Shown in pieces: positions 1 to 64,000 of a DNA stretch of 64,000 nucleotides. Below the pieces are notes generated by a model, which was not told the origin of the DNA, ran no database searches, and saw only the letters and a program-made list of their open reading frames with translations. A program made the translations under genes and the position numbers. This DNA comes from a bacterium. Its GTDB lineage: Bacteria > Patescibacteriota > Patescibacteriia > UBA10025. Positions within the stretch are counted from its first letter, which is position 1, and each line of letters starts with the position of its first letter. Location of the stretch: NCBI GenBank assembly GCA_021815445.1, contig JAKAGM010000001.1, forward strand, positions 299,527-363,526. Reading direction: 5' to 3'.

Positions 1-805
1 TGCTGTGAAAGATTCTGCTCCGATTTCGTCTGAAAGAGAATATGGCGCGCGCGCACCTCAAGTGCAGATTGTCCATTTTCCTGCACCGTTTTCTCTTCTT
101 CTTTTTTTATAATATGGTATCCGTATGATGTTTGGACGAGTTCATGAGTGATTTCCCCCACCTTCAGCTTGTCGAAAATCTGCGCATCAAATTCCGGAAC
201 AAGTTGGCCTCTTTTGACAAACCCTAGGTCACCCCCAAGTTTTTTGCCGCTTGCATCAGTGTTTCCCGGATCTTCCGAGTATTTATTAGCAAGCGCTGGA
301 AAATCAGCGCCAGGTTTGATCGCATCTGCGAGTACGTTCTCGGCTTTCTGTTTTTGGCTGTCATTATAGGCTTTCAATGCTTCCTTTTGCCCGGCATCCA
401 ATGTCTGCGCCCCTTGCTCGCGAAATTCAAGCAGTGGAGTTTCCCCTATCTGCTTAATTGCGTCCTGAATGTCCGTTACGCCAGGTAATTCAACAATCAC
501 GCGCCATGTGCTTCCAGTTTGGTTCGTTTGTACGATGGGTTCTGAAACGCCAAAAGCGTTCACGCGACGTTCAATGACGTCCCGCACACCTTCAGCGGCA
601 TTTTGTTTGTCCGCTGAGGCAAGCTGGCTGGTGTCGGCCGTGTAAACAAGTTCTGCGCCACCTTTGAGATCAAGCCCAAGATGAACTTTAAGCTCGCGCA
701 CCGTTGAGCCAATTTTTAAGTTGGGCCCTTTGGGATAATCAACGAGGCCTGCAAGCGCCGCGAGGATGAGTATACTAGCAAATGTTATCCAAACTTTTCT
801 GCGCA
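1..805 (-). CDS. Partial CDS (N-terminus in window, continues past position 1). SecD-like N-terminal TM plus periplasmic P1 head domain, followed by parvulin-type (PpiC/PrsA-like) PPIase domains.
   Basis: Manual reverse translation from the ATG at 803-805 gives MRRKVWITFASILILAALAGLVDYPKGP...LGLDLKGG...ERRVNAFGVSEPIVQTNQTGSTWRVIVELPGVTD...LLEFRE. This aligns with the E. coli SecD P1 head ([31 protein letters not shown]...TLEFR). It is followed by KYSEDPGNTDASGKKLGGDLGFVKRGQLVPEFD...SYGYHII (parvulin C-terminal half) and a second VRARHILF parvulin start. It is absent from the ORF track because there is no in-window stop. Confidence 0.6.
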
Positions 806-844
806 TGGAAATGTTAGAGTTATGTATCACATCTTAGCATAGCC

Positions 845-874
845 AAAAAACGCCCGCAATACACTAGCCGGGCG
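845..874 (-). terminator. Rho-independent terminator candidate downstream of the FG-GAP/L,D-transpeptidase gene
   Basis: Plus strand has aaaaaa then cgcccg-caatacactagc-cgggcg (6-bp GC stem). Read on the minus strand this is a hairpin followed by T6. Confidence 0.5.
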
Positions 875-901
875 AGCGCAAAACTGCGGATCGCGGCTTT
901 C

Positions 902-2308
902 TTAATCTCTGACTACCACCTTCGTGCCCATCGGAGCCCATTGATAAAGCCACTGTGCTTGCGAGTAGGGAATGTTCACGCAGCCGTGACTTTTCCTCCT
1001 GCCGAAATCATTATGCCAGTATGCTCCGTGAAGAAATCGAGGCCCGTCGTATCGCATATTCCAAAGGGTATTTGGAAGGTAATAACCGGGACCCTGATAC
1101 AGTTTTGAATACGTTTTTTCATAAATATTAAACGTCCCCTTGTGCGTGTCATACCCTGGTAATCCCGTGGAAACAAGAAAGCTGCGGACAACGCGGCCAT
1201 ACTCATACGCATATAATCTTTGCTCGTTTAAACTCACCTCTATGTATTTGGGGACATCGGTTTTCCCGTCGGCATTCCAGCTCGCAGGCGCAGTCACAAC
1301 TTCATCCTTGCCGTCACGCGTGAGGTCGCCTGCGGCGACATTAACACCTCCCCTAAAATCACTTTCATAGGAGAAAAAGTTTATTGCGTAGGGCTTTCCA
1401 TTTCCGTTGAACACCCGCACCTGCGGTCCGCCGCCTGACCGAGCTCCAACAATTATTTCATCAACCCCATTTCCATCAATGTCTCCTGACGACAAATCAA
1501 CTCCCCCCTTAAAACTGTCGCCGAAGGCCTTGAACATTCCAAAAGTAGTTTCTTTTCCCGCTCTGTTTACCACCTTTATCCAGGACAAATCCTGGCTTTG
1601 CACACCTGTAACGATTTCCGTGCTTGTGCCACCATTAACATTCGCAGTTGCTACCGTCACGCCGCCGCGGAAATTTCTATCAAAGGCAAAAAAGCTATCC
1701 ATTGGATGGCCAAAGCGGTTGAAAATCCGTACCTGCGGTCCGCCTCCGGGACCTGCGCCTACAATGATTTCTTTCTGACCGTCTCCGTTATAATCACCAA
1801 TGGCAATATTCACTCCTCCCCGGAATGATTCATTAAACGCATAAAAACCGGGTGTAAATTTCTGATGCCCGTTGACGTCAAAAACCCGCACATGGGGAGC
1901 TCCCCCTTGACGTGGCGCCGTAATTATTTCTTCCCGGCCATCACCGTCAAGATCGCCGACGGCAACATTAATCCCCGAACGCATATTTCGGTTATACGCA
2001 AGAAAGTGTGAGACCTCGCTTCCGTCTGCCCGGAGCACACGCACATTTGGTTCACCGCCCTGTCCCGGCGCAGTAACAATATCATCCAATCCAGTATCCT
2101 CAAGGTCTCCTACGGCTATCTGCACTCCCCCTTGAAATTTCTTGTCATACGGCACAATTGTTTTCTCGACCGTGTTCTGCTGGAACACCCTCACCTCGGG
2201 TGCGCGGGTGAAAGCAGCGTGGGCACTCGGTGCGGTAAAAACGAAAAGAACGCACAGGATAAATGTCCCAGCAAAAAAGAAGGGGTATGAGATAACTTTT
2301 GTTTTCAT
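902..2308 (-). CDS. Secreted FG-GAP repeat protein with C-terminal YkuD-type L,D-transpeptidase catalytic domain
   Basis: N-terminal signal peptide (MKTKVISYPFFFAGTFILCVLFVFTAPSAHA). Repeated GDxDGDG FG-GAP motifs (VGDLDGDGREEII, GDYNGDGQKEII, GDIDGNGVDEII). C-terminal HG...SHGCVN motif typical of the L,D-transpeptidase active site. Confidence 0.8.
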   Translation of the reverse strand: MKTKVISYPFFFAGTFILCVLFVFTAPSAHAAFTRAPEVRVFQQNTVEKTIVPYDKKFQGGVQIAVGDLEDTGLDDIVTAPGQGGEPNVRVLRADGSEVSHFLAYNRNMRSGINVAVGDLDGDGREEIITAPRQGGAPHVRVFDVNGHQKFTPGFYAFNESFRGGVNIAIGDYNGDGQKEIIVGAGPGGGPQVRIFNRFGHPMDSFFAFDRNFRGGVTVATANVNGGTSTEIVTGVQSQDLSWIKVVNRAGKETTFGMFKAFGDSFKGGVDLSSGDIDGNGVDEIIVGARSGGGPQVRVFNGNGKPYAINFFSYESDFRGGVNVAAGDLTRDGKDEVVTAPASWNADGKTDVPKYIEVSLNEQRLYAYEYGRVVRSFLVSTGLPGYDTHKGTFNIYEKTYSKLYQGPGYYLPNTLWNMRYDGPRFLHGAYWHNDFGRRKSHGCVNIPYSQAQWLYQWAPMGTKVVVRD

Positions 2309-2344
2309 TTTGATTTTATTGGCTTTTTTTGATTTTCTGTTTAT

Positions 2345-2376
2345 AGTATACCATCAAAACTCCTTTTTGTAAAGGG
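2345..2376 (-). promoter_or_regulatory. Extended -10 promoter candidate (TGgTATACT on minus strand) for the L,D-transpeptidase gene
   Basis: Minus-strand sequence ...ttttgaTGgTATACTataaac about 35 nt upstream of the ATG at 2308. The -35 is weak. Confidence 0.35.
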
Positions 2377-2415
2377 TAGGATGGCTATTCCTCTTGTTGC
2401 TATGACTACAGGAAA

Positions 2416-5163
2416 CTAAACAGTTCTCATCCTTCTTTGGTGCTCTTCGGTGTTGATCAGCCCGCACTTCTTATATTTCACGCCTGAGCCGCAAGGGCAG
2501 GGGTCGTTACGCCCAACTTTTTCCCCGTCAGAAGTTTTTGGCGTAGCTGATAATTGAGGCTTTTGCTCAGGATGAGGTTGCGCAGAGGACGATATGCTTT
2601 GAAATTGGCTTGGTTCGGACATCGAGATATTCGGAGTTTCGTGTAAGCGCTGAGCAAGCGGGGTTTCGGCCACAGCCTTCGCTGCGGCAACTTTATAGAT
2701 AGAATACACAATCTGCTTCTGTATATTATTCATTAACTCGGTAAAAAGTCTGTAAGCTTCTTTTTTGTACTCGACGAGAGGATCCTGCTGCGCATATCCG
2801 CGAAGACCTATTCCTTGACGCAGATGGTCCATGAGATCCAGGTGTTCTATCCAAAGCGTATCGATAGCCCTTAGATAGAGCGCACGCTCAATAGTATCCA
2901 TGAGGTCTGCATCATTCACCCGGCCGATCAATTCCTGATAGGACTTACTGGCGAGAGATGTAAGATACCCGATAATCGCAGTACGTGCTGTCGGTTCTTT
3001 CGGCATATCAGCAACATGACCGCGCATGTCCTCAAGCTTAATTCTGTCCTGAAGCGATATGGGGAAAATAGTGTCGACGACTTCATAGATCTCATCAATA
3101 TTCCAACGTGTTTGGTCGGGGTCCGAGGAGTGGAAAGAAACCACCTGCTCTATTTCTTGAGTTATCAGTTCCATGATTCTGGATCTGACATTTTTTTGTC
3201 CCTCGGCGAGCTTTGGGTTCGCTCCTCCCAGGATGCCCCTTCGGAGGCCGTATACTACCTCTCTGTGTTTATTAATAACATCGTCGTACTCTACAATATG
3301 CTTGCGAATATCAAAATTATGCCCCTCAACTTTTTTCTGGGCCGATTCTATTGATCTCGAAATCATCCTGTTCTCAATAGGCATATCATCAGGCACTCCG
3401 AGCCTATCCATCATGCCCTTCATCCTGTCCGACCCGAAAATGCGCATGAGGTCATCCTCCATGGAGACGTAAAACTGGCTTGAACCCGGATCGCCCTGGC
3501 GTCCGGAGCGTCCGCGCAACTGGTTGTCTATGCGCCGTGATTCATGCCGCTCAGTGCCTATCATATGCAGCCCTCCAAGCGACCGAACTTCATCGGCAAG
3601 TTTACTGTCAGGAGGATTCCCCCCTAAAATAATGTCGACTCCCCTACCAGCCATATTCGTCGCCACGGTGACAGCCCCCTTCCGTCCGGCTTGGGCGATA
3701 ATGAGCGCTTCTTTTTCATGGTTCTTAGCGTTTAAAATACTGCATTCGATCCCCTCCCTGCTGAGAATTTCGGCGACGAGCTCATTTTTTTCGATGGAGA
3801 TGGTCCCGATAAGCAGGGGCTGGCCGAGCTCATGACGGGTCTTGATCTCCCGAGCAAGCGCCTGAAACTTCCCTTTTTCATTTTTATATACGCGATCAGG
3901 CAGGTCCTTGCGTATCATCTCTTTATTGGGAGGGACCTGCACTGTTTCCAGTCGGTATATTTTGGCGAATTCCTCGGCTTCCGTTGCAGCGGTCCCGGTC
4001 ATGCCGGAAAGTTTTTTGTATAGCCTGAAATAATTCTGGAACGTTATTGTTGCGAGCGTTTGGCTTTCCTGTTTCACTTCTACGCCCTCTTTCGCCTCAA
4101 TTGCCTGGTGTAATCCTTCGGAGTAACGCCGTCCATACATGAGCCGGCCGGTAAACTCATCTACTATAATAATTTCACCCTCGCGGACCACATAATCACG
4201 ATCACGCTTAAATAGCGCCTTTGCCTTGAGCGCCTGCTCAACATGATGGACATTTTCTATTCCACCAGCCTCATAAATATTGCCGATGCCCAGAGAGCGC
4301 TCAATTTTAGTCATGCCTTCCTGGGTAAGTGAGGCGGCGCGCATTTTTTCATCAACATTATAGTCGGGTCCCTCTTCTAACCTTTGAACTAGCTGTGCGA
4401 ATTTATAATACAGCTGACTGGAATCCTCTGCCGGAGCGGATATGATAAGGGGGGTTCGCGCTTCGTCAATGAGGATACTGTCCACCTCATCCACTATGGC
4501 GAAGTTAAGCGACCTCTGCACACATTGCTCAAACGAGGGGGCCATATTGTCACGAAGGTAATCAAAACCGAATTCATTATTCGTGCCGTACGTAATATCA
4601 GCCGCGTAAGCTTCCTGCCTCAGTACCGGACGCAGGAAATTGGTTTGCGGGTCCTTACTCTCATACGAGGAGTCGTAGAGAAACGCTGCGTCATGCTGGA
4701 TACATGCAACGGACAGCCCGAGCGCTTCATAGAGCGGACCCATCCATGCGGTGTCCCGTTTGGCCAGATAGTCATTGACTGTTACCACATGCACTCCTTT
4801 TTGCGAAAGGGTGTTCAGACAAACGGCGAGCGTAGCAGCTAAGGTCTTGCCCTCCCCTGTCTTCATCTCAGCAACTTTGCCTTCATGTAAAACCATCCCG
4901 CCGATAAGCTGGACGTCAAAATGGCGCATGTGTAAGCTGCGCCTACTCTGCTCCCGTACAAGGGCAAATACGTCGGTGAGTATTTGGTCTATGGAGGTAC
5001 CCTGTTCGACCTTTTTTTTATATTCGATAAACAATCCGCGAAGTTTATCATCGGGAAGTTTTTTTAGGTTATCCTCAGCTGCATTAATGCTACGAACCTT
5101 CGATAGATAAGTATTGAGTGTGCGCCTATTCGGATCACCAAATAGGGTATGAAAAAGTGACAT
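2416..5163 (-). CDS. secA: Preprotein translocase ATPase SecA
   Basis: 915 aa. N-terminal DEAD-like motor (KTGEGKTLAATLAVCLN), preprotein cross-linking and helical scaffold regions, C-terminal zinc-binding tail CPCGSGVKYKKCG. Confidence 0.97.
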   Translation of the reverse strand: MSLFHTLFGDPNRRTLNTYLSKVRSINAAEDNLKKLPDDKLRGLFIEYKKKVEQGTSIDQILTDVFALVREQSRRSLHMRHFDVQLIGGMVLHEGKVAEMKTGEGKTLAATLAVCLNTLSQKGVHVVTVNDYLAKRDTAWMGPLYEALGLSVACIQHDAAFLYDSSYESKDPQTNFLRPVLRQEAYAADITYGTNNEFGFDYLRDNMAPSFEQCVQRSLNFAIVDEVDSILIDEARTPLIISAPAEDSSQLYYKFAQLVQRLEEGPDYNVDEKMRAASLTQEGMTKIERSLGIGNIYEAGGIENVHHVEQALKAKALFKRDRDYVVREGEIIIVDEFTGRLMYGRRYSEGLHQAIEAKEGVEVKQESQTLATITFQNYFRLYKKLSGMTGTAATEAEEFAKIYRLETVQVPPNKEMIRKDLPDRVYKNEKGKFQALAREIKTRHELGQPLLIGTISIEKNELVAEILSREGIECSILNAKNHEKEALIIAQAGRKGAVTVATNMAGRGVDIILGGNPPDSKLADEVRSLGGLHMIGTERHESRRIDNQLRGRSGRQGDPGSSQFYVSMEDDLMRIFGSDRMKGMMDRLGVPDDMPIENRMISRSIESAQKKVEGHNFDIRKHIVEYDDVINKHREVVYGLRRGILGGANPKLAEGQKNVRSRIMELITQEIEQVVSFHSSDPDQTRWNIDEIYEVVDTIFPISLQDRIKLEDMRGHVADMPKEPTARTAIIGYLTSLASKSYQELIGRVNDADLMDTIERALYLRAIDTLWIEHLDLMDHLRQGIGLRGYAQQDPLVEYKKEAYRLFTELMNNIQKQIVYSIYKVAAAKAVAETPLAQRLHETPNISMSEPSQFQSISSSAQPHPEQKPQLSATPKTSDGEKVGRNDPCPCGSGVKYKKCGLINTEEHQRRMRTV

Positions 5164-5247
5164 AGTGATGCTTATTGTATCGCGTTTGGACTAAAAGTAA
5201 AAGAGGGCGCTTGACCCCCTTATGTTCGTTGCTCACGGCTGAAACAC

Positions 5248-6135
5248 TTATGCTCCTTTCGGAATTCGTTTGGGATATGACTTGTAGCAAATCAGCTTGT
5301 GCACGATTTTTGCCGCAATAAAGTCAGGCGCTGCGACTCCAGGGATTGGCGCTAGCTCGACTACATCGGCGCCAACAACATTGCATGATCGGAAAACGAA
5401 ACGCAGTGTACTCATGAGGTCATCCCAAGTCCAACCTCCTGGCTCAGGAGTTCCTGTCGCGTGCATGAAGGATGGATCGAGGACATCAAGATCAATTGTC
5501 AAGTAGACGTGCTTTGTTAAACGGCCAAGTACCGCCTCAAATGGGGGCGGGCTGCCGTAGAAGACGTCATGCTGCCATCGGCGTGTGGAAATCGCTCGAG
5601 CTTCCTCGGCGCATTGACTTCGAATGCCGCATTGCACTACGTTCGAGACGACCTCTCGGCAACGTTTCATCACACATGCATGATTATATCGAGATCCCTC
5701 GTACTTCTCACGCAAATCGGTGTGCGCGTCAAGCTGGAGAATTGAAAGGTCATTGTACTTTCTTTGATACCCCCGCACAGCTCCAAGGGTAATAGAGTGT
5801 TCGCCGCCCAGCGTAATCTGAAATTTCCCGTATTGGGCGTTTTTTGCCGTAACGTGCTGAACCATATTAATCACCTGCGCCGGTGAATCAGTGGAAGGTT
5901 CCAGCTCGGGAAGCGTATATACCGGCAGTTTCGAAATATCTTGCTTCAATTCAATATCATAGAGCTCGACCTGCCTCGATGCTGTAATAATCGCTTGAGG
6001 GCCGAGACTCGTTCCGTGCTGATATGAAACAGTGCCTTCATATGGCACGGGAAAAATGACGACCCGGGACTTCTTGAAGTTCGGGTTTTCGATGCCGTAA
6101 TAATTATACGGGGGGCGTAGAGAGACTAAAGACAT
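5248..6135 (-). CDS. speB: Agmatinase (arginase/ureohydrolase family)
   Basis: 295 aa. GGEHSITLGAV, LQLDAHTDL and DLDVLDPSF...GTPEPGG match the Mn-binding arginase-fold motifs. Lies directly downstream of an arginine decarboxylase gene. Confidence 0.85.
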   Translation of the reverse strand: MSLVSLRPPYNYYGIENPNFKKSRVVIFPVPYEGTVSYQHGTSLGPQAIITASRQVELYDIELKQDISKLPVYTLPELEPSTDSPAQVINMVQHVTAKNAQYGKFQITLGGEHSITLGAVRGYQRKYNDLSILQLDAHTDLREKYEGSRYNHACVMKRCREVVSNVVQCGIRSQCAEEARAISTRRWQHDVFYGSPPPFEAVLGRLTKHVYLTIDLDVLDPSFMHATGTPEPGGWTWDDLMSTLRFVFRSCNVVGADVVELAPIPGVAAPDFIAAKIVHKLICYKSYPKRIPKGA

Positions 6136-6141
6136 AATAAG

Positions 6142-7683
6142 CTACCAACCAAAGAGTTTTCCCACTTCTTCTGCCGATTCTCGACGGCGTATTGTTTTCG
6201 CCTCACCGCTCGAAAGACTTATTTTAGCAGGAGAGGACAATAGGCAGTGATGCGAAGCAAGGGCGTCCTGATATGCTCCTGTGTCTAGGAAGGCCACATA
6301 GAGATTCTCCCCCTCTGGCAGATCCTCGAGCCGAGGAAGCAGAAGGTAAGCCCCGTGCGCAATGTATTTATCATCTGTGTCACAACTCAATCCTGCAAAC
6401 CAGCATCGGTGAAACTTTCGCGCGTCAAGCTTATTGATCGGAACAACGTGCCACATCTGGTGTATGGCCCAAGTATCGAGAAGATCGTTCATAAAACTCC
6501 CATCGATGATATACCACTTACGGGCATTCCCCTTGGGAATGTTCTTCATGGAGATGACTTTAAAAACCGAAATTTGCGCCGGTGCGATGATATAGCGCCC
6601 CCATTCACAGATAATATCTGGGTGATTTATTTTTTTCGATTCGCAAAAATGAACCATAAACTTGATAAGCTTCCTGACGAGATTATCGACACTGATGACT
6701 TTTGTGCGCTCGTAAGGTATCGGCATCCCGCCGCCGATATCCAATGTGTCTAATGACGGGTTAATTTTCTGTAAACGTACATAAAACTGCATTGCGCGTT
6801 TTACTGTATCAAGTATGTGTTTTGGTTGCTCAATTTGCGAGCCAACGTGATAGTGGAGTATTTTTAGGTTCTTTATCTTGCCAAGACGGAGAATTTCACG
6901 AGGAAGAAGCCCGAACCTGTTAATTCGCTTGTCCCAATGGGAATCGACTGAGACGTCAAGGTCTATGCGAATGCCGACATCTCCTCGGAATGCTTTTAAA
7001 AGTTCGTACTCATGGAGATCTTCGATGATGGGAATAATTTTCAGGTCATTACGCAGTAATTCATCGATCAGCTCAAGATACTTTTGATCCTTCGGGCCGT
7101 TACAGAGCACTTTTATTTTCGGATTGAAATTTTCCTGCTCCCACATCCTCTTGACTAAGTAGAGCTCATTATACGAGGCAACTTCGAGATTAGCGCCCTC
7201 TCCGACGAGAGGAAGGATAAACTCCTTGTTTTGGTTCACCTTCATTGGGTAATGGTAAAAAAACTTGCCTTTGTAACGCGAGATCTTGATGTAGAAATTG
7301 AAAATACTCAATAGGTCATCAAGCCTGTCCTTTGCGATAAACGGAAAGAAAAGCTCAAGAGGCGTACCGAATTTCTTCACAAGCTCTTTGACATTGTACA
7401 GATAGTTTCCTTCTTGCACGATAAGCTCACCGTCTTTTGCAATGTCAAAAACGTCGGTGTTGAAATCGGCATTACCGAGCTTCCAGAATTTCTTCTGCTT
7501 TCTGCTCTGGGGGCTGTTATACTTACCGACCTCCGTCTTGACATCAAGAGGAGTCGGAATCTTCATCTCAGGGAGCCAGCGCGCTAATACTTTTTTTTGG
7601 CTGTCTCCATTTGCTTCACTGCCTTCTTTGGTCAGGGTTAAGCTCTTCCTCGTGGTTGGCGCTGCGGTAATATGGTTATTCAT
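6142..7683 (-). CDS. speA: Biosynthetic arginine decarboxylase (fold-III PLP decarboxylase)
   Basis: 513 aa. HYHVGSQ...FYVRLQK...LDIGGGMPIPYE aligns with the E. coli SpeA HFHLGSQ...FYVELHK...DVGGGLGVDYEG motif. Operon partner of the agmatinase. Confidence 0.75.
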   Translation of the reverse strand: MNNHITAAPTTRKSLTLTKEGSEANGDSQKKVLARWLPEMKIPTPLDVKTEVGKYNSPQSRKQKKFWKLGNADFNTDVFDIAKDGELIVQEGNYLYNVKELVKKFGTPLELFFPFIAKDRLDDLLSIFNFYIKISRYKGKFFYHYPMKVNQNKEFILPLVGEGANLEVASYNELYLVKRMWEQENFNPKIKVLCNGPKDQKYLELIDELLRNDLKIIPIIEDLHEYELLKAFRGDVGIRIDLDVSVDSHWDKRINRFGLLPREILRLGKIKNLKILHYHVGSQIEQPKHILDTVKRAMQFYVRLQKINPSLDTLDIGGGMPIPYERTKVISVDNLVRKLIKFMVHFCESKKINHPDIICEWGRYIIAPAQISVFKVISMKNIPKGNARKWYIIDGSFMNDLLDTWAIHQMWHVVPINKLDARKFHRCWFAGLSCDTDDKYIAHGAYLLLPRLEDLPEGENLYVAFLDTGAYQDALASHHCLLSSPAKISLSSGEAKTIRRRESAEEVGKLFGW

Positions 7684-7792
7684 GTCTGGTTATAATATTT
7701 TTACAAATGGAATAGTATAGTTAAAACCTGAAAGACACAATGAAAAAAAGCTGTGGATAACTCAGGAAATGGCCGCACGTTAAAATATGTAC

Positions 7793-8125
7793 CTACAGGA
7801 AGGAAGCGCGGGGGGACCTTTTCCTCTGCGACTGGAGTTTTTCCTTATACCGCTCGACTTGCCTGACTAACTTAGGCATACAAAGATCAATAGCTTCCTG
7901 TATGTGCTCAGCCCTCTCGCCAGCTTTAAAATATCGCCCATTGACTAGCGCTGATGCTTCAGCACGGAATCTGACGCCCGTAGTTTGATTTTTGTCAGCA
8001 TCGAGCTCAACTTTTATTTCCTGTATGGACTTAGAAAAATGTGAAAGCTTTGCCGTATGCTTGATAACATATGCTTTCAGGGTATCGGTGAGCTTAAAGT
8101 CTTTTGCAGATATAATAACGTTCAT
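7793..8125 (-). CDS. hpf: Ribosome hibernation promoting factor (short HPF/RaiA family)
   Basis: 110 aa. MNVIISAKDFKLTDTLKAYV...IQEIKVELD...GERAEHIQEAIDL is the S30AE/YfiA fold pattern. Confidence 0.8.
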   Translation of the reverse strand: MNVIISAKDFKLTDTLKAYVIKHTAKLSHFSKSIQEIKVELDADKNQTTGVRFRAEASALVNGRYFKAGERAEHIQEAIDLCMPKLVRQVERYKEKLQSQRKRSPRASFL

Positions 8126-8133
8126 AATACAGA

Positions 8134-9021
8134 TTAGAATCCTACATATTTAATTTCTTCTTGAAGCTGTACGCCAAACTTGTCGCGGACTTGCTGTTTA
8201 ATATAGCTGATGAGAATAACGATATCTTCTGCGCGGGCGGCACCCGTATTAACGATAAAATTGGCGTGATCGGGAGAAACCATGGCTCCTCCAATCTTTT
8301 TACCTTTTAATCCGGCTTGCTCTATCAGCAGTCCGGCGGATTTTTGAGAAGGGTTCTTAAAAACGCACCCCGCGCATGCGTCACCCGCAGGTTGATGTCC
8401 TCGCTTTAAAATAAATTGACGGGCCAATTGCTTGATTTCAGCCGCAGGCGCGGAAGCAAGATCAAATTCAGCAGCGACAACCACTTCCTTGTCACTGTAC
8501 TTAAACCTGCTATATCGGTACGAGAAATCACACTGCGTTTTTGGAATTTTTTGCATTGTACCGTCCATCGACACGATGTGTACAAATGTTAAATGATCTG
8601 AAATCCATTTTTGCGAAGTGCCGGCGTTCCCTGCGACCGCCCCGCCGACAGTTCCTGGAATACCAGACAAATGCTCGAGCCCTGCGAGTCCGGCTTGCAT
8701 GGACTTCTGGACGCATTGCTGGAGCGGAGTGCCTGATTCTGCGACAAGATGGACACCGTCTATTGTCACCCCGACATTTCGGATACGAATGACCACCCCA
8801 TCAAAACCTTTGTCAGATACGAGGATATTACTTCCGCCGCCGAGGATAAAATGCGGAATCCCGAGTTCCACCGACGCGCGGACAGCCTTACCAATCTGCT
8901 CTCGGTTTTTAGCTTCGACGAAGTACTTAGCAGGACCGCCTATCTTAAATGTGGAGTATTGCGCCAAGGGTTCGTCAGTCTTGACGCCTGTAATGTAGTC
9001 AGCCAGCTTGCGCGATTTCAT
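8134..9021 (-). CDS. murB: UDP-N-acetylenolpyruvoylglucosamine reductase MurB
   Basis: 295 aa. FAD-binding N-terminus YSTFKIGGPAKYFVEAKN...ILGGGSNIL. Lies in the dcw cluster. Confidence 0.9.
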   Translation of the reverse strand: MKSRKLADYITGVKTDEPLAQYSTFKIGGPAKYFVEAKNREQIGKAVRASVELGIPHFILGGGSNILVSDKGFDGVVIRIRNVGVTIDGVHLVAESGTPLQQCVQKSMQAGLAGLEHLSGIPGTVGGAVAGNAGTSQKWISDHLTFVHIVSMDGTMQKIPKTQCDFSYRYSRFKYSDKEVVVAAEFDLASAPAAEIKQLARQFILKRGHQPAGDACAGCVFKNPSQKSAGLLIEQAGLKGKKIGGAMVSPDHANFIVNTGAARAEDIVILISYIKQQVRDKFGVQLQEEIKYVGF

Positions 9022-9074
9022 ACTAGACAGTGTAGCACACTTTCGTTGATCCGAGTGGACACGCCGCCACCTGC

Positions 9075-10403
9075 CTAACGCAATGCACGGGGTAGTTCAG
9101 AAAGAGCCCGCAAGAAATCTCCACTGATACGTGTGATGCTTCCGGCTCCCATAGTAATAACCACGTCTCCGCGCTTAAGTTGGGGCAGGACTCCAGAAAT
9201 GATACTGCCGAGCTGGGGGATATATTGCAAATCACGATGTTTGAGTATTTCATCAAACAGATTTTTCGCATTTATGCTCTCACCTGCCTCGCGTCCTTCG
9301 ACAAAAAAAATCTCAGTCAATACCAGCTTATCGGCGTCCTGAAATGAGTTGACGAAATCCTGAAAAAGCATCCTGGTCCTGTTGCGTTGATGCGGCTGAA
9401 AAATACACCATATTCTTCTGCCAGGGTACTTCTCTTTCGCCGCCTTGAGCGTAGCCCTGATTTCTGTAGGATGATGCGCATAGTCGTCAATAATCGTCAC
9501 CCCGTTGCTCTCACCCTTAACTTCAAATCTCCTCCAAATTCCCGGGAATTCTTTCAACGCAGAGGCTATAATATCCATAGCAACCCCCAGTTCACAGGCG
9601 AGCATACAAGCGGCAAGCGCATTGTTAATATTGTGTCTCCCTGGAATTTTAAGCGGTGTAATTTCAGATTCATGCGTGTCGCCCTTTCCGAACCATAACA
9701 CCCTGCTTCTCAGATGGTGGCACACATCAAGAACATTTCGATCTTCTATATTTGCAACGATAAAACCTTCCGGCGGGACTTTTTTGGCAAGGGCGTGGAA
9801 CGACTGCTTCACGTCATCCAGATCCTTATAAAAATCCAGATGATCTGCTTCAATGTTCGTGATAATCAGGCAATCAGGTTTATATCGAAGAAATGATGCT
9901 TGGTACTCGTCCCCTTCGACAATGAAGAATTTTCCATTTCCGACGAGAACGTTGCCGTCAAATCCGGGAACGAGACTCCCGACGATGACCGTAGGATCAA
10001 GCCCGGCTTTTTGGAAAATGCGTCCCACCATAGCCGAGGTCGTTGATTTGCCGTGCGTGCCTGCCACGACGATGCGGACATGCCCCTCCATCAGTTCACC
10101 GACCATTTCAGGGTAACTGAGTATTGCGATGCCCCGATGTTCTGCTTCTACCCGCTCGGGGTTATCCTTACTGATCGCCGGACTATAGACGAGGAGATCG
10201 ACATCCGCAGCCACGCTCTCCTTTCGATGCTCACCGAATATAACCGCAGCACCACGGGACACGAGAGCGTCGGTAATTGCAGATGGCGCAAGATCTGACC
10301 CCGAGACATGCTTGCCATGTACCAGCATATAGCGAGCGACGGCGGAAACGCCGATCCCGCCGATACCCACGAGGTGCACATGCTGAATTTGTCCCATATT
10401 CAT
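9075..10403 (-). CDS. murC: UDP-N-acetylmuramate--L-alanine ligase MurC
   Basis: 442 aa. VHLVGIGGIGVSAVA Rossmann start, Mur ligase central GTHGKSTTS P-loop and C-terminal domain. Confidence 0.9.
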   Translation of the reverse strand: MNMGQIQHVHLVGIGGIGVSAVARYMLVHGKHVSGSDLAPSAITDALVSRGAAVIFGEHRKESVAADVDLLVYSPAISKDNPERVEAEHRGIAILSYPEMVGELMEGHVRIVVAGTHGKSTTSAMVGRIFQKAGLDPTVIVGSLVPGFDGNVLVGNGKFFIVEGDEYQASFLRYKPDCLIITNIEADHLDFYKDLDDVKQSFHALAKKVPPEGFIVANIEDRNVLDVCHHLRSRVLWFGKGDTHESEITPLKIPGRHNINNALAACMLACELGVAMDIIASALKEFPGIWRRFEVKGESNGVTIIDDYAHHPTEIRATLKAAKEKYPGRRIWCIFQPHQRNRTRMLFQDFVNSFQDADKLVLTEIFFVEGREAGESINAKNLFDEILKHRDLQYIPQLGSIISGVLPQLKRGDVVITMGAGSITRISGDFLRALSELPRALR

Positions 10404-11458
10404 ACACTTCCAAGTGAACGAATGATGCTTGCGATCATTTTTCCCGAACCGGGTTTCGAAAACCGCGCGATAGCCCTCTCCAACCCAGCACGATCATCGG
10501 GACTTTGAAGAAGTCTGTCTATTTCGCGTGACAGACGTGAGGATGAAAATTCCTCTTGAGAAATGACCACTGCGGCATGAGACGCCGAGAATAAAGCTGC
10601 ATTATCTTCCTGCGGCGAATGTGGGAGTGGAACAAGGATGGAGGCTTTTCGAAGGTCGGAAAGTTCTGACAATATGGATGCACCAGCACGAGAAACGACG
10701 ATTGTCGCTGTTGCCAGTGCTTGATAAAGCTGGCGAGGTTTAAGAAATTCGAATTGTCTCAGCCGTTTGTTCGCGGTAAACCCTGGTGACTTGTTTTTTC
10801 CCGTAATTGCAGTTACATTCATTCGCTCGAGAATATGGGGAAGCGATCCGCCGAGAACTTTATTCATAAACAATGACCCGGTTCCCCCGCCGGTAATAAG
10901 AAGTAACGGCAAGTTTTCAGGAAATGACGGCAGATCTTTCGATCCCTGACGCGCATAAACTCGTGTAGGGTTCCCAGTCCAGATCGCCTTTGCGCCAGGG
11001 ATTCGATCAACAGTGGCTTGAAACCCAGTCGTTATCTTGGTACAGCAATAATGAGACATCGCAAGCGAGAGGCCCGGCTTGACGTCGGGTTGGTGAAACA
11101 CAATCTTTTTTCCTAGTAGCCACCCCGCCCAAACGCACGGCACGCTGACGTATCCACCCGCCGCAATAATGACGTCAGGCTGGAAACGCATGAAAATGAC
11201 CACTGCCTGTATGAAGCCTACTGCAACAAGAAAAGGCGCAACTGCTGTTTGCAGGCTGAGATAACGCCGAAACTTGCCACTGATCAATGTTGTGAAGGGA
11301 ATATGACATTCTGAGACCATTTCACGCTCGGGAAAACCCGACCTTGTTCCCACAAACAAAAATGAATGACGTGGCTGGTCGATATGCAGCTCATCCCACA
11401 ATGCGAGGAGTGGAGTGACCGACCCTGCCGTGCCGCCTCCGCACAGAGCGATGTTCAT
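10400..11458 (-). CDS. murG: Undecaprenyl-PP-MurNAc-pentapeptide GlcNAc transferase MurG (GT28)
   Basis: 352 aa. MNIALCGGGTAGSVTPLLAL N-terminal G-loop and C-terminal GT-B domain. 4-nt overlap with murC. Confidence 0.9.
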   Translation of the reverse strand: MNIALCGGGTAGSVTPLLALWDELHIDQPRHSFLFVGTRSGFPEREMVSECHIPFTTLISGKFRRYLSLQTAVAPFLVAVGFIQAVVIFMRFQPDVIIAAGGYVSVPCVWAGWLLGKKIVFHQPDVKPGLSLAMSHYCCTKITTGFQATVDRIPGAKAIWTGNPTRVYARQGSKDLPSFPENLPLLLITGGGTGSLFMNKVLGGSLPHILERMNVTAITGKNKSPGFTANKRLRQFEFLKPRQLYQALATATIVVSRAGASILSELSDLRKASILVPLPHSPQEDNAALFSASHAAVVISQEEFSSSRLSREIDRLLQSPDDRAGLERAIARFSKPGSGKMIASIIRSLGSV

Positions 11459-12561
11459 ACTGTTGAAGTTTGCTTTGAAATATTAAGCAGGACGCCCACG
11501 CAAGTTAATGATATTGCAAGTGCAGAACTCCCGTAACTGATAAAAGGTAAAGGGATCCCAGTAAGCGGTAATAGCCCGACCATCGCGCCTATATTGATAA
11601 GTGTCTGGACGGTAATCCAAGACGTAATACCGGCCGCCAGAAGTTTGCCGAATGTATCCGGCGCGCGACGCGCGGTCATAAAACCTCTTATCATGACAAT
11701 AAAATATAATCCGATCAACAGCAGTGAAAGAATAAATCCAAGTTCTTCGGCAATGACGGCAAATATCGAATCGCCGGTAACCTCCGGGAGAAAATTATAC
11801 TTCTGCCGTGAATGGCCGAGGCCGAGGCCGAATATTCCGCCTGATCCGACGGCAAGCAACGCCTGGTTGATATGATATCCGATACCCTGCGGGTCAAGAT
11901 CAGGGTTGAGAAAAACAGTGAGACGGTCCGCGCGGTACGACGAAGTTTTGATGAGAAGGTAAAAAAGGGCCAACCCGCCTCCGAACATCCATAGTAGATG
12001 TTTTATCGGAGCTCCGGCGACAAAATATACAATAATGGAGGTTATCGCTATAACCATGAGAGTGCCAAAGTCGGGCTCCATAATAATTAGCAGGCCCAAT
12101 GCTCCGAGAATTACCACAAAGGGTACGAGACCGTACGAAACATCTTTAATGGACTTGCCTCTTTTCTCAAGCCATGTCGCAAGGTACAAGATAAACGAGA
12201 ACTTCAAGAGTTCGGTTGGTTGAAATGTGTTCCCGGCTACAGCAATCCACCGGCGCGCACCGCCTGAGCCATAGCCGATTCCCGGGATAAAGACAGCGAT
12301 GAGTAAAATGACCGTGAGCACCAAAAGAGGAAGTGCAAATTTTTTCCAGCGGTGGTATTCAATCCTCGACGCCACATACATCCCCGCGATACCTATGAGA
12401 AGGCCGTAGATAATCTGATGATTAACCAAGTAATTGCTGCTGCCAAAGTGCTCATAGCTCACCACGCTTGATGCGGATGTAAGCATGACGATTCCAATAA
12501 CGACAATGATAAATACGCAGGCAAGCAAGGTATAGTCCGGGTGGTGTGGTCGCGTGCTCAT
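11455..12561 (-). CDS. ftsW: SEDS family cell division protein FtsW
   Basis: 368 aa polytopic membrane protein with FtsW/RodA family pattern. Positioned between murD and murG. Confidence 0.85.
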   Translation of the reverse strand: MSTRPHHPDYTLLACVFIIVVIGIVMLTSASSVVSYEHFGSSNYLVNHQIIYGLLIGIAGMYVASRIEYHRWKKFALPLLVLTVILLIAVFIPGIGYGSGGARRWIAVAGNTFQPTELLKFSFILYLATWLEKRGKSIKDVSYGLVPFVVILGALGLLIIMEPDFGTLMVIAITSIIVYFVAGAPIKHLLWMFGGGLALFYLLIKTSSYRADRLTVFLNPDLDPQGIGYHINQALLAVGSGGIFGLGLGHSRQKYNFLPEVTGDSIFAVIAEELGFILSLLLIGLYFIVMIRGFMTARRAPDTFGKLLAAGITSWITVQTLINIGAMVGLLPLTGIPLPFISYGSSALAISLTCVGVLLNISKQTSTV

Positions 12562-12566
12562 GGTAG

Positions 12567-13946
12567 TTACAGTTTCTTGACTGCTGCTACAAACTGGCGT
12601 CCGCGGTCGAATTCGTGGAGAAATAAGCCGAAACTCGCACTTCCAGGCGAAAGAATTACCGTGTCACCTTTTTTTGCACGGGCTGAAGCAAGTTTCACAG
12701 CGTGATCCATTGATCGGGCAAAAGAATGGGGGAATTTACGTTTCCTTAGTAAAGCACTGATCTTTGCTGTCGCTGTCCCTGGCAGCAATATGAGGCAGCC
12801 GACTTTACGAACAATTTCGCGTACAAAATTCGCATACGGAAGTTTTTTGTCCGCCCCTCCTGCGATAAGTATAATCCTTCCCGAGATTGTTTCGAGCGCC
12901 GCAACCGCAGATTCAGGATTTGTAGCAGTTGTGTCATTGATAAATCGGACGCCGTTTTTTACAGTAACAAGTTCCTGCCTTCCTGCGACTCCCCGAAAGT
13001 GTGACAAGGCAGAGGCAATATATTTCACGGGGACACCGACGGTATACGCAGCCGTGACGGCGGCCAAAGCATTTTCCCGATTGTGGCTTCCAGGAACCCT
13101 GATTGCATCAACCGGGCAAATAGCTTGCTCTATTTTCTTTGACCTGCACACCACAGTGTTGTCGCGGATAAAACAGGCCCGCTCGCGCTCTAACGGGTGT
13201 AATGAAAACCAAACTACTGTCCCGCCAGCTTTTTTAGCCAGAGACCTTGTTAGCTTATTATCAAAATTGAGAATAGTGAAGTCTTTTTTTGTCTGACGGG
13301 AAAAAATAACACTCTTGGCTTTAGCGTAGCCCGCCATAGTACCATGCGTGTTGAGATGGTCGGGAAACAAATTAGTGATTACTGCGAGATGGGGCTTCAA
13401 ACGGAAAAAACTCAAGTCCTCAAGTTGCCAGCTCGATAATTCGATTACCGTCGGATCTTGGCGCCGGATGCCCTTAAGCAAAGTTAAAGGACTCAAGCCG
13501 GGATTTCCTGCGAGAACGCTATGAGGCCACCTACGCAGAACCATGTCATAGAGCATGCGCGTTGTCGTCGTTTTTCCCTTCGTACCGGTAATCGCAAACA
13601 ACGGGCTTGGGGTTCTTTCAATAAACAATGAAATATCCGTAACTATGGGAATCCCCTGCTTCCTGGCAAACATTAGATACGGAGAATTGATTGGCACTCC
13701 GGGATTTTTGACAATGATATCAGACGACGCAACTACTGCTCTGGAATGACTGCCAAGCTCAAAACGAATCCCAAGTCCGCGCAGTTTCCTCAGAGAAGGA
13801 CGCAAAATCAGGGACGACCTGCGATCGGTGACCGTTACCGTCGCGCCTTGACCTACAAGCCATTGAGCCACACTTACTGCCCCTCCGTGCAGGCCGAGGC
13901 CGAAAACAAGCACTTTTTTCCCTTCCAGCTTTGTCAATGTAGACAT
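12567..13946 (-). CDS. murD: UDP-N-acetylmuramoylalanine--D-glutamate ligase MurD
   Basis: 459 aa. KVLVFGLGLHGGAVSVAQWL N-terminal Rossmann and Mur ligase domains (TGTKGKTTTT P-loop). Confidence 0.9.
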   Translation of the reverse strand: MSTLTKLEGKKVLVFGLGLHGGAVSVAQWLVGQGATVTVTDRRSSLILRPSLRKLRGLGIRFELGSHSRAVVASSDIIVKNPGVPINSPYLMFARKQGIPIVTDISLFIERTPSPLFAITGTKGKTTTTRMLYDMVLRRWPHSVLAGNPGLSPLTLLKGIRRQDPTVIELSSWQLEDLSFFRLKPHLAVITNLFPDHLNTHGTMAGYAKAKSVIFSRQTKKDFTILNFDNKLTRSLAKKAGGTVVWFSLHPLERERACFIRDNTVVCRSKKIEQAICPVDAIRVPGSHNRENALAAVTAAYTVGVPVKYIASALSHFRGVAGRQELVTVKNGVRFINDTTATNPESAVAALETISGRIILIAGGADKKLPYANFVREIVRKVGCLILLPGTATAKISALLRKRKFPHSFARSMDHAVKLASARAKKGDTVILSPGSASFGLFLHEFDRGRQFVAAVKKL

Positions 13947-13947
13947 G

Positions 13948-15003
13948 CTAGCGTTTATCTATAATCGCGAGTACAAGCCCAAGAAGCGCCGTGACACCGG
14001 CAATAATCCAAAATCGCATAACAATTTTTGGCTCTGACCAGCCTTTCGCTTCCAAGTGATGATGGATGGGAGCGGACAAAAAAACTTTCTTTTTAAAAAC
14101 CATGCGCCAAAGGAGTTGAATAACTACGGAGAGGGACACGACGGCAAAAACGAAACCAATAACCGGTAACAGCAGTGAAGCGTTGGTAAGCATGGCAATA
14201 ATACCGAGAGTTACCCCTAGCGACATTGACCCCGTATCACCCATAAAAAAACGTGCCGGATTGACATTAAACCATAAAAAGGCAAGAAGTGCGCCGATAA
14301 TTACGCCGCAAAAAGTTACCAGATCATATTTCCCCTGCGCAAATGCTATTCCTGCGTAGGCTACGAATGCAGGGAGAAGCGTCCCTCCAGCAAGTCCGTC
14401 AAGGCCGTCAATTTCATTTACCGAGAAGGCGGTCGCCGCAATCATAAAAATAAAAATTGGTATGTACCAAAGTCCGATATCAAAACTGCCCACAAACGGT
14501 ACATGGAGTGTTGTCCATCCAAGTTTCGAGTAAAACCAGTAGGCGCCAAAAATAGCAATTAGGAGATACAGCAAAAGTTTATGGCGGACCCTCAGCCCTC
14601 CGCCCTGCGGGCCGATACGTCGAACATTAAATAGATCATCGACAAGTCCGACAATCGCAGATACGACGAGTATGCCCAATGGGAGTAACGTTTCAGAGCG
14701 CGAAAGAAAATTAAATTTCTGCAGTGTTGAAAGCCACGGAAACGCGTCAGCGAGTAGAGCGAGAAGAAGCGTAACAATAACGACGGTACCCCAGATGAGG
14801 ACTCCGCCCATAGTAGGAGTGCCCTCTTTTTGGGCGTGCAACTTTGTGAAAATGGGAGTTTGATCAGAAGATCGTATCCGTTTTCCCAATTTATACTTAT
14901 AGAGATAATGAGTGACTGCAGGAGTAAGCAGTATAGCGATAACAAATGAGATAAAAGTAAGTATGAGGGTTCTGATAATGACAAAATCTATTTTTAGTAG
15001 CAT
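13948..15003 (-). CDS. mraY: Phospho-N-acetylmuramoyl-pentapeptide transferase MraY
   Basis: 351 aa. NEIDGLDGLAGG and ten-TM topology typical of MraY/WecA (PNPT) superfamily. Confidence 0.92.
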   Translation of the reverse strand: MLLKIDFVIIRTLILTFISFVIAILLTPAVTHYLYKYKLGKRIRSSDQTPIFTKLHAQKEGTPTMGGVLIWGTVVIVTLLLALLADAFPWLSTLQKFNFLSRSETLLPLGILVVSAIVGLVDDLFNVRRIGPQGGGLRVRHKLLLYLLIAIFGAYWFYSKLGWTTLHVPFVGSFDIGLWYIPIFIFMIAATAFSVNEIDGLDGLAGGTLLPAFVAYAGIAFAQGKYDLVTFCGVIIGALLAFLWFNVNPARFFMGDTGSMSLGVTLGIIAMLTNASLLLPVIGFVFAVVSLSVVIQLLWRMVFKKKVFLSAPIHHHLEAKGWSEPKIVMRFWIIAGVTALLGLVLAIIDKR

Positions 15004-15007
15004 AGTT

Positions 15008-15370
15008 TCAAAAAATATTTTTTATGACAAGTATCGAGGAAGTCAAAAAAATTATCTGCGCGACTAAAGAAAAAGAAGCCAGCAATACGTTTGAAAAATA
15101 ACTCTCTCTGATAATGACAGAAACGAAAAAGTTTATAGCAAGGGTAAGAAAAGCTAAGCAAGGAAAGATAAATATGTAATACCATGGACCAAAAAAATCT
15201 ATCCCGAGGTATACGGTATAATGCAGCGGGATGGAATCATTCACAGGGTGAACCTTGAGTGTCAACAGTACGATGTGGGCGACAAGAACCACCGCACTGC
15301 TTAAATACAGGGCGATGACTGATTGATTGTCCATAGCGTCAGTAAAACTCTTTTTGCTGAAACGTAGCAT
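15008..15370 (-). CDS. Small hypothetical membrane protein at head of dcw operon
   Basis: 120 aa with 3-4 hydrophobic segments, co-oriented and 5 nt from mraY. No recognisable family. Confidence 0.4.
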   Translation of the reverse strand: MLRFSKKSFTDAMDNQSVIALYLSSAVVLVAHIVLLTLKVHPVNDSIPLHYTVYLGIDFFGPWYYIFIFPCLAFLTLAINFFVSVIIRESYFSNVLLASFSLVAQIIFLTSSILVIKNIF

Positions 15371-15460
15371 GAACAGTATTGCCTATTGGCTAATAATACT
15401 CCGCAAATATCACAAAGTTTTTGTATTATACAACAAGACTGGCCTTTTTACAAGCGATTG

Positions 15461-15489
15461 ATTGACTATTGCATTTATTTTTGCTATAA
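15461..15489 (+). promoter_or_regulatory. Sigma-70-like promoter for pilB (TTGACT-17 nt-TATAAT)
   Basis: ttgact at 15461-15466, 17-nt spacer, tataat at 15484-15489, 18 nt upstream of the pilB ATG. In a 137-nt divergent intergenic region. Confidence 0.5.
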
Positions 15490-15507
15490 TATATTGGTAA
15501 AAATCGT

Positions 15508-17247
15508 ATGTTTAGTGAAGATGAAATCAAAAAGGTTATCCTTTCCAGCAGCATACTGACGGAGGATGTCCTTACGGTCAATGCTAAGGCAGCGGCCTCG
15601 AAAGGCATAGAGCTCGGCAAATACCTCGTCGAAAATAAAGTCGTCGGGGAAAATGTCCTTTATGAAGCTCTCGCAAATAGCAAGAAAATTCCTTTCATTG
15701 ACTTGCGGGATCAAACCATCCGGAAAGATATCCTCACTTTGCTCCCTGAGCCAATTTCGCAAAAACACCAGATCGTCGCTTTTGCAAAAGACGACCATGA
15801 AGTAAAAATCGCTACCCTGGATCCGTACAACATCCAGCTTTTTGAATTTATAAAGAAAAAAACGGGATTGAACGTCGAGGTGTCGCTCACTTCACCGACA
15901 GGGATCAAGGCGGCACTTGCGCAATATCACAAAGGACTTTCAGCTGAATTTAAAAAAATCACCAGCGGAGAAGAAACGGCAGATAGCCAAGATGAAGATA
16001 AAGAAAAAGATCTCAAGAAACTGGCCCATGACCTCCCCATTGTAAGAATAGTTGACACGCTACTGGAATACGCAATCTTTGAAAACGCTTCAGATATTCA
16101 CATCGAGCCCACTGAAAAAGAGACAGTCGTTCGCTACAGAGTCGACGGAATTCTGCGGGATGCCATGACTCTCCCTAAATCAGCGCACGCAGGTATCATC
16201 GCTCGCATCAAAGTGCTCTCAAGTCTTAAAATTGATGAGCATCGTTTGCCTCAGGACGGGAGATTTAAGGTCTCCACCCAGGAGCACAAAATTGCATTTC
16301 GTGTTTCGATACTTCCTGTTTTCGACGGCGAAAAGGTTGTGCTGAGACTGCTTAATGAATCAGCCCATGTGCTGACCCTTGAACAGCTTGGTATGCAGCC
16401 AAAAGCCCTCCTCGCCGTAAAGGACGCCCTCGATAAACCCCACGGCATTCTTCTGGTCACGGGCCCCACCGGCTCCGGAAAAACGACTACGCTGTATACA
16501 ATGCTGAATATTCTGAATACGTCGGACGTAAATATTTCAACAGTCGAAGATCCTATTGAATATCGAATGCCGAGAGTAAACCAAAGCCAGGTGAACCCGA
16601 AGATAGGCTTTACGTTTGCTAACGGATTGCGCTCCCTTCTTCGCCAAGATCCGGATATCATCATGGTAGGAGAAATCCGCGACAATGAAACCGCCGAGAT
16701 CGCCGCGAATGCCGCGATGACCGGCCACCTCGTGCTCAGCACTCTTCATACCAACGACGCGCCGTCATCACTTCCCCGCTTGTCAGAGATGGGAATTCCC
16801 TCATTTCTTATTGCATCGACGACAAATTTGATTATCGCTCAACGACTTGTGAGAAAAATTTGCCCTCACTGCATTTTAAGTTACACACTTTCAAAAAAAG
16901 CGATAAGTGAGCTTTCAAGGCAATTTGATGTGCCCATGATACTCATGACTCTTGAAAGAGAAGGCACCATACTCTCGGCAAAGGCTCCCCTTGAGTCTTT
17001 ACTGTTTTATAGGGGAAAGGGATGCAAACAGTGCAATAATTCCGGCTACAAAGGACGAATTGGAATTTATGAGGCACTCGTGGTATCAAAAAAAATGAGT
17101 GAACTGATTCTCAATAATGCCTCTACTGAAGAAATTCGACAGGCGGCAATAAAAGAAGGTATGATCACAATGCTACAGGACGGTTTTATAAAAGCAAAAA
17201 ATGGTATGACATCAATCGAGGAGGTCATCCGGGTAACAAAAGAATAA
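15508..17247 (+). CDS. pilB: Type IV pilus assembly ATPase PilB (GspE family)
   Basis: 579 aa. N-terminal T2SE_N domain. Walker A GPTGSGKTTTLY, Asp box, His box and tetracysteine (CPHC...CKQC) motif. Confidence 0.9.
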   Translation: MFSEDEIKKVILSSSILTEDVLTVNAKAAASKGIELGKYLVENKVVGENVLYEALANSKKIPFIDLRDQTIRKDILTLLPEPISQKHQIVAFAKDDHEVKIATLDPYNIQLFEFIKKKTGLNVEVSLTSPTGIKAALAQYHKGLSAEFKKITSGEETADSQDEDKEKDLKKLAHDLPIVRIVDTLLEYAIFENASDIHIEPTEKETVVRYRVDGILRDAMTLPKSAHAGIIARIKVLSSLKIDEHRLPQDGRFKVSTQEHKIAFRVSILPVFDGEKVVLRLLNESAHVLTLEQLGMQPKALLAVKDALDKPHGILLVTGPTGSGKTTTLYTMLNILNTSDVNISTVEDPIEYRMPRVNQSQVNPKIGFTFANGLRSLLRQDPDIIMVGEIRDNETAEIAANAAMTGHLVLSTLHTNDAPSSLPRLSEMGIPSFLIASTTNLIIAQRLVRKICPHCILSYTLSKKAISELSRQFDVPMILMTLEREGTILSAKAPLESLLFYRGKGCKQCNNSGYKGRIGIYEALVVSKKMSELILNNASTEEIRQAAIKEGMITMLQDGFIKAKNGMTSIEEVIRVTKE

Positions 17248-17255
17248 ACGTCGTT

Positions 17256-18470
17256 ATGCCACTATACGAATACACAGCCCGCACGCAGAATGGCCAACCC
17301 CAAGACGGCCATCTTGAGATATCAAGTGAAAAAGCGCTCGGAGAATACCTTACCTCACGGGGCCTGATCCTTACCAGCGTTAAGGCCGTCCAATCAAAGA
17401 GGGGCGGCATCGCATCTCTTTTCCGCCTGAGTCCGAAAGTTAATGTTGTACAGAAAATTTTCTTTTCTCAAAATCTCCAGGTGATGATTCGAACGGGCTT
17501 TTCTCTTTCAAATGCCCTTCATACGCTTGCCATGCAGACTGAGAGTAAAAAGTTTAAAGAAATCATCTTGGCCATGCAGAATGATGTCGAGAATGGCAAA
17601 TCTTTTTCTGAAGCCTTGAAAAAGTTTCCAACAGTATTTCCCGAATTGTTCGTTAATATGGTCGCTGCGGGCGAAGTGAGCGGCAAACTTGACGAGGTCT
17701 TACACCAATTAAGCCTCCAGCTTAAGAAGGATCACACGCTCATCAGCAAAGTTAAATCGGCGCTTACCTACCCCGCAATTGTTGTTTCAGCCATGCTCGG
17801 CCTCATCGTCGCCATGATGCTGTTTGTCATCCCCAACCTCTTGTCAGTTTTTGAAGAGGCGGGCGCGCAGCTTCCATTGCCCACGAGGGTGCTTATTTTT
17901 CTAACAAAATTTATCAGCGCCAACGGTGTCTGGATCTTACTCGGCGGTATTGCTTTTTGCTTTCTTGTATATCGAATAATTAAGACACGAAAAGGTAAGT
18001 ATTACTTTCACCTTTTTTTGCTCCAAAGTCCTGTTATGGGAAAGATTATAAAAAAAATAAACCTCGCGCGATTTACGAGAAGTCTCAGTTCGCTTTTGAA
18101 AACTGACATTCCGATAGTGCAGACCTTGCAGATTATTTCCCGTACCTTAGGCAATGTTCATTATCGTAATGCCATGATGAAAGCGTCGGAGGAGGTAAAA
18201 AAAGGCGTGAGCATTGTAAAAACACTTGAGATGTATCCGAAGCTTTTTCCGCCCATAGTGACCCAAATGGTGAGCGTCGGGGAGCAGAGCGGCACTCTCG
18301 ATACTATTGTCGAAGAGATAGCAAATTTTTATGAAGAAGACGTCGACACTACAATGGCTAACTTGTCCACAATTATTGAGCCTGCACTTATGCTCCTCCT
18401 CGGTGCAGGGGTTGCCGGATTAGCCGTTTCTATCATCCTGCCTATTTATAATCTTTCGCAGGCTATCTGA
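17256..18470 (+). CDS. pilC: Type IV pilus platform protein PilC (GspF family)
   Basis: 404 aa, two GspF repeats, 3 TM. Immediately downstream of pilB. Confidence 0.9.
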   Translation: MPLYEYTARTQNGQPQDGHLEISSEKALGEYLTSRGLILTSVKAVQSKRGGIASLFRLSPKVNVVQKIFFSQNLQVMIRTGFSLSNALHTLAMQTESKKFKEIILAMQNDVENGKSFSEALKKFPTVFPELFVNMVAAGEVSGKLDEVLHQLSLQLKKDHTLISKVKSALTYPAIVVSAMLGLIVAMMLFVIPNLLSVFEEAGAQLPLPTRVLIFLTKFISANGVWILLGGIAFCFLVYRIIKTRKGKYYFHLFLLQSPVMGKIIKKINLARFTRSLSSLLKTDIPIVQTLQIISRTLGNVHYRNAMMKASEEVKKGVSIVKTLEMYPKLFPPIVTQMVSVGEQSGTLDTIVEEIANFYEEDVDTTMANLSTIIEPALMLLLGAGVAGLAVSIILPIYNLSQAI

Positions 18471-18511
18471 CAGCGGATTATTCACCGACAGTCTGTAATA
18501 TTATTTCTCCA

Positions 18512-19588
18512 ATGTTTCGCTTCTCTCCCTTCACCAACGCATTCGGAATAGATATAAGTGATTTGCGCTTGAGACTTGTCCAAATTGCCAAGAGTGGACG
18601 TAAGCTCAAAGTGCGGTGCTACAACGAGCTTACCGTGCCAGAAGGGTTTATCGTCGACGGTGAAATCAAAAATTTTGCCAAACTCGTCGAGCTTCTCAAG
18701 CAGCTTGTTAAAGAAGCAAAAGGCGGAAAAGTCCTATCAAGCTATGTGATTGCGTCGTTGCCTGAAAGAAAGACATTCTTTAAGGTTTTGGATATTCCGC
18801 AACTTCCCGAAAAAGAAATTGAGGGCGCCGTACAGTGGGGTATAGAACAAAATATCCCCGTAAGCTTCGACTCAGTTTCATATGATTGGCAGACTCTTTC
18901 CCACGATTCCCAAAGTAATAAAACAACCATAGCGGTCGCCGCAATCCCCAAAGAAATACCCGAACAATACTCTGCGTTGCTGAAAGCAGCCAAGCTTGTA
19001 CCGATCGCGCTGGAGACCGAGTCAAATGCAATTGCACGCGCACTGATTGATCCCGCCCAGCATACCAAATCAGGCCTCATTATTATTGACTTAGGCGCAA
19101 GCCGCACATCACTTATTCTAGTCGACGAGGGCGTAATCCATTATTCATCCACTATTGAGCTCTCAGGATACGAAATGACCCAGACAATTGCAAGAAAATT
19201 CCAACTTACAATTGAGCAGGCCGAGAAGGCAAAGCTCATTTGCGGCCTCGATCAAAAAAAGGGAAAAGGTATTGTGCGCCAAGCTTTACTTCCTCTTTTT
19301 GCCGGCCTACAAAAAAAAACGCAAGAGGTTGAGATGTTTTATCACGCATCGCTTTCACGCAAACTCCCTCTTCGGGTTATCCTGTGCGGAGGTGTAAGCC
19401 AGATGGTAGGGCTGGATATATTCCTTACAGATGCACTGCATTTACCCGTTGAGCTTGGCAATCCTTTGAGGTTTGTTACGGGCGGATCAATAAAGAATAG
19501 TATCCCTAAGGAAAAAATACTTCCTTACACAACAGCGCTGGGATTAGCCCTGCGTCCCTTCCTTTCCAACGAACGATATTTCATATGA
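18512..19588 (+). CDS. pilM: Type IV pilus assembly protein PilM (actin-like ATPase fold)
   Basis: 358 aa. N-terminus FGIDISDLRLRLVQ matches the PilM/FtsA-like start. ATGA overlap with the next gene. Confidence 0.8.
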   Translation: MFRFSPFTNAFGIDISDLRLRLVQIAKSGRKLKVRCYNELTVPEGFIVDGEIKNFAKLVELLKQLVKEAKGGKVLSSYVIASLPERKTFFKVLDIPQLPEKEIEGAVQWGIEQNIPVSFDSVSYDWQTLSHDSQSNKTTIAVAAIPKEIPEQYSALLKAAKLVPIALETESNAIARALIDPAQHTKSGLIIIDLGASRTSLILVDEGVIHYSSTIELSGYEMTQTIARKFQLTIEQAEKAKLICGLDQKKGKGIVRQALLPLFAGLQKKTQEVEMFYHASLSRKLPLRVILCGGVSQMVGLDIFLTDALHLPVELGNPLRFVTGGSIKNSIPKEKILPYTTALGLALRPFLSNERYFI

Positions 19589-20154
19589 TTGCTCTTAATT
19601 TACTTTCAAAGCAGGACAAGCAGCTTGTTAAACAGAACATATACCTCAGGCTTACTCAGCGCTACGTGTTTACGGCAGTTTTTGCCGTAGCAATAATTGC
19701 AGGCGCATTGTTCGCCAATAAATATATTGCGCAAAAAAACATTGATGAGCTCCAGGGAAAAATTCAGGCTGCCACTCAAGCAACAATACTCGACCAGGGA
19801 GGGTCTCTACAGGATAATATCAAAAAAATAAACACCCAGCTTAAAGCCATCTCCGCTGTGCAGGCGAACTTTGTTCCGTGGGGACCAACTTTGGTCGACT
19901 TTTTTCATTATTTTCCAGCCGGGATTTCATTAAGCTCCTTTTCCGCTGATTCGGAAACAAAGGTTGTAAATATTCAGGGGACTGCAAAAACACGTGCTGA
20001 TCTTATAGCTTTTCGCGACTCGCTGAGTACTATTCCCTATTTTACCGCAACTCAATCCCCTGTTTCTGATCTTACCCAGCGTACCAATATCCAGTTCGAG
20101 GTAAGCGGAACGTTGAAAAGTAACTTTTGGAAACTGATTCCTCGATCGCAATGA
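19585..20154 (+). CDS. pilN: PilN-like bitopic pilus alignment protein
   Basis: 189 aa. Short cytoplasmic N-terminus, one TM (VFTAVFAVAIIAGALF), coiled-coil periplasmic region. Follows pilM. Confidence 0.6.
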   Translation: MIALNLLSKQDKQLVKQNIYLRLTQRYVFTAVFAVAIIAGALFANKYIAQKNIDELQGKIQAATQATILDQGGSLQDNIKKINTQLKAISAVQANFVPWGPTLVDFFHYFPAGISLSSFSADSETKVVNIQGTAKTRADLIAFRDSLSTIPYFTATQSPVSDLTQRTNIQFEVSGTLKSNFWKLIPRSQ

Positions 20155-20684
20155 CAACGTCTCCTGTGCAAAAAATATACATATACATCGGCATAGGGAT
20201 ACTGAGTGTTTTCGTGCTTTGGTTTTTTCTCTTAAGGCCAGAGATGCTGTCGTCTACGAAGCTCATCAGCGATTTTCGTGAACAGCGAGTATTCTTAGCA
20301 ACATTACTGAAAGAGCAGGAAAACCTCGCTACATCAAATAAGGATTTTACGGCGGTAAGCACACAGATAGAATCGTTAAAACCGATCATCCTCAAAACTG
20401 ATGAATCGCTAACATTTATTTCAGATGTGGAAAGTTACGCGGATGAAGAAGGGGTGGATGCAAAACTGAATCTTTCCCAACTCAGCTCCTCAACTGAGGT
20501 CCAGGACGTTCCGCTGGTCATCCGCGTAAAAGGGACTTTGGAAAAAACAATGAACTACATTCATCGTCTTGAGAGTTCCCAGTATTATATAGCCATTTCC
20601 TCTGTGAATATCACTCCAGTGAATGCCACTGATGTGACCGTTACACTTAATACCCATACGTATTGGATTGAGAAGGCGTTATGA
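20151..20684 (+). CDS. pilO: PilO-like bitopic pilus alignment protein
   Basis: Single TM then a coiled-coil/ferredoxin-like periplasmic domain. ATG at 20151 overlaps the pilN stop (ATGA). An alternative upstream ATG lies at 20127. Confidence 0.5.
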   Translation: MTTSPVQKIYIYIGIGILSVFVLWFFLLRPEMLSSTKLISDFREQRVFLATLLKEQENLATSNKDFTAVSTQIESLKPIILKTDESLTFISDVESYADEEGVDAKLNLSQLSSSTEVQDVPLVIRVKGTLEKTMNYIHRLESSQYYIAISSVNITPVNATDVTVTLNTHTYWIEKAL

Positions 20685-20977
20685 AGCTTCAATTCTCAAA
20701 ATTCAACAGATCTTTCTTTAGATACTTCTTTGTCATCCGCTCGAATATCGTCCTTGCCGGCATTATTGTGATCACGCTAGCCTTCATTGGTATGTATCTT
20801 AAAAGCCATCTACTGGACACTATTCTCCACCCAGCAGCAATTTCTGATTCTGTGGTAACAGCGCGACAACAGAAAATAAATATACTCTCTTTTAACACAA
20901 CGTTGCAGAATTACACAGCTAAGAAAGCTGCCCCAAAGTTAGAGGTCGGGACGCTTCACAATCCGTTTGCAGAATGA
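20681..20977 (+). CDS. Hypothetical small bitopic membrane protein, last gene of pil operon (PilP-like position)
   Basis: 98 aa, one TM (IVLAGIIVITLAFIGMYL). 4-nt overlap with pilO. Confidence 0.35.
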   Translation: MKLQFSKFNRSFFRYFFVIRSNIVLAGIIVITLAFIGMYLKSHLLDTILHPAAISDSVVTARQQKINILSFNTTLQNYTAKKAAPKLEVGTLHNPFAE

Positions 20978-21050
20978 ACTTTACTTGACAGGATCGACAT
21001 TTTTTTGATATCCTGCCAAATACCCATTTTTTATTTTTTAGCTTACTACT

Positions 21051-21377
21051 ATGGCACATGTTAAAGGAGTCGGAACAACCAGTCTCGGTCGAGAATCCGC
21101 TTCGAAACGCTTGGGAGTAAAAATATTCGCTGGTCAGCTGGCTCGTGCAGGGAGCATTCTCGTTAGGCAACGAGGAACGCGTTTTCATGCTGGAAAAAAT
21201 GTCGGACGGGGAAAGGACGATTCACTGTTCGCGATGGTCACGGGTAAAGTGCAGTTTGCAAAAAAAGTGAAGCGCGCATTTAATAACCGCTTAACCGAAA
21301 AAACGTTCATCCACGTTGTCCCTGCATCGAGCGAGCATGCCGAGTCTACCGCAAGGAGGCATGCAGAAAATCCCTGA
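21051..21377 (+). CDS. rpmA: 50S ribosomal protein L27 with ~14-aa C-terminal extension
   Basis: [29 protein letters not shown]...[24 protein letters not shown] aligns with the L27 consensus [24 protein letters not shown]...RQRGTKFHAG.NVG.GKDHTLFA. Confidence 0.9.
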
Positions 21378-22959
21378 AGAGGGGGTGTGGACGTATCGGT
21401 CGTGATTGAAATTCAGGGTGAAACTGGACCCCGACAAACCACGGGTGGTCTTTAAGCTCAACTATTTCAACTAAAAGCTTGTCCGGGGATACACCTGTGA
21501 TAGACATACCCGCTTCTTCAATTTGCTCGCGATACACGTTATTGAACTCATAGCGATGCCTGTGTCGTTCGAGAACCCGAGGAGCACCATATGCCTTGAG
21601 CGCCAATGAACCTTTGCTAAGGACACATGGCCAGCTTCCAAGACGCATTGAGGCGCCATACTCTTGCTTCATAAGTTTTTTTTCCTGTTCAGACATGATA
21701 TGGATTACAGGATCTTTTGTTTTTTCATCAAATTCAGTGCTATTCGCACCCTTGAGCTTCAGTACGGACCGCGCAAACTCGATGACTGCGATCTGCATGC
21801 CGAGGCACAACCCGAGGAATGGGACATTATGAGTTCTTGCATATCCTGCAGCGGAAATTTTTCCCTCAATACCGCGAGAACCAAAACCTCCGGGAATAAC
21901 AATACCATCGACACTTTGCAGGGTAGCCCATTCTTTTTTATCTTTCTTCTCTATTTTTTCCGCGTCAATCCACTCAAGCTTTAACTTGGCATTGTGATAA
22001 TACGTGGCTGATTTTAGCGCTTCCAGAACACTAAGGTAGGCATCGCCAAGTTCGGTGTATTTCCCCACCATACCAATCCGCACTGATTTTGTGGGGTGTT
22101 GAATCCGCCTCACGAGAGTTTTCCATGAACTTAAATTGGGCTTTTGTGTCTTAATCTGAAATTGGGAAAAAATTATATCCGAAATGCCATGCCGCTCGAG
22201 GTTCAAAGGAACTTCATAGATGCTTTTACTAGTCTGGGCTGGGATGACGGCCTTGACGGGGACATCGCAAAAAAGCGAGACTTTTTCCAAGTGCTCTTTT
22301 TTAATGGGATAATCTGCGCGGGCAATGATAATTTCAGGCTGGATTCCAAGGCGGCGTAGTTCACGGACACTTGCCTGTACCGGCTTCGTTTTGAGTTCAT
22401 GGGATGTCTTGAGGTAAGGAAGCAAAGCAACGTGCACGAAAAGGACGTTTTGGTTTCCCACCTCCTGGTGGAGCTGTCTGGCAGCTTCGAGAAAAGGCTC
22501 GCCTTCAATATCCCCAACCGTCCCGCCAATTTCCATAATCAGGAAATTGGCATTGCTTGATTTTGCAGTAGAATAAATCCTTTTTTTTATGGCATCGGTA
22601 ATGTGAGGGATGATTTGTATGGTTTTCCCGAGAAAGGTGCCCTTACGCTCTTTTGCGATGACTTCCTGATATGCCTGACCTGTAGTCATATTGCTTTCAG
22701 CATTCAAATTTACATCAAGAAACCGCTCGTAATGACCCAGGTCAAGGTCGGTTTCTGTGCCGTCCTCAAGCACATATACCTCACCGTGCTGGTATGGATT
22801 CATCGTACCGGGATCGACGTTGAGATACGGATCAAACTTTAAGCTAAAAACTCTGAAGTTCGTCGCCTTAAGTAATGCGCCAATGGATGACGCCACTATT
22901 CCTTTGCCTAATCCGGAGCAAACCCCTCCCGTAACGAATATGTACTTTGTCCCTGTCAT
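21346..22959 (-). CDS. pyrG: CTP synthase PyrG
   Basis: Start taken at the internal [21 protein letters not shown] (22957-22959), which abuts the rplI stop. The ORF-track 5-prime extension to 23079 overlaps rplI and is not family-like. C-terminal glutamine amidotransferase domain (GLCLGMQ). Confidence 0.93.
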
Positions 22960-22960
22960 G

Positions 22961-23407
22961 TTATTCTTTTTCAATATTGAGTTTAAGAGTATACGCCTTT
23001 GCTGACCGGTCCACGAGGGTGTATGTGTGTTCACCAGTTGTTTGTAGAGGCCGCGGCAGAACGATTGCGGTGTCGGCAAGAGATATGCCAGTTAGCCCGT
23101 GTATTCGTTTCTGAATATCCCGGGCAGTGATACTGCCAAAAAGCTTCCCTTGGTTATTTGCCTTTGCGCGGATGAATAGCGGTTCCTGGACGAGCCGTTC
23201 ATGGACAGCATGCACTTCTTCCACGAGTTTCCGGATTTTATCATCCTCTACCTTTCGTTCTCGAAGCAACTTTTTTTCTGCCTCAGGGGTCGAGGGAACA
23301 GCTAACTTTTGCGGAAAAAGGAAATTTCTTGCATAACCATCACTCACGGTACGTGTTGTCCCCTTTTTTGCTGTACCCTTAATTTCTTTGAGAAAAACTA
23401 CCTTCAT
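22961..23407 (-). CDS. rplI: 50S ribosomal protein L9
   Basis: 148 aa. [11 protein letters not shown]...[13 protein letters not shown] is the L9 N-domain signature. Confidence 0.9.
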
Positions 23408-23685
23408 GAGTAGTGAATGCCAAATTGAGTATAGGTGTCAGAGTCGTTTATCTGCTCGATCTCTAGTCTCTCGATATGGGATGCCCCGGGATGAGTTCGC
23501 AACCAGTCGCAGAGCTTTTGCACATTTTCCGGTATTCCCCTGCATACGATTAACGCCCCGCCCTCCTTCGTATTACGAACAAAACCTACGAGACTGAGGG
23601 CTTGAGCCTTTTCCTTTATCATCCATCTCAGGGAAACGCCCTGTACTCGACCATGTACCGTTATTGCATGGGTCAACCGGGTCAT
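23404..23685 (-). CDS. acyP: Acylphosphatase
   Basis: 93 aa. [12 protein letters not shown] matches the acylphosphatase signature V.G.VQGV.FR. Confidence 0.8.
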
Positions 23686-24947
23686 TTTGCTCGTACAACG
23701 TCTTGCGCCTCTTTGAGCTGTGTATCTATTCCCTTTGCAGCGTCGGCATCGTTCTGGGTAACTTTGACATCAGGGGTAATACCGTTTTGATCGATTGACC
23801 GACCCAGAGGGGTGAGCCACTCTGCAATGGTGATTTTCAGCGAAGAACCGTCGTTAAATTCCTCTAAATCCTGTACCACTCCCTTTCCAAATGTCTGCTC
23901 CCCAACAACCTTGGCGCGCTTATGGTCTTGAAGGGCGCCCGCGACAATCTCAGAAGCCGAGGCGCTCCCTTTATTCGTCAAGACCACGAGCGGAATAGTG
24001 CTCACGGTTCCCGCAGATTGTGAAGTATATGACTTCTCCTCTTTGTCTCGGAATCTTTCTGTGACAACCACTTGATTTTTCTCAGTGAGAAATGTCTCGG
24101 TAATATGCACGGCGGCGTCAAGGTATCCTCCAGGATTGTCCCTAAGGTCCAGGATGATATATTTTGGATTTTTTACGAGCATTTCGCGAACTGCACGGTC
24201 AAAGTTTGCATCGACGCGTGAATCAAAACTGGTAATCTGAATATACGCAACATCATTATCAAGCATGCGCCATACCACGCTGTCAAGAGTTATATTATCT
24301 CTTATAATAGTCAGTGTAAAGGGATCTTTAGTTCCTTCGCGGGCAAGCTGGAGGGCAACTTTGGTGCCTTTTGGCCCGCGTATCATTGTAATCGCCTCTG
24401 AAAGTGACAGGCCCTGGGTGTCGGTTGAATCTATTTTTAGTATCAGATCTCCCGCCTTTATTCCGCCCTTCTCAGCCGGGGAGTTGGCAAGCGGGGCAAT
24501 GACGGTGAGCATATCATCTTTGATGCCAATTTCAGCGCCGATTCCATCGAACTCCCCATCGAGTTCCTTGTTGTACTTTTCAGTCATCGCAGGATCGAGA
24601 AATACGGAATAAGGGTCGCCTAAACTCTGAACGAGTCCTGCAAGCGCGCCATAGTACAATTTGCTGGTGGTTTGCCCGCCACGCAGATAACGTGTCTGAA
24701 TAGCATCCCAAACTTTTTCAAACGCATCCGACTGGACTTGGCGCCCCGAGAGAGCTTGAGGAGCATGTAGAAGAAGCTGCGAGAAGGAGAGAGCTGGTGT
24801 GGAGTTCCGGAAAGAAGTCCAAAGTCCGACAAGGAGTCCAGCGGAGAATATTAAAGAACAAAGGAGCATGCCCGTAACAATAAGTCGTGTGCGCGATTTG
24901 CGTTTCATGGGAGGTTGACTTTGCATGCTGAATAGTGGTGTATTCAT
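23682..24947 (-). CDS. Carboxyl-terminal processing protease (S41, PDZ-containing)
   Basis: 421 aa. N-terminal TM anchor, PDZ region (GIKAGDLILKID). S41 catalytic region LTNKGSASASEIVAGALQD with a Ser/Lys dyad context. Confidence 0.88.
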   Translation of the reverse strand: MNTPLFSMQSQPPMKRKSRTRLIVTGMLLCSLIFSAGLLVGLWTSFRNSTPALSFSQLLLHAPQALSGRQVQSDAFEKVWDAIQTRYLRGGQTTSKLYYGALAGLVQSLGDPYSVFLDPAMTEKYNKELDGEFDGIGAEIGIKDDMLTVIAPLANSPAEKGGIKAGDLILKIDSTDTQGLSLSEAITMIRGPKGTKVALQLAREGTKDPFTLTIIRDNITLDSVVWRMLDNDVAYIQITSFDSRVDANFDRAVREMLVKNPKYIILDLRDNPGGYLDAAVHITETFLTEKNQVVVTERFRDKEEKSYTSQSAGTVSTIPLVVLTNKGSASASEIVAGALQDHKRAKVVGEQTFGKGVVQDLEEFNDGSSLKITIAEWLTPLGRSIDQNGITPDVKVTQNDADAAKGIDTQLKEAQDVVRAK

Positions 24948-26275
24948 GCTTTGTGTCGAGTGATATGTGCTCCGAGCTCTTTTAAGCGACCATCAATATG
25001 CTCATAACCTCTGTCAATACGTTCTATATGTTCGAGAGTACTTTCACCTTGGGCTATAAGCGCAGCGATAAGAAGAGTCGCCCCGGCGCGAATATCGAAC
25101 GAGGTAATCCTTTTGCCATACAAAATCGTAGGACCGTTAATCACAGCGGTATGTTGGTCAACAGTTTTGGCATCAGCACCCATACGTTGAAGTTCTTTAA
25201 TATACCCGAGTCTCCCATCGTACATGGTTTCAAAAATTCTCCCCATTCCCTTCGCCTGAGTCATAAGCACGCTTATCGGAGCCTGCAGGTCTGTAGGAAA
25301 CCCAGGGTAAGGGCGCGTATCTATCGAAATAGGTTCAAAAATAGTCGTTGGAAGAATACACAGTGTTGAATGCATGTTATCTTCACGTTCAAGTAAGTAC
25401 TGGACATTAGCTCGTTGCAGCACATTAAGGACGGCATCAAGATGGTCAGGACACACACCATGAATGTTGACTTTGCCCCGGCTCACCGCTGCAGCTATTG
25501 CAAACGTACCGGCCTCTATTCTGTCTGGGATTAATGTATAGTCAGACCCGTGAAGCTTTGATTGACCCCTGACGCGCAGTAAAGATGTTCCAATCCCGTC
25601 TATTTGCGCCCCCATCGAGTTGAGAAAACCGGCTAAATCGGATATTTCAGGCTCTGATGCCGCAAGATGTATCTCAGTTTCACCCTGGGCAAGACAGGCC
25701 GCCAGAAGAGCGTTCTCAGTAGCTGTTACGCTCATCTCGTCAAGGACGACTTTATTTCCTAGCAATTTTTTTGCCGAAAATGCATAGAGATCGTCATCGC
25801 GGTCAACCGATACGCCGAGCTGCTGCAAGGCGCGAATGTGCGTGTCTATCGGTCGTGCACCAATTAGGCATCCTCCGGGCAATGGAATCGTGACTTCGCC
25901 TGAACGGGCAAGAAGCGGGCCTACAACCATAATCGATGCACGCAGATGTTTCACGAGCTGATAGTCCGGATGCGTTGATGAAATAGTCTTGCAATGAATA
26001 CTTACCGTATTTTTATTGAAAGCTACCGCCGCGCCGATACCCTGAAGGATGGCAAGCAAAGAACGAACATCAGCTATATCCGGAACGTTACGAATTATAC
26101 ACGGTTCCGACGTCAAAAGAGCCGCAGCGAGTAATTTCAACGCCGCATTCTTTGCACCGCTCACGGTAATATCACCGTTTAACGAATTTCCGCCCTCAAT
26201 GAGAAAATACTCCATAATGGTATCGCATGTAGTATATGGAAATTCCCGCAGAAAATCAAGAATGGTCATGGACAT
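24944..26275 (-). CDS. murA: UDP-N-acetylglucosamine 1-carboxyvinyltransferase MurA
   Basis: 443 aa. FLIEGGNSLNGDITVSGAKNAALKLLAAALL, the EPSP-synthase-fold MurA N-terminus. Confidence 0.92.
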   Translation of the reverse strand: MSMTILDFLREFPYTTCDTIMEYFLIEGGNSLNGDITVSGAKNAALKLLAAALLTSEPCIIRNVPDIADVRSLLAILQGIGAAVAFNKNTVSIHCKTISSTHPDYQLVKHLRASIMVVGPLLARSGEVTIPLPGGCLIGARPIDTHIRALQQLGVSVDRDDDLYAFSAKKLLGNKVVLDEMSVTATENALLAACLAQGETEIHLAASEPEISDLAGFLNSMGAQIDGIGTSLLRVRGQSKLHGSDYTLIPDRIEAGTFAIAAAVSRGKVNIHGVCPDHLDAVLNVLQRANVQYLLEREDNMHSTLCILPTTIFEPISIDTRPYPGFPTDLQAPISVLMTQAKGMGRIFETMYDGRLGYIKELQRMGADAKTVDQHTAVINGPTILYGKRITSFDIRAGATLLIAALIAQGESTLEHIERIDRGYEHIDGRLKELGAHITRHKA

Positions 26276-26308
26276 TTCAGGTTCTGGATATTATACTTCC
26301 AGGAAAGT

Positions 26309-27637
26309 ATGTCTATCACTACGCGAAGAATATATTTTGCATCGCTTCTGCTGTTTTTTACGCTTGCTGCCCCTCTTCTGATTTACTATTCCCGAGGGTG
26401 GCGTTTTGATATCGGCACAAAAAAAATAGTCCTTACTGGAACACTTTCAATAACGACAGACCCGGCAGGCGTTTCCTTGAGTCTCGATGACAAAAATATC
26501 GGACGAAGCCCAATCAAGGCTATGAGGGTCGCTCCGGCGAATTATATGGTCAAGTTCTCTAAAGAGGGCTATTTCAGTCGCGAACAGCCGCTGGACATCG
26601 AGGAAGGCAAGGCCGCAGTATTAAATAAAGTTGACCTTTTTAAAAGCGAGTCCTCGAGGAATAGAGTACTCACCGGCGATATTTCGCTTTTTACCGAGTC
26701 CCCAGACAAAAAATACCGAGCGTCTATACTTCATACGCTCAGTGGCGATACCCTGATGATCCAAAAAAAGCCGGACACGCCCTTCGAGCCATTCGGAAAT
26801 TTTGCTCCACAATCTGTTTCATCAATTGTATGGAGTCCTGATGCTGCAAGTCTTGTGATTGAAACAAAGCTGGATGCCAGAAGAGAGTTTAGCCTCGCGA
26901 CCCTTGCGTCAAGACAGCTACAGTCGATACTTACGACTTCTGATGAGAAAATTCAGATACTCTGGGATCAAAATGACGGGTCGAGGTTGTATGTAAAAAA
27001 CGGGGATACAATTAGCCTTTTTGGCACTAAAAGTGTATACACTCTGCCCGGTAATACTTTAAGTCTGCTTATCCAAGGAAAAAAAGGTTTCTTTCTTGTT
27101 GAGCGGGATAACAAAACAATAGAACTTATCACACGCGGACTCAATGAATCAGTAGAATCAGAAACCGTAATCCAGGACAAACTTCCACTTTCACGCGAAG
27201 CTGCATTGTCGGCTCATCGAGACTATATGATCATCACTGATCCTACGAACAATTTGCTTTATGTTTTCCGAGCTTCAATAAGCAAACCTGCGCTTTTTTA
27301 TCAGGCCAGCTCAGTTACTTTTGCTGAATGGCAATTTGATCAGGATGCATTACTCTTCGGCAACGATCACGCATTGCACCTCCTCGGCCAAGATGGAACC
27401 GACCGGGTAGTGGTCCGTTATGCTGATATCATTCACAGCCCTACATGGATCTACAAAAAAAACCTGGCACTCCTCATCCATAACGGCTTTGTGACAGTTG
27501 CGGATCTCAATTATTCGCCGGCAGTCACATTAGAGCTCTTCCCGTTTGACGCCGCGACTATCTCGACTGATGAGAGCGGCAAATATATGTTTCTTGTTAC
27601 TCCTCAGGAGGTCACCGGCATTCAAATATCAAACTGA
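26309..27637 (+). CDS. Membrane-anchored PEGA-domain protein with large C-terminal extracytoplasmic region
   Basis: 442 aa. N-terminal TM (IYFASLLLFFTLAAPLLIYY), then TDPAGVSLSLDDKNIGRSPIK (PEGA-like). The remainder is beta-rich and uncharacterised. Confidence 0.5.
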   Translation: MSITTRRIYFASLLLFFTLAAPLLIYYSRGWRFDIGTKKIVLTGTLSITTDPAGVSLSLDDKNIGRSPIKAMRVAPANYMVKFSKEGYFSREQPLDIEEGKAAVLNKVDLFKSESSRNRVLTGDISLFTESPDKKYRASILHTLSGDTLMIQKKPDTPFEPFGNFAPQSVSSIVWSPDAASLVIETKLDARREFSLATLASRQLQSILTTSDEKIQILWDQNDGSRLYVKNGDTISLFGTKSVYTLPGNTLSLLIQGKKGFFLVERDNKTIELITRGLNESVESETVIQDKLPLSREAALSAHRDYMIITDPTNNLLYVFRASISKPALFYQASSVTFAEWQFDQDALLFGNDHALHLLGQDGTDRVVVRYADIIHSPTWIYKKNLALLIHNGFVTVADLNYSPAVTLELFPFDAATISTDESGKYMFLVTPQEVTGIQISN

Positions 27638-27682
27638 CTCCGGCTGTCGCCCGGTTAATCTGAAGAATCTGCCTATCGGTCA

Positions 27683-28423
27683 TCAGGAGGAAGATGATTT
27701 GTTTTTTGCCCACTTTGCCGCCAAAACCTGCGCTTCGAGAAGGGAGTCAAAAGATTCACCGCCGTCTCCCCACCACCCCTTGAGCACCTGATAGGTCATC
27801 ACCCCTTTTTGAATGTAGTAGTTGTTGACATCGGTAATTTCCAGCTCCCCTCGGTCAGAAGGTTTGAGGGTCTTAATGACATTGAACACATTTTTATCGT
27901 ACATATACACCCCAACCACCGCCAGATTGGTCGGCGGATTCTTGGGTTTCTCAATAATACGGGTTATTCGTTCATTTGTAATCTCCGCGACTCCGTACGA
28001 TTGAGGTTTTTTTACCTCCTTGAGAAATATTTTTGCGCCCGCTTTTTGCTTCTCAAACTCGTGAGCGGCAGCCGAGATGTCATCTTCTAGAATATTATCA
28101 CCGAGCACGACAACAATCTTCTGGTTATCAGCGAAGTCTTCCGCCAGCCCAAGAGCCTGCGCTATTCCACCGGCTCCTTCCTGAAAAGTATAGTGGATCT
28201 CATGCAGTCCGAACTCTTTGCCATCACCAAGCAGCCGGACAAAGTCCCCCGGGTTGCCGCCGCCCATGACCAGGAGGATATCTTTAATCCCTGCACGGGC
28301 AAGGGTCTCCAAAGGATAAAAAATCATCGGCTTATTGTACACGGGGAGCAAATGTTTGTTGGTTACCCGTGTAAGCGGGCGGAGACGGGTTGCATTGCCT
28401 CCGGCGAGTATGATGCCTTTCAT
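27683..28423 (-). CDS. rmlA: Glucose-1-phosphate thymidylyltransferase, short form (RmlA-like sugar nucleotidyltransferase)
   Basis: 246 aa. MKGIILAGGNATRLRPLTRVTNKHLLPVYNKPMIFYPLETL is the RmlA G-loop signature. Last gene of the rml operon. Confidence 0.85.
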   Translation of the reverse strand: MKGIILAGGNATRLRPLTRVTNKHLLPVYNKPMIFYPLETLARAGIKDILLVMGGGNPGDFVRLLGDGKEFGLHEIHYTFQEGAGGIAQALGLAEDFADNQKIVVVLGDNILEDDISAAAHEFEKQKAGAKIFLKEVKKPQSYGVAEITNERITRIIEKPKNPPTNLAVVGVYMYDKNVFNVIKTLKPSDRGELEITDVNNYYIQKGVMTYQVLKGWWGDGGESFDSLLEAQVLAAKWAKNKSSSS

Positions 28424-29268
28424 AAGGTTGGTTTAGTTGATAGATAATCCCTGAGCGCGTCCTGCCATTTTTGAAGTTTTGGGAGTTTGGTATTAATCAG
28501 CATTGAATACCGGGGACGTTGTGCGGGGCGTGGAAATGTGCCTGCAGGCACTGGAATCAGTGTACCACTCCATCCAATTTGGGCAAATATTTCCTTTGCG
28601 AAACCGTACCAAGTGCAACCACCAGCATTGGTGACATGGTATATCCCCCACGGGTTGTTTCCATCAACAATTTCCCGTGTCCGTCGAGCAAGATCGGATG
28701 CATAAGTTGGACAACTGAGCTCCTCGTCAATGACAGTAAGGGTTGATTTTTCATGCGAGAGCTTGAGCATTTTATCCACGAAGCTTTCCTTAGTCTCTTG
28801 GCTGGAACCAGGAGAACCAAAAAGACGAGATAGTCTTATCAGGTAATATTTTGTGCAACACCGTTGGAGCTCCTGCTCTCCAAGTGCCTTTGACCTGGCG
28901 TACGCGCTTATTGGAGACTGAGGAGCGTCTTCTGCATACCCTTCTTTTTTTTGACCATCAAATATGTAATCAGTGGAATAGTGGACCAAAATTGCCCCAA
29001 TCTCCTGAGCAACAGAGGCAAGGTATCCCACCGCATAACCGTTTACCCTATCTGCGGTTTCCGAGTCAGTTTCGGCCGCGTCAACATTATTATATGCGGC
29101 AGCATTGATGATAATTTCTGGGTGCAGGCTGGCAATTTTATTGAACGTGTCTTCCTTCTCCGTAATGTCAATTTCAGCCCTATCCCATAACGAAAGCTCA
29201 GAATCTGAAAATGTCCGGGCGAGCTCCTGCCCAAGCATTCCTCTGCTGCCTATGATCAGCGCCTTCAT
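28420..29268 (-). CDS. rmlD: dTDP-4-dehydrorhamnose reductase RmlD
   Basis: 282 aa. MKALIIGSRGMLGQEL Rossmann start and YxxxK context typical of RmlD. 4-nt overlap with rmlA. Confidence 0.85.
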   Translation of the reverse strand: MKALIIGSRGMLGQELARTFSDSELSLWDRAEIDITEKEDTFNKIASLHPEIIINAAAYNNVDAAETDSETADRVNGYAVGYLASVAQEIGAILVHYSTDYIFDGQKKEGYAEDAPQSPISAYARSKALGEQELQRCCTKYYLIRLSRLFGSPGSSQETKESFVDKMLKLSHEKSTLTVIDEELSCPTYASDLARRTREIVDGNNPWGIYHVTNAGGCTWYGFAKEIFAQIGWSGTLIPVPAGTFPRPAQRPRYSMLINTKLPKLQKWQDALRDYLSTKPTL

Positions 29269-29272
29269 ATTG

Positions 29273-30271
29273 TTATCGTTCGATGTATTGCCTGGTGTAG
29301 TATTCCTGGAACTTTTTGCTTTTGAGCCTTTTCCACCATGCAGGATTGTCTTTGTACCATTGAATCGTTTTTGTTATCCCCCGTTCAAAAGTTGTTTTCG
29401 GCTTCCAACCGAGATGTCTCAAACGGTCGGAGTTTATCGAATAGCGAAGATCATGGCCCGGCCTGTCTTTCACATATTCTATGGAACGCTCGTCTTTTCC
29501 AAGCTCATGAAGAATGAGGCGCGTCAATTCGATGTTTGTTATCCCCTCACCAGTCCCTATATTGTAGACTTCGCCCAGGGCGCCTTTGTGAAGGATGAGA
29601 TCAACCGCCCGGCAATGATCTTCTGTGTAAATCCACTCACGTTGGTTCAAACCTTTGCCGTAGAGCGGAACCTTTTTGCCTTCAAGAAGATTGGTGACAA
29701 AAAGAGGAATAACTTTCTCAGGATACTGGTTAGGTCCATAAAAATTAACGCTATGAGTCACAATGACCGGGGTGCCGTAGGTCCTGATAAAAGCCCGGCA
29801 GAGCATGTCACCGCCGGCCTTCGACGCTGAATACGGGCTGTTGGGCAGGAAGGGGCTTTCTTCGGTAAACTCCCCCTTTTCAATACTGCCGAACACTTCA
29901 TCCGTCGATATTTGAACCATCCTAGGAATTTTGTATTTCTCAACTGCTTCAAGGAGCGTGAGAGTGCCTATAACGTCGGTAACCGCAAAATCCCTCGCCT
30001 CCATAATTGAGCGGTCCACGTGAGTTTCAGCCGCGTAGTTTATAATAGCATCAACGCCTCGTGCAACATCACCGACGCATTTCGCATCCGCAATATCGCC
30101 GCGCATAAAACCATATCGGGGATTTTGTTCTACATCTCTGAGATTTTCAGGGTTTCCCGCGTACGTCAGTTTATCAAGGTTCACCACCTCATAGTCCTCA
30201 TACTTCTCGAGGATATAGCGTATAAAGTTGGATCCCATGAACCCGGCGCCGCCGGTAACAAGTATTCGCAT
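29273..30271 (-). CDS. rmlB: dTDP-glucose 4,6-dehydratase RmlB
   Basis: 332 aa. MRILVTGGAGFMGSNFIRYIL...AAETHVDRSI...YSASKA is the extended-SDR RmlB pattern. Confidence 0.9.
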   Translation of the reverse strand: MRILVTGGAGFMGSNFIRYILEKYEDYEVVNLDKLTYAGNPENLRDVEQNPRYGFMRGDIADAKCVGDVARGVDAIINYAAETHVDRSIMEARDFAVTDVIGTLTLLEAVEKYKIPRMVQISTDEVFGSIEKGEFTEESPFLPNSPYSASKAGGDMLCRAFIRTYGTPVIVTHSVNFYGPNQYPEKVIPLFVTNLLEGKKVPLYGKGLNQREWIYTEDHCRAVDLILHKGALGEVYNIGTGEGITNIELTRLILHELGKDERSIEYVKDRPGHDLRYSINSDRLRHLGWKPKTTFERGITKTIQWYKDNPAWWKRLKSKKFQEYYTRQYIER

Positions 30272-30280
30272 AAGGTTAAC

Positions 30281-31558
<1,278 letters not shown>

Positions 31559-32074
31559 TTAGTATTCTTTTAACCAATCAAAACCAATCCGAGGATCATC
31601 GTGCGGAATGCGCTGTTCATCAGGCTGCTTGGGATTGTAGGGTTCTGTCGTATGATAAAAAAGGAGTACAGGATCGTCGCTCAGCACTTTATACCCATGT
31701 GCAACGCCCGTAGGTATGACCACGAGCTTATAGTCATTCTCGCCAGCCATAATGACTTGTGTTACGCCATATGTTCGGGATTGCTCACGGAGATCATAAA
31801 GCACAATCATGGCTTTTCCCGTTGCGGCAAACCATAGATCATCCTGACGTTTATGCCAGTGAAACGCTTTGACTGTCCCCTTGTGGGCTACGGTAAATGT
31901 CGTCTGGCCGAATTGGCGGAGAAGTTTTTCATCCGCCCGTAAGACTTCCATGAGGAACCCAGGATTAGATGACACTTCACCATCCTCAACAATATCAGGG
32001 AAAACACGAAGTTTTTTTATGACAACGCCATTGATCATACGATTCCTAAATCCTCTTCTCATTATACCTTCCAT
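31559..32074 (-). CDS. rmlC: dTDP-4-dehydrorhamnose 3,5-epimerase-like cupin (RmlC)
   Basis: 171 aa. FHWHKRQDDLWFAATGKAMIVLYDLR ... GVAHGY resembles the RmlC RGLHFQ...DLR and HGF motifs. Operon position with rmlBDA. Confidence 0.72.
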   Translation of the reverse strand: MEGIMRRGFRNRMINGVVIKKLRVFPDIVEDGEVSSNPGFLMEVLRADEKLLRQFGQTTFTVAHKGTVKAFHWHKRQDDLWFAATGKAMIVLYDLREQSRTYGVTQVIMAGENDYKLVVIPTGVAHGYKVLSDDPVLLFYHTTEPYNPKQPDEQRIPHDDPRIGFDWLKEY

Positions 32075-32492
32075 TTAATAAAGTCAAGGAAAAAAAGACA
32101 ATAAGCACGGTGACTATAGCTAACAATACAGAGAAATGCCCAACTGTGCGAGTTTGCCGGTATACAATGCCAGCTGAAGTGAGCGCCAAAATTGATCCAA
32201 TGCAGTATTCCTTGATGCCCGGTTTCTGGAATGTATATTGAGCCTCTTCGTTATGCACAAAAACACTAATTACTCCACTCACTGCAGCTATAGCGAGTAT
32301 GGCGTTAATATTAAAATAATTCGAGACGAAACTTGCACTCATGCTCTCGAGAAGGTACAAGCAAAGATACGTCACCAGGGAAACTTTGAATAGCTCAACT
32401 ATAACTAGCAAGTAAAAATGTGTCCAGAACCCCGCCTTTTTATCCTTGAGAAACATAACCCCTCTCACTTTCTTAATTGCCGGGTGAGCCAA
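32046..32492 (-). CDS. Small polytopic membrane protein, paralog B (GtrA/ArnE-ArnF-like candidate)
   Basis: 148 aa, ~4 hydrophobic helices. FKVSLVTYLCLYLLESMSASFVSNYFNINAILAIAAVSGVIS aligns with FKISLLTYLLFYVIENLYPGFISDYFNTNILLAITALSGTAS of the ORF at 36125-36544. Confidence 0.5.
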   Translation of the reverse strand: MAHPAIKKVRGVMFLKDKKAGFWTHFYLLVIVELFKVSLVTYLCLYLLESMSASFVSNYFNINAILAIAAVSGVISVFVHNEEAQYTFQKPGIKEYCIGSILALTSAGIVYRQTRTVGHFSVLLAIVTVLIVFFSLTLLNGRYNEKRI

Positions 32493-34231
32493 GAAGACAA
32501 TTTCGGGAAAAAGTTTTTGATCGTAATAGGATCTTTGTGGAAAGTAATTGTCAGTTCTTTTATTTTCATTGTCCGGTTATGTTCAGGCAAACCAGGAAAG
32601 TCGATAATGAAATGGGCAAGAATATCTTTTCCTTTATCTAAATAAAGGTACTGGGGTTCAATTGTCGCATCAGCGACTAGCCAATCCCCCTCAGTACGTG
32701 GCTGAGGATAATCGGCAATTATATAGTCATAATCGTCTATATGCTCAACGCTATCCACTTGGGCGACTGAGGCGTAATCTTGATTAAAGATCTGGCTTTT
32801 ATCCAAAGCGAAGAACCCGTCGCCCTGGATATAAACGTCATTGCCCGGCGATACTATTGCCGTTACCCCGGTGAGATTATTGATCTGAGCCGGCGAATTA
32901 ATCGCTGTCAATCTAAGGTCAAGACGACCGACTTTAAGCGTTTGAAGGCTTTCTGGATGCGATGTTTGCGCGCTGATTTTTGTGCTAGTGGTATAGACAG
33001 TAGTCGGCGTCAATACCTTTTCACCGAGTATATCTTTATACGCCTTGCTGTCAGTGAGGTAGATATTTCCCTTAAATACAATAAGATGCTGGGCAGTTGA
33101 AATATTTTTTATGAAAATGTCGTCAGGAGCGTTAATTTTTATTTTGTAAACGCCTTCGGGTAAATTTTCTCGAAAAACCTTCAAGGATCTCTCCTGGGTA
33201 ACAATGCTGCTTGCCTGCGTATCTCCGTCATCAGGCAATTTCTCTTCACCTACTGCTACGCCGCCTGAATCTTCGATAGACACAGAAAAAACGTCAGGAC
33301 CATCATGCCTGTTGCTATCCTGTATATTGAAAAGAAAGTTGAGATTTTCATTCTTTCCGATGTAGGTATCTATCTCGTGCGCCCCGCGAATACTTTTATT
33401 AATAATCGTTTCCTGTCCGCTCGGTTGGTAGCCTGGTAAATGTATGTATTTTGCGACGTTGTAATTATACTCCGCGATTTTGGATATAGCCGGTATGTTA
33501 GAAGTAAACTCTTCTATGGTGGAGTATAACGGCTTGCTTCGAATGGTGGGCACACTTTCCTCTGTGATTTTTTCGAGCGTATCCTGATACCTCGCCTCGA
33601 CAATTTGCTGCTCAGTAAGCATCGCCTGCATACGCTCAGAGTTGAGGTTGACACTGGGGCCGTAGTTTTTTTCTATATTTACCAAAGTTTGTGTTCTTGC
33701 ATCATCAAGCTTCTTTTTCTGGACAGGAAATGCTTTTTTCTTTTCCAAAGTTTCTCGGTAACGAGCATTGTCTTTTTGCCAGAGAACGATATCGCCCTGA
33801 CTTATTTTGTCCCAATAGTCGGGCAGATTATCAAGTGTGGCATTTTGAAAGGCCATATTTTCCAAATGATAGGCACCACTTGGTAATTTGGCGCCAAGGC
33901 GAGTTACCGGCTGGCCGTTTGGATTTTGGTAGGTTAAAATGACGTTTGCACTTTTGAAAGGGCGAGGTACTTTCACATCAAAGTAGGTCGGGTTTGTCGT
34001 AATTAGCTGAAAATAATCGATGTTGCCGGAAATATTTTTTGTCCCGATTAATTTGTCCGGTTCTTTTGACGCAAAATTCCTGACGAGAAGCGAGGGTTGA
34101 TTTGGATGGTAAACAATCTTTAAGGTGCCGCCAAGTACCAGGTGTTTATCTACTAACCAAACAAACAGAACTATCGGCGCAAGCCAAAGTATGATTTTTA
34201 CTGCTCGTAATGGTATATGGTGTTCGTCCAT
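32465..34231 (-). CDS. Large N-terminally anchored extracytoplasmic protein, unknown function
   Basis: 588 aa. TM at residues ~10-28 (IILWLAPIVLFVWLV), remainder hydrophilic. Lies between the GT-C gene and small-membrane paralog B. Confidence 0.5.
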   Translation of the reverse strand: MDEHHIPLRAVKIILWLAPIVLFVWLVDKHLVLGGTLKIVYHPNQPSLLVRNFASKEPDKLIGTKNISGNIDYFQLITTNPTYFDVKVPRPFKSANVILTYQNPNGQPVTRLGAKLPSGAYHLENMAFQNATLDNLPDYWDKISQGDIVLWQKDNARYRETLEKKKAFPVQKKKLDDARTQTLVNIEKNYGPSVNLNSERMQAMLTEQQIVEARYQDTLEKITEESVPTIRSKPLYSTIEEFTSNIPAISKIAEYNYNVAKYIHLPGYQPSGQETIINKSIRGAHEIDTYIGKNENLNFLFNIQDSNRHDGPDVFSVSIEDSGGVAVGEEKLPDDGDTQASSIVTQERSLKVFRENLPEGVYKIKINAPDDIFIKNISTAQHLIVFKGNIYLTDSKAYKDILGEKVLTPTTVYTTSTKISAQTSHPESLQTLKVGRLDLRLTAINSPAQINNLTGVTAIVSPGNDVYIQGDGFFALDKSQIFNQDYASVAQVDSVEHIDDYDYIIADYPQPRTEGDWLVADATIEPQYLYLDKGKDILAHFIIDFPGLPEHNRTMKIKELTITFHKDPITIKNFFPKLSSWLTRQLRK

Positions 34232-34282
34232 AAAATCACATGGTACTTCACACTATGCAATATTTCTGCAGATAAATCAATA

Positions 34283-35974
34283 TCAACGCCCGATGCGGTA
34301 TAAGATCTCGCCGTTTTTACTTAAACTTACAACCGGACTTGCGGAGAACCCTCTCGAGGTGATGTCGTCCAATGCGCTGTTGCCAACAAATGGGTCAAAA
34401 TAGAAATATACCGTTGTTTGTCTCAGCAATGCATCGAGGAATCTATCGCGTGTTGTGATATCTGACGGAAGATTCACAATCACTTTACGCTGGGGGAAAA
34501 AGAGCTTATCGGCCGTACCAGAAATGATAACCGAAGCCGATTCTGTCCGGCTCTCGACGATTTTTTCTCTGTTATTATTTTGCTTCATATTTTCCTTTAG
34601 CGGGACGAGTCCGTATGAAGCGTCAAAGAGAACAGTCATGGCCGCACCGAGTAAAAATATTGCCACCACGGACACAACGACCATGCGTCCCAAGACGCCA
34701 TTCTTGAAAAAGCTCGCGAGTTTTTGGAGACCAAATATAAAAAATGGGATCCCAAAAATATATATTGGCAACCAATATCGTAGATACGAAGATCCCAGAA
34801 CAATCACCGATTGATCTGAGAACTCAGTAAAGATATATGAACCATAATAAATAATCAGCCATAGGGATATAACAAAGAATACCAGCGCATAGATTACTTG
34901 CGGTCGCGGTAGCGGCGGTGCGGGAGGGTGAGAATCAACATGCGGGAAAAATTTCACAATGAACGGTAGAGAAACTCTTCGCACTAGTAAAAGTATTCCG
35001 ATAATAAGGAGGAGCGAGAAAATCGGTGAAAAAAGAAACAGGTACTGGTATGCCGCCACGCTCATACGATGAAAATTCAGACCAAACGGAAGAATCAACT
35101 GCCATAAACGTTCAAAATCAGAATGCGAAACGACATTGGTGACTGAAACCGATATATCCGAGACACTCGGCAAAGGAGCGTATCCAAAAGAATCCCATGA
35201 ACCATAGAGTTGGTGATTATAAAAGAAGATTGGGGCAAAAACCAGGAGACTTGCACCTAAAAAAATGAGGACATGAAACAATCGAATCCGTGCTTTATGC
35301 AGAATTCCCATCAACAGGAGCATTATGACGACCCACGGGGCCTCGGATGTTCTCACTGCAAGAGCGAGCCCGAAAAAAATTCCTGAAAGAAAATACAAAA
35401 GCGTACTGCCACCTTTTGATCTTTTGGAATGGGAGCCGTGTAACAAAAAATAGAGGCCAACTATGATCAGAGAGACGAACAGGCTGTTGTGAAACATTCC
35501 TCGGGATGCGTAATACCAAAAAGGCGGAAGAATAAAAAGCATCAAAGACGAATAAAACGCGATAGTCTTTGAGAAAATCTGCTTGAGCAGCAAATAGAAA
35601 AAAACCACACTGACTGCTGCCATAAACGGCGTGAAGAGAGTCATGGACGCAATTCCCGTAAATTTTGCTATGGCGCCGTACAACATTGGAAGTCCCAGGA
35701 AACTGACTGGAACAGTATACCCGTTAACCAAGGTCATGCTTCGCGGTATAACCAAAGCCCCGGCTAACGTATTGAGCGGCTCATGGTATCGAAGCGAGTT
35801 ATGCTGCGCGAATAATCCCCCAAAAAAATAATTCGCGGTCTCGTCGGGAGATGCAAAACGACTTGGCATTCGATAAGAAAACCATAAATAGATGAAAAAA
35901 AAGACAATACAAAATCCAACTATGATGAGTAGCTTTTTATCAACTCGGGTATTCGTTAAACTCTGCATCTGCAT
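34283..35974 (-). CDS. GT-C fold glycosyltransferase (ArnT/PMT-like, lipid-linked sugar donor)
   Basis: 563 aa with ~11-13 TM segments. First extracytoplasmic loop carries FASPDETANYFFG, a DE-type motif like the ArnT/PMT (GT83/GT39) loop-1 motif. C-terminal soluble domain. Confidence 0.6.
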   Translation of the reverse strand: MQMQSLTNTRVDKKLLIIVGFCIVFFFIYLWFSYRMPSRFASPDETANYFFGGLFAQHNSLRYHEPLNTLAGALVIPRSMTLVNGYTVPVSFLGLPMLYGAIAKFTGIASMTLFTPFMAAVSVVFFYLLLKQIFSKTIAFYSSLMLFILPPFWYYASRGMFHNSLFVSLIIVGLYFLLHGSHSKRSKGGSTLLYFLSGIFFGLALAVRTSEAPWVVIMLLLMGILHKARIRLFHVLIFLGASLLVFAPIFFYNHQLYGSWDSFGYAPLPSVSDISVSVTNVVSHSDFERLWQLILPFGLNFHRMSVAAYQYLFLFSPIFSLLLIIGILLLVRRVSLPFIVKFFPHVDSHPPAPPLPRPQVIYALVFFVISLWLIIYYGSYIFTEFSDQSVIVLGSSYLRYWLPIYIFGIPFFIFGLQKLASFFKNGVLGRMVVVSVVAIFLLGAAMTVLFDASYGLVPLKENMKQNNNREKIVESRTESASVIISGTADKLFFPQRKVIVNLPSDITTRDRFLDALLRQTTVYFYFDPFVGNSALDDITSRGFSASPVVSLSKNGEILYRIGR

Positions 35975-36124
35975 TGTGTTAGTATATCATCTTTCGAGCC
36001 TTTCCAACACCTGGCGTAAGAGACGCAGAAATAAACTATAAGCACCCGTGCAAACGCCGCACTGGCATTCTTTAACAAAATCAAAATGAGCCGGGTATAC
36101 TACGGTACCAAAAAAACTTTATTC

Positions 36125-36544
36125 CTAAGACTCCTCGAGTCCCTCGTCTTCCTCAAATAAGATAAATAAAGAAATCAGAACTATGGTGGCACCGACCAAC
36201 CCAGAGATCACATATCTCAACCAGCCGGACATTTGCAAATTATAGAAGGTGATCCCAGTCGCAAGCGTGGTAACTAAAAAAACGATACCTAGATCCTTCC
36301 ATAAAGCAAGCTTTCGTTGTCCCGTTAAATTTTCGGACCATAAAGCAGAGGCTGTCCCGCTTAAGGCGGTTATTGCAAGTAATATGTTGGTATTAAAATA
36401 ATCCGAAATAAATCCCGGGTAAAGGTTTTCAATGACATAGAACAGTAAATAAGTAAGCAGTGAAATTTTAAAAATTTCGTTCAATATTGTGCGCGCAAAT
36501 CCCAAAATATCAACATTTGTGGAGGTTTGTGGTTTTAATATCAT
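36125..36544 (-). CDS. Small polytopic membrane protein, paralog A (GtrA/ArnE-ArnF-like candidate)
   Basis: 139 aa, ~4 TM, acidic C-terminal tail. Clear paralog of 32046-32492. First gene of the minus-strand glycan operon. Confidence 0.5.
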   Translation of the reverse strand: MILKPQTSTNVDILGFARTILNEIFKISLLTYLLFYVIENLYPGFISDYFNTNILLAITALSGTASALWSENLTGQRKLALWKDLGIVFLVTTLATGITFYNLQMSGWLRYVISGLVGATIVLISLFILFEEDEGLEES

Positions 36545-36778
36545 ACTTGCCTTTATTGTCTCAAATATCGATTCGATCCATCTAAGCTTTTATAAAATTC
36601 ATATTTCAGCAATTTATTTTCCGCTAGAATACTTATTGTAATTTGAGCCTTCTGGCTTCGACCCGGATGAAGCGCCTTTTGCACATACGTTACTTAGTAT
36701 ATCAGCCAACTTCCAACATTACAAAAAGTGGTAACCCGGCCCCTTTTTATTGATTTCAAAAAATCGCCTCGGCGACTA

Positions 36779-36807
36779 TTGACAAAAGCGTACACGTATG
36801 TTAGCAT
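36779..36807 (+). promoter_or_regulatory. Sigma-70-like promoter candidate (TTGACA-17-TAGCAT) upstream of 36940 gene
   Basis: ttgaca at 36779-36784, 17-nt spacer, tagcat at 36802-36807. A second ttgaca is at 36828-36833. Long leader. Confidence 0.35.
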
Positions 36808-36919
36808 TTTTAGTCAAATAAAAGAATAAAAGTAAGTTGACAATGTAACCACGCACACTTACAGTGATGCGTCTGATAGTGAAAGGTAAAGAGCTCTTGT
36901 CATTCACTGAGGGATAACC

Positions 36920-36934
36920 CCGAACCGAACCGAA
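36920..36934. repeat. Short tandem repeat (ccgaa)x3 immediately upstream of start codon
   Basis: ccgaaccgaaccgaa read directly, 5 nt before the ATG at 36940. Confidence 0.4.
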
Positions 36935-36939
36935 ACCCA

Positions 36940-37782
36940 ATGTCCAAGGAGGCTCCATTGAACACACCGTACCCTTATCCAGTATTAACTGTCGGGAACG
37001 ATCCCGAAGGATTCTTTCGTGAGCTCCGCGTTCACGGCATTCATCGTTGGGAACAGCTGACTGAACCGCTTCTGGTGCCGGAATACCGGGAGCAGCGGAG
37101 CCCTCTGACACCTGCTCAAGAAAGAGCGACAACGATGTTTGTTCCCCGGATCGAGGTCATCGACTTCCGGGAGCCCGGCGCTAACGAGGCGTTCACCGGG
37201 GTCAGGTTGAACACCAAGCCCTGGGCGTCGTGTTTCACTCTTCTCCCTCAGGACCCCCATGAGCTTGATGGCTACGACACTCATCGTGAATGGGTTGACC
37301 AGCTGACACCCGATGAGATCGGCGAGGCATTGATTCCCCTGACCTTCGAATTCAAGCACGGTGTGGGCGATCTCTACCCCGGCGCTGAGCACGATGCATG
37401 CACGATAGTGACCCCGTCAGGAGTTCCGAACAAGGACGAATGGCCGCGGGGCTTTGACAGCCTCGAAGACTGCGCACGACGCGAGTTCAGGAACGAGTTC
37501 GGACTCGACCTGGAAAACGTAACGCCCCTCGGTCCTCGGGTCTACGGATTCAGTGTGAGTCCGAGGCGTTCCAATGAAACGGTTCAGCCCTTCTGGGTCG
37601 AGCCGAAACTCCCGCTCGAGTTTCATCCGCGGAAATCGGGCAAGAGTGAACAGCTCTTGCCGTTCCTGATCACGGTGAACGACTATCGGGAGCTCGTTCG
37701 CCGGAAACTGCTCATTGAGATTTACAGCGCAGGGATCGTGTACATCGCCCTCGAGCACCTTGGGCGACTGCAGATCGTCTGA
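36940..37782 (+). CDS. Hypothetical protein in GC-rich insert (possible degenerate Nudix-like box)
   Basis: 280 aa. Visibly higher GC than its flanks. REFRNEFGL resembles, but does not match, the Nudix REUXEEXGU core. A perfect aaggagg lies just after the annotated ATG, with a TTG 5 nt further on, so the true start may be slightly downstream. Confidence 0.45.
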   Translation: MSKEAPLNTPYPYPVLTVGNDPEGFFRELRVHGIHRWEQLTEPLLVPEYREQRSPLTPAQERATTMFVPRIEVIDFREPGANEAFTGVRLNTKPWASCFTLLPQDPHELDGYDTHREWVDQLTPDEIGEALIPLTFEFKHGVGDLYPGAEHDACTIVTPSGVPNKDEWPRGFDSLEDCARREFRNEFGLDLENVTPLGPRVYGFSVSPRRSNETVQPFWVEPKLPLEFHPRKSGKSEQLLPFLITVNDYRELVRRKLLIEIYSAGIVYIALEHLGRLQIV

Positions 37783-37811
37783 CCGCGGTAATCTCGTTTT
37801 CCTGATTTTCA

Positions 37812-37841
37812 CGCGCTTGCCATTTGGCGGCGCGTTTTTTT
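37812..37841 (+). terminator. Rho-independent terminator for the 36940-37782 gene
   Basis: cgcgc-ttgccatttggcg-gcgcg GC-rich hairpin followed by T7 (37835-37841). Confidence 0.5.
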
Positions 37842-37853
37842 AAATAAAAAAAC

Positions 37854-37874
37854 GGGAGAAGCTATACTTCTCCC
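37854..37874 (-). terminator. Rho-independent terminator for the 37891-38955 minus-strand gene
   Basis: Perfect hairpin gggagaag-ctata-cttctccc. On the minus strand it is followed by a T7 run (plus-strand aaataaaaaaa at 37843-37852). Confidence 0.6.
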
Positions 37875-37890
37875 GACATGCCTCGCGGTT

Positions 37891-38955
37891 TTACAACAGC
37901 GAGAGAATAAACCGTGCAGACCTTTCCGCATTTTGCCCATCGAGGCGAAAATTGGCCACCTGAGCTGCCGTGAGACCCAGATCCCCTTTTAGCGCCAGTT
38001 TGAGCTGGGAACACAGTTCCTCATAGCCTGCAGCCATTGTCGAGCATCCGAGGGAAACAACCGGCGGGACATCCATAGAGTTCCCGGTCGACGCCCTGAA
38101 TAGAGAGAGCCCGGCATCAGGATAGAGAACGGAGATGGTCTGCTTCCTGATGGTGGCCGACTCTACGAGAATCGTCGAGTACATCGAGAGTATGACGTCG
38201 CTCGCTGCCAGAAGCTGCTGGGTGGAAAAGCCCGACCCGTCGACAAGAATTCCGCCCGAAAAACATTTGATGGCCTCTTGCCATATTGGCAGTTCATCAG
38301 GGGCATTGTTGCCCATTGCCGGGTGCGCCCGGGGGATCAGATATACCGAGTTGTCGCCGAGCTCATTGAGCGCTCGCACAATCTCGGCAAGCACCGATCC
38401 GCTCCCTTGCCACTGTCCGCCGTACAGTACGATGCGTCCTTGTGGCGGGATGCCTAGCTGCAATCGAACCTTTGACGCTTCTGCCGCAACATCGTACCCC
38501 GCGTACTTGTCGAGTGCGGGGAACCCCGTTGCCCGAATATTCTCGGAAGGAAAGCCAGGCCAGGCCTCCTCAACCAATCTGGCGCCGATGCCATCATTCA
38601 CGATGATGTAATCAGGCCTATAGTCAGGTGCCCGCCAAGCATCATACAGGTACCCTGCCCAGTAGTCCTGGAGCGCAACCACTTGAGTTGATTTGCGAAG
38701 ATAAAGGATAAGGTCCCTCCCGACTCCGCCTTGTGAGCACATGCTGGTTACCAGTGTTTTTGGATAATCCATGGCAAGCAGCGTTTCGACGGATTGAGCT
38801 TGGACAAATACTTCGCCCGATCCGGCTAATATTTCCACAGCCTTACCGTTCGCAAAAAGCTCGACCTGCGCGCCATGAGACCTTATGGCTTTCACCACAG
38901 GAACTATCCCGGCAGTTCCCCCCGTGTCTTTGCACACACACCAAATGTCCGCCAA
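37891..38955 (-). CDS. GT-B fold glycosyltransferase-like protein (GT1/GT28-like) in GC-rich insert
   Basis: 354 aa. N-terminal GGTAG G-loop. C-domain IVLYGGQWQGSGS ... ASDVILSMYSTILVESATIRKQTISVLYPDAG resembles the GT1/MurG-type C-terminal nucleotide-sugar binding region. Confidence 0.5.
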   Translation of the reverse strand: MADIWCVCKDTGGTAGIVPVVKAIRSHGAQVELFANGKAVEILAGSGEVFVQAQSVETLLAMDYPKTLVTSMCSQGGVGRDLILYLRKSTQVVALQDYWAGYLYDAWRAPDYRPDYIIVNDGIGARLVEEAWPGFPSENIRATGFPALDKYAGYDVAAEASKVRLQLGIPPQGRIVLYGGQWQGSGSVLAEIVRALNELGDNSVYLIPRAHPAMGNNAPDELPIWQEAIKCFSGGILVDGSGFSTQQLLAASDVILSMYSTILVESATIRKQTISVLYPDAGLSLFRASTGNSMDVPPVVSLGCSTMAAGYEELCSQLKLALKGDLGLTAAQVANFRLDGQNAERSARFILSLL

Positions 38956-39203
38956 TCTCCACCTCCCTTTAATTGGGTCCGTTTACGGTTTGGAAATGAA
39001 CATGCCTTCAAAAGTGCAAACTGCCAGGAAAAAAAAGATTTTATTGATCTGACGGAACATTATAACTTATTAATTATCATCTGTCAAGGCCGTTCCTACC
39101 ACATTGATGCTGTGATATAGCTGTTATTTCCTTGCATTTTCAGCATTCTGGAAAGCACCCTTTCCAAATAGGACCGTTTCTGTTATGATGGGAACTGAAG
39201 CTT

Positions 39204-39572
39204 ATGGTAAAAAAATGGCTTATTTACTGTTTAGCTGGAGTTTGCGTACTCGTGCTTATTGCGCTCGTCCTGACCATTTGGTTGCCTGTCTTCGTCGCAT
39301 TTAGGTCGGTTTTCGGCTTCGTCTGTCTTTTTTTCTTACCAGGGTACATCTGGAGTTACGTTTTTTGGCGAGGGGGCGAAATAGACGGTACTGAACGCTG
39401 GATACTTGGTATTATGCTCTCTGTTGTTTCTGTCCCTCTGCTGGTTTTTTTTCTCAATAAGATCGGAATAAAAATAAACATCGTTAATGTATTACTGGAA
39501 AGTTTTGTACTTATGCTCTCCTCGTTAATTATCATTTACTACAAAAAAATTAAATCTAAACCATCGCTATGA
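39204..39572 (+). CDS. Small 4-TM membrane protein, hypothetical
   Basis: 122 aa, four hydrophobic helices. 4-nt overlap with the downstream epimerase gene. Tatgat -10-like element at 39183-39188. Confidence 0.45.
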   Translation: MVKKWLIYCLAGVCVLVLIALVLTIWLPVFVAFRSVFGFVCLFFLPGYIWSYVFWRGGEIDGTERWILGIMLSVVSVPLLVFFLNKIGIKINIVNVLLESFVLMLSSLIIIYYKKIKSKPSL

Positions 39573-40552
39573 GGACAGAGAGATTCGCACTTGTATGCGG
39601 CGCCGGAGGTTTTATTGGCAGTCACCTTGTTAGTCGGCTCAAATCTGAAGGATTTTGGGTTCGCGGCGTTGATATAAAAAAACCTGAATTTAGTGAATCG
39701 ACCGCTGACGAGTTTGTCATCGGTGACCTTCGCAACCCGCTCGTGTGCCAAAAAGTGCTCGACAGGCCATTTGATGAAGTGTACCAGCTAGCTGCTGATA
39801 TGGGTGGCGCCGGATACATCTTTACAAAGGATCATGATGCTGATGTCATGCACAATTCAGCAACTGTCAATCTGAATATGGTCTTTTACGGCCAAAAAGC
39901 GGGGGTAAAAAAAATATTCTTCTCCTCTTCAGCCTGCATTTACGCTGAATACAACCAAATGGATCCGGATAACCCAAAGTGCTCGGAGGATTCCGCGTAT
40001 CCTGCCATGCCGGATAGCGAGTATGGTTGGGAAAAGCTCTTCAGTGAACGATTATACCTTTCGTTCAGGAGAAATTACGGCCTCAATGCAAAAATCGCCC
40101 GGTTTCACAATGTTTACGGTCCGGAAGGAGCATGGGACGGCGGCAGAGAAAAAGCTCCGGCAGCTTTGTGTCGTAAAGTTGCCCAGGCAACTGATGGCGG
40201 TGAAATAGAGATGTGGGGTGACGGAAAACAGACGCGGTCTTTCCTTTACATTGATCAATGCCTGGACGGGGTGAGAAGACTTATGGATTCGCCCGATTTC
40301 AATGGACCGGTGAATATCGGTTCCGAGGAAATGGTCACTATCAACCAGCTTGCGGAAATGATTATGGAGATTGCAGGAAAAAAACTGCGCATACACCATA
40401 TCCCCGGACCGCTGGGTGTAAAGGGTCGGAAATCGGACAATAAGCTTATTAGAGAGAAATTGCGGTGGGAGCCTACAGAGCCCCTATCCATAGGGTTGGG
40501 AAAAACATACCGTTGGATTGAACGTCAGATTGTTAATCAAAAGGGATCATAA
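39569..40552 (+). CDS. NAD-dependent nucleotide-sugar epimerase/dehydratase (extended SDR)
   Basis: 327 aa. CGAGGFIGSHLVSRL Rossmann motif and YxxxK region (YGWEKL). Specific sugar substrate not assignable. Confidence 0.8.
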   Translation: MRTERFALVCGAGGFIGSHLVSRLKSEGFWVRGVDIKKPEFSESTADEFVIGDLRNPLVCQKVLDRPFDEVYQLAADMGGAGYIFTKDHDADVMHNSATVNLNMVFYGQKAGVKKIFFSSSACIYAEYNQMDPDNPKCSEDSAYPAMPDSEYGWEKLFSERLYLSFRRNYGLNAKIARFHNVYGPEGAWDGGREKAPAALCRKVAQATDGGEIEMWGDGKQTRSFLYIDQCLDGVRRLMDSPDFNGPVNIGSEEMVTINQLAEMIMEIAGKKLRIHHIPGPLGVKGRKSDNKLIREKLRWEPTEPLSIGLGKTYRWIERQIVNQKGS

Positions 40553-40566
40553 TTCAGCACCCCCTA

Positions 40567-41397
40567 ATGGCCTATCAAGAAGTAACTACGATCAAACCAA
40601 AAAAGGGTTGGGTGGGGGTTAATGTAAAAGAACTATGGCGCTATCGAGAGCTTTTTTTTATTTTTGTATGGCGTGATATTAAAATACGATACAAGCAGAC
40701 GGCAATAGGCGTACTCTGGGCTATCCTGCAGCCATTTTTGTTAATGGTAGTGTTTTCAATCTTTTTTGGCTCATTCGCCAAAATGCCGTCAAACGGGGTC
40801 CCCTACCCTATTTTCGTTTTTTCAGGTCTGCTTTTTTGGAATTATTTTTCTGTTTCACTGACGAATGCAAGCGACTCATTAGTCAGTAATGAGAATATTT
40901 TAAAAAAAATATATTTCCCCCGTTTAATCCTTCCCCTGTCGCCCACGATGACACCTCTCGTTGATTTTGCAATCGCCTTCATTGTGCTCATCGGAATGCT
41001 TTTTTATTATCATTTTACGCCCACGCTCATCGGCATCGTCATATTGCCGCTGCTCCTTTTTACGTCCTTTCTCTCCGCGTCGGGTTTGGGAATGTTTTTA
41101 GCCGCCATAAACGTCAGATACCGCGACATAAGATATGCCCTCCCCTTTTTTATTCAAAGCCTTTTGTTTGTCACTCCGGTAATTTATCCGACAAGCATTG
41201 TTTCTTCGCAATACCAATGGATCCTCAAATTGAACCCAATGACCGGAATCATCGAGGCGGCTAGGGCCGGCATTGTTGGCGGCAAACAAATTGATTTCAC
41301 GTTACTGGCAATTTCTGGGATTATCGCCGCAGCGATTTTTTTGTTTGGAATATTTTATTTTAGGAAAACTGAGCGGATATTCGCTGATGTCGCCTAA
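40567..41397 (+). CDS. wzm: ABC-2 type polysaccharide export permease (Wzm/TagG-like)
   Basis: 276 aa, 6 TM. ABC-2 family pattern (IKIRYKQTAIGVLWAILQPFL). Precedes the ATPase. Confidence 0.85.
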   Translation: MAYQEVTTIKPKKGWVGVNVKELWRYRELFFIFVWRDIKIRYKQTAIGVLWAILQPFLLMVVFSIFFGSFAKMPSNGVPYPIFVFSGLLFWNYFSVSLTNASDSLVSNENILKKIYFPRLILPLSPTMTPLVDFAIAFIVLIGMLFYYHFTPTLIGIVILPLLLFTSFLSASGLGMFLAAINVRYRDIRYALPFFIQSLLFVTPVIYPTSIVSSQYQWILKLNPMTGIIEAARAGIVGGKQIDFTLLAISGIIAAAIFLFGIFYFRKTERIFADVA

Positions 41398-42676
41398 TAC
41401 TATGCAGGACGAAATCATAAAAGTAAACAACATTTCTAAATCCTACACCATTACGCATCGCGAATCTTACGAAACCATACGCGATAAAGTAACTGAACTT
41501 GCGAAAAAGCCGTTTCAAATGTTTGCTGGCCGCACACATACTGAAAAAGAAAAGTTCTGGGCACTGAGAGATGTCCAATTTTCAGTCAAACAGGGCGAGC
41601 GCTTGGGAATCATAGGAAGAAATGGCGCCGGCAAAAGCACACTCTTAAAGATTTTGTCCCAGATTACGTATCCGACCGCCGGCGATGTAATGTTGCGGGG
41701 ACGGGTAGCTAGTCTGCTCGAGGTCGGTACTGGCTTCCACCCCGAGCTGACCGGCAGAGAAAATATATTCCTGAATGGAGCCATATTAGGGATGAAACAA
41801 TCGGAAATAAGAAAAAAATTTGATGAAATAGTCGCGTTTGCTGAGATTGAACAATTTCTTGATACACCCGTTAAACGATATTCATCAGGGATGTACGTGA
41901 GGCTCGCTTTTGCGGTTGCCGCACATTTGGAGCCTGAAATACTAATCATTGACGAAGTCTTAGCCGTCGGCGACACGCAATTCCAGAAAAAATGCCTAGG
42001 TAAAATGGAGGATGTGGCAAAAGGAGGCAGGACAATACTTTTTGTCAGCCACAACATGGGTTCGATACATAAATTGTGCGATTCTTGCATATGGCTTGAC
42101 CGGGGGAAAGTTGTCGCGGCCGGTGATCCGCAAAATGTCATCATGCAGTATTTGGACTACCAAAGTAAGGGACGCGCAATTTTTACGCAGGAACATCAAT
42201 CAAAAAAAAAGATGAACTTAAGAAAAGTATTCCTGTTGGACGGAAGAGCTCAAATCGGCCGTTTAGTCAACTTCGATGACGATGTTTTGATAGCTATTGA
42301 GTATGAGATTAATCAAGAAGTGAATAACTGCCTCGTCTGGTTTACGCTCTCATCAGGCGACGGTATTGAGATTCTCTGCAGTACGGACTATGATCTCCAC
42401 CCCGAGCTCAAAGGCCCAAGATCCAAAGGTTATTACCGTACAACTGCTGTGATTCCAAAAAAGGTCCTCAGTCCAGGCAGCTATAATATCTTAGTCGGAA
42501 TTAATTCGAATAATTTACCCAGTGAAACTTTTGATCGGATTGAGACTATTTCATTTGATGTGGTAGACAACGGCAGTTCACCTAAAGCCATGTTTGGGGA
42601 AATGTCGCGAAGTGGATTTTTACAGCCTTTTTTGGACTGGCAAACGCAAAAAGTTTCTGAAAAAACGGATTCTTAA
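41387..42676 (+). CDS. wzt: ABC transporter ATPase Wzt/TagH-like with C-terminal glycan-binding extension
   Basis: Walker A GRNGAGKST, signature YSSGMYVRLAF, Walker B ILIIDE. ~170-aa C-terminal beta-rich extension, as in O-antigen-binding Wzt. Start chosen at the in-frame ATG 41387 (the ORF-track start 41273 overlaps wzm extensively). Confidence 0.85.
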   Translation: MSPNTMQDEIIKVNNISKSYTITHRESYETIRDKVTELAKKPFQMFAGRTHTEKEKFWALRDVQFSVKQGERLGIIGRNGAGKSTLLKILSQITYPTAGDVMLRGRVASLLEVGTGFHPELTGRENIFLNGAILGMKQSEIRKKFDEIVAFAEIEQFLDTPVKRYSSGMYVRLAFAVAAHLEPEILIIDEVLAVGDTQFQKKCLGKMEDVAKGGRTILFVSHNMGSIHKLCDSCIWLDRGKVVAAGDPQNVIMQYLDYQSKGRAIFTQEHQSKKKMNLRKVFLLDGRAQIGRLVNFDDDVLIAIEYEINQEVNNCLVWFTLSSGDGIEILCSTDYDLHPELKGPRSKGYYRTTAVIPKKVLSPGSYNILVGINSNNLPSETFDRIETISFDVVDNGSSPKAMFGEMSRSGFLQPFLDWQTQKVSEKTDS

Positions 42677-42710
42677 TAATACTACTATCGGCTCAAAACT
42701 AAAAAACACT

Positions 42711-43427
42711 ATGATACTGAATAAGAAAATACTTACAATCATACCTGCTCGCGGAGGATCTAAGCGTTTGCCGGGAAAAAATATCAAGCTTTTGGCCGGC
42801 AAACCGATGATTGCATATGCGATCGAGGCTGCCAGAAAATCGAAATATACTGACAATATAATTGTTACGACGGATGACCAAAAAATTGCTGATATCGCCG
42901 CGAAATATGGAGCTGATGTCCCGTTTATACGGCCGACCGAGTTGGCCACTGACGAAGCCAAGAGCATCGACGTTATCATCCACGCCGTAGATTTCTTCGA
43001 GACACAGAAGGGCTTTTTGATAGATTTGATAATCTTGATTCAACCGACCTCGCCGCTCGTTATTTCGACGGATGTTGACGCGGTCATTGAAAAAATACTC
43101 CAAGCAGAGACAAAAAGTTGTGCAACTGTGTTTAAGGTTACACAGAGACCCGAGTGGATGTACGTAATCCACCAGGGTGAATCGAAGCCCTTTCTGACTG
43201 CGCATAACACTGACCTGCCGAGTCAGGAACTGAAAGAACTCTATTGTTTAAATGGCGCCGTCTATGCCATGCGTCGTGATACGGTCATGAAAGACAGGTT
43301 GGTAATAGACAATAAAAGCTTCTCAACTGTCATTATACCCAGGGAAAGATCGGTGGACGTGGACGAGCTGTATGACTTTGAGCTAGCTGAAGCTATTCTA
43401 AAAAATCATGCCAACAAGACAAGATAA
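42711..43427 (+). CDS. CMP-nonulosonic acid synthetase (acylneuraminate cytidylyltransferase family; NeuA/LegF-like)
   Basis: MILNKKILTIIPARGGSKRLPGKNIKLLAGKPMIAYAIEAA is the CMP-NeuAc/CMP-Kdo synthetase family N-terminus. Start taken at 42711 rather than ORF-track 42594. Confidence 0.85.
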   Translation: MILNKKILTIIPARGGSKRLPGKNIKLLAGKPMIAYAIEAARKSKYTDNIIVTTDDQKIADIAAKYGADVPFIRPTELATDEAKSIDVIIHAVDFFETQKGFLIDLIILIQPTSPLVISTDVDAVIEKILQAETKSCATVFKVTQRPEWMYVIHQGESKPFLTAHNTDLPSQELKELYCLNGAVYAMRRDTVMKDRLVIDNKSFSTVIIPRERSVDVDELYDFELAEAILKNHANKTR

Positions 43428-44481
43428 CCTAAACATTCAGATCGGTGATAAACGGATCAGCTATCATGATGAGGTTTTTGTTATTGCCGAGGCAGGGGTA
43501 AATCATAACGGACGTCTTAATCTGGCATTGAAGCTTGTCGACGCCGCTGCGCAAGCCGGTGCTCATGCGGTAAAATTTCAGACTTTCAAAGCCCACCAGG
43601 TTGTGGTAAAAAAAACGCCGATGGCTGAGTATCAAAAAAAGAACATTGCACGTAAACAAAGCCAACTGGCTATGTTAAAAAAAGTTGAATTACAAGAAGC
43701 ATTCTACGACAAAATAATTAAGCACTGCAAAAGAAGGAAAATTATTTTTCTTTCCACACCGCACGGCGGATTTGAGAGCATTGATTTTCTTCATTCCCTC
43801 GACGTGCCTGCGTATAAATTTGGCTCAGGAGATTTGAATAACACGCCTGTGCTCCAATACGCTGCGCGATTCGGAAAACCCATGATACTCGGTACCGGAA
43901 TGTCCACACTGCAAGAGGTAAAAAACGCAATCGCGGTCATCAGAAAAACCGGAAACAATAAAATAATCGTATTGCATGCAACGACCAATTACCCATGCCC
44001 TCCCCAAGAAGTCAACTTACAATCAATGGTAACAATGATGCACGCTGTACGTTGCCTCGTGGGCTATTCTGACCATACGTTAGGGATTGAGACGTCATCA
44101 GCTGCTGTCGCACTAAAGGCATGCATGATCGAGAAACACTTCACGTTAAACAAAAAATTGCCCGGTCCGGATCATAAATGTTCAGCTGAACCGAAGGAGC
44201 TTCAAACTTTAATAGACCGCATACGATACATTCACACGATATTGGGTTCACCAGTTAAGCAGCCGAACCCTAGCGAACTGAGAATGTTAAAGACTGTTCG
44301 AAAAAGCATTGTCACGTTATCTGAAATAAAAAAAGATGAGTTTTTTACACCAAAAAACTTAGGGATTAAGAGGCCTGGGACGGGTCTGGATCCAAAATAT
44401 TATTACAGGATCATCGGCAAAAAAGCATTACAGAACATTCGCCCAGATGTTCTGCTGACAAAAAAACATTATGCAGAGTAA
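43408..44481 (+). CDS. neuB: Nonulosonic acid synthase (NeuB/LegI family, C-terminal SAF domain)
   Basis: 357 aa. VIAEAGVNHNG...AGAHAVKFQTFKA is the NeuB TIM-barrel signature. SAF-like C-terminus. Confidence 0.9.
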   Translation: MPTRQDNLNIQIGDKRISYHDEVFVIAEAGVNHNGRLNLALKLVDAAAQAGAHAVKFQTFKAHQVVVKKTPMAEYQKKNIARKQSQLAMLKKVELQEAFYDKIIKHCKRRKIIFLSTPHGGFESIDFLHSLDVPAYKFGSGDLNNTPVLQYAARFGKPMILGTGMSTLQEVKNAIAVIRKTGNNKIIVLHATTNYPCPPQEVNLQSMVTMMHAVRCLVGYSDHTLGIETSSAAVALKACMIEKHFTLNKKLPGPDHKCSAEPKELQTLIDRIRYIHTILGSPVKQPNPSELRMLKTVRKSIVTLSEIKKDEFFTPKNLGIKRPGTGLDPKYYYRIIGKKALQNIRPDVLLTKKHYAE

Positions 44482-45628
44482 AAAGAAAAAAGTAGCATAC
44501 ATTACCGGTAATCGCGCCGATTTCGGATTAATGACACCGGTATTGCTGGCGATGAGGAAAAGCAAAAAGTTGTCACTTACGGTATATGCAACCGGCATGC
44601 ATCTCATGCCGGAATTTGGGCGCACTCTGAAAGAAGTAAAAAAGATATTTCCTGACGTGAAAGTGATCAGCGCCATTTTCAAATCAGACGGCAATAAAGG
44701 GATGGCAAGTTTTTCCTCAGCATACATTAAACGTCTGGTGGAGATGTTTACCAAAGACCGACCGGACTTTGTTATTACGTTGGGTGATCGAGTTGAGATG
44801 CTCTGTACGGCGCTTACCTGTCTTTACATGCATATCCCGAGCGGTCAGCTGCACGGCGGCGAAAAGACTTCCACAGTTGATGAAATTGCGCGCCATACAA
44901 TTACCAAACTTTCCAATCTGCATTTCCCGGCAACGCGTGTATCAGCCCAGAGAATCGAAAAAATGGGCGAAGAAAAGTGGCGCATACACATAGTTGGCGC
45001 CCCTGCGCTTGATATGATATTACACGGCAATTTGCCGAGCAAAAGGGAGGTTTACCGGTTTCTCGATATCAGGCCGTCGCTTCCATATATCCTAGTTACC
45101 CAGCATCCCGTTAGCCAAGAATGGACTGAATCCGGGAGACAAATGAGAGAAACGCTGCGCGCCGTCAAACACTTCGGCATACCTGTTGTAGTTACATACC
45201 CCAACGCAGATGCCGGTGGAAGAGTAATGATAAGGGAAATTAATAAAGAGGAGGGAAACTCATTATTCAGGATCAAGCCGAGCATCCCTTATGCATATTT
45301 CCTGGCAATTGAAAAATATGCGGCAGTCTGGGTTGGGAACAGCAGCGGGGCAATGATTGAGTCATCCTCTTTCCATACTCCGGTCGTCAATGTGGGCGAC
45401 CGTCAAAAAGGCAGAGAACGAGGTTTGAATGTTATTGACAGCCCTCACATACATACACGAATAGAAAAAGCCATCCGGAAATCACTGTCTGACAAAAAAT
45501 ATCGTAAACGACTTCAAAAGATTAAGAACCCGTGGGGTGACGGAAAAACTGGGATGAGGGTCGTAAAAATTCTAGAAAAAACTGATTTCAATACACAATT
45601 GCTCAACAAGCATTTAACTTATGACTAA
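44471..45628 (+). CDS. neuC: Hydrolysing UDP/GDP-N-acetylhexosamine 2-epimerase (NeuC/LegG-like)
   Basis: 385 aa. VAYITGNRADFGLMTPVL ... HGGE ... HPVSQEW ... VGNSSG matches the NeuC-type hydrolysing 2-epimerase pattern. Confidence 0.85.
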   Translation: MQSKKKKVAYITGNRADFGLMTPVLLAMRKSKKLSLTVYATGMHLMPEFGRTLKEVKKIFPDVKVISAIFKSDGNKGMASFSSAYIKRLVEMFTKDRPDFVITLGDRVEMLCTALTCLYMHIPSGQLHGGEKTSTVDEIARHTITKLSNLHFPATRVSAQRIEKMGEEKWRIHIVGAPALDMILHGNLPSKREVYRFLDIRPSLPYILVTQHPVSQEWTESGRQMRETLRAVKHFGIPVVVTYPNADAGGRVMIREINKEEGNSLFRIKPSIPYAYFLAIEKYAAVWVGNSSGAMIESSSFHTPVVNVGDRQKGRERGLNVIDSPHIHTRIEKAIRKSLSDKKYRKRLQKIKNPWGDGKTGMRVVKILEKTDFNTQLLNKHLTYD

Positions 45629-46226
45629 AAAAGTAATCATCGTAGGTGCCGGAGAAAATGGATATGTTATAGTGAACATATTGAAAAGAAAGTACAGTAT
45701 CGCCGGTTTTCTTGATGATAGAAAGAGAGGAAAACACATTCTTGGTAAAATTAATCAGTTCTCTAAATATAAAAAAAGTCATCTTTTTTTTGTAAATATT
45801 GGGAATAACAAGGTGAGAAAGAATATTTATCTGCTGATGAAGTCCGCCGGAGCAAAATTCGTTAATGCGATTCATGTCTTGTCTTTTGTAGAAAAAACTG
45901 CTAAAATTGGTGAAAATGTTTTTATCGGAGCTATGACCTACATAAATGTAAACGCCTCCATTGGCGACAATTCTTTCATTAATAACGGCTGCATTATCGA
46001 GCACGATAATGAGATTTCCGCGCACACACATGTTGCACCTGGCGTGATAACGGGAGGACGTGTCGTCATTGGTACGGGTTCGTTTATAGGACTTGGCAGC
46101 CGCATTAATGACCACACTAAGATAGGAAATAATGTAACCATCGGATCTGGTTCAGTCGTCATCGGCCCGATTGCGAGCAATACCACTGCGGTGGGTATTC
46201 CCGCTCATATAATTAAAAAATTATGA
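45621..46226 (+). CDS. Left-handed beta-helix sugar N-acetyltransferase (NeuD/PglD/LegH-like)
   Basis: 201 aa. N-terminal Rossmann-like IIVGAGENG and C-terminal hexapeptide repeats (IGDNSFINNGCIIEHDN..., IGTGSFIGLGSRIN...). Confidence 0.8.
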   Translation: MTKKVIIVGAGENGYVIVNILKRKYSIAGFLDDRKRGKHILGKINQFSKYKKSHLFFVNIGNNKVRKNIYLLMKSAGAKFVNAIHVLSFVEKTAKIGENVFIGAMTYINVNASIGDNSFINNGCIIEHDNEISAHTHVAPGVITGGRVVIGTGSFIGLGSRINDHTKIGNNVTIGSGSVVIGPIASNTTAVGIPAHIIKKL

Positions 46227-47335
46227 AAAATTTTCCCGTTGCACGACCTTTTATTGATCGTAAAGACATTGATGGAGTAGTCGGCGTGCTGAAGTCCGGA
46301 TTGCTTTCTTTCGGGCCCAAGTATCTCCAATTTGAAAAACAAATTGCGAAATATACTGGGACCAGGTACGCATGCGCCGTTTCGAATGGCACCTGCGGCC
46401 TGCATTTGGCGGTCAAAGCTCTTAACCTTCACCCGGGCGATGAAGTAATCACGTCACCATTTTCCTTCATATCCTCTTCAAACTGCCTTCTCTTTGAGGG
46501 TGTCGTGCCAAGATTTATTGATATCCAGGAAAATACGTTTAACATGGATCCGAAATATCTCGATAAAAGCGTAACAAAAAAAACCAAAGCAATCCTCGCG
46601 GTACATATATTCGGACAGTCAGCTGATATGACTGAAATTATGGCATTTGCTAGACGGCATCATTTGCCGGTCATCGAGGATTCTTGTGAAAGCCTGGGAT
46701 CAAGATATATGGGAAAAATGACCGGGTCTATAGGTGATGTAGGTGTGTACGCCTTTTATCCCAATAAACAAATGACTACGGGCGAAGGAGGGATTGTTGT
46801 AACAAAATCAAAAAAAATTCGTGACATTTGCGTGAGTTTAAGAAACCAGGGCCGGAACAACCGCAATGATTGGCTGGTTCATGAAAGAGTCGGATACAAT
46901 TACCGGATGGATGAAATGAGCGCATCGTTAGGAATCACCCAACTTCACAAATTAAATTGGATGATAAATGAAAAAAGGAAGATCGCTTCATGGTACTCAT
47001 CTGAATTGGATGGACATAGATCGATCCGCGTACCGCGCATCGGCGTTAATCGAACGCATTCTTGGTTTGTGTACGTGATCCGTGTTACTAACGGCTCTCG
47101 CGATAAGATTATAAAAAAACTTGAACGAGAAAATATTTTCACGAAACCCTATCTTCCGGTGATACATCTCCAGCCATTTATGAAACAAATGTTCCATTAC
47201 AAAAAGGGGGCTTTTCCGATCGCGGAAAAAATCTCTTCTCAAACACTCGCGCTCCCCTTTTACATCGGGTTGACACGAGAAGATGTCGCATATATATCAC
47301 GTAAATTAATCTCTGTGATTAAGAATTATGATTAA
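46223..47335 (+). CDS. DegT/DnrJ/EryC1-type PLP aminotransferase (LegC/PglE-like)
   Basis: 370 aa. GPKYLQFEKQIAKYTGTRYACAVSNGTCGLHLA and a conserved lysine region. Typical nucleotide-sugar 4-aminotransferase. Confidence 0.9.
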   Translation: MKNFPVARPFIDRKDIDGVVGVLKSGLLSFGPKYLQFEKQIAKYTGTRYACAVSNGTCGLHLAVKALNLHPGDEVITSPFSFISSSNCLLFEGVVPRFIDIQENTFNMDPKYLDKSVTKKTKAILAVHIFGQSADMTEIMAFARRHHLPVIEDSCESLGSRYMGKMTGSIGDVGVYAFYPNKQMTTGEGGIVVTKSKKIRDICVSLRNQGRNNRNDWLVHERVGYNYRMDEMSASLGITQLHKLNWMINEKRKIASWYSSELDGHRSIRVPRIGVNRTHSWFVYVIRVTNGSRDKIIKKLERENIFTKPYLPVIHLQPFMKQMFHYKKGAFPIAEKISSQTLALPFYIGLTREDVAYISRKLISVIKNYD

Positions 47336-48323
47336 ATATTTTCAGAATAAAATAATACTGGTAACTGGAGGGACTGGTTCAATAGGCTCCGAGCTGGTCA
47401 AACAGCTTATTACATATAAGCCGAAACAGTTACGTATTTTCTCGCGCGACGAAAGCAAACAGTACTACCTTATGGAGCAAATTGACCATCCGAGTAACGT
47501 CAGGTTTTTTATCGGCGATGTGAGGGACCAGGAACGTCTGGATTTGGCATTCCAAAATGTAGACGTGGTATTCCACGCCGCAGCGATGAAGCACGTTCCC
47601 TTGTGCGAGTACAACCCATTTGAAGCGGTAAAAACCAATATCGTAGGATCTCAAAATGTCATTAACGCCGCTCTAAAACATAATGTTGACAAGGTTGTCG
47701 CGATTTCAACCGATAAAGCCGCAAACCCGAGTAATGTCATGGGAACCTCAAAGCTCATGATGGAAAAACTTATAATAAATGCAAATTTTTACCGCGGCTG
47801 GGCTAGAACAAAATTTTCTTGCGTACGCTTCGGGAATGTCGCCTGGGCAAGAGGGTCAGTTCTTCCGCTATGGAAAAAACAGGCAGAAAGAGGGAATTCC
47901 ATTAAAATTACCAACCATGACATGACACGTTTTTTTATGTCTATTCCTCAGGCCAGGGATTTAGTTTTAAAAACTGCAAGCTTGGCATACGGCGGGGAGA
48001 TTTTCATTTTAAAGATGTCATCAATAAGAATCATCGATTTGGCAAAGATTTTTGTCAAAAAATATTATCCCGATAGGAAAATAAGAATCGTCAAAACAGG
48101 AAATCGACCCGGAGAAAAGATGCACGAAGATTTGTACGTTCCCAATATTACACCGAAGGCAATATTTGAAAATGACGAAATTCTCATAATAATTCCCGAG
48201 CTTGAAATATATGACCTTAAACAGCCCGAAAGAGAGTACAAAGGCTTTAGGAAAAAGCTCAGTTATGCGGATTATTGTTCCGATAAATCAATCAATGTAA
48301 GTAGGGTGAGAAATGTTATATAA
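47328..48323 (+). CDS. UDP/GDP-GlcNAc 4,6-dehydratase, short FlaA1/PseB/LegB type
   Basis: 331 aa. IILVTGGTGSIGSELVKQL...AAMKHVPLCEYNP...TDKAANPSNVMGTSK is the short-form polysaccharide biosynthesis (CapD-like) dehydratase pattern. Confidence 0.85.
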   Translation: MIKYFQNKIILVTGGTGSIGSELVKQLITYKPKQLRIFSRDESKQYYLMEQIDHPSNVRFFIGDVRDQERLDLAFQNVDVVFHAAAMKHVPLCEYNPFEAVKTNIVGSQNVINAALKHNVDKVVAISTDKAANPSNVMGTSKLMMEKLIINANFYRGWARTKFSCVRFGNVAWARGSVLPLWKKQAERGNSIKITNHDMTRFFMSIPQARDLVLKTASLAYGGEIFILKMSSIRIIDLAKIFVKKYYPDRKIRIVKTGNRPGEKMHEDLYVPNITPKAIFENDEILIIIPELEIYDLKQPEREYKGFRKKLSYADYCSDKSINVSRVRNVI

Positions 48324-48339
48324 ATTTAATTATCGGTAA

Positions 48340-49209
48340 ATGAAAAAAGGGGTCAACATTAGGATAATCCCGAGGCTTGACATTAAGGGTCCCAACCTGG
48401 TCAAAGGAATTCATTTGGAAGGTTTACGCGTATTGGGTAAACCGGAGGATTTCGCCAAGCGTTACTATGAAATGGGCGCCGACGAACTTCTCTATGTCGA
48501 CGTCGTCGCAAGTTTGTACAACAGAAACAGTTTGCACGACATCATCTCTAGAACTGCTAAGGAGATATTCATACCCATGACAGTTGGCGGAGGCATACGT
48601 ACAATTGATGACATAAAATCTGTATTGCGGGCGGGTGCGGACAAGGTTGCCCTAAATACCGCAGCAATAAAGAATCCTGAGATCATACGGGAAGCCGCAA
48701 CCATCTTTGGCTCGTCAACAGTCACCATCGCAATAGAAGCGATAAAACAGCCAAACGGCGACTACCTCGCCTACACTGATAACGGTCGTGAATTCACTGG
48801 GGTGGAAGTGCTCGACTGGGCAAAAAAAATTGAATCACTCGGGGCCGGAGAAATCTTGCTCACATCGATAGACAGGGAGGGTACGGGATTGGGTTTCGAT
48901 AAAGAATTAACTAAGCGCATTGCTGCTGCGGTTTCGATACCTGTAGTAGCATGCGGAGGTCCCGGAAAACTTGAGCATATTTATGAGGTTATACATGAAT
49001 CACAGGCTGATGCGGTGGCGATAGCCTCGATGCTGCACTATGATCTCATTGGCCAGGGTAACGCCTCAGCGAAGTATGAAGGCGAAGGAAATACGGAATT
49101 CCTAAAGAAAAAAACAGGCACATTCGGCAAAATTACCAACACGAACATTTCCGCTATAAAAAAATATTTATTTGAACACGACATTCCTTGTCGGTACAGA
49201 AATGAATAA
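48340..49209 (+). CDS. HisF-like cyclase subunit (WbuY-type, glycan amidotransfer)
   Basis: 289 aa. IIPRLDIKGPNLVKG...ADELLYVDV...PMTVGGGIRT is the imidazole-glycerol-phosphate synthase HisF fold. Located in the glycan locus rather than a his operon. Confidence 0.85.
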   Translation: MKKGVNIRIIPRLDIKGPNLVKGIHLEGLRVLGKPEDFAKRYYEMGADELLYVDVVASLYNRNSLHDIISRTAKEIFIPMTVGGGIRTIDDIKSVLRAGADKVALNTAAIKNPEIIREAATIFGSSTVTIAIEAIKQPNGDYLAYTDNGREFTGVEVLDWAKKIESLGAGEILLTSIDREGTGLGFDKELTKRIAAAVSIPVVACGGPGKLEHIYEVIHESQADAVAIASMLHYDLIGQGNASAKYEGEGNTEFLKKKTGTFGKITNTNISAIKKYLFEHDIPCRYRNE

Positions 49210-49885
49210 AACAAACCCAAGGATAGCAATTATTGATTATAAATTGAGCAACCTTTTCAGCGTCAAACATGCATGCGAGTTCGTCGGCATGAATGCTGAA
49301 ATAACATCCTCGCGCGATGATGTTTTAAATGCAGACGGTGCGATTCTGCCAGGTGTAGGGGCGTTCGGCGATGCAATGAAAAATTTAGAAAATTTAAACC
49401 TTGTCAGCGCAATTAAAGAGTTCGTCAAATCCGGAAAACCGCTCATGGGCATTTGCCTCGGACTTCAGTTGCTTTTTTCTGAAAGCGAAGAATTTGGCCC
49501 TCATAAAGGCCTCGGCATTATCCCCGGTAAAGTTGTAAAATTTCCTTCCATAAATTCGGATGGGCGCGTCATAAAGGTTCCTCAAATAGGGTGGAATACA
49601 ATTCATACGCCGGACTCAGATCCTCTCAAATGGCAGAATACTCCCCTCTTAGGAATTGCCGACGGCGAATTTATGTATTTTGTTCATTCCTACTATATTA
49701 TCCCTGACAATACGAGGGATGTGCTGACGACTACGACATACGACACAATCACGTATGCGTCAAGCATACTGCATGATAATGTCATTGCGTTCCAATTCCA
49801 TCCCGAAAAAAGCGGGATAGAGGGCGTCAAAATATATAAGAACTGGGCCTTACACCTAAAAAAATTAAATAACCCGAATATATGA
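49172..49885 (+). CDS. HisH-like class I glutamine amidotransferase (WbuX-type)
   Basis: RIAIIDYKLSNLFSV ... GICLGLQLL (catalytic Cys) ... QFHPEKS. An alternative start at 49202 (MNKTNP) avoids the overlap with the HisF-like gene. Confidence 0.85.
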   Translation: MNTTFLVGTEMNKTNPRIAIIDYKLSNLFSVKHACEFVGMNAEITSSRDDVLNADGAILPGVGAFGDAMKNLENLNLVSAIKEFVKSGKPLMGICLGLQLLFSESEEFGPHKGLGIIPGKVVKFPSINSDGRVIKVPQIGWNTIHTPDSDPLKWQNTPLLGIADGEFMYFVHSYYIIPDNTRDVLTTTTYDTITYASSILHDNVIAFQFHPEKSGIEGVKIYKNWALHLKKLNNPNI

Positions 49886-51102
49886 CTTTAAAGACCATGT
49901 ATGATCTCCCAGAAAAAGTGATTTTTTGCAAACGGTGTGTTATTTCCAATCAACGACCGGCTTCAACCCCGGAGTTCAGGCACACAAAAACTGCAAAAAA
50001 AGTTACGATTAATATAGATTCACAGGGAGTGTGTGACGCATGCCGGCAGGCTGAGGTTAAGGAAAAAATTGACTGGAGCAAACGTGAAAAGGAACTCGTC
50101 GTTTTGCTTGATAAATACCGTAAAAATGACGGAAGTTATGATTGCATCGTGCCCGGAAGTGGCGGCAAGGACAGCGCCTTTCAGGCGCACACTTTAAAAT
50201 ACAAATATGGCATGCATCCATTAACGGTAACTTGGCCTCCGATCCTCTACACTGACTATGGTTATCAAAATTTTAAAAATTGGATTGAAATTGGCGGTTT
50301 TGATAATATCACATTCAAGCAAAACGGACGGGTGATGAAACTGCTTACGAGACTGGCAATCGAAAACCTTTTTCACCCTTTTCAGACATTCATTCTTGGG
50401 CAGAAAAATCTCGGACCAAAAATCGCTTTAAAGTACAAAATTCCCCTGATTTTTTACGGAGAAAATGAAGCGGAATACGGAAACCCAATTGCCGAAAACG
50501 CAACATCCCTTCGCGATAAATCTTACTATGCAATGGAAAATCTTGACGAAGTATACCTCGGGGGCGTTTCGATTCCGGAACTTATAAAAAAATATAACAT
50601 CCAGCTAGCGGACCTTATGGCTTTTCTCCCCCCACGGGCAGAAGATTTAGACTCCTCAAAAATTGAAGTGCACTATTTAGGATATTACCTCAAATGGACG
50701 CCGCAAGAAGTTTATTATTACGCGGTTGAAAATACCGGTTTTAAGGCACGCCCTTTTCGCACACAGGGCACCTATAGCAAATATAATAGCATCGACGATA
50801 AAATCGACGATCTGCATTATTACACGACTCACATCAAATTCGGGATTGGTCGGGCGACATACGACGCTTCGCAGGAAATAAGGAATAGACACCTAACACG
50901 CGAAGACGGCAAAGCGCTCGTCAAACGTTTTGACGGCGAATTTCCAGATCGATATTTTGACGAAATAATGAACTATATAGGCATGGAGCCGAAACATTTC
51001 TTCGAATTATGTGATAAATTCAGACCGTCTCATTTGTGGAAAAAAATTGATGGTGAGTGGAAATTGCGTCACACTGTGAATAGTGACGGCACAGACGATT
51101 AA
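49882..51102 (+). CDS. N-acetyl sugar amidotransferase, PP-loop ATPase (PseA/WbuZ/WbpG-like)
   Basis: 406 aa. N-terminal Cys cluster (CKRC...C..C) and PP-loop VPGSGGKDS. Family partner of the HisH/HisF-like pair in acetamidino-sugar formation. Confidence 0.8.
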   Translation: MTLKTMYDLPEKVIFCKRCVISNQRPASTPEFRHTKTAKKVTINIDSQGVCDACRQAEVKEKIDWSKREKELVVLLDKYRKNDGSYDCIVPGSGGKDSAFQAHTLKYKYGMHPLTVTWPPILYTDYGYQNFKNWIEIGGFDNITFKQNGRVMKLLTRLAIENLFHPFQTFILGQKNLGPKIALKYKIPLIFYGENEAEYGNPIAENATSLRDKSYYAMENLDEVYLGGVSIPELIKKYNIQLADLMAFLPPRAEDLDSSKIEVHYLGYYLKWTPQEVYYYAVENTGFKARPFRTQGTYSKYNSIDDKIDDLHYYTTHIKFGIGRATYDASQEIRNRHLTREDGKALVKRFDGEFPDRYFDEIMNYIGMEPKHFFELCDKFRPSHLWKKIDGEWKLRHTVNSDGTDD

Positions 51103-52093
51103 GCAAATAATACTCACCCATATGAAAACAGCAGTCATTATCGGTGCAGGACAGCTTGGAAGCAGACATCTTCAAGCGCTTAAATCAGTGACAACTGCCC
51201 TTGAGATTTATGTTATCGATCCTTCAGATAAGTCCCTCAAAGTCGCGAAAGAACGATACGATACTATTGACTCCAAACAACCTAAGCAGCGAGTGACATT
51301 TGCTAATTCTTTACCGGACTCTTTGGATATAGAAATAGCAATTGTAGCTACAAATGCGGATGTTCGAAGAACTGTTGTTGAAAAAATGCTGCGTACAGCC
51401 AAAGTAAGACATCTCATATTGGAAAAACTACTGTTCAGCAAACCGGAAGATTATCCTGCGGTAGCAAAGCTGCTAAGAGAAAAAAACGTTGCGTGCTGGG
51501 TAAATTGCAGCATGAGAACTATGCCTTTTTATCAAACCCTTCAAAAACACTTTAAAGACCTACCGCTCACATACACGGTGACAGGCAGTCAATTCGGGTT
51601 AGTGACTAACGCAATTCATTACCTTGACCATGTGGCTTTCCTTACTGGGTGTCCTGACTTTACTATTTCGACTCAATATTTAAATCCCCGACCCATTGAG
51701 AGTAAACGACCAGGATTTTTGGAACTTAACGGTACGCTGCTTGCCGAGTACCAAAATGGCAGTATCGCTGCGCTTACATGCTACTCTGATGGCAATGCCC
51801 CGGTTGTAGTAGAGATCTGCAACCAAGACTACCGCTGTATATCACGGGAATCGGAGAAACTAGCATGGATTTCGAACCAAAAACAAAACTGGCAGTGGAG
51901 CGAGGTACCCTCAAACTTACCCTACCAAAGCGCAATGACTACCGATGTGGTTGAAGAATTGTTAAAAAAGGGGACGTGTTCCTTGACTCCTTACGCTGAA
52001 TCGATGTCCATCCACCTTAACCTGTTGCCAAAATTACAGGAATTCCTCGATAGAAAATCCACCAAGCAATTTGATCATTATCCATTTACGTAA
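51083..52093 (+). CDS. NAD(P)-binding oxidoreductase (Gfo/Idh/MocA-like)
   Basis: KTAVIIGAGQLGSRHLQAL Rossmann motif. An alternative start at 51122 avoids a 20-nt overlap. Confidence 0.55.
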   Translation: MTAQTIKQIILTHMKTAVIIGAGQLGSRHLQALKSVTTALEIYVIDPSDKSLKVAKERYDTIDSKQPKQRVTFANSLPDSLDIEIAIVATNADVRRTVVEKMLRTAKVRHLILEKLLFSKPEDYPAVAKLLREKNVACWVNCSMRTMPFYQTLQKHFKDLPLTYTVTGSQFGLVTNAIHYLDHVAFLTGCPDFTISTQYLNPRPIESKRPGFLELNGTLLAEYQNGSIAALTCYSDGNAPVVVEICNQDYRCISRESEKLAWISNQKQNWQWSEVPSNLPYQSAMTTDVVEELLKKGTCSLTPYAESMSIHLNLLPKLQEFLDRKSTKQFDHYPFT

Positions 52094-53077
52094 ATGAACA
52101 GCGCATCCCATCCAAAAGTTCTACTCATAGGTACCGGTCCAATAGGTATCGAATACGCAAAAATACTCCAGGCGTTGCGGAAAGACTTTTTAGTTGTGGG
52201 TCGTAGTGAATCATCGTGTAAAAATTTTTTCAGTCAAACAGGAGTTACTGCCCAAATGGGGGGAATACAGGAATGGTTCAGCGTGCACCCGAATATACAT
52301 AGTGACCAGATAGAAAAGGTTATCATCGCTGTCAGCGAAAATGAACTCGGCATTGTGACGCTTACCTGCCTGGAACATGGATGTAATAACATCCTGGTAG
52401 AGAAGCCGGGGGGATTAAATATTGAGGAAATTAAAAAAGTAGAAAGTACATCCAAAAAAAAACATGCTCTCGTTTTTGTTGGGTATAACCGTCGTCAGTA
52501 TGCTTCAGTGAAAATGTGCAAAAAATTGCTTGCAGACGACGGAGGCGTGACGTCTTTTAATTTTGAATTTACTGAATGGGGACACGTCATCCAAGATCTA
52601 AAAAAAGCTGCAGGCGTAAAAGAACAATGGTTTCTGCATAATTCTACGCATGTGATTGACCTTGCATTTTTTCTGGGCGGAAATCCAAAAAAAATAGTGA
52701 CATTTACAAAAGGTTCGTTACCTTGGCATCCTTCGGGGTCGATCTTTGCGGGTGCTGGTGAGTCTTCTTCAGGGGCATTATTCTCTTATCAAGCAAATTG
52801 GTCGGCGCCTGGTCGGTGGGGCGTAGAGGTATTAACATCAAAACATAGATTCATTTTACGTCCTTTGGAAAAACTTCAGATGCAAAAAATCGGATCCGTC
52901 GAGATTTCGGAAGTCCCGTTGGAAGATCGGTACGACAAGGAGTTTAAACCCGGTTTTTACGAGCAAACCAATGCTTTTCTGACTGAAAACTACGACCTTC
53001 TGTGTTCAATTGAAGAGCAAAAGAGAAATTGTGCCACTTATGAAAAAATCTCAGGCAACACCCACAGTTTGGTATGA
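52094..53077 (+). CDS. NAD(P)-binding oxidoreductase (Gfo/Idh/MocA-like), second copy
   Basis: 327 aa. KVLLIGTGPIGIEYAKIL Rossmann motif. Same architecture as the preceding gene but a distinct sequence. Confidence 0.55.
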   Translation: MNSASHPKVLLIGTGPIGIEYAKILQALRKDFLVVGRSESSCKNFFSQTGVTAQMGGIQEWFSVHPNIHSDQIEKVIIAVSENELGIVTLTCLEHGCNNILVEKPGGLNIEEIKKVESTSKKKHALVFVGYNRRQYASVKMCKKLLADDGGVTSFNFEFTEWGHVIQDLKKAAGVKEQWFLHNSTHVIDLAFFLGGNPKKIVTFTKGSLPWHPSGSIFAGAGESSSGALFSYQANWSAPGRWGVEVLTSKHRFILRPLEKLQMQKIGSVEISEVPLEDRYDKEFKPGFYEQTNAFLTENYDLLCSIEEQKRNCATYEKISGNTHSLV

Positions 53078-53829
53078 TGGCAGCTGATCTTGGTTGTGGA
53101 GTAAATAAAACGAGGGATACCGTGGGCATCGACCGATTCCCGCTTGAGGGTGTCGATGTTGTTGTCGACCTCAATAAATTCCCATACCCCTTTGCCGATA
53201 ACTCGTTTGACGTCTTCTACCTCAATGACATCATCGAACATTTACCCGACACCATTGGAGTTATGGAGGAATTATACAGATTATGTAAACCAAACGCTCA
53301 CATCTACATACGAGTTATAAATTGGAACAGTAAATTAAACGCCGAGGACCCGACGCATGTAAAAGCATTCACTGAACATACATTTGATTTCTTTGGAAAA
53401 TACGCATTACGTTCCTACTATAGTAAGGCGAGATTTGAAGTTGTATCCTGTGAGTACCAATTCAACGCAAAAGTGGAAAAATACATAAAAAACCGTCGCC
53501 TCATGAAATTCCTAGGTACTTATTTGAATAACGTTTTAGAGGGTCTCAATTTTGACCTGCGGTGTGTAAAAAATACAACATCCCCCAGCGAACATGAACC
53601 TCGTCAGGATCGGGATATTTTTTCGCTTATCAGGTGTCCGCATTGCATCGGTGATAAAGAAACAAAGGATAACTCCAGTTTAACTATTTACAACACCGAC
53701 TGGCTTCTGTGCAGCAACCCTCATTGCAAAAGAAAATACCCGATAGTAAATGGGACCCCCCTGCTCACCTTAAAGGATGGTAATAAACGGATATCCGTAC
53801 AGCCGGAATCACTTGCAACAATAACCTAA
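53074..53829 (+). CDS. Class I SAM-dependent methyltransferase with C-terminal Trm112-like zinc ribbon
   Basis: DLGCGVNKT motif I, DVFYLNDIIEHL motif II-III. C-terminal CPHC...CSNPHCKRKYPIVNGTPLL resembles the Trm112 zinc-ribbon (YPI.dGIP.L) element. Confidence 0.8.
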   Translation: MMAADLGCGVNKTRDTVGIDRFPLEGVDVVVDLNKFPYPFADNSFDVFYLNDIIEHLPDTIGVMEELYRLCKPNAHIYIRVINWNSKLNAEDPTHVKAFTEHTFDFFGKYALRSYYSKARFEVVSCEYQFNAKVEKYIKNRRLMKFLGTYLNNVLEGLNFDLRCVKNTTSPSEHEPRQDRDIFSLIRCPHCIGDKETKDNSSLTIYNTDWLLCSNPHCKRKYPIVNGTPLLTLKDGNKRISVQPESLATIT

Positions 53830-53839
53830 TGTATCGTAC

Positions 53840-54790
53840 ATGACCCAATCGATTTTCAGAAAATATTATTCTTCCGAATCGCTTGTTGATAAATTCTCGA
53901 GTGATCAATCATCGGGCGTCGATGTGATTATTCCCATTATTCACACAAATGAACTGTGGGAAAGCAATTTGCATTCTATGTACCGGGAAATTCCGATTCG
54001 GCGTTTGCTTATCGGTGACGGCGGATGCAAGGATAATTCCATTGAAGTGGTAAAGAAGTTTCCGCGAGTAAAAATTTTTGACCATAGGTCATTCGTTTCA
54101 CTCGGATATAGCATCAAAAAGCTAATCGAGCAAGTCGAGTCCGAATGGTTTATTTACCTTCACTCAGATGTTTATATTCCCGCCGGTTGGTTTATCGAAA
54201 TGTCAAAGAATAAAAAAAACTACGACTGGTTTGAGTGTAACCAGCGCATAACGGCGCTCATTGAATATCCCCTTGATTACACGGGGATCCATCGACCGTT
54301 TTCGGGAAGCCAGATGGGGAAAAAAGAAATATTTTCGTCCGTCCTGGGTAAGATAGATGATGACTTTCTTTATCGAAATGAGGATATAATTTTTTCAGAG
54401 TTAATCCAAAAAGAGGGGTACCGATACGGCAGGGTTAAGTCAACTTTTCACTACCATCAATTAATGCACAAAGAGGGACCATGGGAGCGAAAAATATCCT
54501 CTGTCGACTTTATCGTGGAAAAGTCAAAAGAGGAGGAGTTTAGAGAGTCAAATATGCAAATCAGGGGGATCATTAAATATCTCGATCCGACTGACGCTCA
54601 CGCAGATATGATTCAAATTCATATTGCAAAGTTGTTGTCGAAACATCTTCTCCAAAAAAAGAAATTTGTGCGATGGGTTGAGCAAACCAATCCGGCATGG
54701 AAAAAACTCATCAAGCGAAGGTTAAAAAAGATTGCTTTGCTTAATGCCGTTAAACGCGCATATGCATTAATTCCCGGCTGGTTGAGGTAG
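53840..54790 (+). CDS. Putative GT-A fold glycosyltransferase
   Basis: 316 aa. VDVIIPIIHTNE ... IGDGGCKDNS ... YLHSDV resemble GT2-like nucleotide-binding and DxD elements. Weak assignment. Confidence 0.4.
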   Translation: MTQSIFRKYYSSESLVDKFSSDQSSGVDVIIPIIHTNELWESNLHSMYREIPIRRLLIGDGGCKDNSIEVVKKFPRVKIFDHRSFVSLGYSIKKLIEQVESEWFIYLHSDVYIPAGWFIEMSKNKKNYDWFECNQRITALIEYPLDYTGIHRPFSGSQMGKKEIFSSVLGKIDDDFLYRNEDIIFSELIQKEGYRYGRVKSTFHYHQLMHKEGPWERKISSVDFIVEKSKEEEFRESNMQIRGIIKYLDPTDAHADMIQIHIAKLLSKHLLQKKKFVRWVEQTNPAWKKLIKRRLKKIALLNAVKRAYALIPGWLR

Positions 54791-54801
54791 CCGACACAAG
54801 T

Positions 54802-56244
54802 ATGAAAAAAAAAGTTTTAGTGATTATTCATTCAAACACCTATTTTAATGAGTTGTTTAAATTAGCCAGAATGCTTTTACACTCCGAGGCGTATGAACCG
54901 ATTTTGTTATTTCCCGTAAACTACTCCAGAAAAGACGATAATGTTGCGACTTGCTTGCATAATGGATTAACTTGTCTCGATGAATTAGGTACTCAGCTGA
55001 AACACGCAAGTGTTAAAAATACCGGCGTAACAGCGTCAACGTTTCCTTTACATAATGTGACTGCCTCTTTGCGTACCTGGGTGCGAAACATGCTCAAAAT
55101 CATCCAAATTGACTTCATTTTCGGGACTTTGTACATGATTCTATTTCTGAAAAGACGAATCTCATTCGCTCAAGAGGTCATTAAAAAGCACAATTGTGAA
55201 CTCATAGTCGTGGGTGGCGATCTTGTACATTATGATTCTTCCGCATTTATCCGCGCGGGGCATGAATTGGGCGTTAAGTCCGTCATCATACCTTGCACGA
55301 TGTCAAACGCCCTTGAGATGGCGGAATCATACTACGGTGACAAGCGCTATTCGATGTCAACTCTTGGTAACTGGCTTGCGGGTAAGCTGATGCCTGAGTG
55401 GACCTATATACATAAGGGAAAAAAAATGCTTCGGACTCCGGCCGACCGTGCATTTGCTATGTATTTTCTCCGCCTCTCCCCCCCATTTCCGTGGATAAAT
55501 AACAGCTCCTTTGCAGATGCCATTGCGGCAGAGAGCGAGATGATGAGGCTGTATTACACTCGAGAAGGGATACCAAACGCTCAGATAACAATTACAGGAT
55601 CCCCCTCTCATGATATTTTGGCGAGTGCCGAAAAAAAGCTTGATACCGAGAAACATACTATTTTCCGGGAGTTGAATCTCAACCCGGGAAAACCGGTCAT
55701 TTTATCCCCCCTGGTGCCAAATCAACACTACCTCGCCGGGGGAAGACCTGAATGCGAATTTCGCACTTATGAGGAACTAATCGAATTCTGGGTACATGCC
55801 ATTTCGAAGATGAGCTCGTCTCATAATATTTTAATAAATCTCCACCCTTCAATGAAAATTGATGATTATAGGAAATTTGAGAAAAATGGAGTTACAATTT
55901 CCGACGCTGACATAACATCACTCATACCTTACTGTGATTTCTTTGTAGCAAGCGTTTCTTCAGTCATTCGGTGGGCCATTGCGTGCGGCAAGCCTGTCCT
56001 TAATTATGACATATATAAATTCCGATACACTGATTACCTCTACCAACCAGCGGTGATCACTACTGAGAAAAAAGGGGATTTTCTGAATTTCTTGGAAAGG
56101 TTGAGCCATGACGCCGCATATTTACGCGAGTTATCGCTGAAGCAAAAAATTTTTTCGAGGAAATGGGGTATCCTTGATGGCAAAGCGCACGTCAGAATCA
56201 TCCAGTTGTTTGATTTGCTCACCAAATCGGGAGTACATGCCTAG
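54802..56244 (+). CDS. Large GT-B-like transferase, tandem paralog 1 (Capsule_synth/KpsS-KpsC-like candidate)
   Basis: 480 aa. N-terminus KVLVIIHSNTYFNELFKLARML. C-terminal FFVASVSSVIRWAIACGKPVLNYDIYKF resembles the ...TINSgvGlEAL..GKPV..G...Y motif of beta-Kdo/sialyl-type Capsule_synth transferases. Confidence 0.45.
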   Translation: MKKKVLVIIHSNTYFNELFKLARMLLHSEAYEPILLFPVNYSRKDDNVATCLHNGLTCLDELGTQLKHASVKNTGVTASTFPLHNVTASLRTWVRNMLKIIQIDFIFGTLYMILFLKRRISFAQEVIKKHNCELIVVGGDLVHYDSSAFIRAGHELGVKSVIIPCTMSNALEMAESYYGDKRYSMSTLGNWLAGKLMPEWTYIHKGKKMLRTPADRAFAMYFLRLSPPFPWINNSSFADAIAAESEMMRLYYTREGIPNAQITITGSPSHDILASAEKKLDTEKHTIFRELNLNPGKPVILSPLVPNQHYLAGGRPECEFRTYEELIEFWVHAISKMSSSHNILINLHPSMKIDDYRKFEKNGVTISDADITSLIPYCDFFVASVSSVIRWAIACGKPVLNYDIYKFRYTDYLYQPAVITTEKKGDFLNFLERLSHDAAYLRELSLKQKIFSRKWGILDGKAHVRIIQLFDLLTKSGVHA

Positions 56245-57595
56245 ATTCATACTCTTTGTCGTAAATACAAACACATATTTCTCCGTATTATTCAATTTAG
56301 CCAGGCGGTTTAAGGCGTCTTCTTTCGCCATCCATATCGTGTTTGATGGAGGCTACCCTACCCTTCAACACGATATCGAACGCTGCCGAACAGCAAGACT
56401 AGATTTTTCCATTAGAAACGAGTACGGTTTTTCGAATAATTATTTCATCCGCGTCCTTCAGTTAATCTTATCGAGGGGGTCCCTTGGCAAATTCGTTAAA
56501 TCCTATCTCCAGACGCTCTATGATATCCGATCAATTAAGCAGCTACTGCAACAAAAACAGCCGGATTTTATCGCCCTGGCGGCTGATAACGTCGCATATT
56601 CCACCGCGTTATATATTAAGCTCGGACATACCCTCGGCATAAAAACAGTCGTTTTTCCGCAGTGGTTAGCTAATGCGAAAGAGCCCGTGGAATTTATCAT
56701 TAATGACGATGATTATGAAGTGAAATCTGTTTACTCAAAACTTATTGCCAGGTTCTTTCCCAAGTGGACTTTTTCTGTGAATGGAAAAACATTGCTTCGT
56801 CTGCCTGCTCAAAAAATACTTCTCAAGGAGCTATTTGGCATCTCGCCCAAACTCCCATGGATACTGCATAGCGGAGATGCCGATCGTATCGCTTTAGAAA
56901 GCCGGGCGATGAAAGCATTTTCCAGGAGAATTGGCTTGCCGGATGAACAAACCATTGTAACAGGTTCATTGGAGCTAGACATGTTGTGCGATATAAAGAA
57001 ACACTCTGCAATTTTGCGCCATAAACTCTACGCTAGATACGGATTTGCAAAATCACGCCCCCTTGTGATTACCGCCCTGCCGCCTGATTTCTACACACAT
57101 ACCGGAGGGAGGCCTCAAAGCGAATTTAAAAATTACCGAGAGCTTTTGAATAAGTGGATTGATGCTTTCAAAGTCAATAACCCGGCGAATTTACTGGTTT
57201 GCGTTCATCCCTCTGTAGATAAAAAAAACTTTTCACTGGCTGAGACTGCATACATGAAGCTCTGCAGGGAAGATTTAATTAACGTTTTACCACTTGGGGA
57301 CTTGTTCGTAGCAAGTGTTTCCGCTACTATTCAGTGGGCAATCTGCGTAAATATCCCGACTATAAACTATGACGTTTACCAATATGACTACGATGAATAT
57401 AAGCATGTTGCGGGCGTTATTACTGTTCGCGATTACCACAATTTTAAAACGACGCTGAAACATCTGACACAGCGGCCGGCTGAAATCGAGGAGCTGAGGA
57501 AAAAGCAAAGCAAAATCTCAGACATGTGGGGAACTCTCGATGGTCATTCATTCGACCGTATACAATCATTAATCGATTCTCTCGATAAAGCATGA
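56237..57595 (+). CDS. Large GT-B-like transferase, tandem paralog 2
   Basis: Aligns with the preceding gene at both ends (FILFVVNTNTYFSVLFNLARRF; LFVASVSATIQWAICVNIPTINYDVYQYDY; C-terminal WGTLDGHSFDRIQSLID vs WGILDGKAHVRIIQLFD). Start at ATG 56237 (8-nt overlap) preferred over ORF-track 56174. Confidence 0.45.
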   Translation: MPRFILFVVNTNTYFSVLFNLARRFKASSFAIHIVFDGGYPTLQHDIERCRTARLDFSIRNEYGFSNNYFIRVLQLILSRGSLGKFVKSYLQTLYDIRSIKQLLQQKQPDFIALAADNVAYSTALYIKLGHTLGIKTVVFPQWLANAKEPVEFIINDDDYEVKSVYSKLIARFFPKWTFSVNGKTLLRLPAQKILLKELFGISPKLPWILHSGDADRIALESRAMKAFSRRIGLPDEQTIVTGSLELDMLCDIKKHSAILRHKLYARYGFAKSRPLVITALPPDFYTHTGGRPQSEFKNYRELLNKWIDAFKVNNPANLLVCVHPSVDKKNFSLAETAYMKLCREDLINVLPLGDLFVASVSATIQWAICVNIPTINYDVYQYDYDEYKHVAGVITVRDYHNFKTTLKHLTQRPAEIEELRKKQSKISDMWGTLDGHSFDRIQSLIDSLDKA

Positions 57596-58473
57596 TCTCC
57601 AAAATCGCAAAATTTCTTAAAGAGTTGGCGCTTCTGGTCGAATCAGTTGTTAAAATTCTTTTTTTCTCAAATTTTCAACCCCCGATCAGGAACCTGCGCA
57701 TAGACTCTTCCAAGCCCTCGGTTATACTTGGAAACGGCCCGTCCCTGACTACAACGCTGTCTGACTACCCAGCATTTTTTGTTAATAAAACAAATATTTG
57801 CGTGAATGATTTTGCTGATTCAGACTATTTCGAAAAAATTAAACCCACCATATACGTTTTTACCGACCCGACATACTGGATGACATCAGCGTCGGCGAGA
57901 ATTCAAAACCAACTCGAGCTGTACAAGCAAAAGATGGTAAATAACGTTACCTGGAAAATGACGATTATCTTGCCTTTCGCGGCAAAAAAATGGAATTATT
58001 TCATTGATGTCCCAAAAAAAAATACTAATATATCGATTTGCTACATTAATACGACCGAGGTCAATTGTTTCAAGCGTCTGCGCTTTTATTTGTATAGTAG
58101 AAACTTAGCTATTCCACCAATGCAAAATGTCATTGTTGCAGCTCTCTTTATATCCGTAAACGTGGGAATAAAAACGGCCTACCTTGTCGGGGCTGATCAT
58201 TCATGGCATGAAAGCTTTTTTGTAGGAAATGATAATATCCTCTATTTAAAAAACAAGCGTTTCCAAGATAGAGAAGAGGCGACGTATTCTCCGTTTTATC
58301 AGGATCCCGGTGAAACACTTCCCTATCGAATGGATAATCTACTTTTCGCCCTGGCGAGAATGTTTCAAGGCTACCGCGAACTTGAAGAGTATGCGAAACT
58401 ACATCATGCGAAAATATTTAATGCAAGCACGAAGTCATATATTGACGCCTTTGAAAGATATAAAATATCATAA
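57592..58473 (+). CDS. GT42/DUF115 (MAF_flag10)-like CMP-nonulosonate transferase
   Basis: VILGNGPSL ... ICVNDFADSDYFEK ... VAALFISVNVGIKTAYLVGADHSW parallels Campylobacter Cst-II/Maf motifs IIAGNGPSL ... FRCNQFYFED ... CAVAIALGYKEIYLSGIDFY. ATGA overlap with the upstream gene. Confidence 0.65.
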   Translation: MISKIAKFLKELALLVESVVKILFFSNFQPPIRNLRIDSSKPSVILGNGPSLTTTLSDYPAFFVNKTNICVNDFADSDYFEKIKPTIYVFTDPTYWMTSASARIQNQLELYKQKMVNNVTWKMTIILPFAAKKWNYFIDVPKKNTNISICYINTTEVNCFKRLRFYLYSRNLAIPPMQNVIVAALFISVNVGIKTAYLVGADHSWHESFFVGNDNILYLKNKRFQDREEATYSPFYQDPGETLPYRMDNLLFALARMFQGYRELEEYAKLHHAKIFNASTKSYIDAFERYKIS

Positions 58474-58481
58474 TACCAACC

Positions 58482-59153
58482 ATGAACAACATCTTGCTCA
58501 ACCCACTGACGATATATATAAAGAGGCTGCTGGTTGCATTAAGCTTGCAGACGGTTAATTATAAAAAACACCTGTCCATTGGCAATATGAGTGTGGTAAA
58601 AAATTGCCATTTTGGAACATACAATACTATATATGAGAATGCACGCCTCATCGACGTTACCGTTGGCGATTTTACCTACTTTTCCAGCAATTCGTGGGTT
58701 AGCAACGCCGTTATTGGTAAATTCTGCTCAATCGGTCCCGGAGTCATGTGCGGATTAGGCATACATCCAACTTCATTCGTATCGACCCATCCAGCTTTTT
58801 ACTCGACTCAAAAACAAGCTCAAGTAACATTTGCAACCAAGAATCTTTTTGATGAACATAAAATGACAAACATCGGCAATGATGTCTGGATTGGTGCTCG
58901 TGCAATCATACTTGACGGGGTCACAATCGGTGACGGAGCAATCATTGCCGCAGGTGCAGTAGTGACAAAAAATGTTGCTCCCTATGCGATAATGGGTGGG
59001 GTTCCTGCGACTATCATTAAATACCGATTTGGAGACGACGAAATTAAGTCGTTATTGCGACTACAGTGGTGGAATAGAGACCCTCAATGGTTACAACTTC
59101 ACTCAGAACAGTTCACAAAAGTATCAGAATTCCTCAGGTCTAGGTCCGGATAA
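58482..59153 (+). CDS. Hexapeptide-repeat O-acetyltransferase (XAT/CatB-Vat-like)
   Basis: 223 aa. VWIGARAIILDGVTIGDGAIIAAGAVVTKNVAPYAIMGGVPATIIKYRF is the left-handed beta-helix xenobiotic acetyltransferase C-terminus. Confidence 0.85.
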   Translation: MNNILLNPLTIYIKRLLVALSLQTVNYKKHLSIGNMSVVKNCHFGTYNTIYENARLIDVTVGDFTYFSSNSWVSNAVIGKFCSIGPGVMCGLGIHPTSFVSTHPAFYSTQKQAQVTFATKNLFDEHKMTNIGNDVWIGARAIILDGVTIGDGAIIAAGAVVTKNVAPYAIMGGVPATIIKYRFGDDEIKSLLRLQWWNRDPQWLQLHSEQFTKVSEFLRSRSG

Positions 59154-59183
59154 AGCCGCCTACTAGATTTAGGAAGGGTTCAG

Positions 59184-59999
59184 TCATGTAGCCGAATTCA
59201 TCAAGCGCTGGCGTTTTTTTTCGATTCGCACGCTGATATCATAGCCGAATATAATCACCGCTATACCGCGTAGTAGGTAAAAATACTGCGATAACCTGAT
59301 AAACAGGCCTTTTGAGTATTTTCTCTGAAGTTGAAATGATTCAAAGAGATGTTTCATGGTTTTAGTCGCACTTTTTGTCTGCATATAATAGCGAGCATTC
59401 GAAATAACCCATGGGAGTGTAATAGGCTCAGCTACCGCGGCCATGCGAAGCCATAAATCATAATCCATAGACAGGTGTAAGCTCTCGTCAATAAGCCCGA
59501 CTTTTAGGAAAAAATCCTTCCGATAAAAGCAGCTTGGTTGGACTATAGTATCCACACATAGTAATTTATTTTTTGAGTATACTTCCGGCATTTTCACCAC
59601 GAATTCGCGACCCTCTAAATCGACAAATTTCCATCCCCCATACCCCCACTGAGCTTCCGGGTACTTGAGAAATTGCTCGACGACGCTACCAAGAACCTGC
59701 GGTTCATAATAGTCGTCAGAATTCAAGTATGTGAGCAACTCGCCGGTGGCAAGCTTGGATCCCTTATTAATCGCATCAGACTGGCCGCGGTCAGGCTCGG
59801 AAATAAATCGGAAACGGATACCTTTTTTTTCGATTAACGGTCTAAATTTTTCCACAATGTGCGCCGTTTCGTCAGTAGACTTCCCGTCAACAATAATGAA
59901 CTCAAGATCTAGGTCGTCAGGCTGGCGCAATATACTCTCAATAGTCTGAGAAATAAATTTGCCCTGATTGAACGATGGTGTGATAATTGAAAGTCGCAT
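59184..59999 (-). CDS. Family 2 glycosyltransferase (GT-A)
   Basis: 271 aa. LSIITPSFNQGKFISQTIESIL...IIVDGKSTD...LNSDD(Y) are GT2 N-terminal and DxD motifs. Confidence 0.88.
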   Translation of the reverse strand: MRLSIITPSFNQGKFISQTIESILRQPDDLDLEFIIVDGKSTDETAHIVEKFRPLIEKKGIRFRFISEPDRGQSDAINKGSKLATGELLTYLNSDDYYEPQVLGSVVEQFLKYPEAQWGYGGWKFVDLEGREFVVKMPEVYSKNKLLCVDTIVQPSCFYRKDFFLKVGLIDESLHLSMDYDLWLRMAAVAEPITLPWVISNARYYMQTKSATKTMKHLFESFQLQRKYSKGLFIRLSQYFYLLRGIAVIIFGYDISVRIEKKRQRLMNSAT

Positions 60000-60008
60000 A
60001 ATATATTT

Positions 60009-61556
60009 TTACATTATTTTAAATAGTGAGACGTCCCGTCCGCTAAACAAGGATATATAATGATTGTTTTGGTATAACGCGATGAGCGCATCTAATTTGC
60101 CGTTGCCTTCGAAGCTGTTTTTCATGAATAAAAAGTACTTTACGTTCTTCTCCTTAAAATACCTTAAACTTGAATCGGCCGATGGAGTATTTAAGGCAAT
60201 ACAACCGACATCAGCAGCATTGCAAAGCGTCCTACTCGTGGAAAAGTAACGTATATCACGGTCGGTGAGCATGCTGTCGTGGTATGTTTCAGATACGGCG
60301 TTGAAATTTGAATATACTAAATCATCCTTGCCTGAGACTTGATTCAATAATCGGAGTGCCTCGATTTGCTGCGCTGTCACCTTGTTAGATTGATTATACA
60401 GATTATAAACCCTATTAGCGCCGGCTGTAACTATCAATACTATAAAAATTGAAGAGATCACTACCATAATTTTCCTATTGAATCCCATGCGCGACAACTG
60501 AAAAATATAAAAAGCAGAAAAAACAGCTACAACGGTCCCCGCTAAAAAGATTATTCTTTCGAAATAGAAATTAACCCCAAGTTTATACGTTTGTGAGAGA
60601 CCCGCTATCACAATAAAAAATATAACCGGCAATAATTTGTAGGAGCGTATATTTTCTTTAAAACGGGTTACATATACCAATATGCCAAGGCATGCGGTAA
60701 CGAAGACGAAATCACCAAGATACGTGTGAAACTCGGAAAAAGGGATTACTTTCATAAATTTATTTGACGAAATTGAAAGCCAAAAAGCATGTTTCGCCTC
60801 TTTAAAAACAGGCAAATAAAGTTTAAAGAAGAAAAGAAGCGGTAAAAACAACAGGCATATGGCCAATAATCGAAAATACCTATTCAAAGCAAAAAAGATT
60901 TTCTTGATTTCGCTTCTGAGTGTTTTGTTGATTCCTATAAGTAATGCCACATATACTATGTATGTCAAAATGTAAATCGGCGCAGTTAAATAATTATGAG
61001 TTAGGTATAGTGCTAGGAGAAACACCGCAATTAGAATGGGGTAGATTTTTTTTCTGGTTGCAAAATATTTGTATGTAAAATAATAAGTAATATTAATGTA
61101 CACAAAGGCCAGAAGGTTGGAAACTGTTGAACCGATAAATAAACGTATTATTGAAAAACTTCCTAAGAGCGCAATGGGAAGAAGTATTGAGGAAAATTTT
61201 CCGTAAATCCTGCCAACTAAATAGCAACTGAGGAGCAACAACAGAATGAGGAATATCTGATATATCGAAAAAAGTGGGAAAACAATATCGAGATTAGTCA
61301 CGATATTCAGTAAAGCAAGATTTAAGTCGGTTAGTGGAGCCGTATATGCCCCCGAACCGTGGTACGTGAGCTGATAAGGCTTGGGCAAAGTATTATTATC
61401 CACAATCCAATGCACATCATTAATATAAACAGCCGCATCAACGCCAGGCGGCACTGGCTTAACAACTGCATAGAGAAAGATTGCAACCCCAAGGCAAAAA
61501 ACAAAAAAAAGCATTAGGCTAAATAAAATTTGCGCGTGTTTACGATAAAAATTCAT
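60009..61556 (-). CDS. Polytopic membrane protein with C-terminal soluble domain (candidate GT-C/polymerase/oligosaccharyltransferase-like)
   Basis: 515 aa with ~11 hydrophobic segments. Acidic/aromatic first external loop (PPGVDAAVYINDVHW). ~150-aa hydrophilic C-terminus. No firm family. Confidence 0.5.
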   Translation of the reverse strand: MNFYRKHAQILFSLMLFFVFCLGVAIFLYAVVKPVPPGVDAAVYINDVHWIVDNNTLPKPYQLTYHGSGAYTAPLTDLNLALLNIVTNLDIVFPLFSIYQIFLILLLLLSCYLVGRIYGKFSSILLPIALLGSFSIIRLFIGSTVSNLLAFVYINITYYFTYKYFATRKKIYPILIAVFLLALYLTHNYLTAPIYILTYIVYVALLIGINKTLRSEIKKIFFALNRYFRLLAICLLFLPLLFFFKLYLPVFKEAKHAFWLSISSNKFMKVIPFSEFHTYLGDFVFVTACLGILVYVTRFKENIRSYKLLPVIFFIVIAGLSQTYKLGVNFYFERIIFLAGTVVAVFSAFYIFQLSRMGFNRKIMVVISSIFIVLIVTAGANRVYNLYNQSNKVTAQQIEALRLLNQVSGKDDLVYSNFNAVSETYHDSMLTDRDIRYFSTSRTLCNAADVGCIALNTPSADSSLRYFKEKNVKYFLFMKNSFEGNGKLDALIALYQNNHYISLFSGRDVSLFKIM

Positions 61557-61579
61557 AAAACGAATTTGTTACGACCATG

Positions 61580-62731
61580 CTATATTGTAACATTTCTTTT
61601 GCTAAGTATCGAGACGTAAACATTTTCCAGCTGCTGAGCGATCAGGTCCCAGGTATTGTTTCTGGAAACTTTTTCATATCCAGTTTTTCCCATTATGAGG
61701 CTACGATCCGGATGAAGAGTTAGGTAGTCTATTTTTTCCACTAACTCACCAAGGTTTCCTTTCTCAAAAAGCAATCCGTCCTTCCCGTCCTCTACAACTG
61801 ATTGAAGCGCGGGCAAGTTGCTCGCTACCACCGGTTTCCCGCACGCAAATGCCTCTATGAGAACAATCCCAAACGATTCATTGTCAGATGGAAGGACCAA
61901 AAAGTCAGATTGGTGAAGATACTGACTGATCTCTTTGTTCGCTACTCTTCCGATAAAAGTAATGTGTTTGCTAATTCCCAATTGAATGGCCAAGTCCTCG
62001 TATGCCTGGCGCATGTCACCGTCACCGATCACAATCAAATGTGTTGGGGCCGCTGTGAGCGGGATAACTTTCATGAGCAGGTCCAATCTTTTGTAGTAGT
62101 GGGCCCTATCGAGCGCTCCAATGAAACATATTATCGGGATCTGGCTCGGAATGTGAAATTTCTTTCTCATGTCAACCCCACGGCCAGTGCTCACAAAATC
62201 ACGAAGGTTGATGCCGTTCGGAATTATTATTATTTTTTCATTAATGTTCTTAAGGGATAAAATTTGCGAGCTGTTAATATGATTTCGAGTAAGTGCTATT
62301 ATTTTGTTTGCGTCATACATGACGTGTTTTCTGAAAAGACCATTATACGTTGAAAAAATCGCCTTTCTGAGGATGCTGTCCCCCTGGATATCAACGTGAT
62401 AATTAACTACATAGGGTATGTGATACTGACGGGCAGCATTTCTCACAAATATATCCCCTCCGAAAAATGGGTAATGTAAGTGGAGCATATCAAAATCTGC
62501 TAATTTCTTGCGAAGAGATGGTATAAAGCTTGCATTACCAACAGTCAATAGGGGTCTTATATACTGTATCTTAAATGGGGTGATCCCGTGATATCGCCCA
62601 TGGCGTGGCCACGGCACGAATACGGTGACTGCATGCCCACGTCGGCTCAAGGCTTCAGCTTGATAAAAACATACATTACCTATCCCCCCCTCGTAAGGAG
62701 GAAATGTTGAGCTAATATGCGCAATGTTCAT
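61580..62731 (-). CDS. Family 4 glycosyltransferase (GT-B, retaining)
   Basis: 383 aa. MNIAHISSTFPPYEGGIGNV N-terminus. C-terminal E...E GT4 region (IVLIEAFACGKPVVASN). Confidence 0.9.
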   Translation of the reverse strand: MNIAHISSTFPPYEGGIGNVCFYQAEALSRRGHAVTVFVPWPRHGRYHGITPFKIQYIRPLLTVGNASFIPSLRKKLADFDMLHLHYPFFGGDIFVRNAARQYHIPYVVNYHVDIQGDSILRKAIFSTYNGLFRKHVMYDANKIIALTRNHINSSQILSLKNINEKIIIIPNGINLRDFVSTGRGVDMRKKFHIPSQIPIICFIGALDRAHYYKRLDLLMKVIPLTAAPTHLIVIGDGDMRQAYEDLAIQLGISKHITFIGRVANKEISQYLHQSDFLVLPSDNESFGIVLIEAFACGKPVVASNLPALQSVVEDGKDGLLFEKGNLGELVEKIDYLTLHPDRSLIMGKTGYEKVSRNNTWDLIAQQLENVYVSILSKRNVTI

Positions 62732-62744
62732 CTCTCGCTGACCG

Positions 62745-63782
62745 TTATTCTGTTAGGCTAAGCTCCTTAACGGGAATACCAAAGCGACGAAACCATGAAA
62801 CAATCTCCTTGCTTCCAACAACAGTGTATTTCCGCACTGCTTTCCTTTTTGCTACTATGCGCGGCAAAGATACGATTGCGGATATCCACGCCGAACATAC
62901 TATCATGACTAAGCGTACCCCGGAGGATTCCCCTGCCAATTTTGCCGCTGAGCCCTTCCGTGCAAAAACTCCGTATAACTGGTAACAATACCTCTGTAAA
63001 GTATAGAGGGGGCTGCGAAGTAAAAGTGGTAAAGGAAACAGCTTTGCCGCGAACCACACCCTGTTCCTTTCTACCAAGAATGCTTTGCGTGCCGAGTATT
63101 TGCCCACAGTTGCAGAGTATCTGTGATACAGCTTAGCATCCGGAACGTACAGACATGTCCACCCTCCTAATCTGGCGCGAAATCCCAGATCGCTGTCTTC
63201 AAGGAAAAATTGGTAATCTTCATCGAATAACCCTATCGTATCAAGCATATCTTTTCGATACATCCCCGCACACCCGCTTGGAAAAAAAACCTCTAGGGAT
63301 TTATCAAACTGCCCGCTGTCTCTCTGCATCCTTCCTCTCCCTCGGCAAATACCGTCGGGATAAATGAGTAAGCCGGTGCTGTCTATGACGTCACGACGGT
63401 AGAAGTTCAATATTTTGGTCGCCCACATTCCTACGGCTGGCAGAGACCTTTCGGCAGCTTCAACCAATCGGGATAAGAAGTTTTCATCAAGTTCAACATC
63501 GTTGTTCAGCACCAACACATATTTTCCTTTTGCCAACCGTATCCCGGCATTATTACCAGCTGAAAAGCTGTTTTCTGCGCAAATAACGGTAGTAATTCTA
63601 TCCGATCTCCCGTTGAGATACTGGAGCGATCCGTCTGTTGACCCGGTATCTACAAAGATGACCTCGTAGCGGGTATACGTTTGCTTGAAAATGGATGAAA
63701 TGAGTGCTTCAAGAAATTTTCGTCCGTTTCGGTTGAGAATGATAAGCGAAATAACGGGGTATGATCCCATAACTGAAGGCAT
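62745..63782 (-). CDS. Family 2 glycosyltransferase (GT-A)
   Basis: VISLIILNRNGRKFLEALISSI...VIFVDTGSTDGS...NNDVEL...(D)SDLGFR. ATG at 63780-63782 chosen. The ORF track extends to a TTG at 63797. Confidence 0.85.
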   Translation of the reverse strand: MPSVMGSYPVISLIILNRNGRKFLEALISSIFKQTYTRYEVIFVDTGSTDGSLQYLNGRSDRITTVICAENSFSAGNNAGIRLAKGKYVLVLNNDVELDENFLSRLVEAAERSLPAVGMWATKILNFYRRDVIDSTGLLIYPDGICRGRGRMQRDSGQFDKSLEVFFPSGCAGMYRKDMLDTIGLFDEDYQFFLEDSDLGFRARLGGWTCLYVPDAKLYHRYSATVGKYSARKAFLVERNRVWFAAKLFPLPLLLRSPLYTLQRYCYQLYGVFARKGSAAKLAGESSGVRLVMIVCSAWISAIVSLPRIVAKRKAVRKYTVVGSKEIVSWFRRFGIPVKELSLTE

Positions 63783-63783
63783 G

Positions 63784-64000
63784 CTAACGTTTTTCAATTG
63801 TCTTCAGGGTCTCTTCTCGGGTGAACGCTTCAATCCGTTTTTCCATGCGTCTAACAATTACATAATTTCTAAACGTAATGCCAAAGAGTACAACGATTGC
63901 CACCACAACGACGAGGTCAAACGTACGGCTAATACTAAAACTTGTCAGTATGAACTGCACGCTCCGCGGATAAATAACGACAGCGATAAGTCCTACCCAC
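63784..64000 (-). CDS. Partial CDS (C-terminus only) of a hydrophobic membrane protein, first visible gene of the minus-strand glycosyltransferase operon
   Basis: Reverse translation ...WVGLIAVVIYPRSVQFILTSFSISRTFDLVVVVAIVVLFGITFRNYVIVRRMEKRIEAFTREETLKTIEKR with stop at 63784-63786, 1 nt from the next gene start. Confidence 0.4.
   Translation of the reverse strand, partial: WVGLIAVVIYPRSVQFILTSFSISRTFDLVVVVAIVVLFGITFRNYVIVRRMEKRIEAFTREETLKTIEKR

Follow-up and report, generated by a model that had tools for sequence, protein, structure and literature searches.

Which enzymes transfer the sugars made by a bacterial nonulosonate pathway? Knowledge of the enzymes that attach legionaminic (Leg) and pseudaminic (Pse) acid has been called 'scarce' (PMC5420450), and 'no reports' were said to exist of enzymes that transfer Leg to the cell surface (PMC7439481). 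The question arises at a locus in a 64,000-nt stretch of DNA from a CPR bacterium (hereafter, the window), where two adjacent genes for proteins of no named family—P1 and P2—lie downstream of such a pathway.

The genes described here between 40567 and 59153 are on the plus strand. NCBIfam models identified an ABC exporter for lipid-linked glycans, composed of a Wzm permease and a Wzt ATPase (40567..42676), the Wzt extending ~150 aa beyond its nucleotide-binding domain. They also recognized a CMP-NulO synthetase, NeuB, NeuC, a NeuD/PglD acetyltransferase, a PseC/LegC-type aminotransferase, a PseB-type dehydratase and a WbuZ/WbuY/WbuX acetamidino module (42594..51102), which together make up a complete Leg/Pse-type, acetamidino nonulosonate pathway. 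Next come two oxidoreductases of the GFO/IDH/MocA group and a Zn-ribbon-tailed SAM methyltransferase (51083..53829; Pfam, NCBIfam), all of them likely sugar-tailoring or chain-terminating enzymes. A GT2-like protein of 316 aa (53840..54790; Pfam Glycos_transf_2, 26.2 bits) immediately precedes P1, and a hexapeptide-repeat acetyltransferase of the Vat/CatB-like type (58482..59153; Pfam, NCBIfam) is the last gene of the operon. Further sugar-nucleotide genes of the window are RmlA/RmlB-like (27.7–30.3 kb) and SDR (39.6 kb).

Between P2 and the acetyltransferase lies a gene for a 293-aa protein (57592..58473), the start of which overlaps the P2 stop codon (ATGA). It scored below the cut-off for PF01973 (25 versus 34.6 bits), a domain that most of its homologues carry, and possesses GNGPSL and CxNxF motifs. 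Its AF2 model (pLDDT 96) retrieved Maf, a nonulosonate transferase acting on flagellin (5mu5, 1e-6), as the top Foldseek match, followed by the GT29 sialyltransferases ST8SiaIII and ST6GalNAc2. As judged from this model, the product is a DUF115/MptE-like (Maf-type) protein with a sialyltransferase-like fold. An initial annotation had called the gene GT42-like, and a sialyltransferase-like character is upheld. Since the neighbour is Maf/DUF115-like, the same annotation's count of three nonulosonate transferases—P1, P2 and this protein—is plausible as an upper figure.

P1 and P2 are old paralogues

The two genes occupy exactly the interval 54802–57595 first proposed for them. P1 (480 aa) spans 54802..56244 on the plus strand. 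The P2 reading frame covers 56174..57595 (+), and its likely real start is the ATG at 56237, with GGGAG in front of it; read from there, P2 (56237..57595, +) shares 8 nt with the end of P1 and comprises 452 aa. Gene calls made independently on the source contig returned the same 480 and 452 aa. The N-terminal (IHSNTYFNELFKLAR and VNTNTYFSVLFNLAR) and C-terminal strings (FFVASVSSVIRWAIACGKPVLNYDIYKF and LFVASVSATIQWAICVNIPTINYDVYQYDY) from which the kinship of the proteins had been deduced are present in them, and BLASTP aligned P1 with P2 over their full length (30% identity, 476 columns, E=2e-77), far beyond chance.

The pair had been described as a tandem duplication. Adjacency and paralogy hold, but the duplication is not recent: the nearest relatives in other genomes share 68% and 57% identity with the two proteins, as opposed to the 30% between P1 and P2. 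A closer relative elsewhere than in the neighbouring copy was found in all 27 two-copy loci examined. Because each is closer to a relative in another genome than to its neighbour, P1 and P2 are old paralogues, and their tandem arrangement is also kept in a related Patescibacteria metagenome-assembled genome (locus L001).

Divergence is uneven along the proteins, with 26% identity in the N-terminal domain, 34% in the more conserved C-terminal domain and 9% in a helical insert. In P1 this insert holds a strongly hydrophobic helix (residues 98–116, by hydropathy), and the P2 insert is unrelated to it. Conservation tables showed P2 to retain D140, E172, E244, H348-P349, D379, S386, D403 and D459. 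At position 397, P1 has K and P2 has I. As a mark of two clean subfamilies this difference was only partly coherent: the nearest neighbour was of the I397 type for 16 of 29 I-type copies, collected with a genome-scan pattern that itself contained the K of this position, and the change arose more than once.

A large family without a name adopts the GT-B fold

P1 and P2 belong to a large, widespread and unnamed family of GT-B-fold proteins, which comprises ~1,460 clusters (E ≤ 1e-30). Neither Pfam nor NCBIfam has a model for it, its members are almost always annotated as 'hypothetical', and literature searches on the family, on TIGR04396 and on nonulosonates in Patescibacteria returned no description. 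Members occur across many bacterial phyla, with Patescibacteria, Legionella, Rhizobium and Azospirillum among the hosts. For profile counts we used 61 sequences (P1, P2 and 59 relatives) and, for residue counts, also 93 locus copies. At least two copies were present in 32 of 63 loci, with up to six in some; such high copy numbers are typical of linkage-specific transferases.

The AF2 model of P1 was confident (pLDDT 93, pTM 0.90) and displayed, also in its order of secondary-structure elements, a full GT-B architecture: two Rossmann-like domains separated by a cleft, nucleotide-binding His and Ser elements in the C-terminal domain, and a C-terminal helix crossing back. Foldseek returned 359 PDB matches (E ≤ 0.001), and the best 50 were all GT-B enzymes. 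The closest folds among these 50 were UDP-GlcNAc 2-epimerases and TagF (TMq ~0.5, E 1e-10 to 1e-12); neither sialyltransferases nor KpsC or WbbB structures were among them. The top structural matches act on UDP or CDP substrates rather than on CMP-sugars, a point against a CMP-nonulosonate donor. When P1, P2 and P0035 were searched by sequence against PDB chains, nothing usable came back.

Across the 61-member alignment the HP motif (H348-P349) does not vary, and 92 of the 93 locus copies have the His. Position 140 is D or E in 88%, within an acidic motif of consensus E139-D140-N141 that reads G-D-L in P1 and A-D-N in P2, and S386 and T388 are conserved as Ser/Thr at the N-terminus of a helix. 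The fold and the HP and acidic motifs are shared with the GT38, GT52 and GT80 sialyltransferases, which likewise combine two Rossmann domains with a C-domain HP and with an acidic D/E pair that follows a strand of the N-domain; a CMP-sugar donor is expected. The HP and acidic motifs of GT-B bacterial sialyltransferases go back to Freiberger et al. 2007, as relayed by PMC5420450 and PMC7439481. P1 and P2 had no Pfam matches to the GT38, GT52 and GT80 families, however, and the K/R of the (K/R)XHP motif, which binds the cytosine of CMP, is mostly absent from their family: it precedes the motif at position –2 in only 23 of 93 copies and is replaced by N in P1 and C in P2. KrkA lacks this residue as well (PMC12887879).

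The family associates with nonulosonate genes

Inspecting the loci of family members, we found a CMP-synthetase, NeuB, NeuC or WbuX gene no more than 10 kb away in 38 of the 61. NeuB or a CMP-synthetase was present in 25 of the 38 loci of at least 19 kb, from many phyla; about one third of full-length loci had neither within 10 kb. This association is an underestimate, because NeuB of the window itself lies 11.4 kb away and hence outside the 10-kb limit. Wzt was encoded in 25 loci. A GT2-like partner occurred in 25–26 of the 61, adjoining family members in many phyla (median gap 77 bp; 24 of 25 within 2 kb), and MocA2 (25 loci) and methyltransferase genes (10 loci) were usually no more than 2 kb from a family copy.

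Annotated isolates with the same architecture include Rhizobium sp. WL3 (orthologues FVA81_RS03355, RS03365 and RS03370) and Azospirillum lipoferum 4B (AZOLI_RS29475), on plasmids. An LPS-type locus of L. pneumophila (GCA_026190735.1) contains two neighbouring family members, of 473 aa (P0382) and 474 aa, together with a CMP-NulO synthetase and a gene matching the alpha-2,8-polysialyltransferase Pfam, the product of which, going by this match, could be the polymerase there.

Two protein families emerged as the nearest named relatives. BFO_1060_trans (NF046086) matched 35 of the 61 members weakly (best 5e-11) and TIGR04396 matched 38, also weakly (best 7e-10), both more than Epimerase_2 (14 of 61) or Glyphos_transf (10 of 61). 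Against NF046086, P1 and P2 scored 26.8 and 38.2 bits where the cut-off is 200, with the C-terminal domain alone aligning; against TIGR04396 (cut-off 125), P1 scored 17 bits, again over that domain only, and P2 had no match. Profile comparison thus places the BFO_1060 family as a remote relative of P1 and P2—the most consistent one—and not as the same family. Among the remaining genes labelled 'hypothetical' in the Rhizobium and Azospirillum loci, no true BFO_1060 or TIGR04396 members were found.

Both named families belong to nonulosonate loci, which favours a CMP-nonulosonate donor for P1 and P2. BFO_1060 of Tannerella forsythia strain 92A2 is the homologue of TFUB4_00887, the Leg-type enzyme of strain UB4, and knock-out of Tanf_01245 or TFUB4_00887 led to loss of terminal Pse or Leg (PMC5420450). 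The likeness of these enzymes to P1 and P2 extends to size (~445 versus 452–480 aa), GT-B/TagB-like architecture, adjacency to CMP-Pse/Leg pathway genes, a methyltransferase gene in the vicinity, and an HP plus an acidic motif, the Tannerella motif, of D/E-D/E-G type, being compared by its description only (PMC5420450). They differ in that a protein O-glycan receives the cap added by the Tannerella enzymes, whereas the P1/P2 locus encodes an ABC-type polymer exporter. The TIGR04396 family is itself uncharacterised; in Herbaspirillum a protein bearing the model's product name, 'surface carbohydrate biosynthesis protein', adjoins neuABC (PMC6679464). On the opposite side, SpsB of B. subtilis, a related TagB-domain protein, is dispensable for Leg transfer (PMC7439481).

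Other roles for P1 and P2

P1 and P2 might instead be GT-B glycosyltransferases with an ordinary NDP-sugar donor that make a backbone or primer, leaving nonulosonate addition to another enzyme, here the DUF115/Maf-like protein and different ones in other loci. Such a division of labour would accord with the missing K/R of (K/R)XHP in both proteins, with closest folds that bind UDP, and with a window that offers its own Maf-like candidate transferase alongside the RmlA/RmlB-like and SDR genes. We regard it as rather unlikely. The DUF115 gene was found in only two of 63 loci, both from Patescibacteria, and nonulosonate genes are present in loci without it; given its absence from the other 61, DUF115 is not the general nonulosonate transferase of family loci, and the idea that it is the sole one, with P1 and P2 serving another purpose, is weakened. 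The nonulosonate-locus membership of both nearest named relatives speaks against NDP-sugar use too, as does the fact that many loci encode nonulosonate as their only dedicated sugar pathway (e.g. L063).

A teichoic-acid-like polymer built by TagF/TagB-like polyol-phosphate transferases from CDP-glycerol or CDP-ribitol would suit the Gram-positive-like wall expected of a CPR bacterium. TagF structures are among the top Foldseek matches, and a TarL profile matched at E=0.14. A confident TagF-like hit had been named beforehand as grounds for abandoning the initial annotation; the one obtained was marginal, with P1 at 23.2 bits over a Glyphos_transf (PF04464) cut-off of 22.1, in the C-terminal half only, P2 without a match and ten of the 61 members matching. 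Nor does it truly contradict nonulosonate transfer, since the Tannerella Pse/Leg transferases carry a TagB-like domain (PMC5420450). The window genes scanned included no cytidylyltransferase for glycerol-3-phosphate or ribitol-phosphate, and no CDP-polyol synthesis genes were annotated in the Rhizobium and Azospirillum loci (L062, L063); the strong linkage is to nonulosonate genes. An hhalign comparison with a TagF-like ORF of the window was uninformative (7.8% probability). The N-terminal domain contains no invariant His: H154 occurs in 48 and H204 in 49 of 93 copies. In TagF, the catalytic His of this domain is reportedly H444. A polyol-phosphate role is improbable.

Fold likeness also raised the prospect of nucleotide-sugar-modifying enzymes of the UDP-GlcNAc 2-epimerase/NeuC type, whether epimerase or hydrolase. 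Epimerases led both the Foldseek matches (1f6d, E=3e-12) and the PDB profile matches (8sxv, 4e-4), Epimerase_2 (PF02350) was the profile matched weakly by 14 members, with P1 at 14.3 bits below the gathering score of 30.6, and hhalign to NeuC of the window gave 90% probability. However, this likeness is limited to the C-terminal domain, where a terminal WG-DG-A--R motif is common to both; the N-terminal domain has an extra helical insert of ~100 residues. By eye, in comparison with E. coli WecB, the second catalytic Glu of epimerases (HVEAG) is presumably P-x-T in the P1/P2 family. The loci already have NeuC, and two to six divergent copies per locus would be unexpected for an epimerase, making this role very doubtful. 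More broadly, TagF/TarL and WecB/NeuC share with P1 and P2 the HP His and the C-terminal motif, yet sequence identity is 12–14%, N-terminal domain and insert are unrelated, and the P1/P2 family has a nonulosonate—not polyol-phosphate—context and several paralogues per locus.

The KpsS/KpsC/LpsZ-type (Capsule_synth, GT107-like) retaining CMP-ulosonate transferases of the initial annotation share with P1 and P2 an HP-type nucleotide motif, a Ser-rich phosphate loop and ulosonate-related loci (PMC12887879), the motif and the type of locus being common also to KpsS1, WbbB and KrkA (GT107, GT99, GT140), but we reject this assignment as having next to no chance of being correct: PF05159 gave no match (E ≤ 1 for P1 and P2; E ≤ 0.01 for the 61 members), P1 has a full GT-B fold in place of the reduced N-domain with helical subdomain, and the QXXXD element—absolutely conserved in retaining ulosonate transferases, with Asp as nucleophile and Gln binding the carboxylate (PMC12887879)—is missing, as in no conserved Asp column is the residue at –4 Gln, and QxxxD is absent throughout P1 and from 38 of 93 copies. 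What survives of that annotation is the presence of GT-fold enzymes in a nonulosonate locus, not the specific family or mechanism.

A proposed role in nonulosonate polymer assembly

Sequence comparison, fold and context lead us to consider P1 and P2 as probable CMP-nonulosonate-dependent glycosyltransferases. Paralogy, fold, conserved motifs, family size and genomic association are direct findings; for donor, acceptor, linkage and polymer we infer the following scheme. The C-terminal Rossmann domain would bind the CMP-sugar supplied by the adjacent pathway, its phosphate being contacted by His348 of the HP motif and by S386/T388 at the helix N-terminus. The N-terminal domain, with its variable helical insert and D140 as candidate base, would position the acceptor at the membrane face. 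Because the donor-side domain is better preserved between P1 and P2 than the acceptor side, two different linkages are probable. One paralogue might place the first nonulosonate onto a primer that the GT2-like partner helps to make, and its sister add nonulosonate onto nonulosonate; alternatively, P1 and P2 may make alternating linkages. The finished lipid-linked polymer would leave through Wzm/Wzt. Most likely, P1 and P2 differ in acceptor specificity and build an ABC-exported polymer.

A wider and more tentative proposal, which we put forward as a possibility rather than an expectation, is that the general class of Leg/Pse transferases and polymerases still missing for ABC-exported poly-nonulosonate surface polymers could be this very family, with at least two old paralogues per locus setting the linkages. 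A CPR bacterium would then be coated in this manner, and variable L. pneumophila LPS genes of 'unknown function' (possibly ORF 13-A/13-a of serogroup 1) would be serogroup-defining transferases.

Leg/Pse transferases are a recognised gap, for which an unmodelled family of >1,000 clusters beside nonulosonate pathways offers a concrete candidate, and L. pneumophila, Rhizobium sp. WL3 and Azospirillum lipoferum 4B are tractable hosts of its members. If this candidate role is confirmed, it would establish a new glycosyltransferase family, provide tools for the chemo-enzymatic synthesis of Leg/Pse glycans and supply markers that predict surface antigens, Legionella serogroups included. It would also mean that an ultra-small CPR bacterium devotes ~20 kb of its genome to a surface polymer of sialic-acid-like sugars.

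Paralogy of P1 and P2 and their operon

P1 occupies 54802..56244 on the plus strand (480 aa). P2 follows on the same strand as an ORF open from a TTG at 56174, with its likely start at ATG 56237 (452 aa); GGGAG stands in front of this ATG, and the first 8 nt of P2 then lie within the end of P1. The same 480 and 452 aa emerged from gene calling done independently on the 877-kb source contig (identical sequence). The initial annotation had placed two adjacent paralogues at 54802-57595, limits that the ORFs match exactly, and both the N- and C-terminal strings it quoted were found in P1/P2. The pairwise comparison it proposed (BLASTP) gave 30% identity over 476 columns (E=2e-77), which identifies the two, as judged from sequence, as true paralogues well above chance. 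The C-domains are 34% identical, the N-domains 26% and the inserts 9%; a strongly hydrophobic helix in the P1 insert (residues 98-116) is missing from P2.

Based on Pfam/NCBIfam matches, both genes lie within a ~20-kb plus-strand operon that opens with an SDR epimerase, Wzm and Wzt, a CMP-nonulosonate synthetase, NeuB and NeuC. These are followed by a NeuD/PglD acetyltransferase, a PseC/LegC-type aminotransferase, a PseB-type dehydratase, a WbuZ/WbuY/WbuX acetamidino module, two MocA oxidoreductases and a methyltransferase, and then by a weak GT2-like gene, P1, P2, a DUF115 gene and a hexapeptide acetyltransferase. By these assignments, the operon encodes a complete Leg/Pse-type 5-acetamidino nonulosonate pathway and an ABC transporter exporting a lipid-linked glycan. 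Wzt (41273-42676, plus strand, 467 aa) matches the NBD at residues 86-316 and has ~150 residues beyond the ATPase domain; these may form a carbohydrate-binding domain for a chain-terminating modification, of which the methyltransferase (53074-53829) could be the source. The two GFO/IDH/MocA oxidoreductases (51083-53077, plus strand), encoded between the acetamidino module and the methyltransferase, might be nonulosonate epimerases, acting for example at C4 or C8; homologues of the second were present in 25/61 loci and, in addition, in those of Rhizobium, Azospirillum and Legionella.

A Patescibacteria MAG contig (L001) is collinear with the window from ~44.8 kb of the window up to its end, with 55-90% amino acid identity and 72% DNA identity over 4.7 kb. 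Outside this stretch lie mur/dcw genes, SecA and genes for type IV pili. Positions 1-31000 comprise a MraY-MurD-FtsW-MurG-MurC-MurB cluster, SecA, arginine decarboxylase and agmatinase-like genes, PilB/PilC/PilM, CTP synthase, an RmlA/RmlB-like pair and AdoHcy hydrolase, consistent with a CPR genome; the source is a CPR bacterium with a genome of ~0.9 Mb. No tRNA genes were found in the 64-kb window. On the minus strand, two large ORFs (588 and 563 aa) and a 515-aa multi-pass membrane protein (32465-35974 and 60009-61556) had no Pfam match at 1e-5; the membrane protein, encoded between GT2 and GT4 genes, is kept in L001. A 353-aa ORF that runs against the operon and lies immediately before it (37891-38955, minus strand; Pfam Glyphos_transf, 32.5 bits) is a clearer TagF-like protein than P1/P2, and another of the compared loci (L020) has a weak match to it.

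A large and nameless protein family

Database searching returned 123 relatives of P1/P2, nearly all without a name, and the Azospirillum, Rhizobium and Legionella members are labelled 'hypothetical protein' in RefSeq. When 1.84 billion cluster representatives were searched exhaustively, 4,642 reached E<=1e-3 and 1,461 reached E<=1e-30. Given these counts and labels, the family is large and nameless. Pfam and NCBIfam hold no model for it, and we found no paper on it.

P2 had no significant Pfam match; P1 only just passed the Glyphos_transf cut-off (23.2 versus 22.1 bits), and in its C-terminal half alone. Matches to the NCBIfam BFO_1060 family were weak (P1 27 and P2 38 bits, cut-off 200), as was that of P1 to TIGR04396. 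In a member-by-member scan, BFO_1060 matched 35/61 members (best 5e-11) and TIGR04396 38/61 (best 7e-10), compared with 14/61 for Epimerase_2 and 10/61 for Glyphos_transf, so that the first two are the most consistent remote relatives.

A full GT-B fold with a conserved acidic pair and HP motif

An AlphaFold2 model built on the 61-sequence alignment (pTM 0.90, pLDDT 93) comprises two Rossmann-like domains; residues 76-86 form a disordered loop and residues 88-129 a helical insert. Across that alignment H348-P349 is invariant, the histidine being present in 92/93 locus copies. Positions 139-141, after an N-domain strand, read E-D-N in the consensus, with D/E at 140 in 88%. Also conserved are E172, R211, P230-W231, E244-S245, G266, D271, D379, S386-x-T388 at a helix start, N401, D403, D459 and R465. 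P2 keeps the conserved positions except K397 (I in P2), C378 and C395.

The top Foldseek matches in the PDB were UDP-GlcNAc 2-epimerases (1f6d, E=3e-12, TMq 0.51) and TagF (3l7j, 7e-11); a profile search against PDB sequences gave the epimerase 8sxv (4e-4) and TarL (0.14). H348 falls on the epimerase HP histidine in the profile alignment, and hhalign related the family C-domain to the window's NeuC (90% probability, with a common terminal WG-DG-A--R motif). GT-B bacterial sialyltransferases, as cited in two papers, have the same layout as the family: an acidic pair in the N-domain and, in the C-domain, HP together with a Ser/Thr cap (PMC5420450, PMC7439481). TagF and the epimerases have parts of this layout in common.

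The initial annotation had proposed retaining, CMP-ulosonate-dependent transferases of the KpsS/KpsC/LpsZ type. In the retaining ulosonate transferases of GT99, GT107 and GT140, QXXXD is absolutely conserved, its Asp serving as nucleophile, a (K/R)XHP motif is present, and the GT-B fold is strongly reduced, with a helical subdomain (PMC12887879). The P1/P2 family, in contrast, is modelled as a full GT-B fold. No conserved Asp in it has a Gln at -4, and QxxxD is absent from the whole of P1, which contradicts the retaining mechanism. A K/R at HP-2 occurs in 23/93 copies and in neither P1 nor P2, an absence that also counts against nonulosonate transfer by the pair. In the suggested profile search Capsule_synth matched neither P1 nor P2, nor any of the 61 family members; KpsC, WbbB and sialyltransferases were absent among the best 50 Foldseek PDB matches listed. 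Because these motif and fold features fail, we rejected Capsule_synth/KpsS/KpsC membership as very improbable; the likeness originally spotted comes from the nucleotide-binding region that is generic to this GT-B clade.

Association with nonulosonate genes across phyla

One genome per species was scanned, giving 61 loci from Patescibacteria, Chloroflexota, Planctomycetota, Acidobacteriota, Myxococcota, Bacteroidota, Verrucomicrobiota, Alpha- and Betaproteobacteria, Leptospiraceae and Coxiellaceae. Neighbour genes were detected by tblastn with the window's own proteins as probes. At least one of CMP-synthetase, NeuB, NeuC and WbuX lay within 10 kb in 38/61 loci. Such counts are underestimates, since NeuB of the window sits 11.4 kb from P1; the syntenic L001 was scored negative because its NeuB lies beyond 10 kb. 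Among the 38 loci at least 19 kb long, 25 held NeuB or CMP-synthetase; NeuB would be expected in well under 1% of random 20-kb stretches. Wzt was present in 25 of the 61 loci and Wzm in 17. The initial annotation was right to see two paralogues of transferase-like character with a link to nonulosonates; it was wrong on the family and the retaining mechanism.

The weak GT2-like gene directly upstream of P1 (53840-54790, plus strand) has homologues in 25-26/61 loci, at a median gap of 77 bp from the family copy (24/25 within 2 kb), and is a conserved partner of the family across phyla. This adjacency points to a GT-A enzyme working with a GT-B one. The best PDB sequence matches of the GT2-like protein were SunS-type S-glycosyltransferases (E ~0.15).

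A family HMM detected 106 copies in 63 loci, with at least two copies in 32 and a maximum of six; a Hyphomicrobiales MAG contig (JAKFYI010000022.1) has five within 12 kb (L010) and two more at a second locus (L040). In all 27 two-copy loci, co-resident copies were 20-45% alike, less than each was to a copy from another genome. Such pairs are old and maintained, as expected of enzymes with different specificities. The C-domain is the better conserved part across the whole family, which fits a common donor class and different acceptors.

Downstream of P2, the DUF115/MptE-like protein (57592-58473, plus strand, 293 aa; homologues with PF01973) has invariant GNGPSL, C-x-N-x-F and G-A-D-H-S-W motifs, which resemble those of CstII (GT42). 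Its model (pLDDT 96), of sialyltransferase-like fold, best matched the Maf flagellin nonulosonate transferase 5mu5, then GT29 sialyltransferases. On these motifs and matches, the earlier label 'GT42-like' was broadly apt. More than 400 homologues are of similar size; this one is stand-alone, in a polysaccharide rather than a flagellin locus. Being present in only two of 63 loci, both from Patescibacteria, it is not the general nonulosonate transferase of these loci.

Family members in isolates

A Rhizobium sp. WL3 plasmid (L063; NZ_CP042825, 605548-639068) carries a LegC-NeuC-NeuB-...-WbuX/WbuZ/HisH pathway, an ABC exporter, acyltransferases and a methyltransferase, followed by four 450-510-aa 'hypothetical' genes. 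Three are family members; the fourth, FVA81_RS03360, matched nothing tested. A second NeuB/NeuC/CMP-synthetase set follows, so that the locus holds two complete nonulosonate sets (two NeuB, two NeuC, two CMP-synthetases), plus KpsF. In Azospirillum lipoferum 4B, a family member lies between NeuB and NeuC.

A Coxiellaceae query copy retrieved a 473-aa L. pneumophila 'hypothetical protein' whose records include 'serogroup 13'. Its LPS-type locus (L065; GCA_026190735.1, 967922-989343) has two members: one (HMM E=6e-87) translationally coupled to an overlapping methyltransferase gene, the other (474 aa, E=1e-68) adjoining a radical-SAM gene. It further contains a CMP-nonulosonate synthetase-type gene, MocA and SDR genes, MBOAT, two GT2 genes and IS elements. 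In Legionella, derivatives of legionaminic acid make up the O-antigen polymers, and in serogroup 1 loci the 'conserved unknown' ORF 13-A/13-a adjoins the radical-SAM ORF 13-c (PMC3766260); this ORF may belong to the P1/P2 family. One gene of the locus matches the alpha-2,8-polysialyltransferase Pfam PF07388 and may be the polymerase there, a point against nonulosonate transfer by the family.

Proposed function

Tannerella Tanf_01245 and TFUB4_00887 (~445 aa) are TagB/GT-B-like with HP and D/E-D/E-G motifs; deletion leaves the O-glycan without its terminal Pse or Leg derivative, TFUB4_00887 being the UB4 Leg-type enzyme and BFO_1060 its strain 92A2 homologue (PMC5420450). In Herbaspirillum, a protein with the TIGR04396 product name adjoins neuABC (PMC6679464). 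Fold, motifs, paralogy and gene association are shown directly by the data, and donor, acceptor and linkages are deduced. We infer that P1 and P2 probably transfer nonulosonates, as CMP-nonulosonate-dependent GT-B glycosyltransferases. Against this stand the very weak scores to these named relatives and the dispensability of B. subtilis SpsB for Leg transfer (PMC7439481).

Moreover, the nearest folds belong to enzymes that use UDP and CDP. A role as ordinary NDP-sugar transferases building the backbone seems unlikely. TagF-like polyol-phosphate transfer, to which the 3l7j match points, is improbable. A non-transferase, epimerase-like role, suggested by 1f6d and the NeuC alignment, is more doubtful still.

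As nonulosonate transferases, P1 and P2 would act on a lipid-linked acceptor at the cytoplasmic face of the membrane, along with the GT2-like partner and, in the window organism, the Maf-like enzyme. The product would be tailored by the methyl, acetyl and MocA enzymes and exported through Wzm/Wzt. The fold and general chemistry are known and the family itself is new; it is a candidate to fill a recognised gap, that of the Leg/Pse transferases.

Follow-up and report, generated by a model that had tools for sequence, protein, structure and literature searches.

The gene at positions 57592–58473 (+ strand) of the window, i.e., the whole 64,000-nucleotide stretch of DNA analysed here, encodes a stand-alone DUF115/MptE-like protein that is a candidate CMP-legionaminate glycosyltransferase, as judged from its ORF, PF01973, an AF2 model, Foldseek and hhalign. 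We give a probability of roughly 60% to the reading that this protein is a cytoplasmic single-domain glycosyltransferase (GT), which transfers a CMP-activated legionaminic acid (Leg) derivative to a lipid-linked glycan exported by Wzm/Wzt, and for which we infer both the donor and the acceptor. The homology, fold, conservation and gene linkage of the protein are observed, and are described in turn below, where all further features also lie on the + strand.

Conserved motifs, family and fold

The target is an ATG-to-stop ORF of 293 aa that fills its interval exactly, while the opposite strand contains stops throughout. There is a 4-bp overlap between the start of the target and the end of the upstream gene (gcATGAtc), and the downstream gene begins 8 bp past the target stop, showing that this is an internal operon gene; it is translationally coupled to its neighbours. 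The motifs quoted in the original prediction are real, i.e., VILGNGPSL (residues 44–52), CVNDF (70–74), DYFE (78–81) and GIKTAYLVGADHSW (192–205). Among 45 aligned relatives with 33–67% identity, G47, N48, G49, P50, S51, L52, C70, N72 and F74, as well as G200, A201, D202, H203, S204 and W205 of the later block, are invariant or conserved to at least 90%, so these motifs are evidently not due to chance. In a wider set of 247 relatives, N48, N72, D202, H203, S204 and W205 are retained at 92–98%.

The target matches PF01973 (MptE-like/DUF115/MAF_flag10) with an E-value of 1.6e-5 and 25.2 bits, which is below the gathering threshold (GA) of 34.6, over profile positions 12–169 of 171. All 45 relatives match the same model (best E 7.8e-12), and most of them carry a precomputed PF01973 label. 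Placement in the PF01973 superfamily is convincing from these profile matches, though the target's own score falls under the curated cut-off. The family is large and widespread, with at least 1,126 clusters at 50% identity, and no functional test of any of its ~290-aa members was found in the searchable literature.

The AF2 model (pLDDT 95.1, pTM 0.92) is a single compact domain, for which Foldseek ranks the Maf structure 5mu5 first (E 1.3e-5), followed by ST8SiaIII, the MptE HPPK, ST6GalNAc2 and ST3Gal, with modest TM-scores of at most 0.48. Because PF01973 includes the pyrophosphokinase MptE, the fold alone is no proof of glycosyl transfer. Matches to GT29 structures recur with E-values from 5.6e-4 to 3.6e-2; the GT29 enzymes ST8SiaIII (5bo8), ST6GalNAc2 (6apl) and ST3Gal-I (2wml) resemble the target in fold, and one relative weakly matches PF00777. 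This likeness is at the superfamily level only, given TM-scores of ~0.35, and no GT29 sialylmotifs were identified in the target.

A more specific relationship is seen with the GT42 sialyltransferases. When the family profile was searched against the PDB, Cst-I (2p2v) was the sole meaningful sequence match (E 0.005), and hhalign aligned target residues 41–206 with residues 2–158 of Cst-II at 95.9% probability (E 5.5e-9), using a Cst-II reference sequence verified to be identical to PDB 1ro7_A. The motifs of Cst-II (GNGPSL / RCNQF / FYNP / GIDFY) are indeed colinear with those of the target, as the original prediction had described. The glycine-rich, putative nucleotide-binding loop VILGNGPSL (57721–57747), in which N48 and P50 are invariant and G47, G49, S51 and L52 reach at least 96%, aligns to G8-N-G-P-S-L13 of Cst-II, and CVNDF (57799–57813; C70 93%, N72 96%, F74 96%) places N72 opposite N31. 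FTDP (residues 90–93, 57859–57870) places D92, conserved at 87–91%, opposite N51. By spacing, where hhalign leaves a gap, QNV (residues 178–180, 58123–58131; N179 and V180 both 93%) lies opposite T131-S132-G133, 23 residues ahead of D202 vs. 22 from S132 to D154 in Cst-II. The family signature GADHSWHE (residues 200–207, 58189–58212), defined by conservation and hhalign, pairs its G-A-D with G152-I-D154, H203 with F155 and S204 with Y156; G200 and D202 are invariant in the 45 relatives, and H203, S204 and W205 are found in 93%, 92% and 96% of the 247. The target thus contains the homologous CMP-binding core (the GNGPS loop and the counterparts of N31, N51 and G-I-D154), located in the N-terminal nucleotide-binding half. 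The marks common to both proteins are the GNGPSL loop, C/R-x-N-x-F, (D/N)-P after strand 3 and the G-x-D that ends the last core strand, and in a relaxed alignment the order of secondary structures is colinear up to the C-terminus. A CMP-nonulosonate donor and a glycan acceptor, as in Cst-II, are presumed for the target as well. Unlike Cst-II, the target has an additional N-terminal helix of ~40 residues and a longer β-rich insert after GADHSW. Near its end lies the conserved C-terminal motif NASTKSYIDAFER (residues 277–289, 58420–58458), in which N277 and D285 occur in 246/247 proteins and R289 is 87% R and 12% K.

The legionaminic-acid-type locus and the upstream GT-B paralogues

The legionaminic-type setting originally proposed for the target has held up, as the gene sits in a Leg-type locus with Wzm/Wzt in a probable Patescibacteria genome. 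The locus includes the Wzm/Wzt ABC exporter (40567–42676; ABC2_membrane, ABC_tran), whose Wzt carries a C-terminal glycan-binding domain (Wzt_C, 38.1 bits, above the GA of 30.4). A NeuA/LegF-like CMP-nonulosonate synthetase (42594–43427; CTP_transf_3, E 2.4e-31, with a PseF-like match below threshold) is the maker of the presumed donor, and is followed by a NeuB/LegI-type synthase and a NeuC/LegG-type hydrolysing 2-epimerase (43408–45628), which match TIGR03569 with 425.5 bits (cut-off 399.65) and TIGR03568 with 361.7 bits (cut-off 235.9), respectively. Profile matches identify a PglD/NeuD-family N-acetyltransferase, a DegT aminotransferase and a 4,6-dehydratase (45621–48323), a route to UDP-diNAcBac. 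A WbuZ/WbuY/WbuX-like, acetamidino-forming trio (48340–51102; TIGR03573, WbuZ, GATase) comes next, with 363 bits for TIGR03573 WbuX (cut-off 203) and 272 bits, below threshold, for WbuZ. As read from these gene assignments, the locus has a complete UDP-route Leg pathway together with WbuXYZ and Wzm/Wzt, and its sugar is probably of the Leg5Am7Ac type.

The association with nonulosonate (NulO) genes extends far beyond this genome. The GADHSWHE motif, used as a search pattern, retrieved 260 genome loci, and linkage was counted in 80 loci. In 47/80 loci, the family gene has a NeuB homologue at a distance of 10 kb or less, on the same strand in 41 of the 47, and the fraction rises to 28/40 (70%) for loci flanked by at least 8 kb on each side. 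NeuA is found near the family gene in 34/80 loci and is its immediate neighbour in 9, and the two genes are sometimes translationally coupled. No NeuA or NeuB was present within 10 kb in 12 of the 40 fully flanked loci, and in the present window NeuB itself is 14 kb away. The Spirosoma homologue is the first gene of a PseB-C-F-G-H-I operon beside a flippase; in another locus (L087) the family gene closes a Leg-type operon, overlapping a CTP_transf_3 gene, and in a third (L088) it occurs together with Wzt, NeuB-like and CTP_transf_3 genes. Linkage of the family to NulO/CMP-sugar genes is thus strong and spans different phyla. Immediately downstream of the target, an XAT-class hexapeptide acetyltransferase (58482–59153; Hexapep; CatB/Vat in the PDB, E 7e-32) is a conserved partner, being located 0–125 bp downstream on the same strand in 16 of the 18 loci that possess one.

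The strongest competing explanation concerns two genes just upstream. orf480 (54802–56244) and orf452 (56237–57595) encode paralogues (30% identity, E 1e-77), and the latter, recognized from its gene call, HP motif and AF2 model, is a GT-B-fold protein and a rival or co-acting NulO transferase candidate. In this explanation, which we consider unlikely though a serious competitor, these two proteins would be the real Leg transferases or polymerases, and the DUF115-like protein would have a narrower role, such as adding just one initiating or capping NulO that is read by Wzt_C, or would transfer a different sugar. Tannerella GT-B enzymes have been genetically implicated as Pse/Leg transferases (PMC5420450). 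These proteins, Tanf_01245 and TFUB4_00887, are like the target in being proposed as glycan-directed NulO transferases beside a CMP-NulO pathway, but they are ~445-aa TagB-like GT-B enzymes with an HP motif and an unrelated fold, and resemble orf480/orf452 instead (PMC5420450). orf480 weakly matches Glyphos_transf (TagF-like), H324-P325 (the HP motif) is invariant in the orf452 family, which comprises 116 unnamed proteins, and the GT-B model of orf452 is confident (pLDDT 92.1). In addition, proteins of the orf480/orf452 type occur in NulO/WbuXYZ/Wzt loci that lack a DUF115-like gene. However, Foldseek returned only generic GT-B matches for orf452, the top 50 comprising GT1 enzymes and UDP-GlcNAc 2-epimerases and no sialyltransferase, and the orf452-type profile finds the epimerase CapG in the PDB. 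Moreover, the DUF115-like protein mostly accompanies NulO genes without these GT-Bs, which are present in 2/80 loci only, indicating its independence of these proteins. The capping variant draws on the Wzt_C domain of Wzt here and on known terminators consisting of ulosonic-acid caps, e.g., the β-Kdo of WbbB (PMC12887879), and it refines the preferred reading rather than contradicting it. The original prediction had called the target the most direct candidate for attaching the sugar, which holds in part. The target is the only protein of the cluster specifically linked to CMP-nonulosonate enzymes; however, orf480/orf452 are independently NulO-associated rivals for this role.

Comparison with Maf, MptE and GT42 enzymes

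The original label of a "GT42/Maf (DUF115)-like transferase" is apt as regards the DUF115/MptE-like superfamily and the homology to Cst-I/Cst-II, but the target is a member of neither GT42 nor Maf. Maf proteins with a PF01973-type domain are demonstrated Neu5Ac/Kdo transferases, in which mutagenesis identified E324/D415 of MmMaf and D272/S334/D357 of CbMaf as essential (bioRxiv 10.1101/2020.06.03.131540). From their spacing only, D92, N179 and D202 of the target would be the counterparts of the essential Maf residues, and D92 may correspond to the first essential acidic one. A Maf-type protein O-glycosyltransferase, which would directly glycosylate Ser/Thr residues of a type IV pilin, an S-layer or another surface protein with a nonulosonate instead of acting on a glycan, is improbable for the target, although Maf (MAF_flag10; Magnetospirillum 5mu5, CbMaf, GkMaf, Shewanella Maf-1/2) shares its Pfam superfamily, is its nearest solved structure and is likewise genetically linked to Pse/Leg biosynthesis, and although type IV pilus genes are present in the 64-kb window. 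Characterised Mafs have at least ~440 aa and require a TPR/flagellin-binding domain or a GlfM partner (bioRxiv 10.1101/2023.12.03.569772). Mafs range over 440–820 aa and belong to flagellar glycosylation islands, whereas the target is a single domain of 293 aa, without flagellin-binding parts, in a polysaccharide/ABC-exporter locus. No flagellar genes are found among the annotated ORFs of the window, where the target is accompanied by Wzm/Wzt and sugar GTs, and in every locus inspected the context consists of Wzm/Wzt, Wzx, Wzy and sugar GTs. The family profile also fails to match the 5mu5 sequence even at an E-value of 10.

Somewhat less probable still is a non-glycosyltransferase role, i.e., modification of a sugar or cofactor by an MptE-like nucleotide-dependent kinase/pyrophosphokinase or by a different kind of nucleotide-binding enzyme. 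PF01973 takes its name from the archaeal 6-hydroxymethylpterin diphosphokinase MptE, whose structure 8sd5 has a related fold and is third in the Foldseek order (E 8.5e-4) with 18% identity, the highest in the list. However, MptE belongs to the pterin pathway, whereas pterin/folate genes are absent near the target and every locus inspected has a nonulosonate/polysaccharide context; the linkage of the family, in different phyla, to genes for CMP-sugar synthetases and NeuB, and a sequence profile that finds Cst-I/Cst-II and not MptE, likewise argue against this role.

The catalytic residues of Cst-II, proposed at the outset as a check on the assignment, are not reproduced in the target. The phosphate-binding Tyr156 falls on the conserved Ser204, and no conserved Tyr of the family corresponds to Tyr162, a position past the confident alignment. 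This alignment ends at Cst-II residue 158, and no conserved counterpart of the catalytic His188 was found; in relaxed or global profile alignments (hhalign -mact 0.05, -glob), this residue lies opposite Asp248 (58333–58335), in a low-confidence region and in a variable column (H 50%, S 9%, D 8.5%, A 8% and Y 7% in 247 proteins). The Pfam check gave a divided outcome, with the PF01973 match below GA and no match of the target to the GT42 model PF06002 (CST-I) up to an E-value of 10. A bona fide GT42 sialyltransferase, i.e., a Cst-II orthologue with identical catalytic machinery, is therefore extremely improbable despite the GNGPSL loop, the colinear motifs and the profile matches to Cst-I and Cst-II, since PF06002 is matched by only 2/45 relatives at E 0.07, Cst-II is absent from the best 50 Foldseek matches to the target model, and the catalytic residues differ as above.

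Proposed mechanism and significance

In the preferred reading, the protein would adopt a modified GT-A, sialyltransferase-like fold common to GT42, GT29 and the Maf domain. The donor would be a CMP-activated legionaminic acid derivative made by its own locus, probably of the Leg5Am7Ac type, with CMP bound, as in Cst-II, by the GNGPS loop, N72, D92, N179 and the end of the G200-A-D202 strand. The acceptor of the sugar would be a hydroxyl on a lipid-linked glycan at the inner membrane face, and the finished glycan would then be exported by Wzm/Wzt. The chemistry would proceed via the D202-H203-S204-W205 cluster, which is specific to the family, and/or the conserved C-terminal N215, Y267, N277 and D285, and would not employ His188 with Tyr156/Tyr162 of the Cst-II type. 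A probable role of the XAT-class acetyltransferase, which is co-inherited with the target, is O-acetylation of the product. The stereochemistry, the catalytic residues and the division of work with the two upstream GT-B paralogues are what we infer for this scheme.

A broader proposal, which we advance tentatively and with less confidence than the preferred reading, is that the ~290-aa GADHSW proteins form an unrecognised GT family of glycan-directed Leg/Pse (possibly other ulosonic acid) transferases. This family would lie between GT42 and Maf, with its own catalytic set (D202-H203-S204-W205 plus N277/D285), and one subclade would always work together with an XAT-type O-acetyltransferase. Here, the protein would add a NulO, possibly a chain-terminating cap read by Wzt_C, to a polymer built with two novel GT-Bs.

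Dedicated Leg/Pse transferases are scarce, as the papers found give only the protein-directed Maf, FlmG, the TagB-like Tannerella enzymes (on genetic grounds) and KpsS1/GT118. According to a 2018 paper, no legionaminic acid transferase had by then been found in an organism that glycosylates proteins with Leg (PMC6137143). Acinetobacter baumannii KpsS1 (GT118), a retaining Pse transferase, is similar to the presumed role of the target in being specialised for the transfer of a non-sialic NulO to a glycan, but differs in its KpsS/KpsC-related fold and retaining double-displacement mechanism (cited in PMC12887879); no sequence or fold relationship between KpsS1 and the target was detected.

If the assignment is correct, this compact, soluble-looking single-domain family with more than 1,000 diverse members, each accompanied in its genome by a defined NulO pathway, would be a ready source of biocatalysts for Leg/Pse glycoconjugates, which would be of use for antibodies, vaccines and probes, and NulO-containing surface glycans would become predictable from genomes. 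For Patescibacteria, whose cell envelope is poorly known, the locus of the target suggests surface polymers of a sialic-acid-like kind.

A short PF01973 protein encoded inside an operon

The candidate CMP-legionaminate transferase gene lies exactly where the original prediction placed it, running on the + strand from an ATG at 57592 to a stop that ends at 58473, and it encodes 293 aa. The strand opposite is closed by stops. All of the peptides quoted earlier were recovered in the product, namely VILGNGPSL (residues 44–52), CVNDF (70–74), DYFE (78–81) and GIKTAYLVGADHSW (192–205). Its ATG overlaps the upstream gene's stop codon (gcATGAtc) and the next gene starts 8 bp after its own stop, which places it inside a long + strand operon. 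At 38.7%, its G+C content is below that of the window (45%) and of the gene cluster (42.6%), a low-G+C bias that is frequent among surface-polysaccharide genes.

The sole Pfam match of the target is PF01973 (MptE-like), the model formerly named DUF115/MAF_flag10. The match covers profile positions 12–169 of 171 with E = 1.6e-5, but its 25.2 bits fall short of the 34.6-bit gathering score. Neither NCBIfam nor a single-sequence search of the PDB gave a match to the target. A family alignment was built from 45 relatives (33–67% identity), all of which match PF01973 (best E = 7.8e-12), whereas the GT42 model PF06002 is matched by only two (E = 0.07); the GT29 model PF00777 is matched by one (E = 0.023). 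Thus, the DUF115 half of the predicted DUF115/GT42 profile assignment stands, at a sub-threshold score in the target itself, but the GT42 half does not. Invariant in this alignment are N48, P50, P85, W121, G200, D202, S204, N215, Y267, N277, I284 and D285, the consensus motifs being ILGNGPSL, CVNxFA, KPxYYVxDPxYW, QNVLVAA, GADHSWHE and NASxKSYIDAFER, and the key conserved positions persist among 247 relatives. A word-indexed protein search yielded 416 relatives at E ≤ 1e-3; among the 120 of these that were listed, nearly all are 270–320 aa long and nearly all are unnamed, with a few labelled "DUF115 domain-containing" or "MptE-like". When the profile was run exhaustively against 1.84 billion 50%-identity representatives, it matched 5,292 clusters at E ≤ 1e-3 and 1,126 at E ≤ 1e-30, with a length of ~290 aa in almost all of the best 150 matches.

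Relation to GT42, Maf and MptE

When the family profile was compared with all PDB sequences, one meaningful match was obtained, the GT42 sialyltransferase Cst-I (2p2v, E = 0.005), spanning 172 profile positions (32–203). The original prediction had likened the motif order to that of Cst-II, another GT42 enzyme. Using a Cst-II sequence identical to 1ro7_A (259/259), hhalign aligned target residues 41–206 with Cst-II 2–158 at 95.9% probability (E = 5.5e-9), pairing G47-N-G-P-S51 with G8-N-G-P-S12, N72 with N31, D92 with N51, G200-A-D202 with G152-I-D154, H203 with F155 and S204 with Y156. The likeness therefore holds for the nucleotide-binding core but fails at Tyr156, which pairs with a serine. 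Tyr162 and His188 of Cst-II fall beyond the end of the confident alignment. Relaxed or global settings keep the pair colinear as far as the C-terminus and place Asp248, not the anticipated catalytic His, opposite His188. This column holds His in just 50% of the 247 relatives (the rest having Ser, Asp, Ala, Tyr or Gly) and so lacks the conservation expected at a catalytic position.

Computed from the 45-sequence alignment, the AlphaFold2 model of the target is confident, with a pLDDT of 95.1 and a pTM of 0.92. Its best Foldseek match in the PDB is the flagellin nonulosonate (NulO) transferase Maf of Magnetospirillum (5mu5, E = 1.3e-5, TM 0.48 normalised to the query), followed in ranks 2–5 by human ST8SiaIII, the pterin diphosphokinase (HPPK) MptE of M. 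jannaschii (8sd5), ST6GalNAc2 and ST3Gal-I; Cst-II is absent from the best 50. The family is nearest to GT42 by sequence profile and to Maf by structure, and Pfam places it in PF01973. Taken together, profiles and the predicted fold suggest a clade of its own within the sialyltransferase-like modified GT-A superfamily. The MAF_flag10 domain has been described as structurally related to GT42, and two acidic residues plus a Ser are required for Maf activity (MmMaf E324/D415; CbMaf D272/S334/D357) (bioRxiv 10.1101/2020.06.03.131540). These essential residues would correspond, by spacing rather than by alignment, to D92, N179 and D202 of the target. The target is predicted to work like a GT42/Maf enzyme, yet it belongs to neither group.

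Association with CMP-nonulosonate pathways

The operon cluster spans 39.5–59.2 kb on the + strand. It begins with an epimerase, followed by Wzm and a Wzt with a Wzt_C glycan-binding domain (40567–42676), a CMP-sugar synthetase (CTP_transf_3), a NeuB/LegI-type synthase (TIGR03569, above cut-off), a NeuC-type hydrolysing 2-epimerase and a PglD/NeuD-family N-acetyltransferase (both above cut-off), a DegT aminotransferase, a Polysacc_synt_2 4,6-dehydratase, and HisF-like WbuZ, a HisH-like amidotransferase and WbuX (the last above cut-off). Two tandem GFO/IDH/MocA oxidoreductases (51083–53077), a methyltransferase (53074–53829) and a weak GT2 precede orf480, orf452, the target and a hexapeptide acetyltransferase; further GT2 and GT4 genes lie on the opposite strand. 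UDP-diNAcBac is made by a dehydratase, an aminotransferase and a PglD-like acetyltransferase, after which NeuC-, NeuB- and NeuA-like enzymes complete the UDP-route legionaminic acid pathway, and this is the pathway that the locus encodes. Leg5Am7Ac occurs in Legionella O-antigen, and a Leg5Am7Ac-type sugar is the likely product here because WbuXYZ-type enzymes make acetamidino groups. The "legionaminic-type sugar" proposed earlier is therefore reasonable. The nearest loci, in two Patescibacteria MAGs, share the gene order (73% and 45% identity); in the searchable literature, no mention was found of a complete legionaminic-acid-type pathway in Patescibacteria/CPR. The Wzt_C domain recognises a chain-terminating cap in other systems, and a Wzt of this kind together with a methyltransferase in one operon suggests a capped polymer exported by the ABC transporter.

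Elsewhere the window reads as ordinary chromosome (SecA, murA/B/C/D/G, mraY, ftsW, CTP synthase, type IV pilus genes), and no flagellar genes were found among its annotated genes. This gene content, the Patescibacteria MAGs as nearest syntenic loci and a contig of 877–881 kb make a Patescibacteria/CPR bacterium the probable source. Two adjoining large ORFs on the − strand (32465–34231 and 34283–35974; 587 and 562 aa) lack Pfam matches at E ≤ 1e-5, and a 515-aa ORF (60009–61556, − strand) lacks any. The latter, possibly a membrane protein that takes part in glycan assembly, is kept, at 515–641 aa, between GT2 and GT4 genes in the related Patescibacteria loci (L084–L086).

Scanning genomes for the signature GADHSW gave 260 confirmed loci; the 80 that were retrieved come from Bacteroidota, Ignavibacteriota, Proteobacteria, Desulfuromonadota, Omnitrophota, Myxococcota and Patescibacteria, and neighbours were detected by tblastn with the proteins of the window. 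A NeuB homologue lies within 10 kb of the family gene in 47/80 loci (28 of the 40 that have ≥8 kb of flank on each side), sharing its strand in 41 of the 47. This association is very strong, since a genome has one or two NeuB loci and a 20-kb interval round a random gene would contain them in well under 1% of cases, and the count is a lower bound, NeuB being 14 kb from the target in the window itself. NeuA is present in 34 loci (directly adjoining the family gene in 9), DegT in 43 and the dehydratase in 37. NeuC is found in only 15, so most members accompany Pse-type (pseudaminic) pathways and a minority Leg/Neu-type ones. In Spirosoma montaniterrae, the homologue is first in a PseB-PseC-PseF-(PseG)-PseH-PseI operon with a Wzx-like flippase at its end, and in locus L087 it comes last in a Leg-type operon, its start overlapping the end of the CTP_transf_3 gene. 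Locus L088 has the order Wzt, NeuB-like, SIS/phosphatase gene, CTP_transf_3, homologue, hexapeptide acetyltransferase, GT2 genes and Wzy_C. Its short NeuB-like synthase, SIS-plus-phosphatase protein, CTP_transf_3 and Aminotran_3 gene (JGI 3300048038 contig, 1748–4408) resemble a route to another (Kdo-like or aminated) ulosonic acid, which hints at a donor range wider than Leg and Pse. The family is consistently partnered by a CMP-ulosonate pathway and consistently set among genes that assemble lipid-linked glycans (Wzx/Wzy or Wzm/Wzt), not among flagellar ones.

The acetyltransferase downstream of the target (58482–59153, + strand) is of the xenobiotic-acetyltransferase (XAT) class, with CatB/Vat as best PDB matches (E = 7e-32). 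Homologues (40–66% identity) occur in 18/80 loci, in 16 of them 0–125 bp downstream of the family gene on the same strand, and the pair spans at least six phylum-level groups. This suggests a two-gene module in which putative O-acetylation is coupled to transfer, the transferred nonulosonate being a possible substrate of the XAT-class enzyme.

The GT-B pair and the proposed division of labour

The proteins encoded directly upstream, orf480 (54802–56244, + strand; a narrow pass for Glyphos_transf (TagF-like), 23.2 vs. 22.1 bits) and its full-length paralogue orf452 (56237–57595, + strand; 30% identity, E = 1e-77), may be a second kind of nonulosonate transferase or a polymerase. They matter as rivals because genetic evidence for glycan-directed transfer of Pse/Leg derivatives exists only for Tannerella Tanf_01245 and TFUB4_00887, which are likewise GT-B proteins (~445 aa, TagB-like) with the bacterial sialyltransferase HP motif (PMC5420450). 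The rare family of orf480 and orf452 (116 proteins, none named) has invariant E149, D248, H324-P325 and S362, and its profile matches the 2-epimerase-type CapG (E = 4e-4). In other phyla, members of the orf452 family are encoded in NulO/WbuXYZ/Wzt loci (L089, L090) with no DUF115-like gene within 10 kb, which favours such a role. However, the AF2 model (pLDDT 92.1) is a generic GT-B that retrieves GT1 enzymes and UDP-GlcNAc 2-epimerases (E ~1e-11), with no sialyltransferase in the best 50 Foldseek matches. The tandem oxidoreductases recur beside orf452-type genes in the distant loci L084, L086, L089 and L090 and may modify the nonulosonate or the glycan, and the weak GT2 (316 aa) accompanies these genes too, being 54% identical in L089. 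Since orf480/orf452-type proteins are, conversely, present in only 2/80 DUF115-like loci, the window combines two independent NulO-associated modules, GFO-GFO-MT-GT2w-orf480-orf452 and DUF115-like-acetyltransferase. An attractive division of labour is that the GT-B pair would polymerise and the candidate DUF115-like enzyme would add a single initiating or capping NulO. The Wzt_C domain might then read a NulO cap, as with the β-Kdo cap that WbbB adds according to a mention in PMC12887879.

The target combines nucleotide-binding-core homology to Cst-II, a modelled Maf/sialyltransferase-like fold and residue conservation with its operon position and a cross-phylum linkage to CMP-NulO biosynthesis. 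Our best estimate from sequence and model is a cytoplasmic, single-domain CMP-nonulosonate glycosyltransferase, probably inverting, that would act on a lipid-linked glycan. We infer the donor (CMP-Leg5Am7Ac-type), acceptor, stereochemistry and catalytic residues; candidates for the last are D202/H203/S204/W205 and N277/D285, and Asp248 may stand in for the Cst-II His, in a variable column. The dedicated NulO transferases on record are Maf, FlmG, the Tannerella GT-B proteins (PMC5420450) and KpsS1 (GT118), and the openly searchable literature yielded no work that treats a short, stand-alone PF01973 protein as a NulO transferase acting on glycans. The target would not surprise a glycobiologist, for whom a DUF115 protein is the transferase to expect beside NulO genes. 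Its family is a large untapped enzyme family, and the target is a useful, testable candidate within it.
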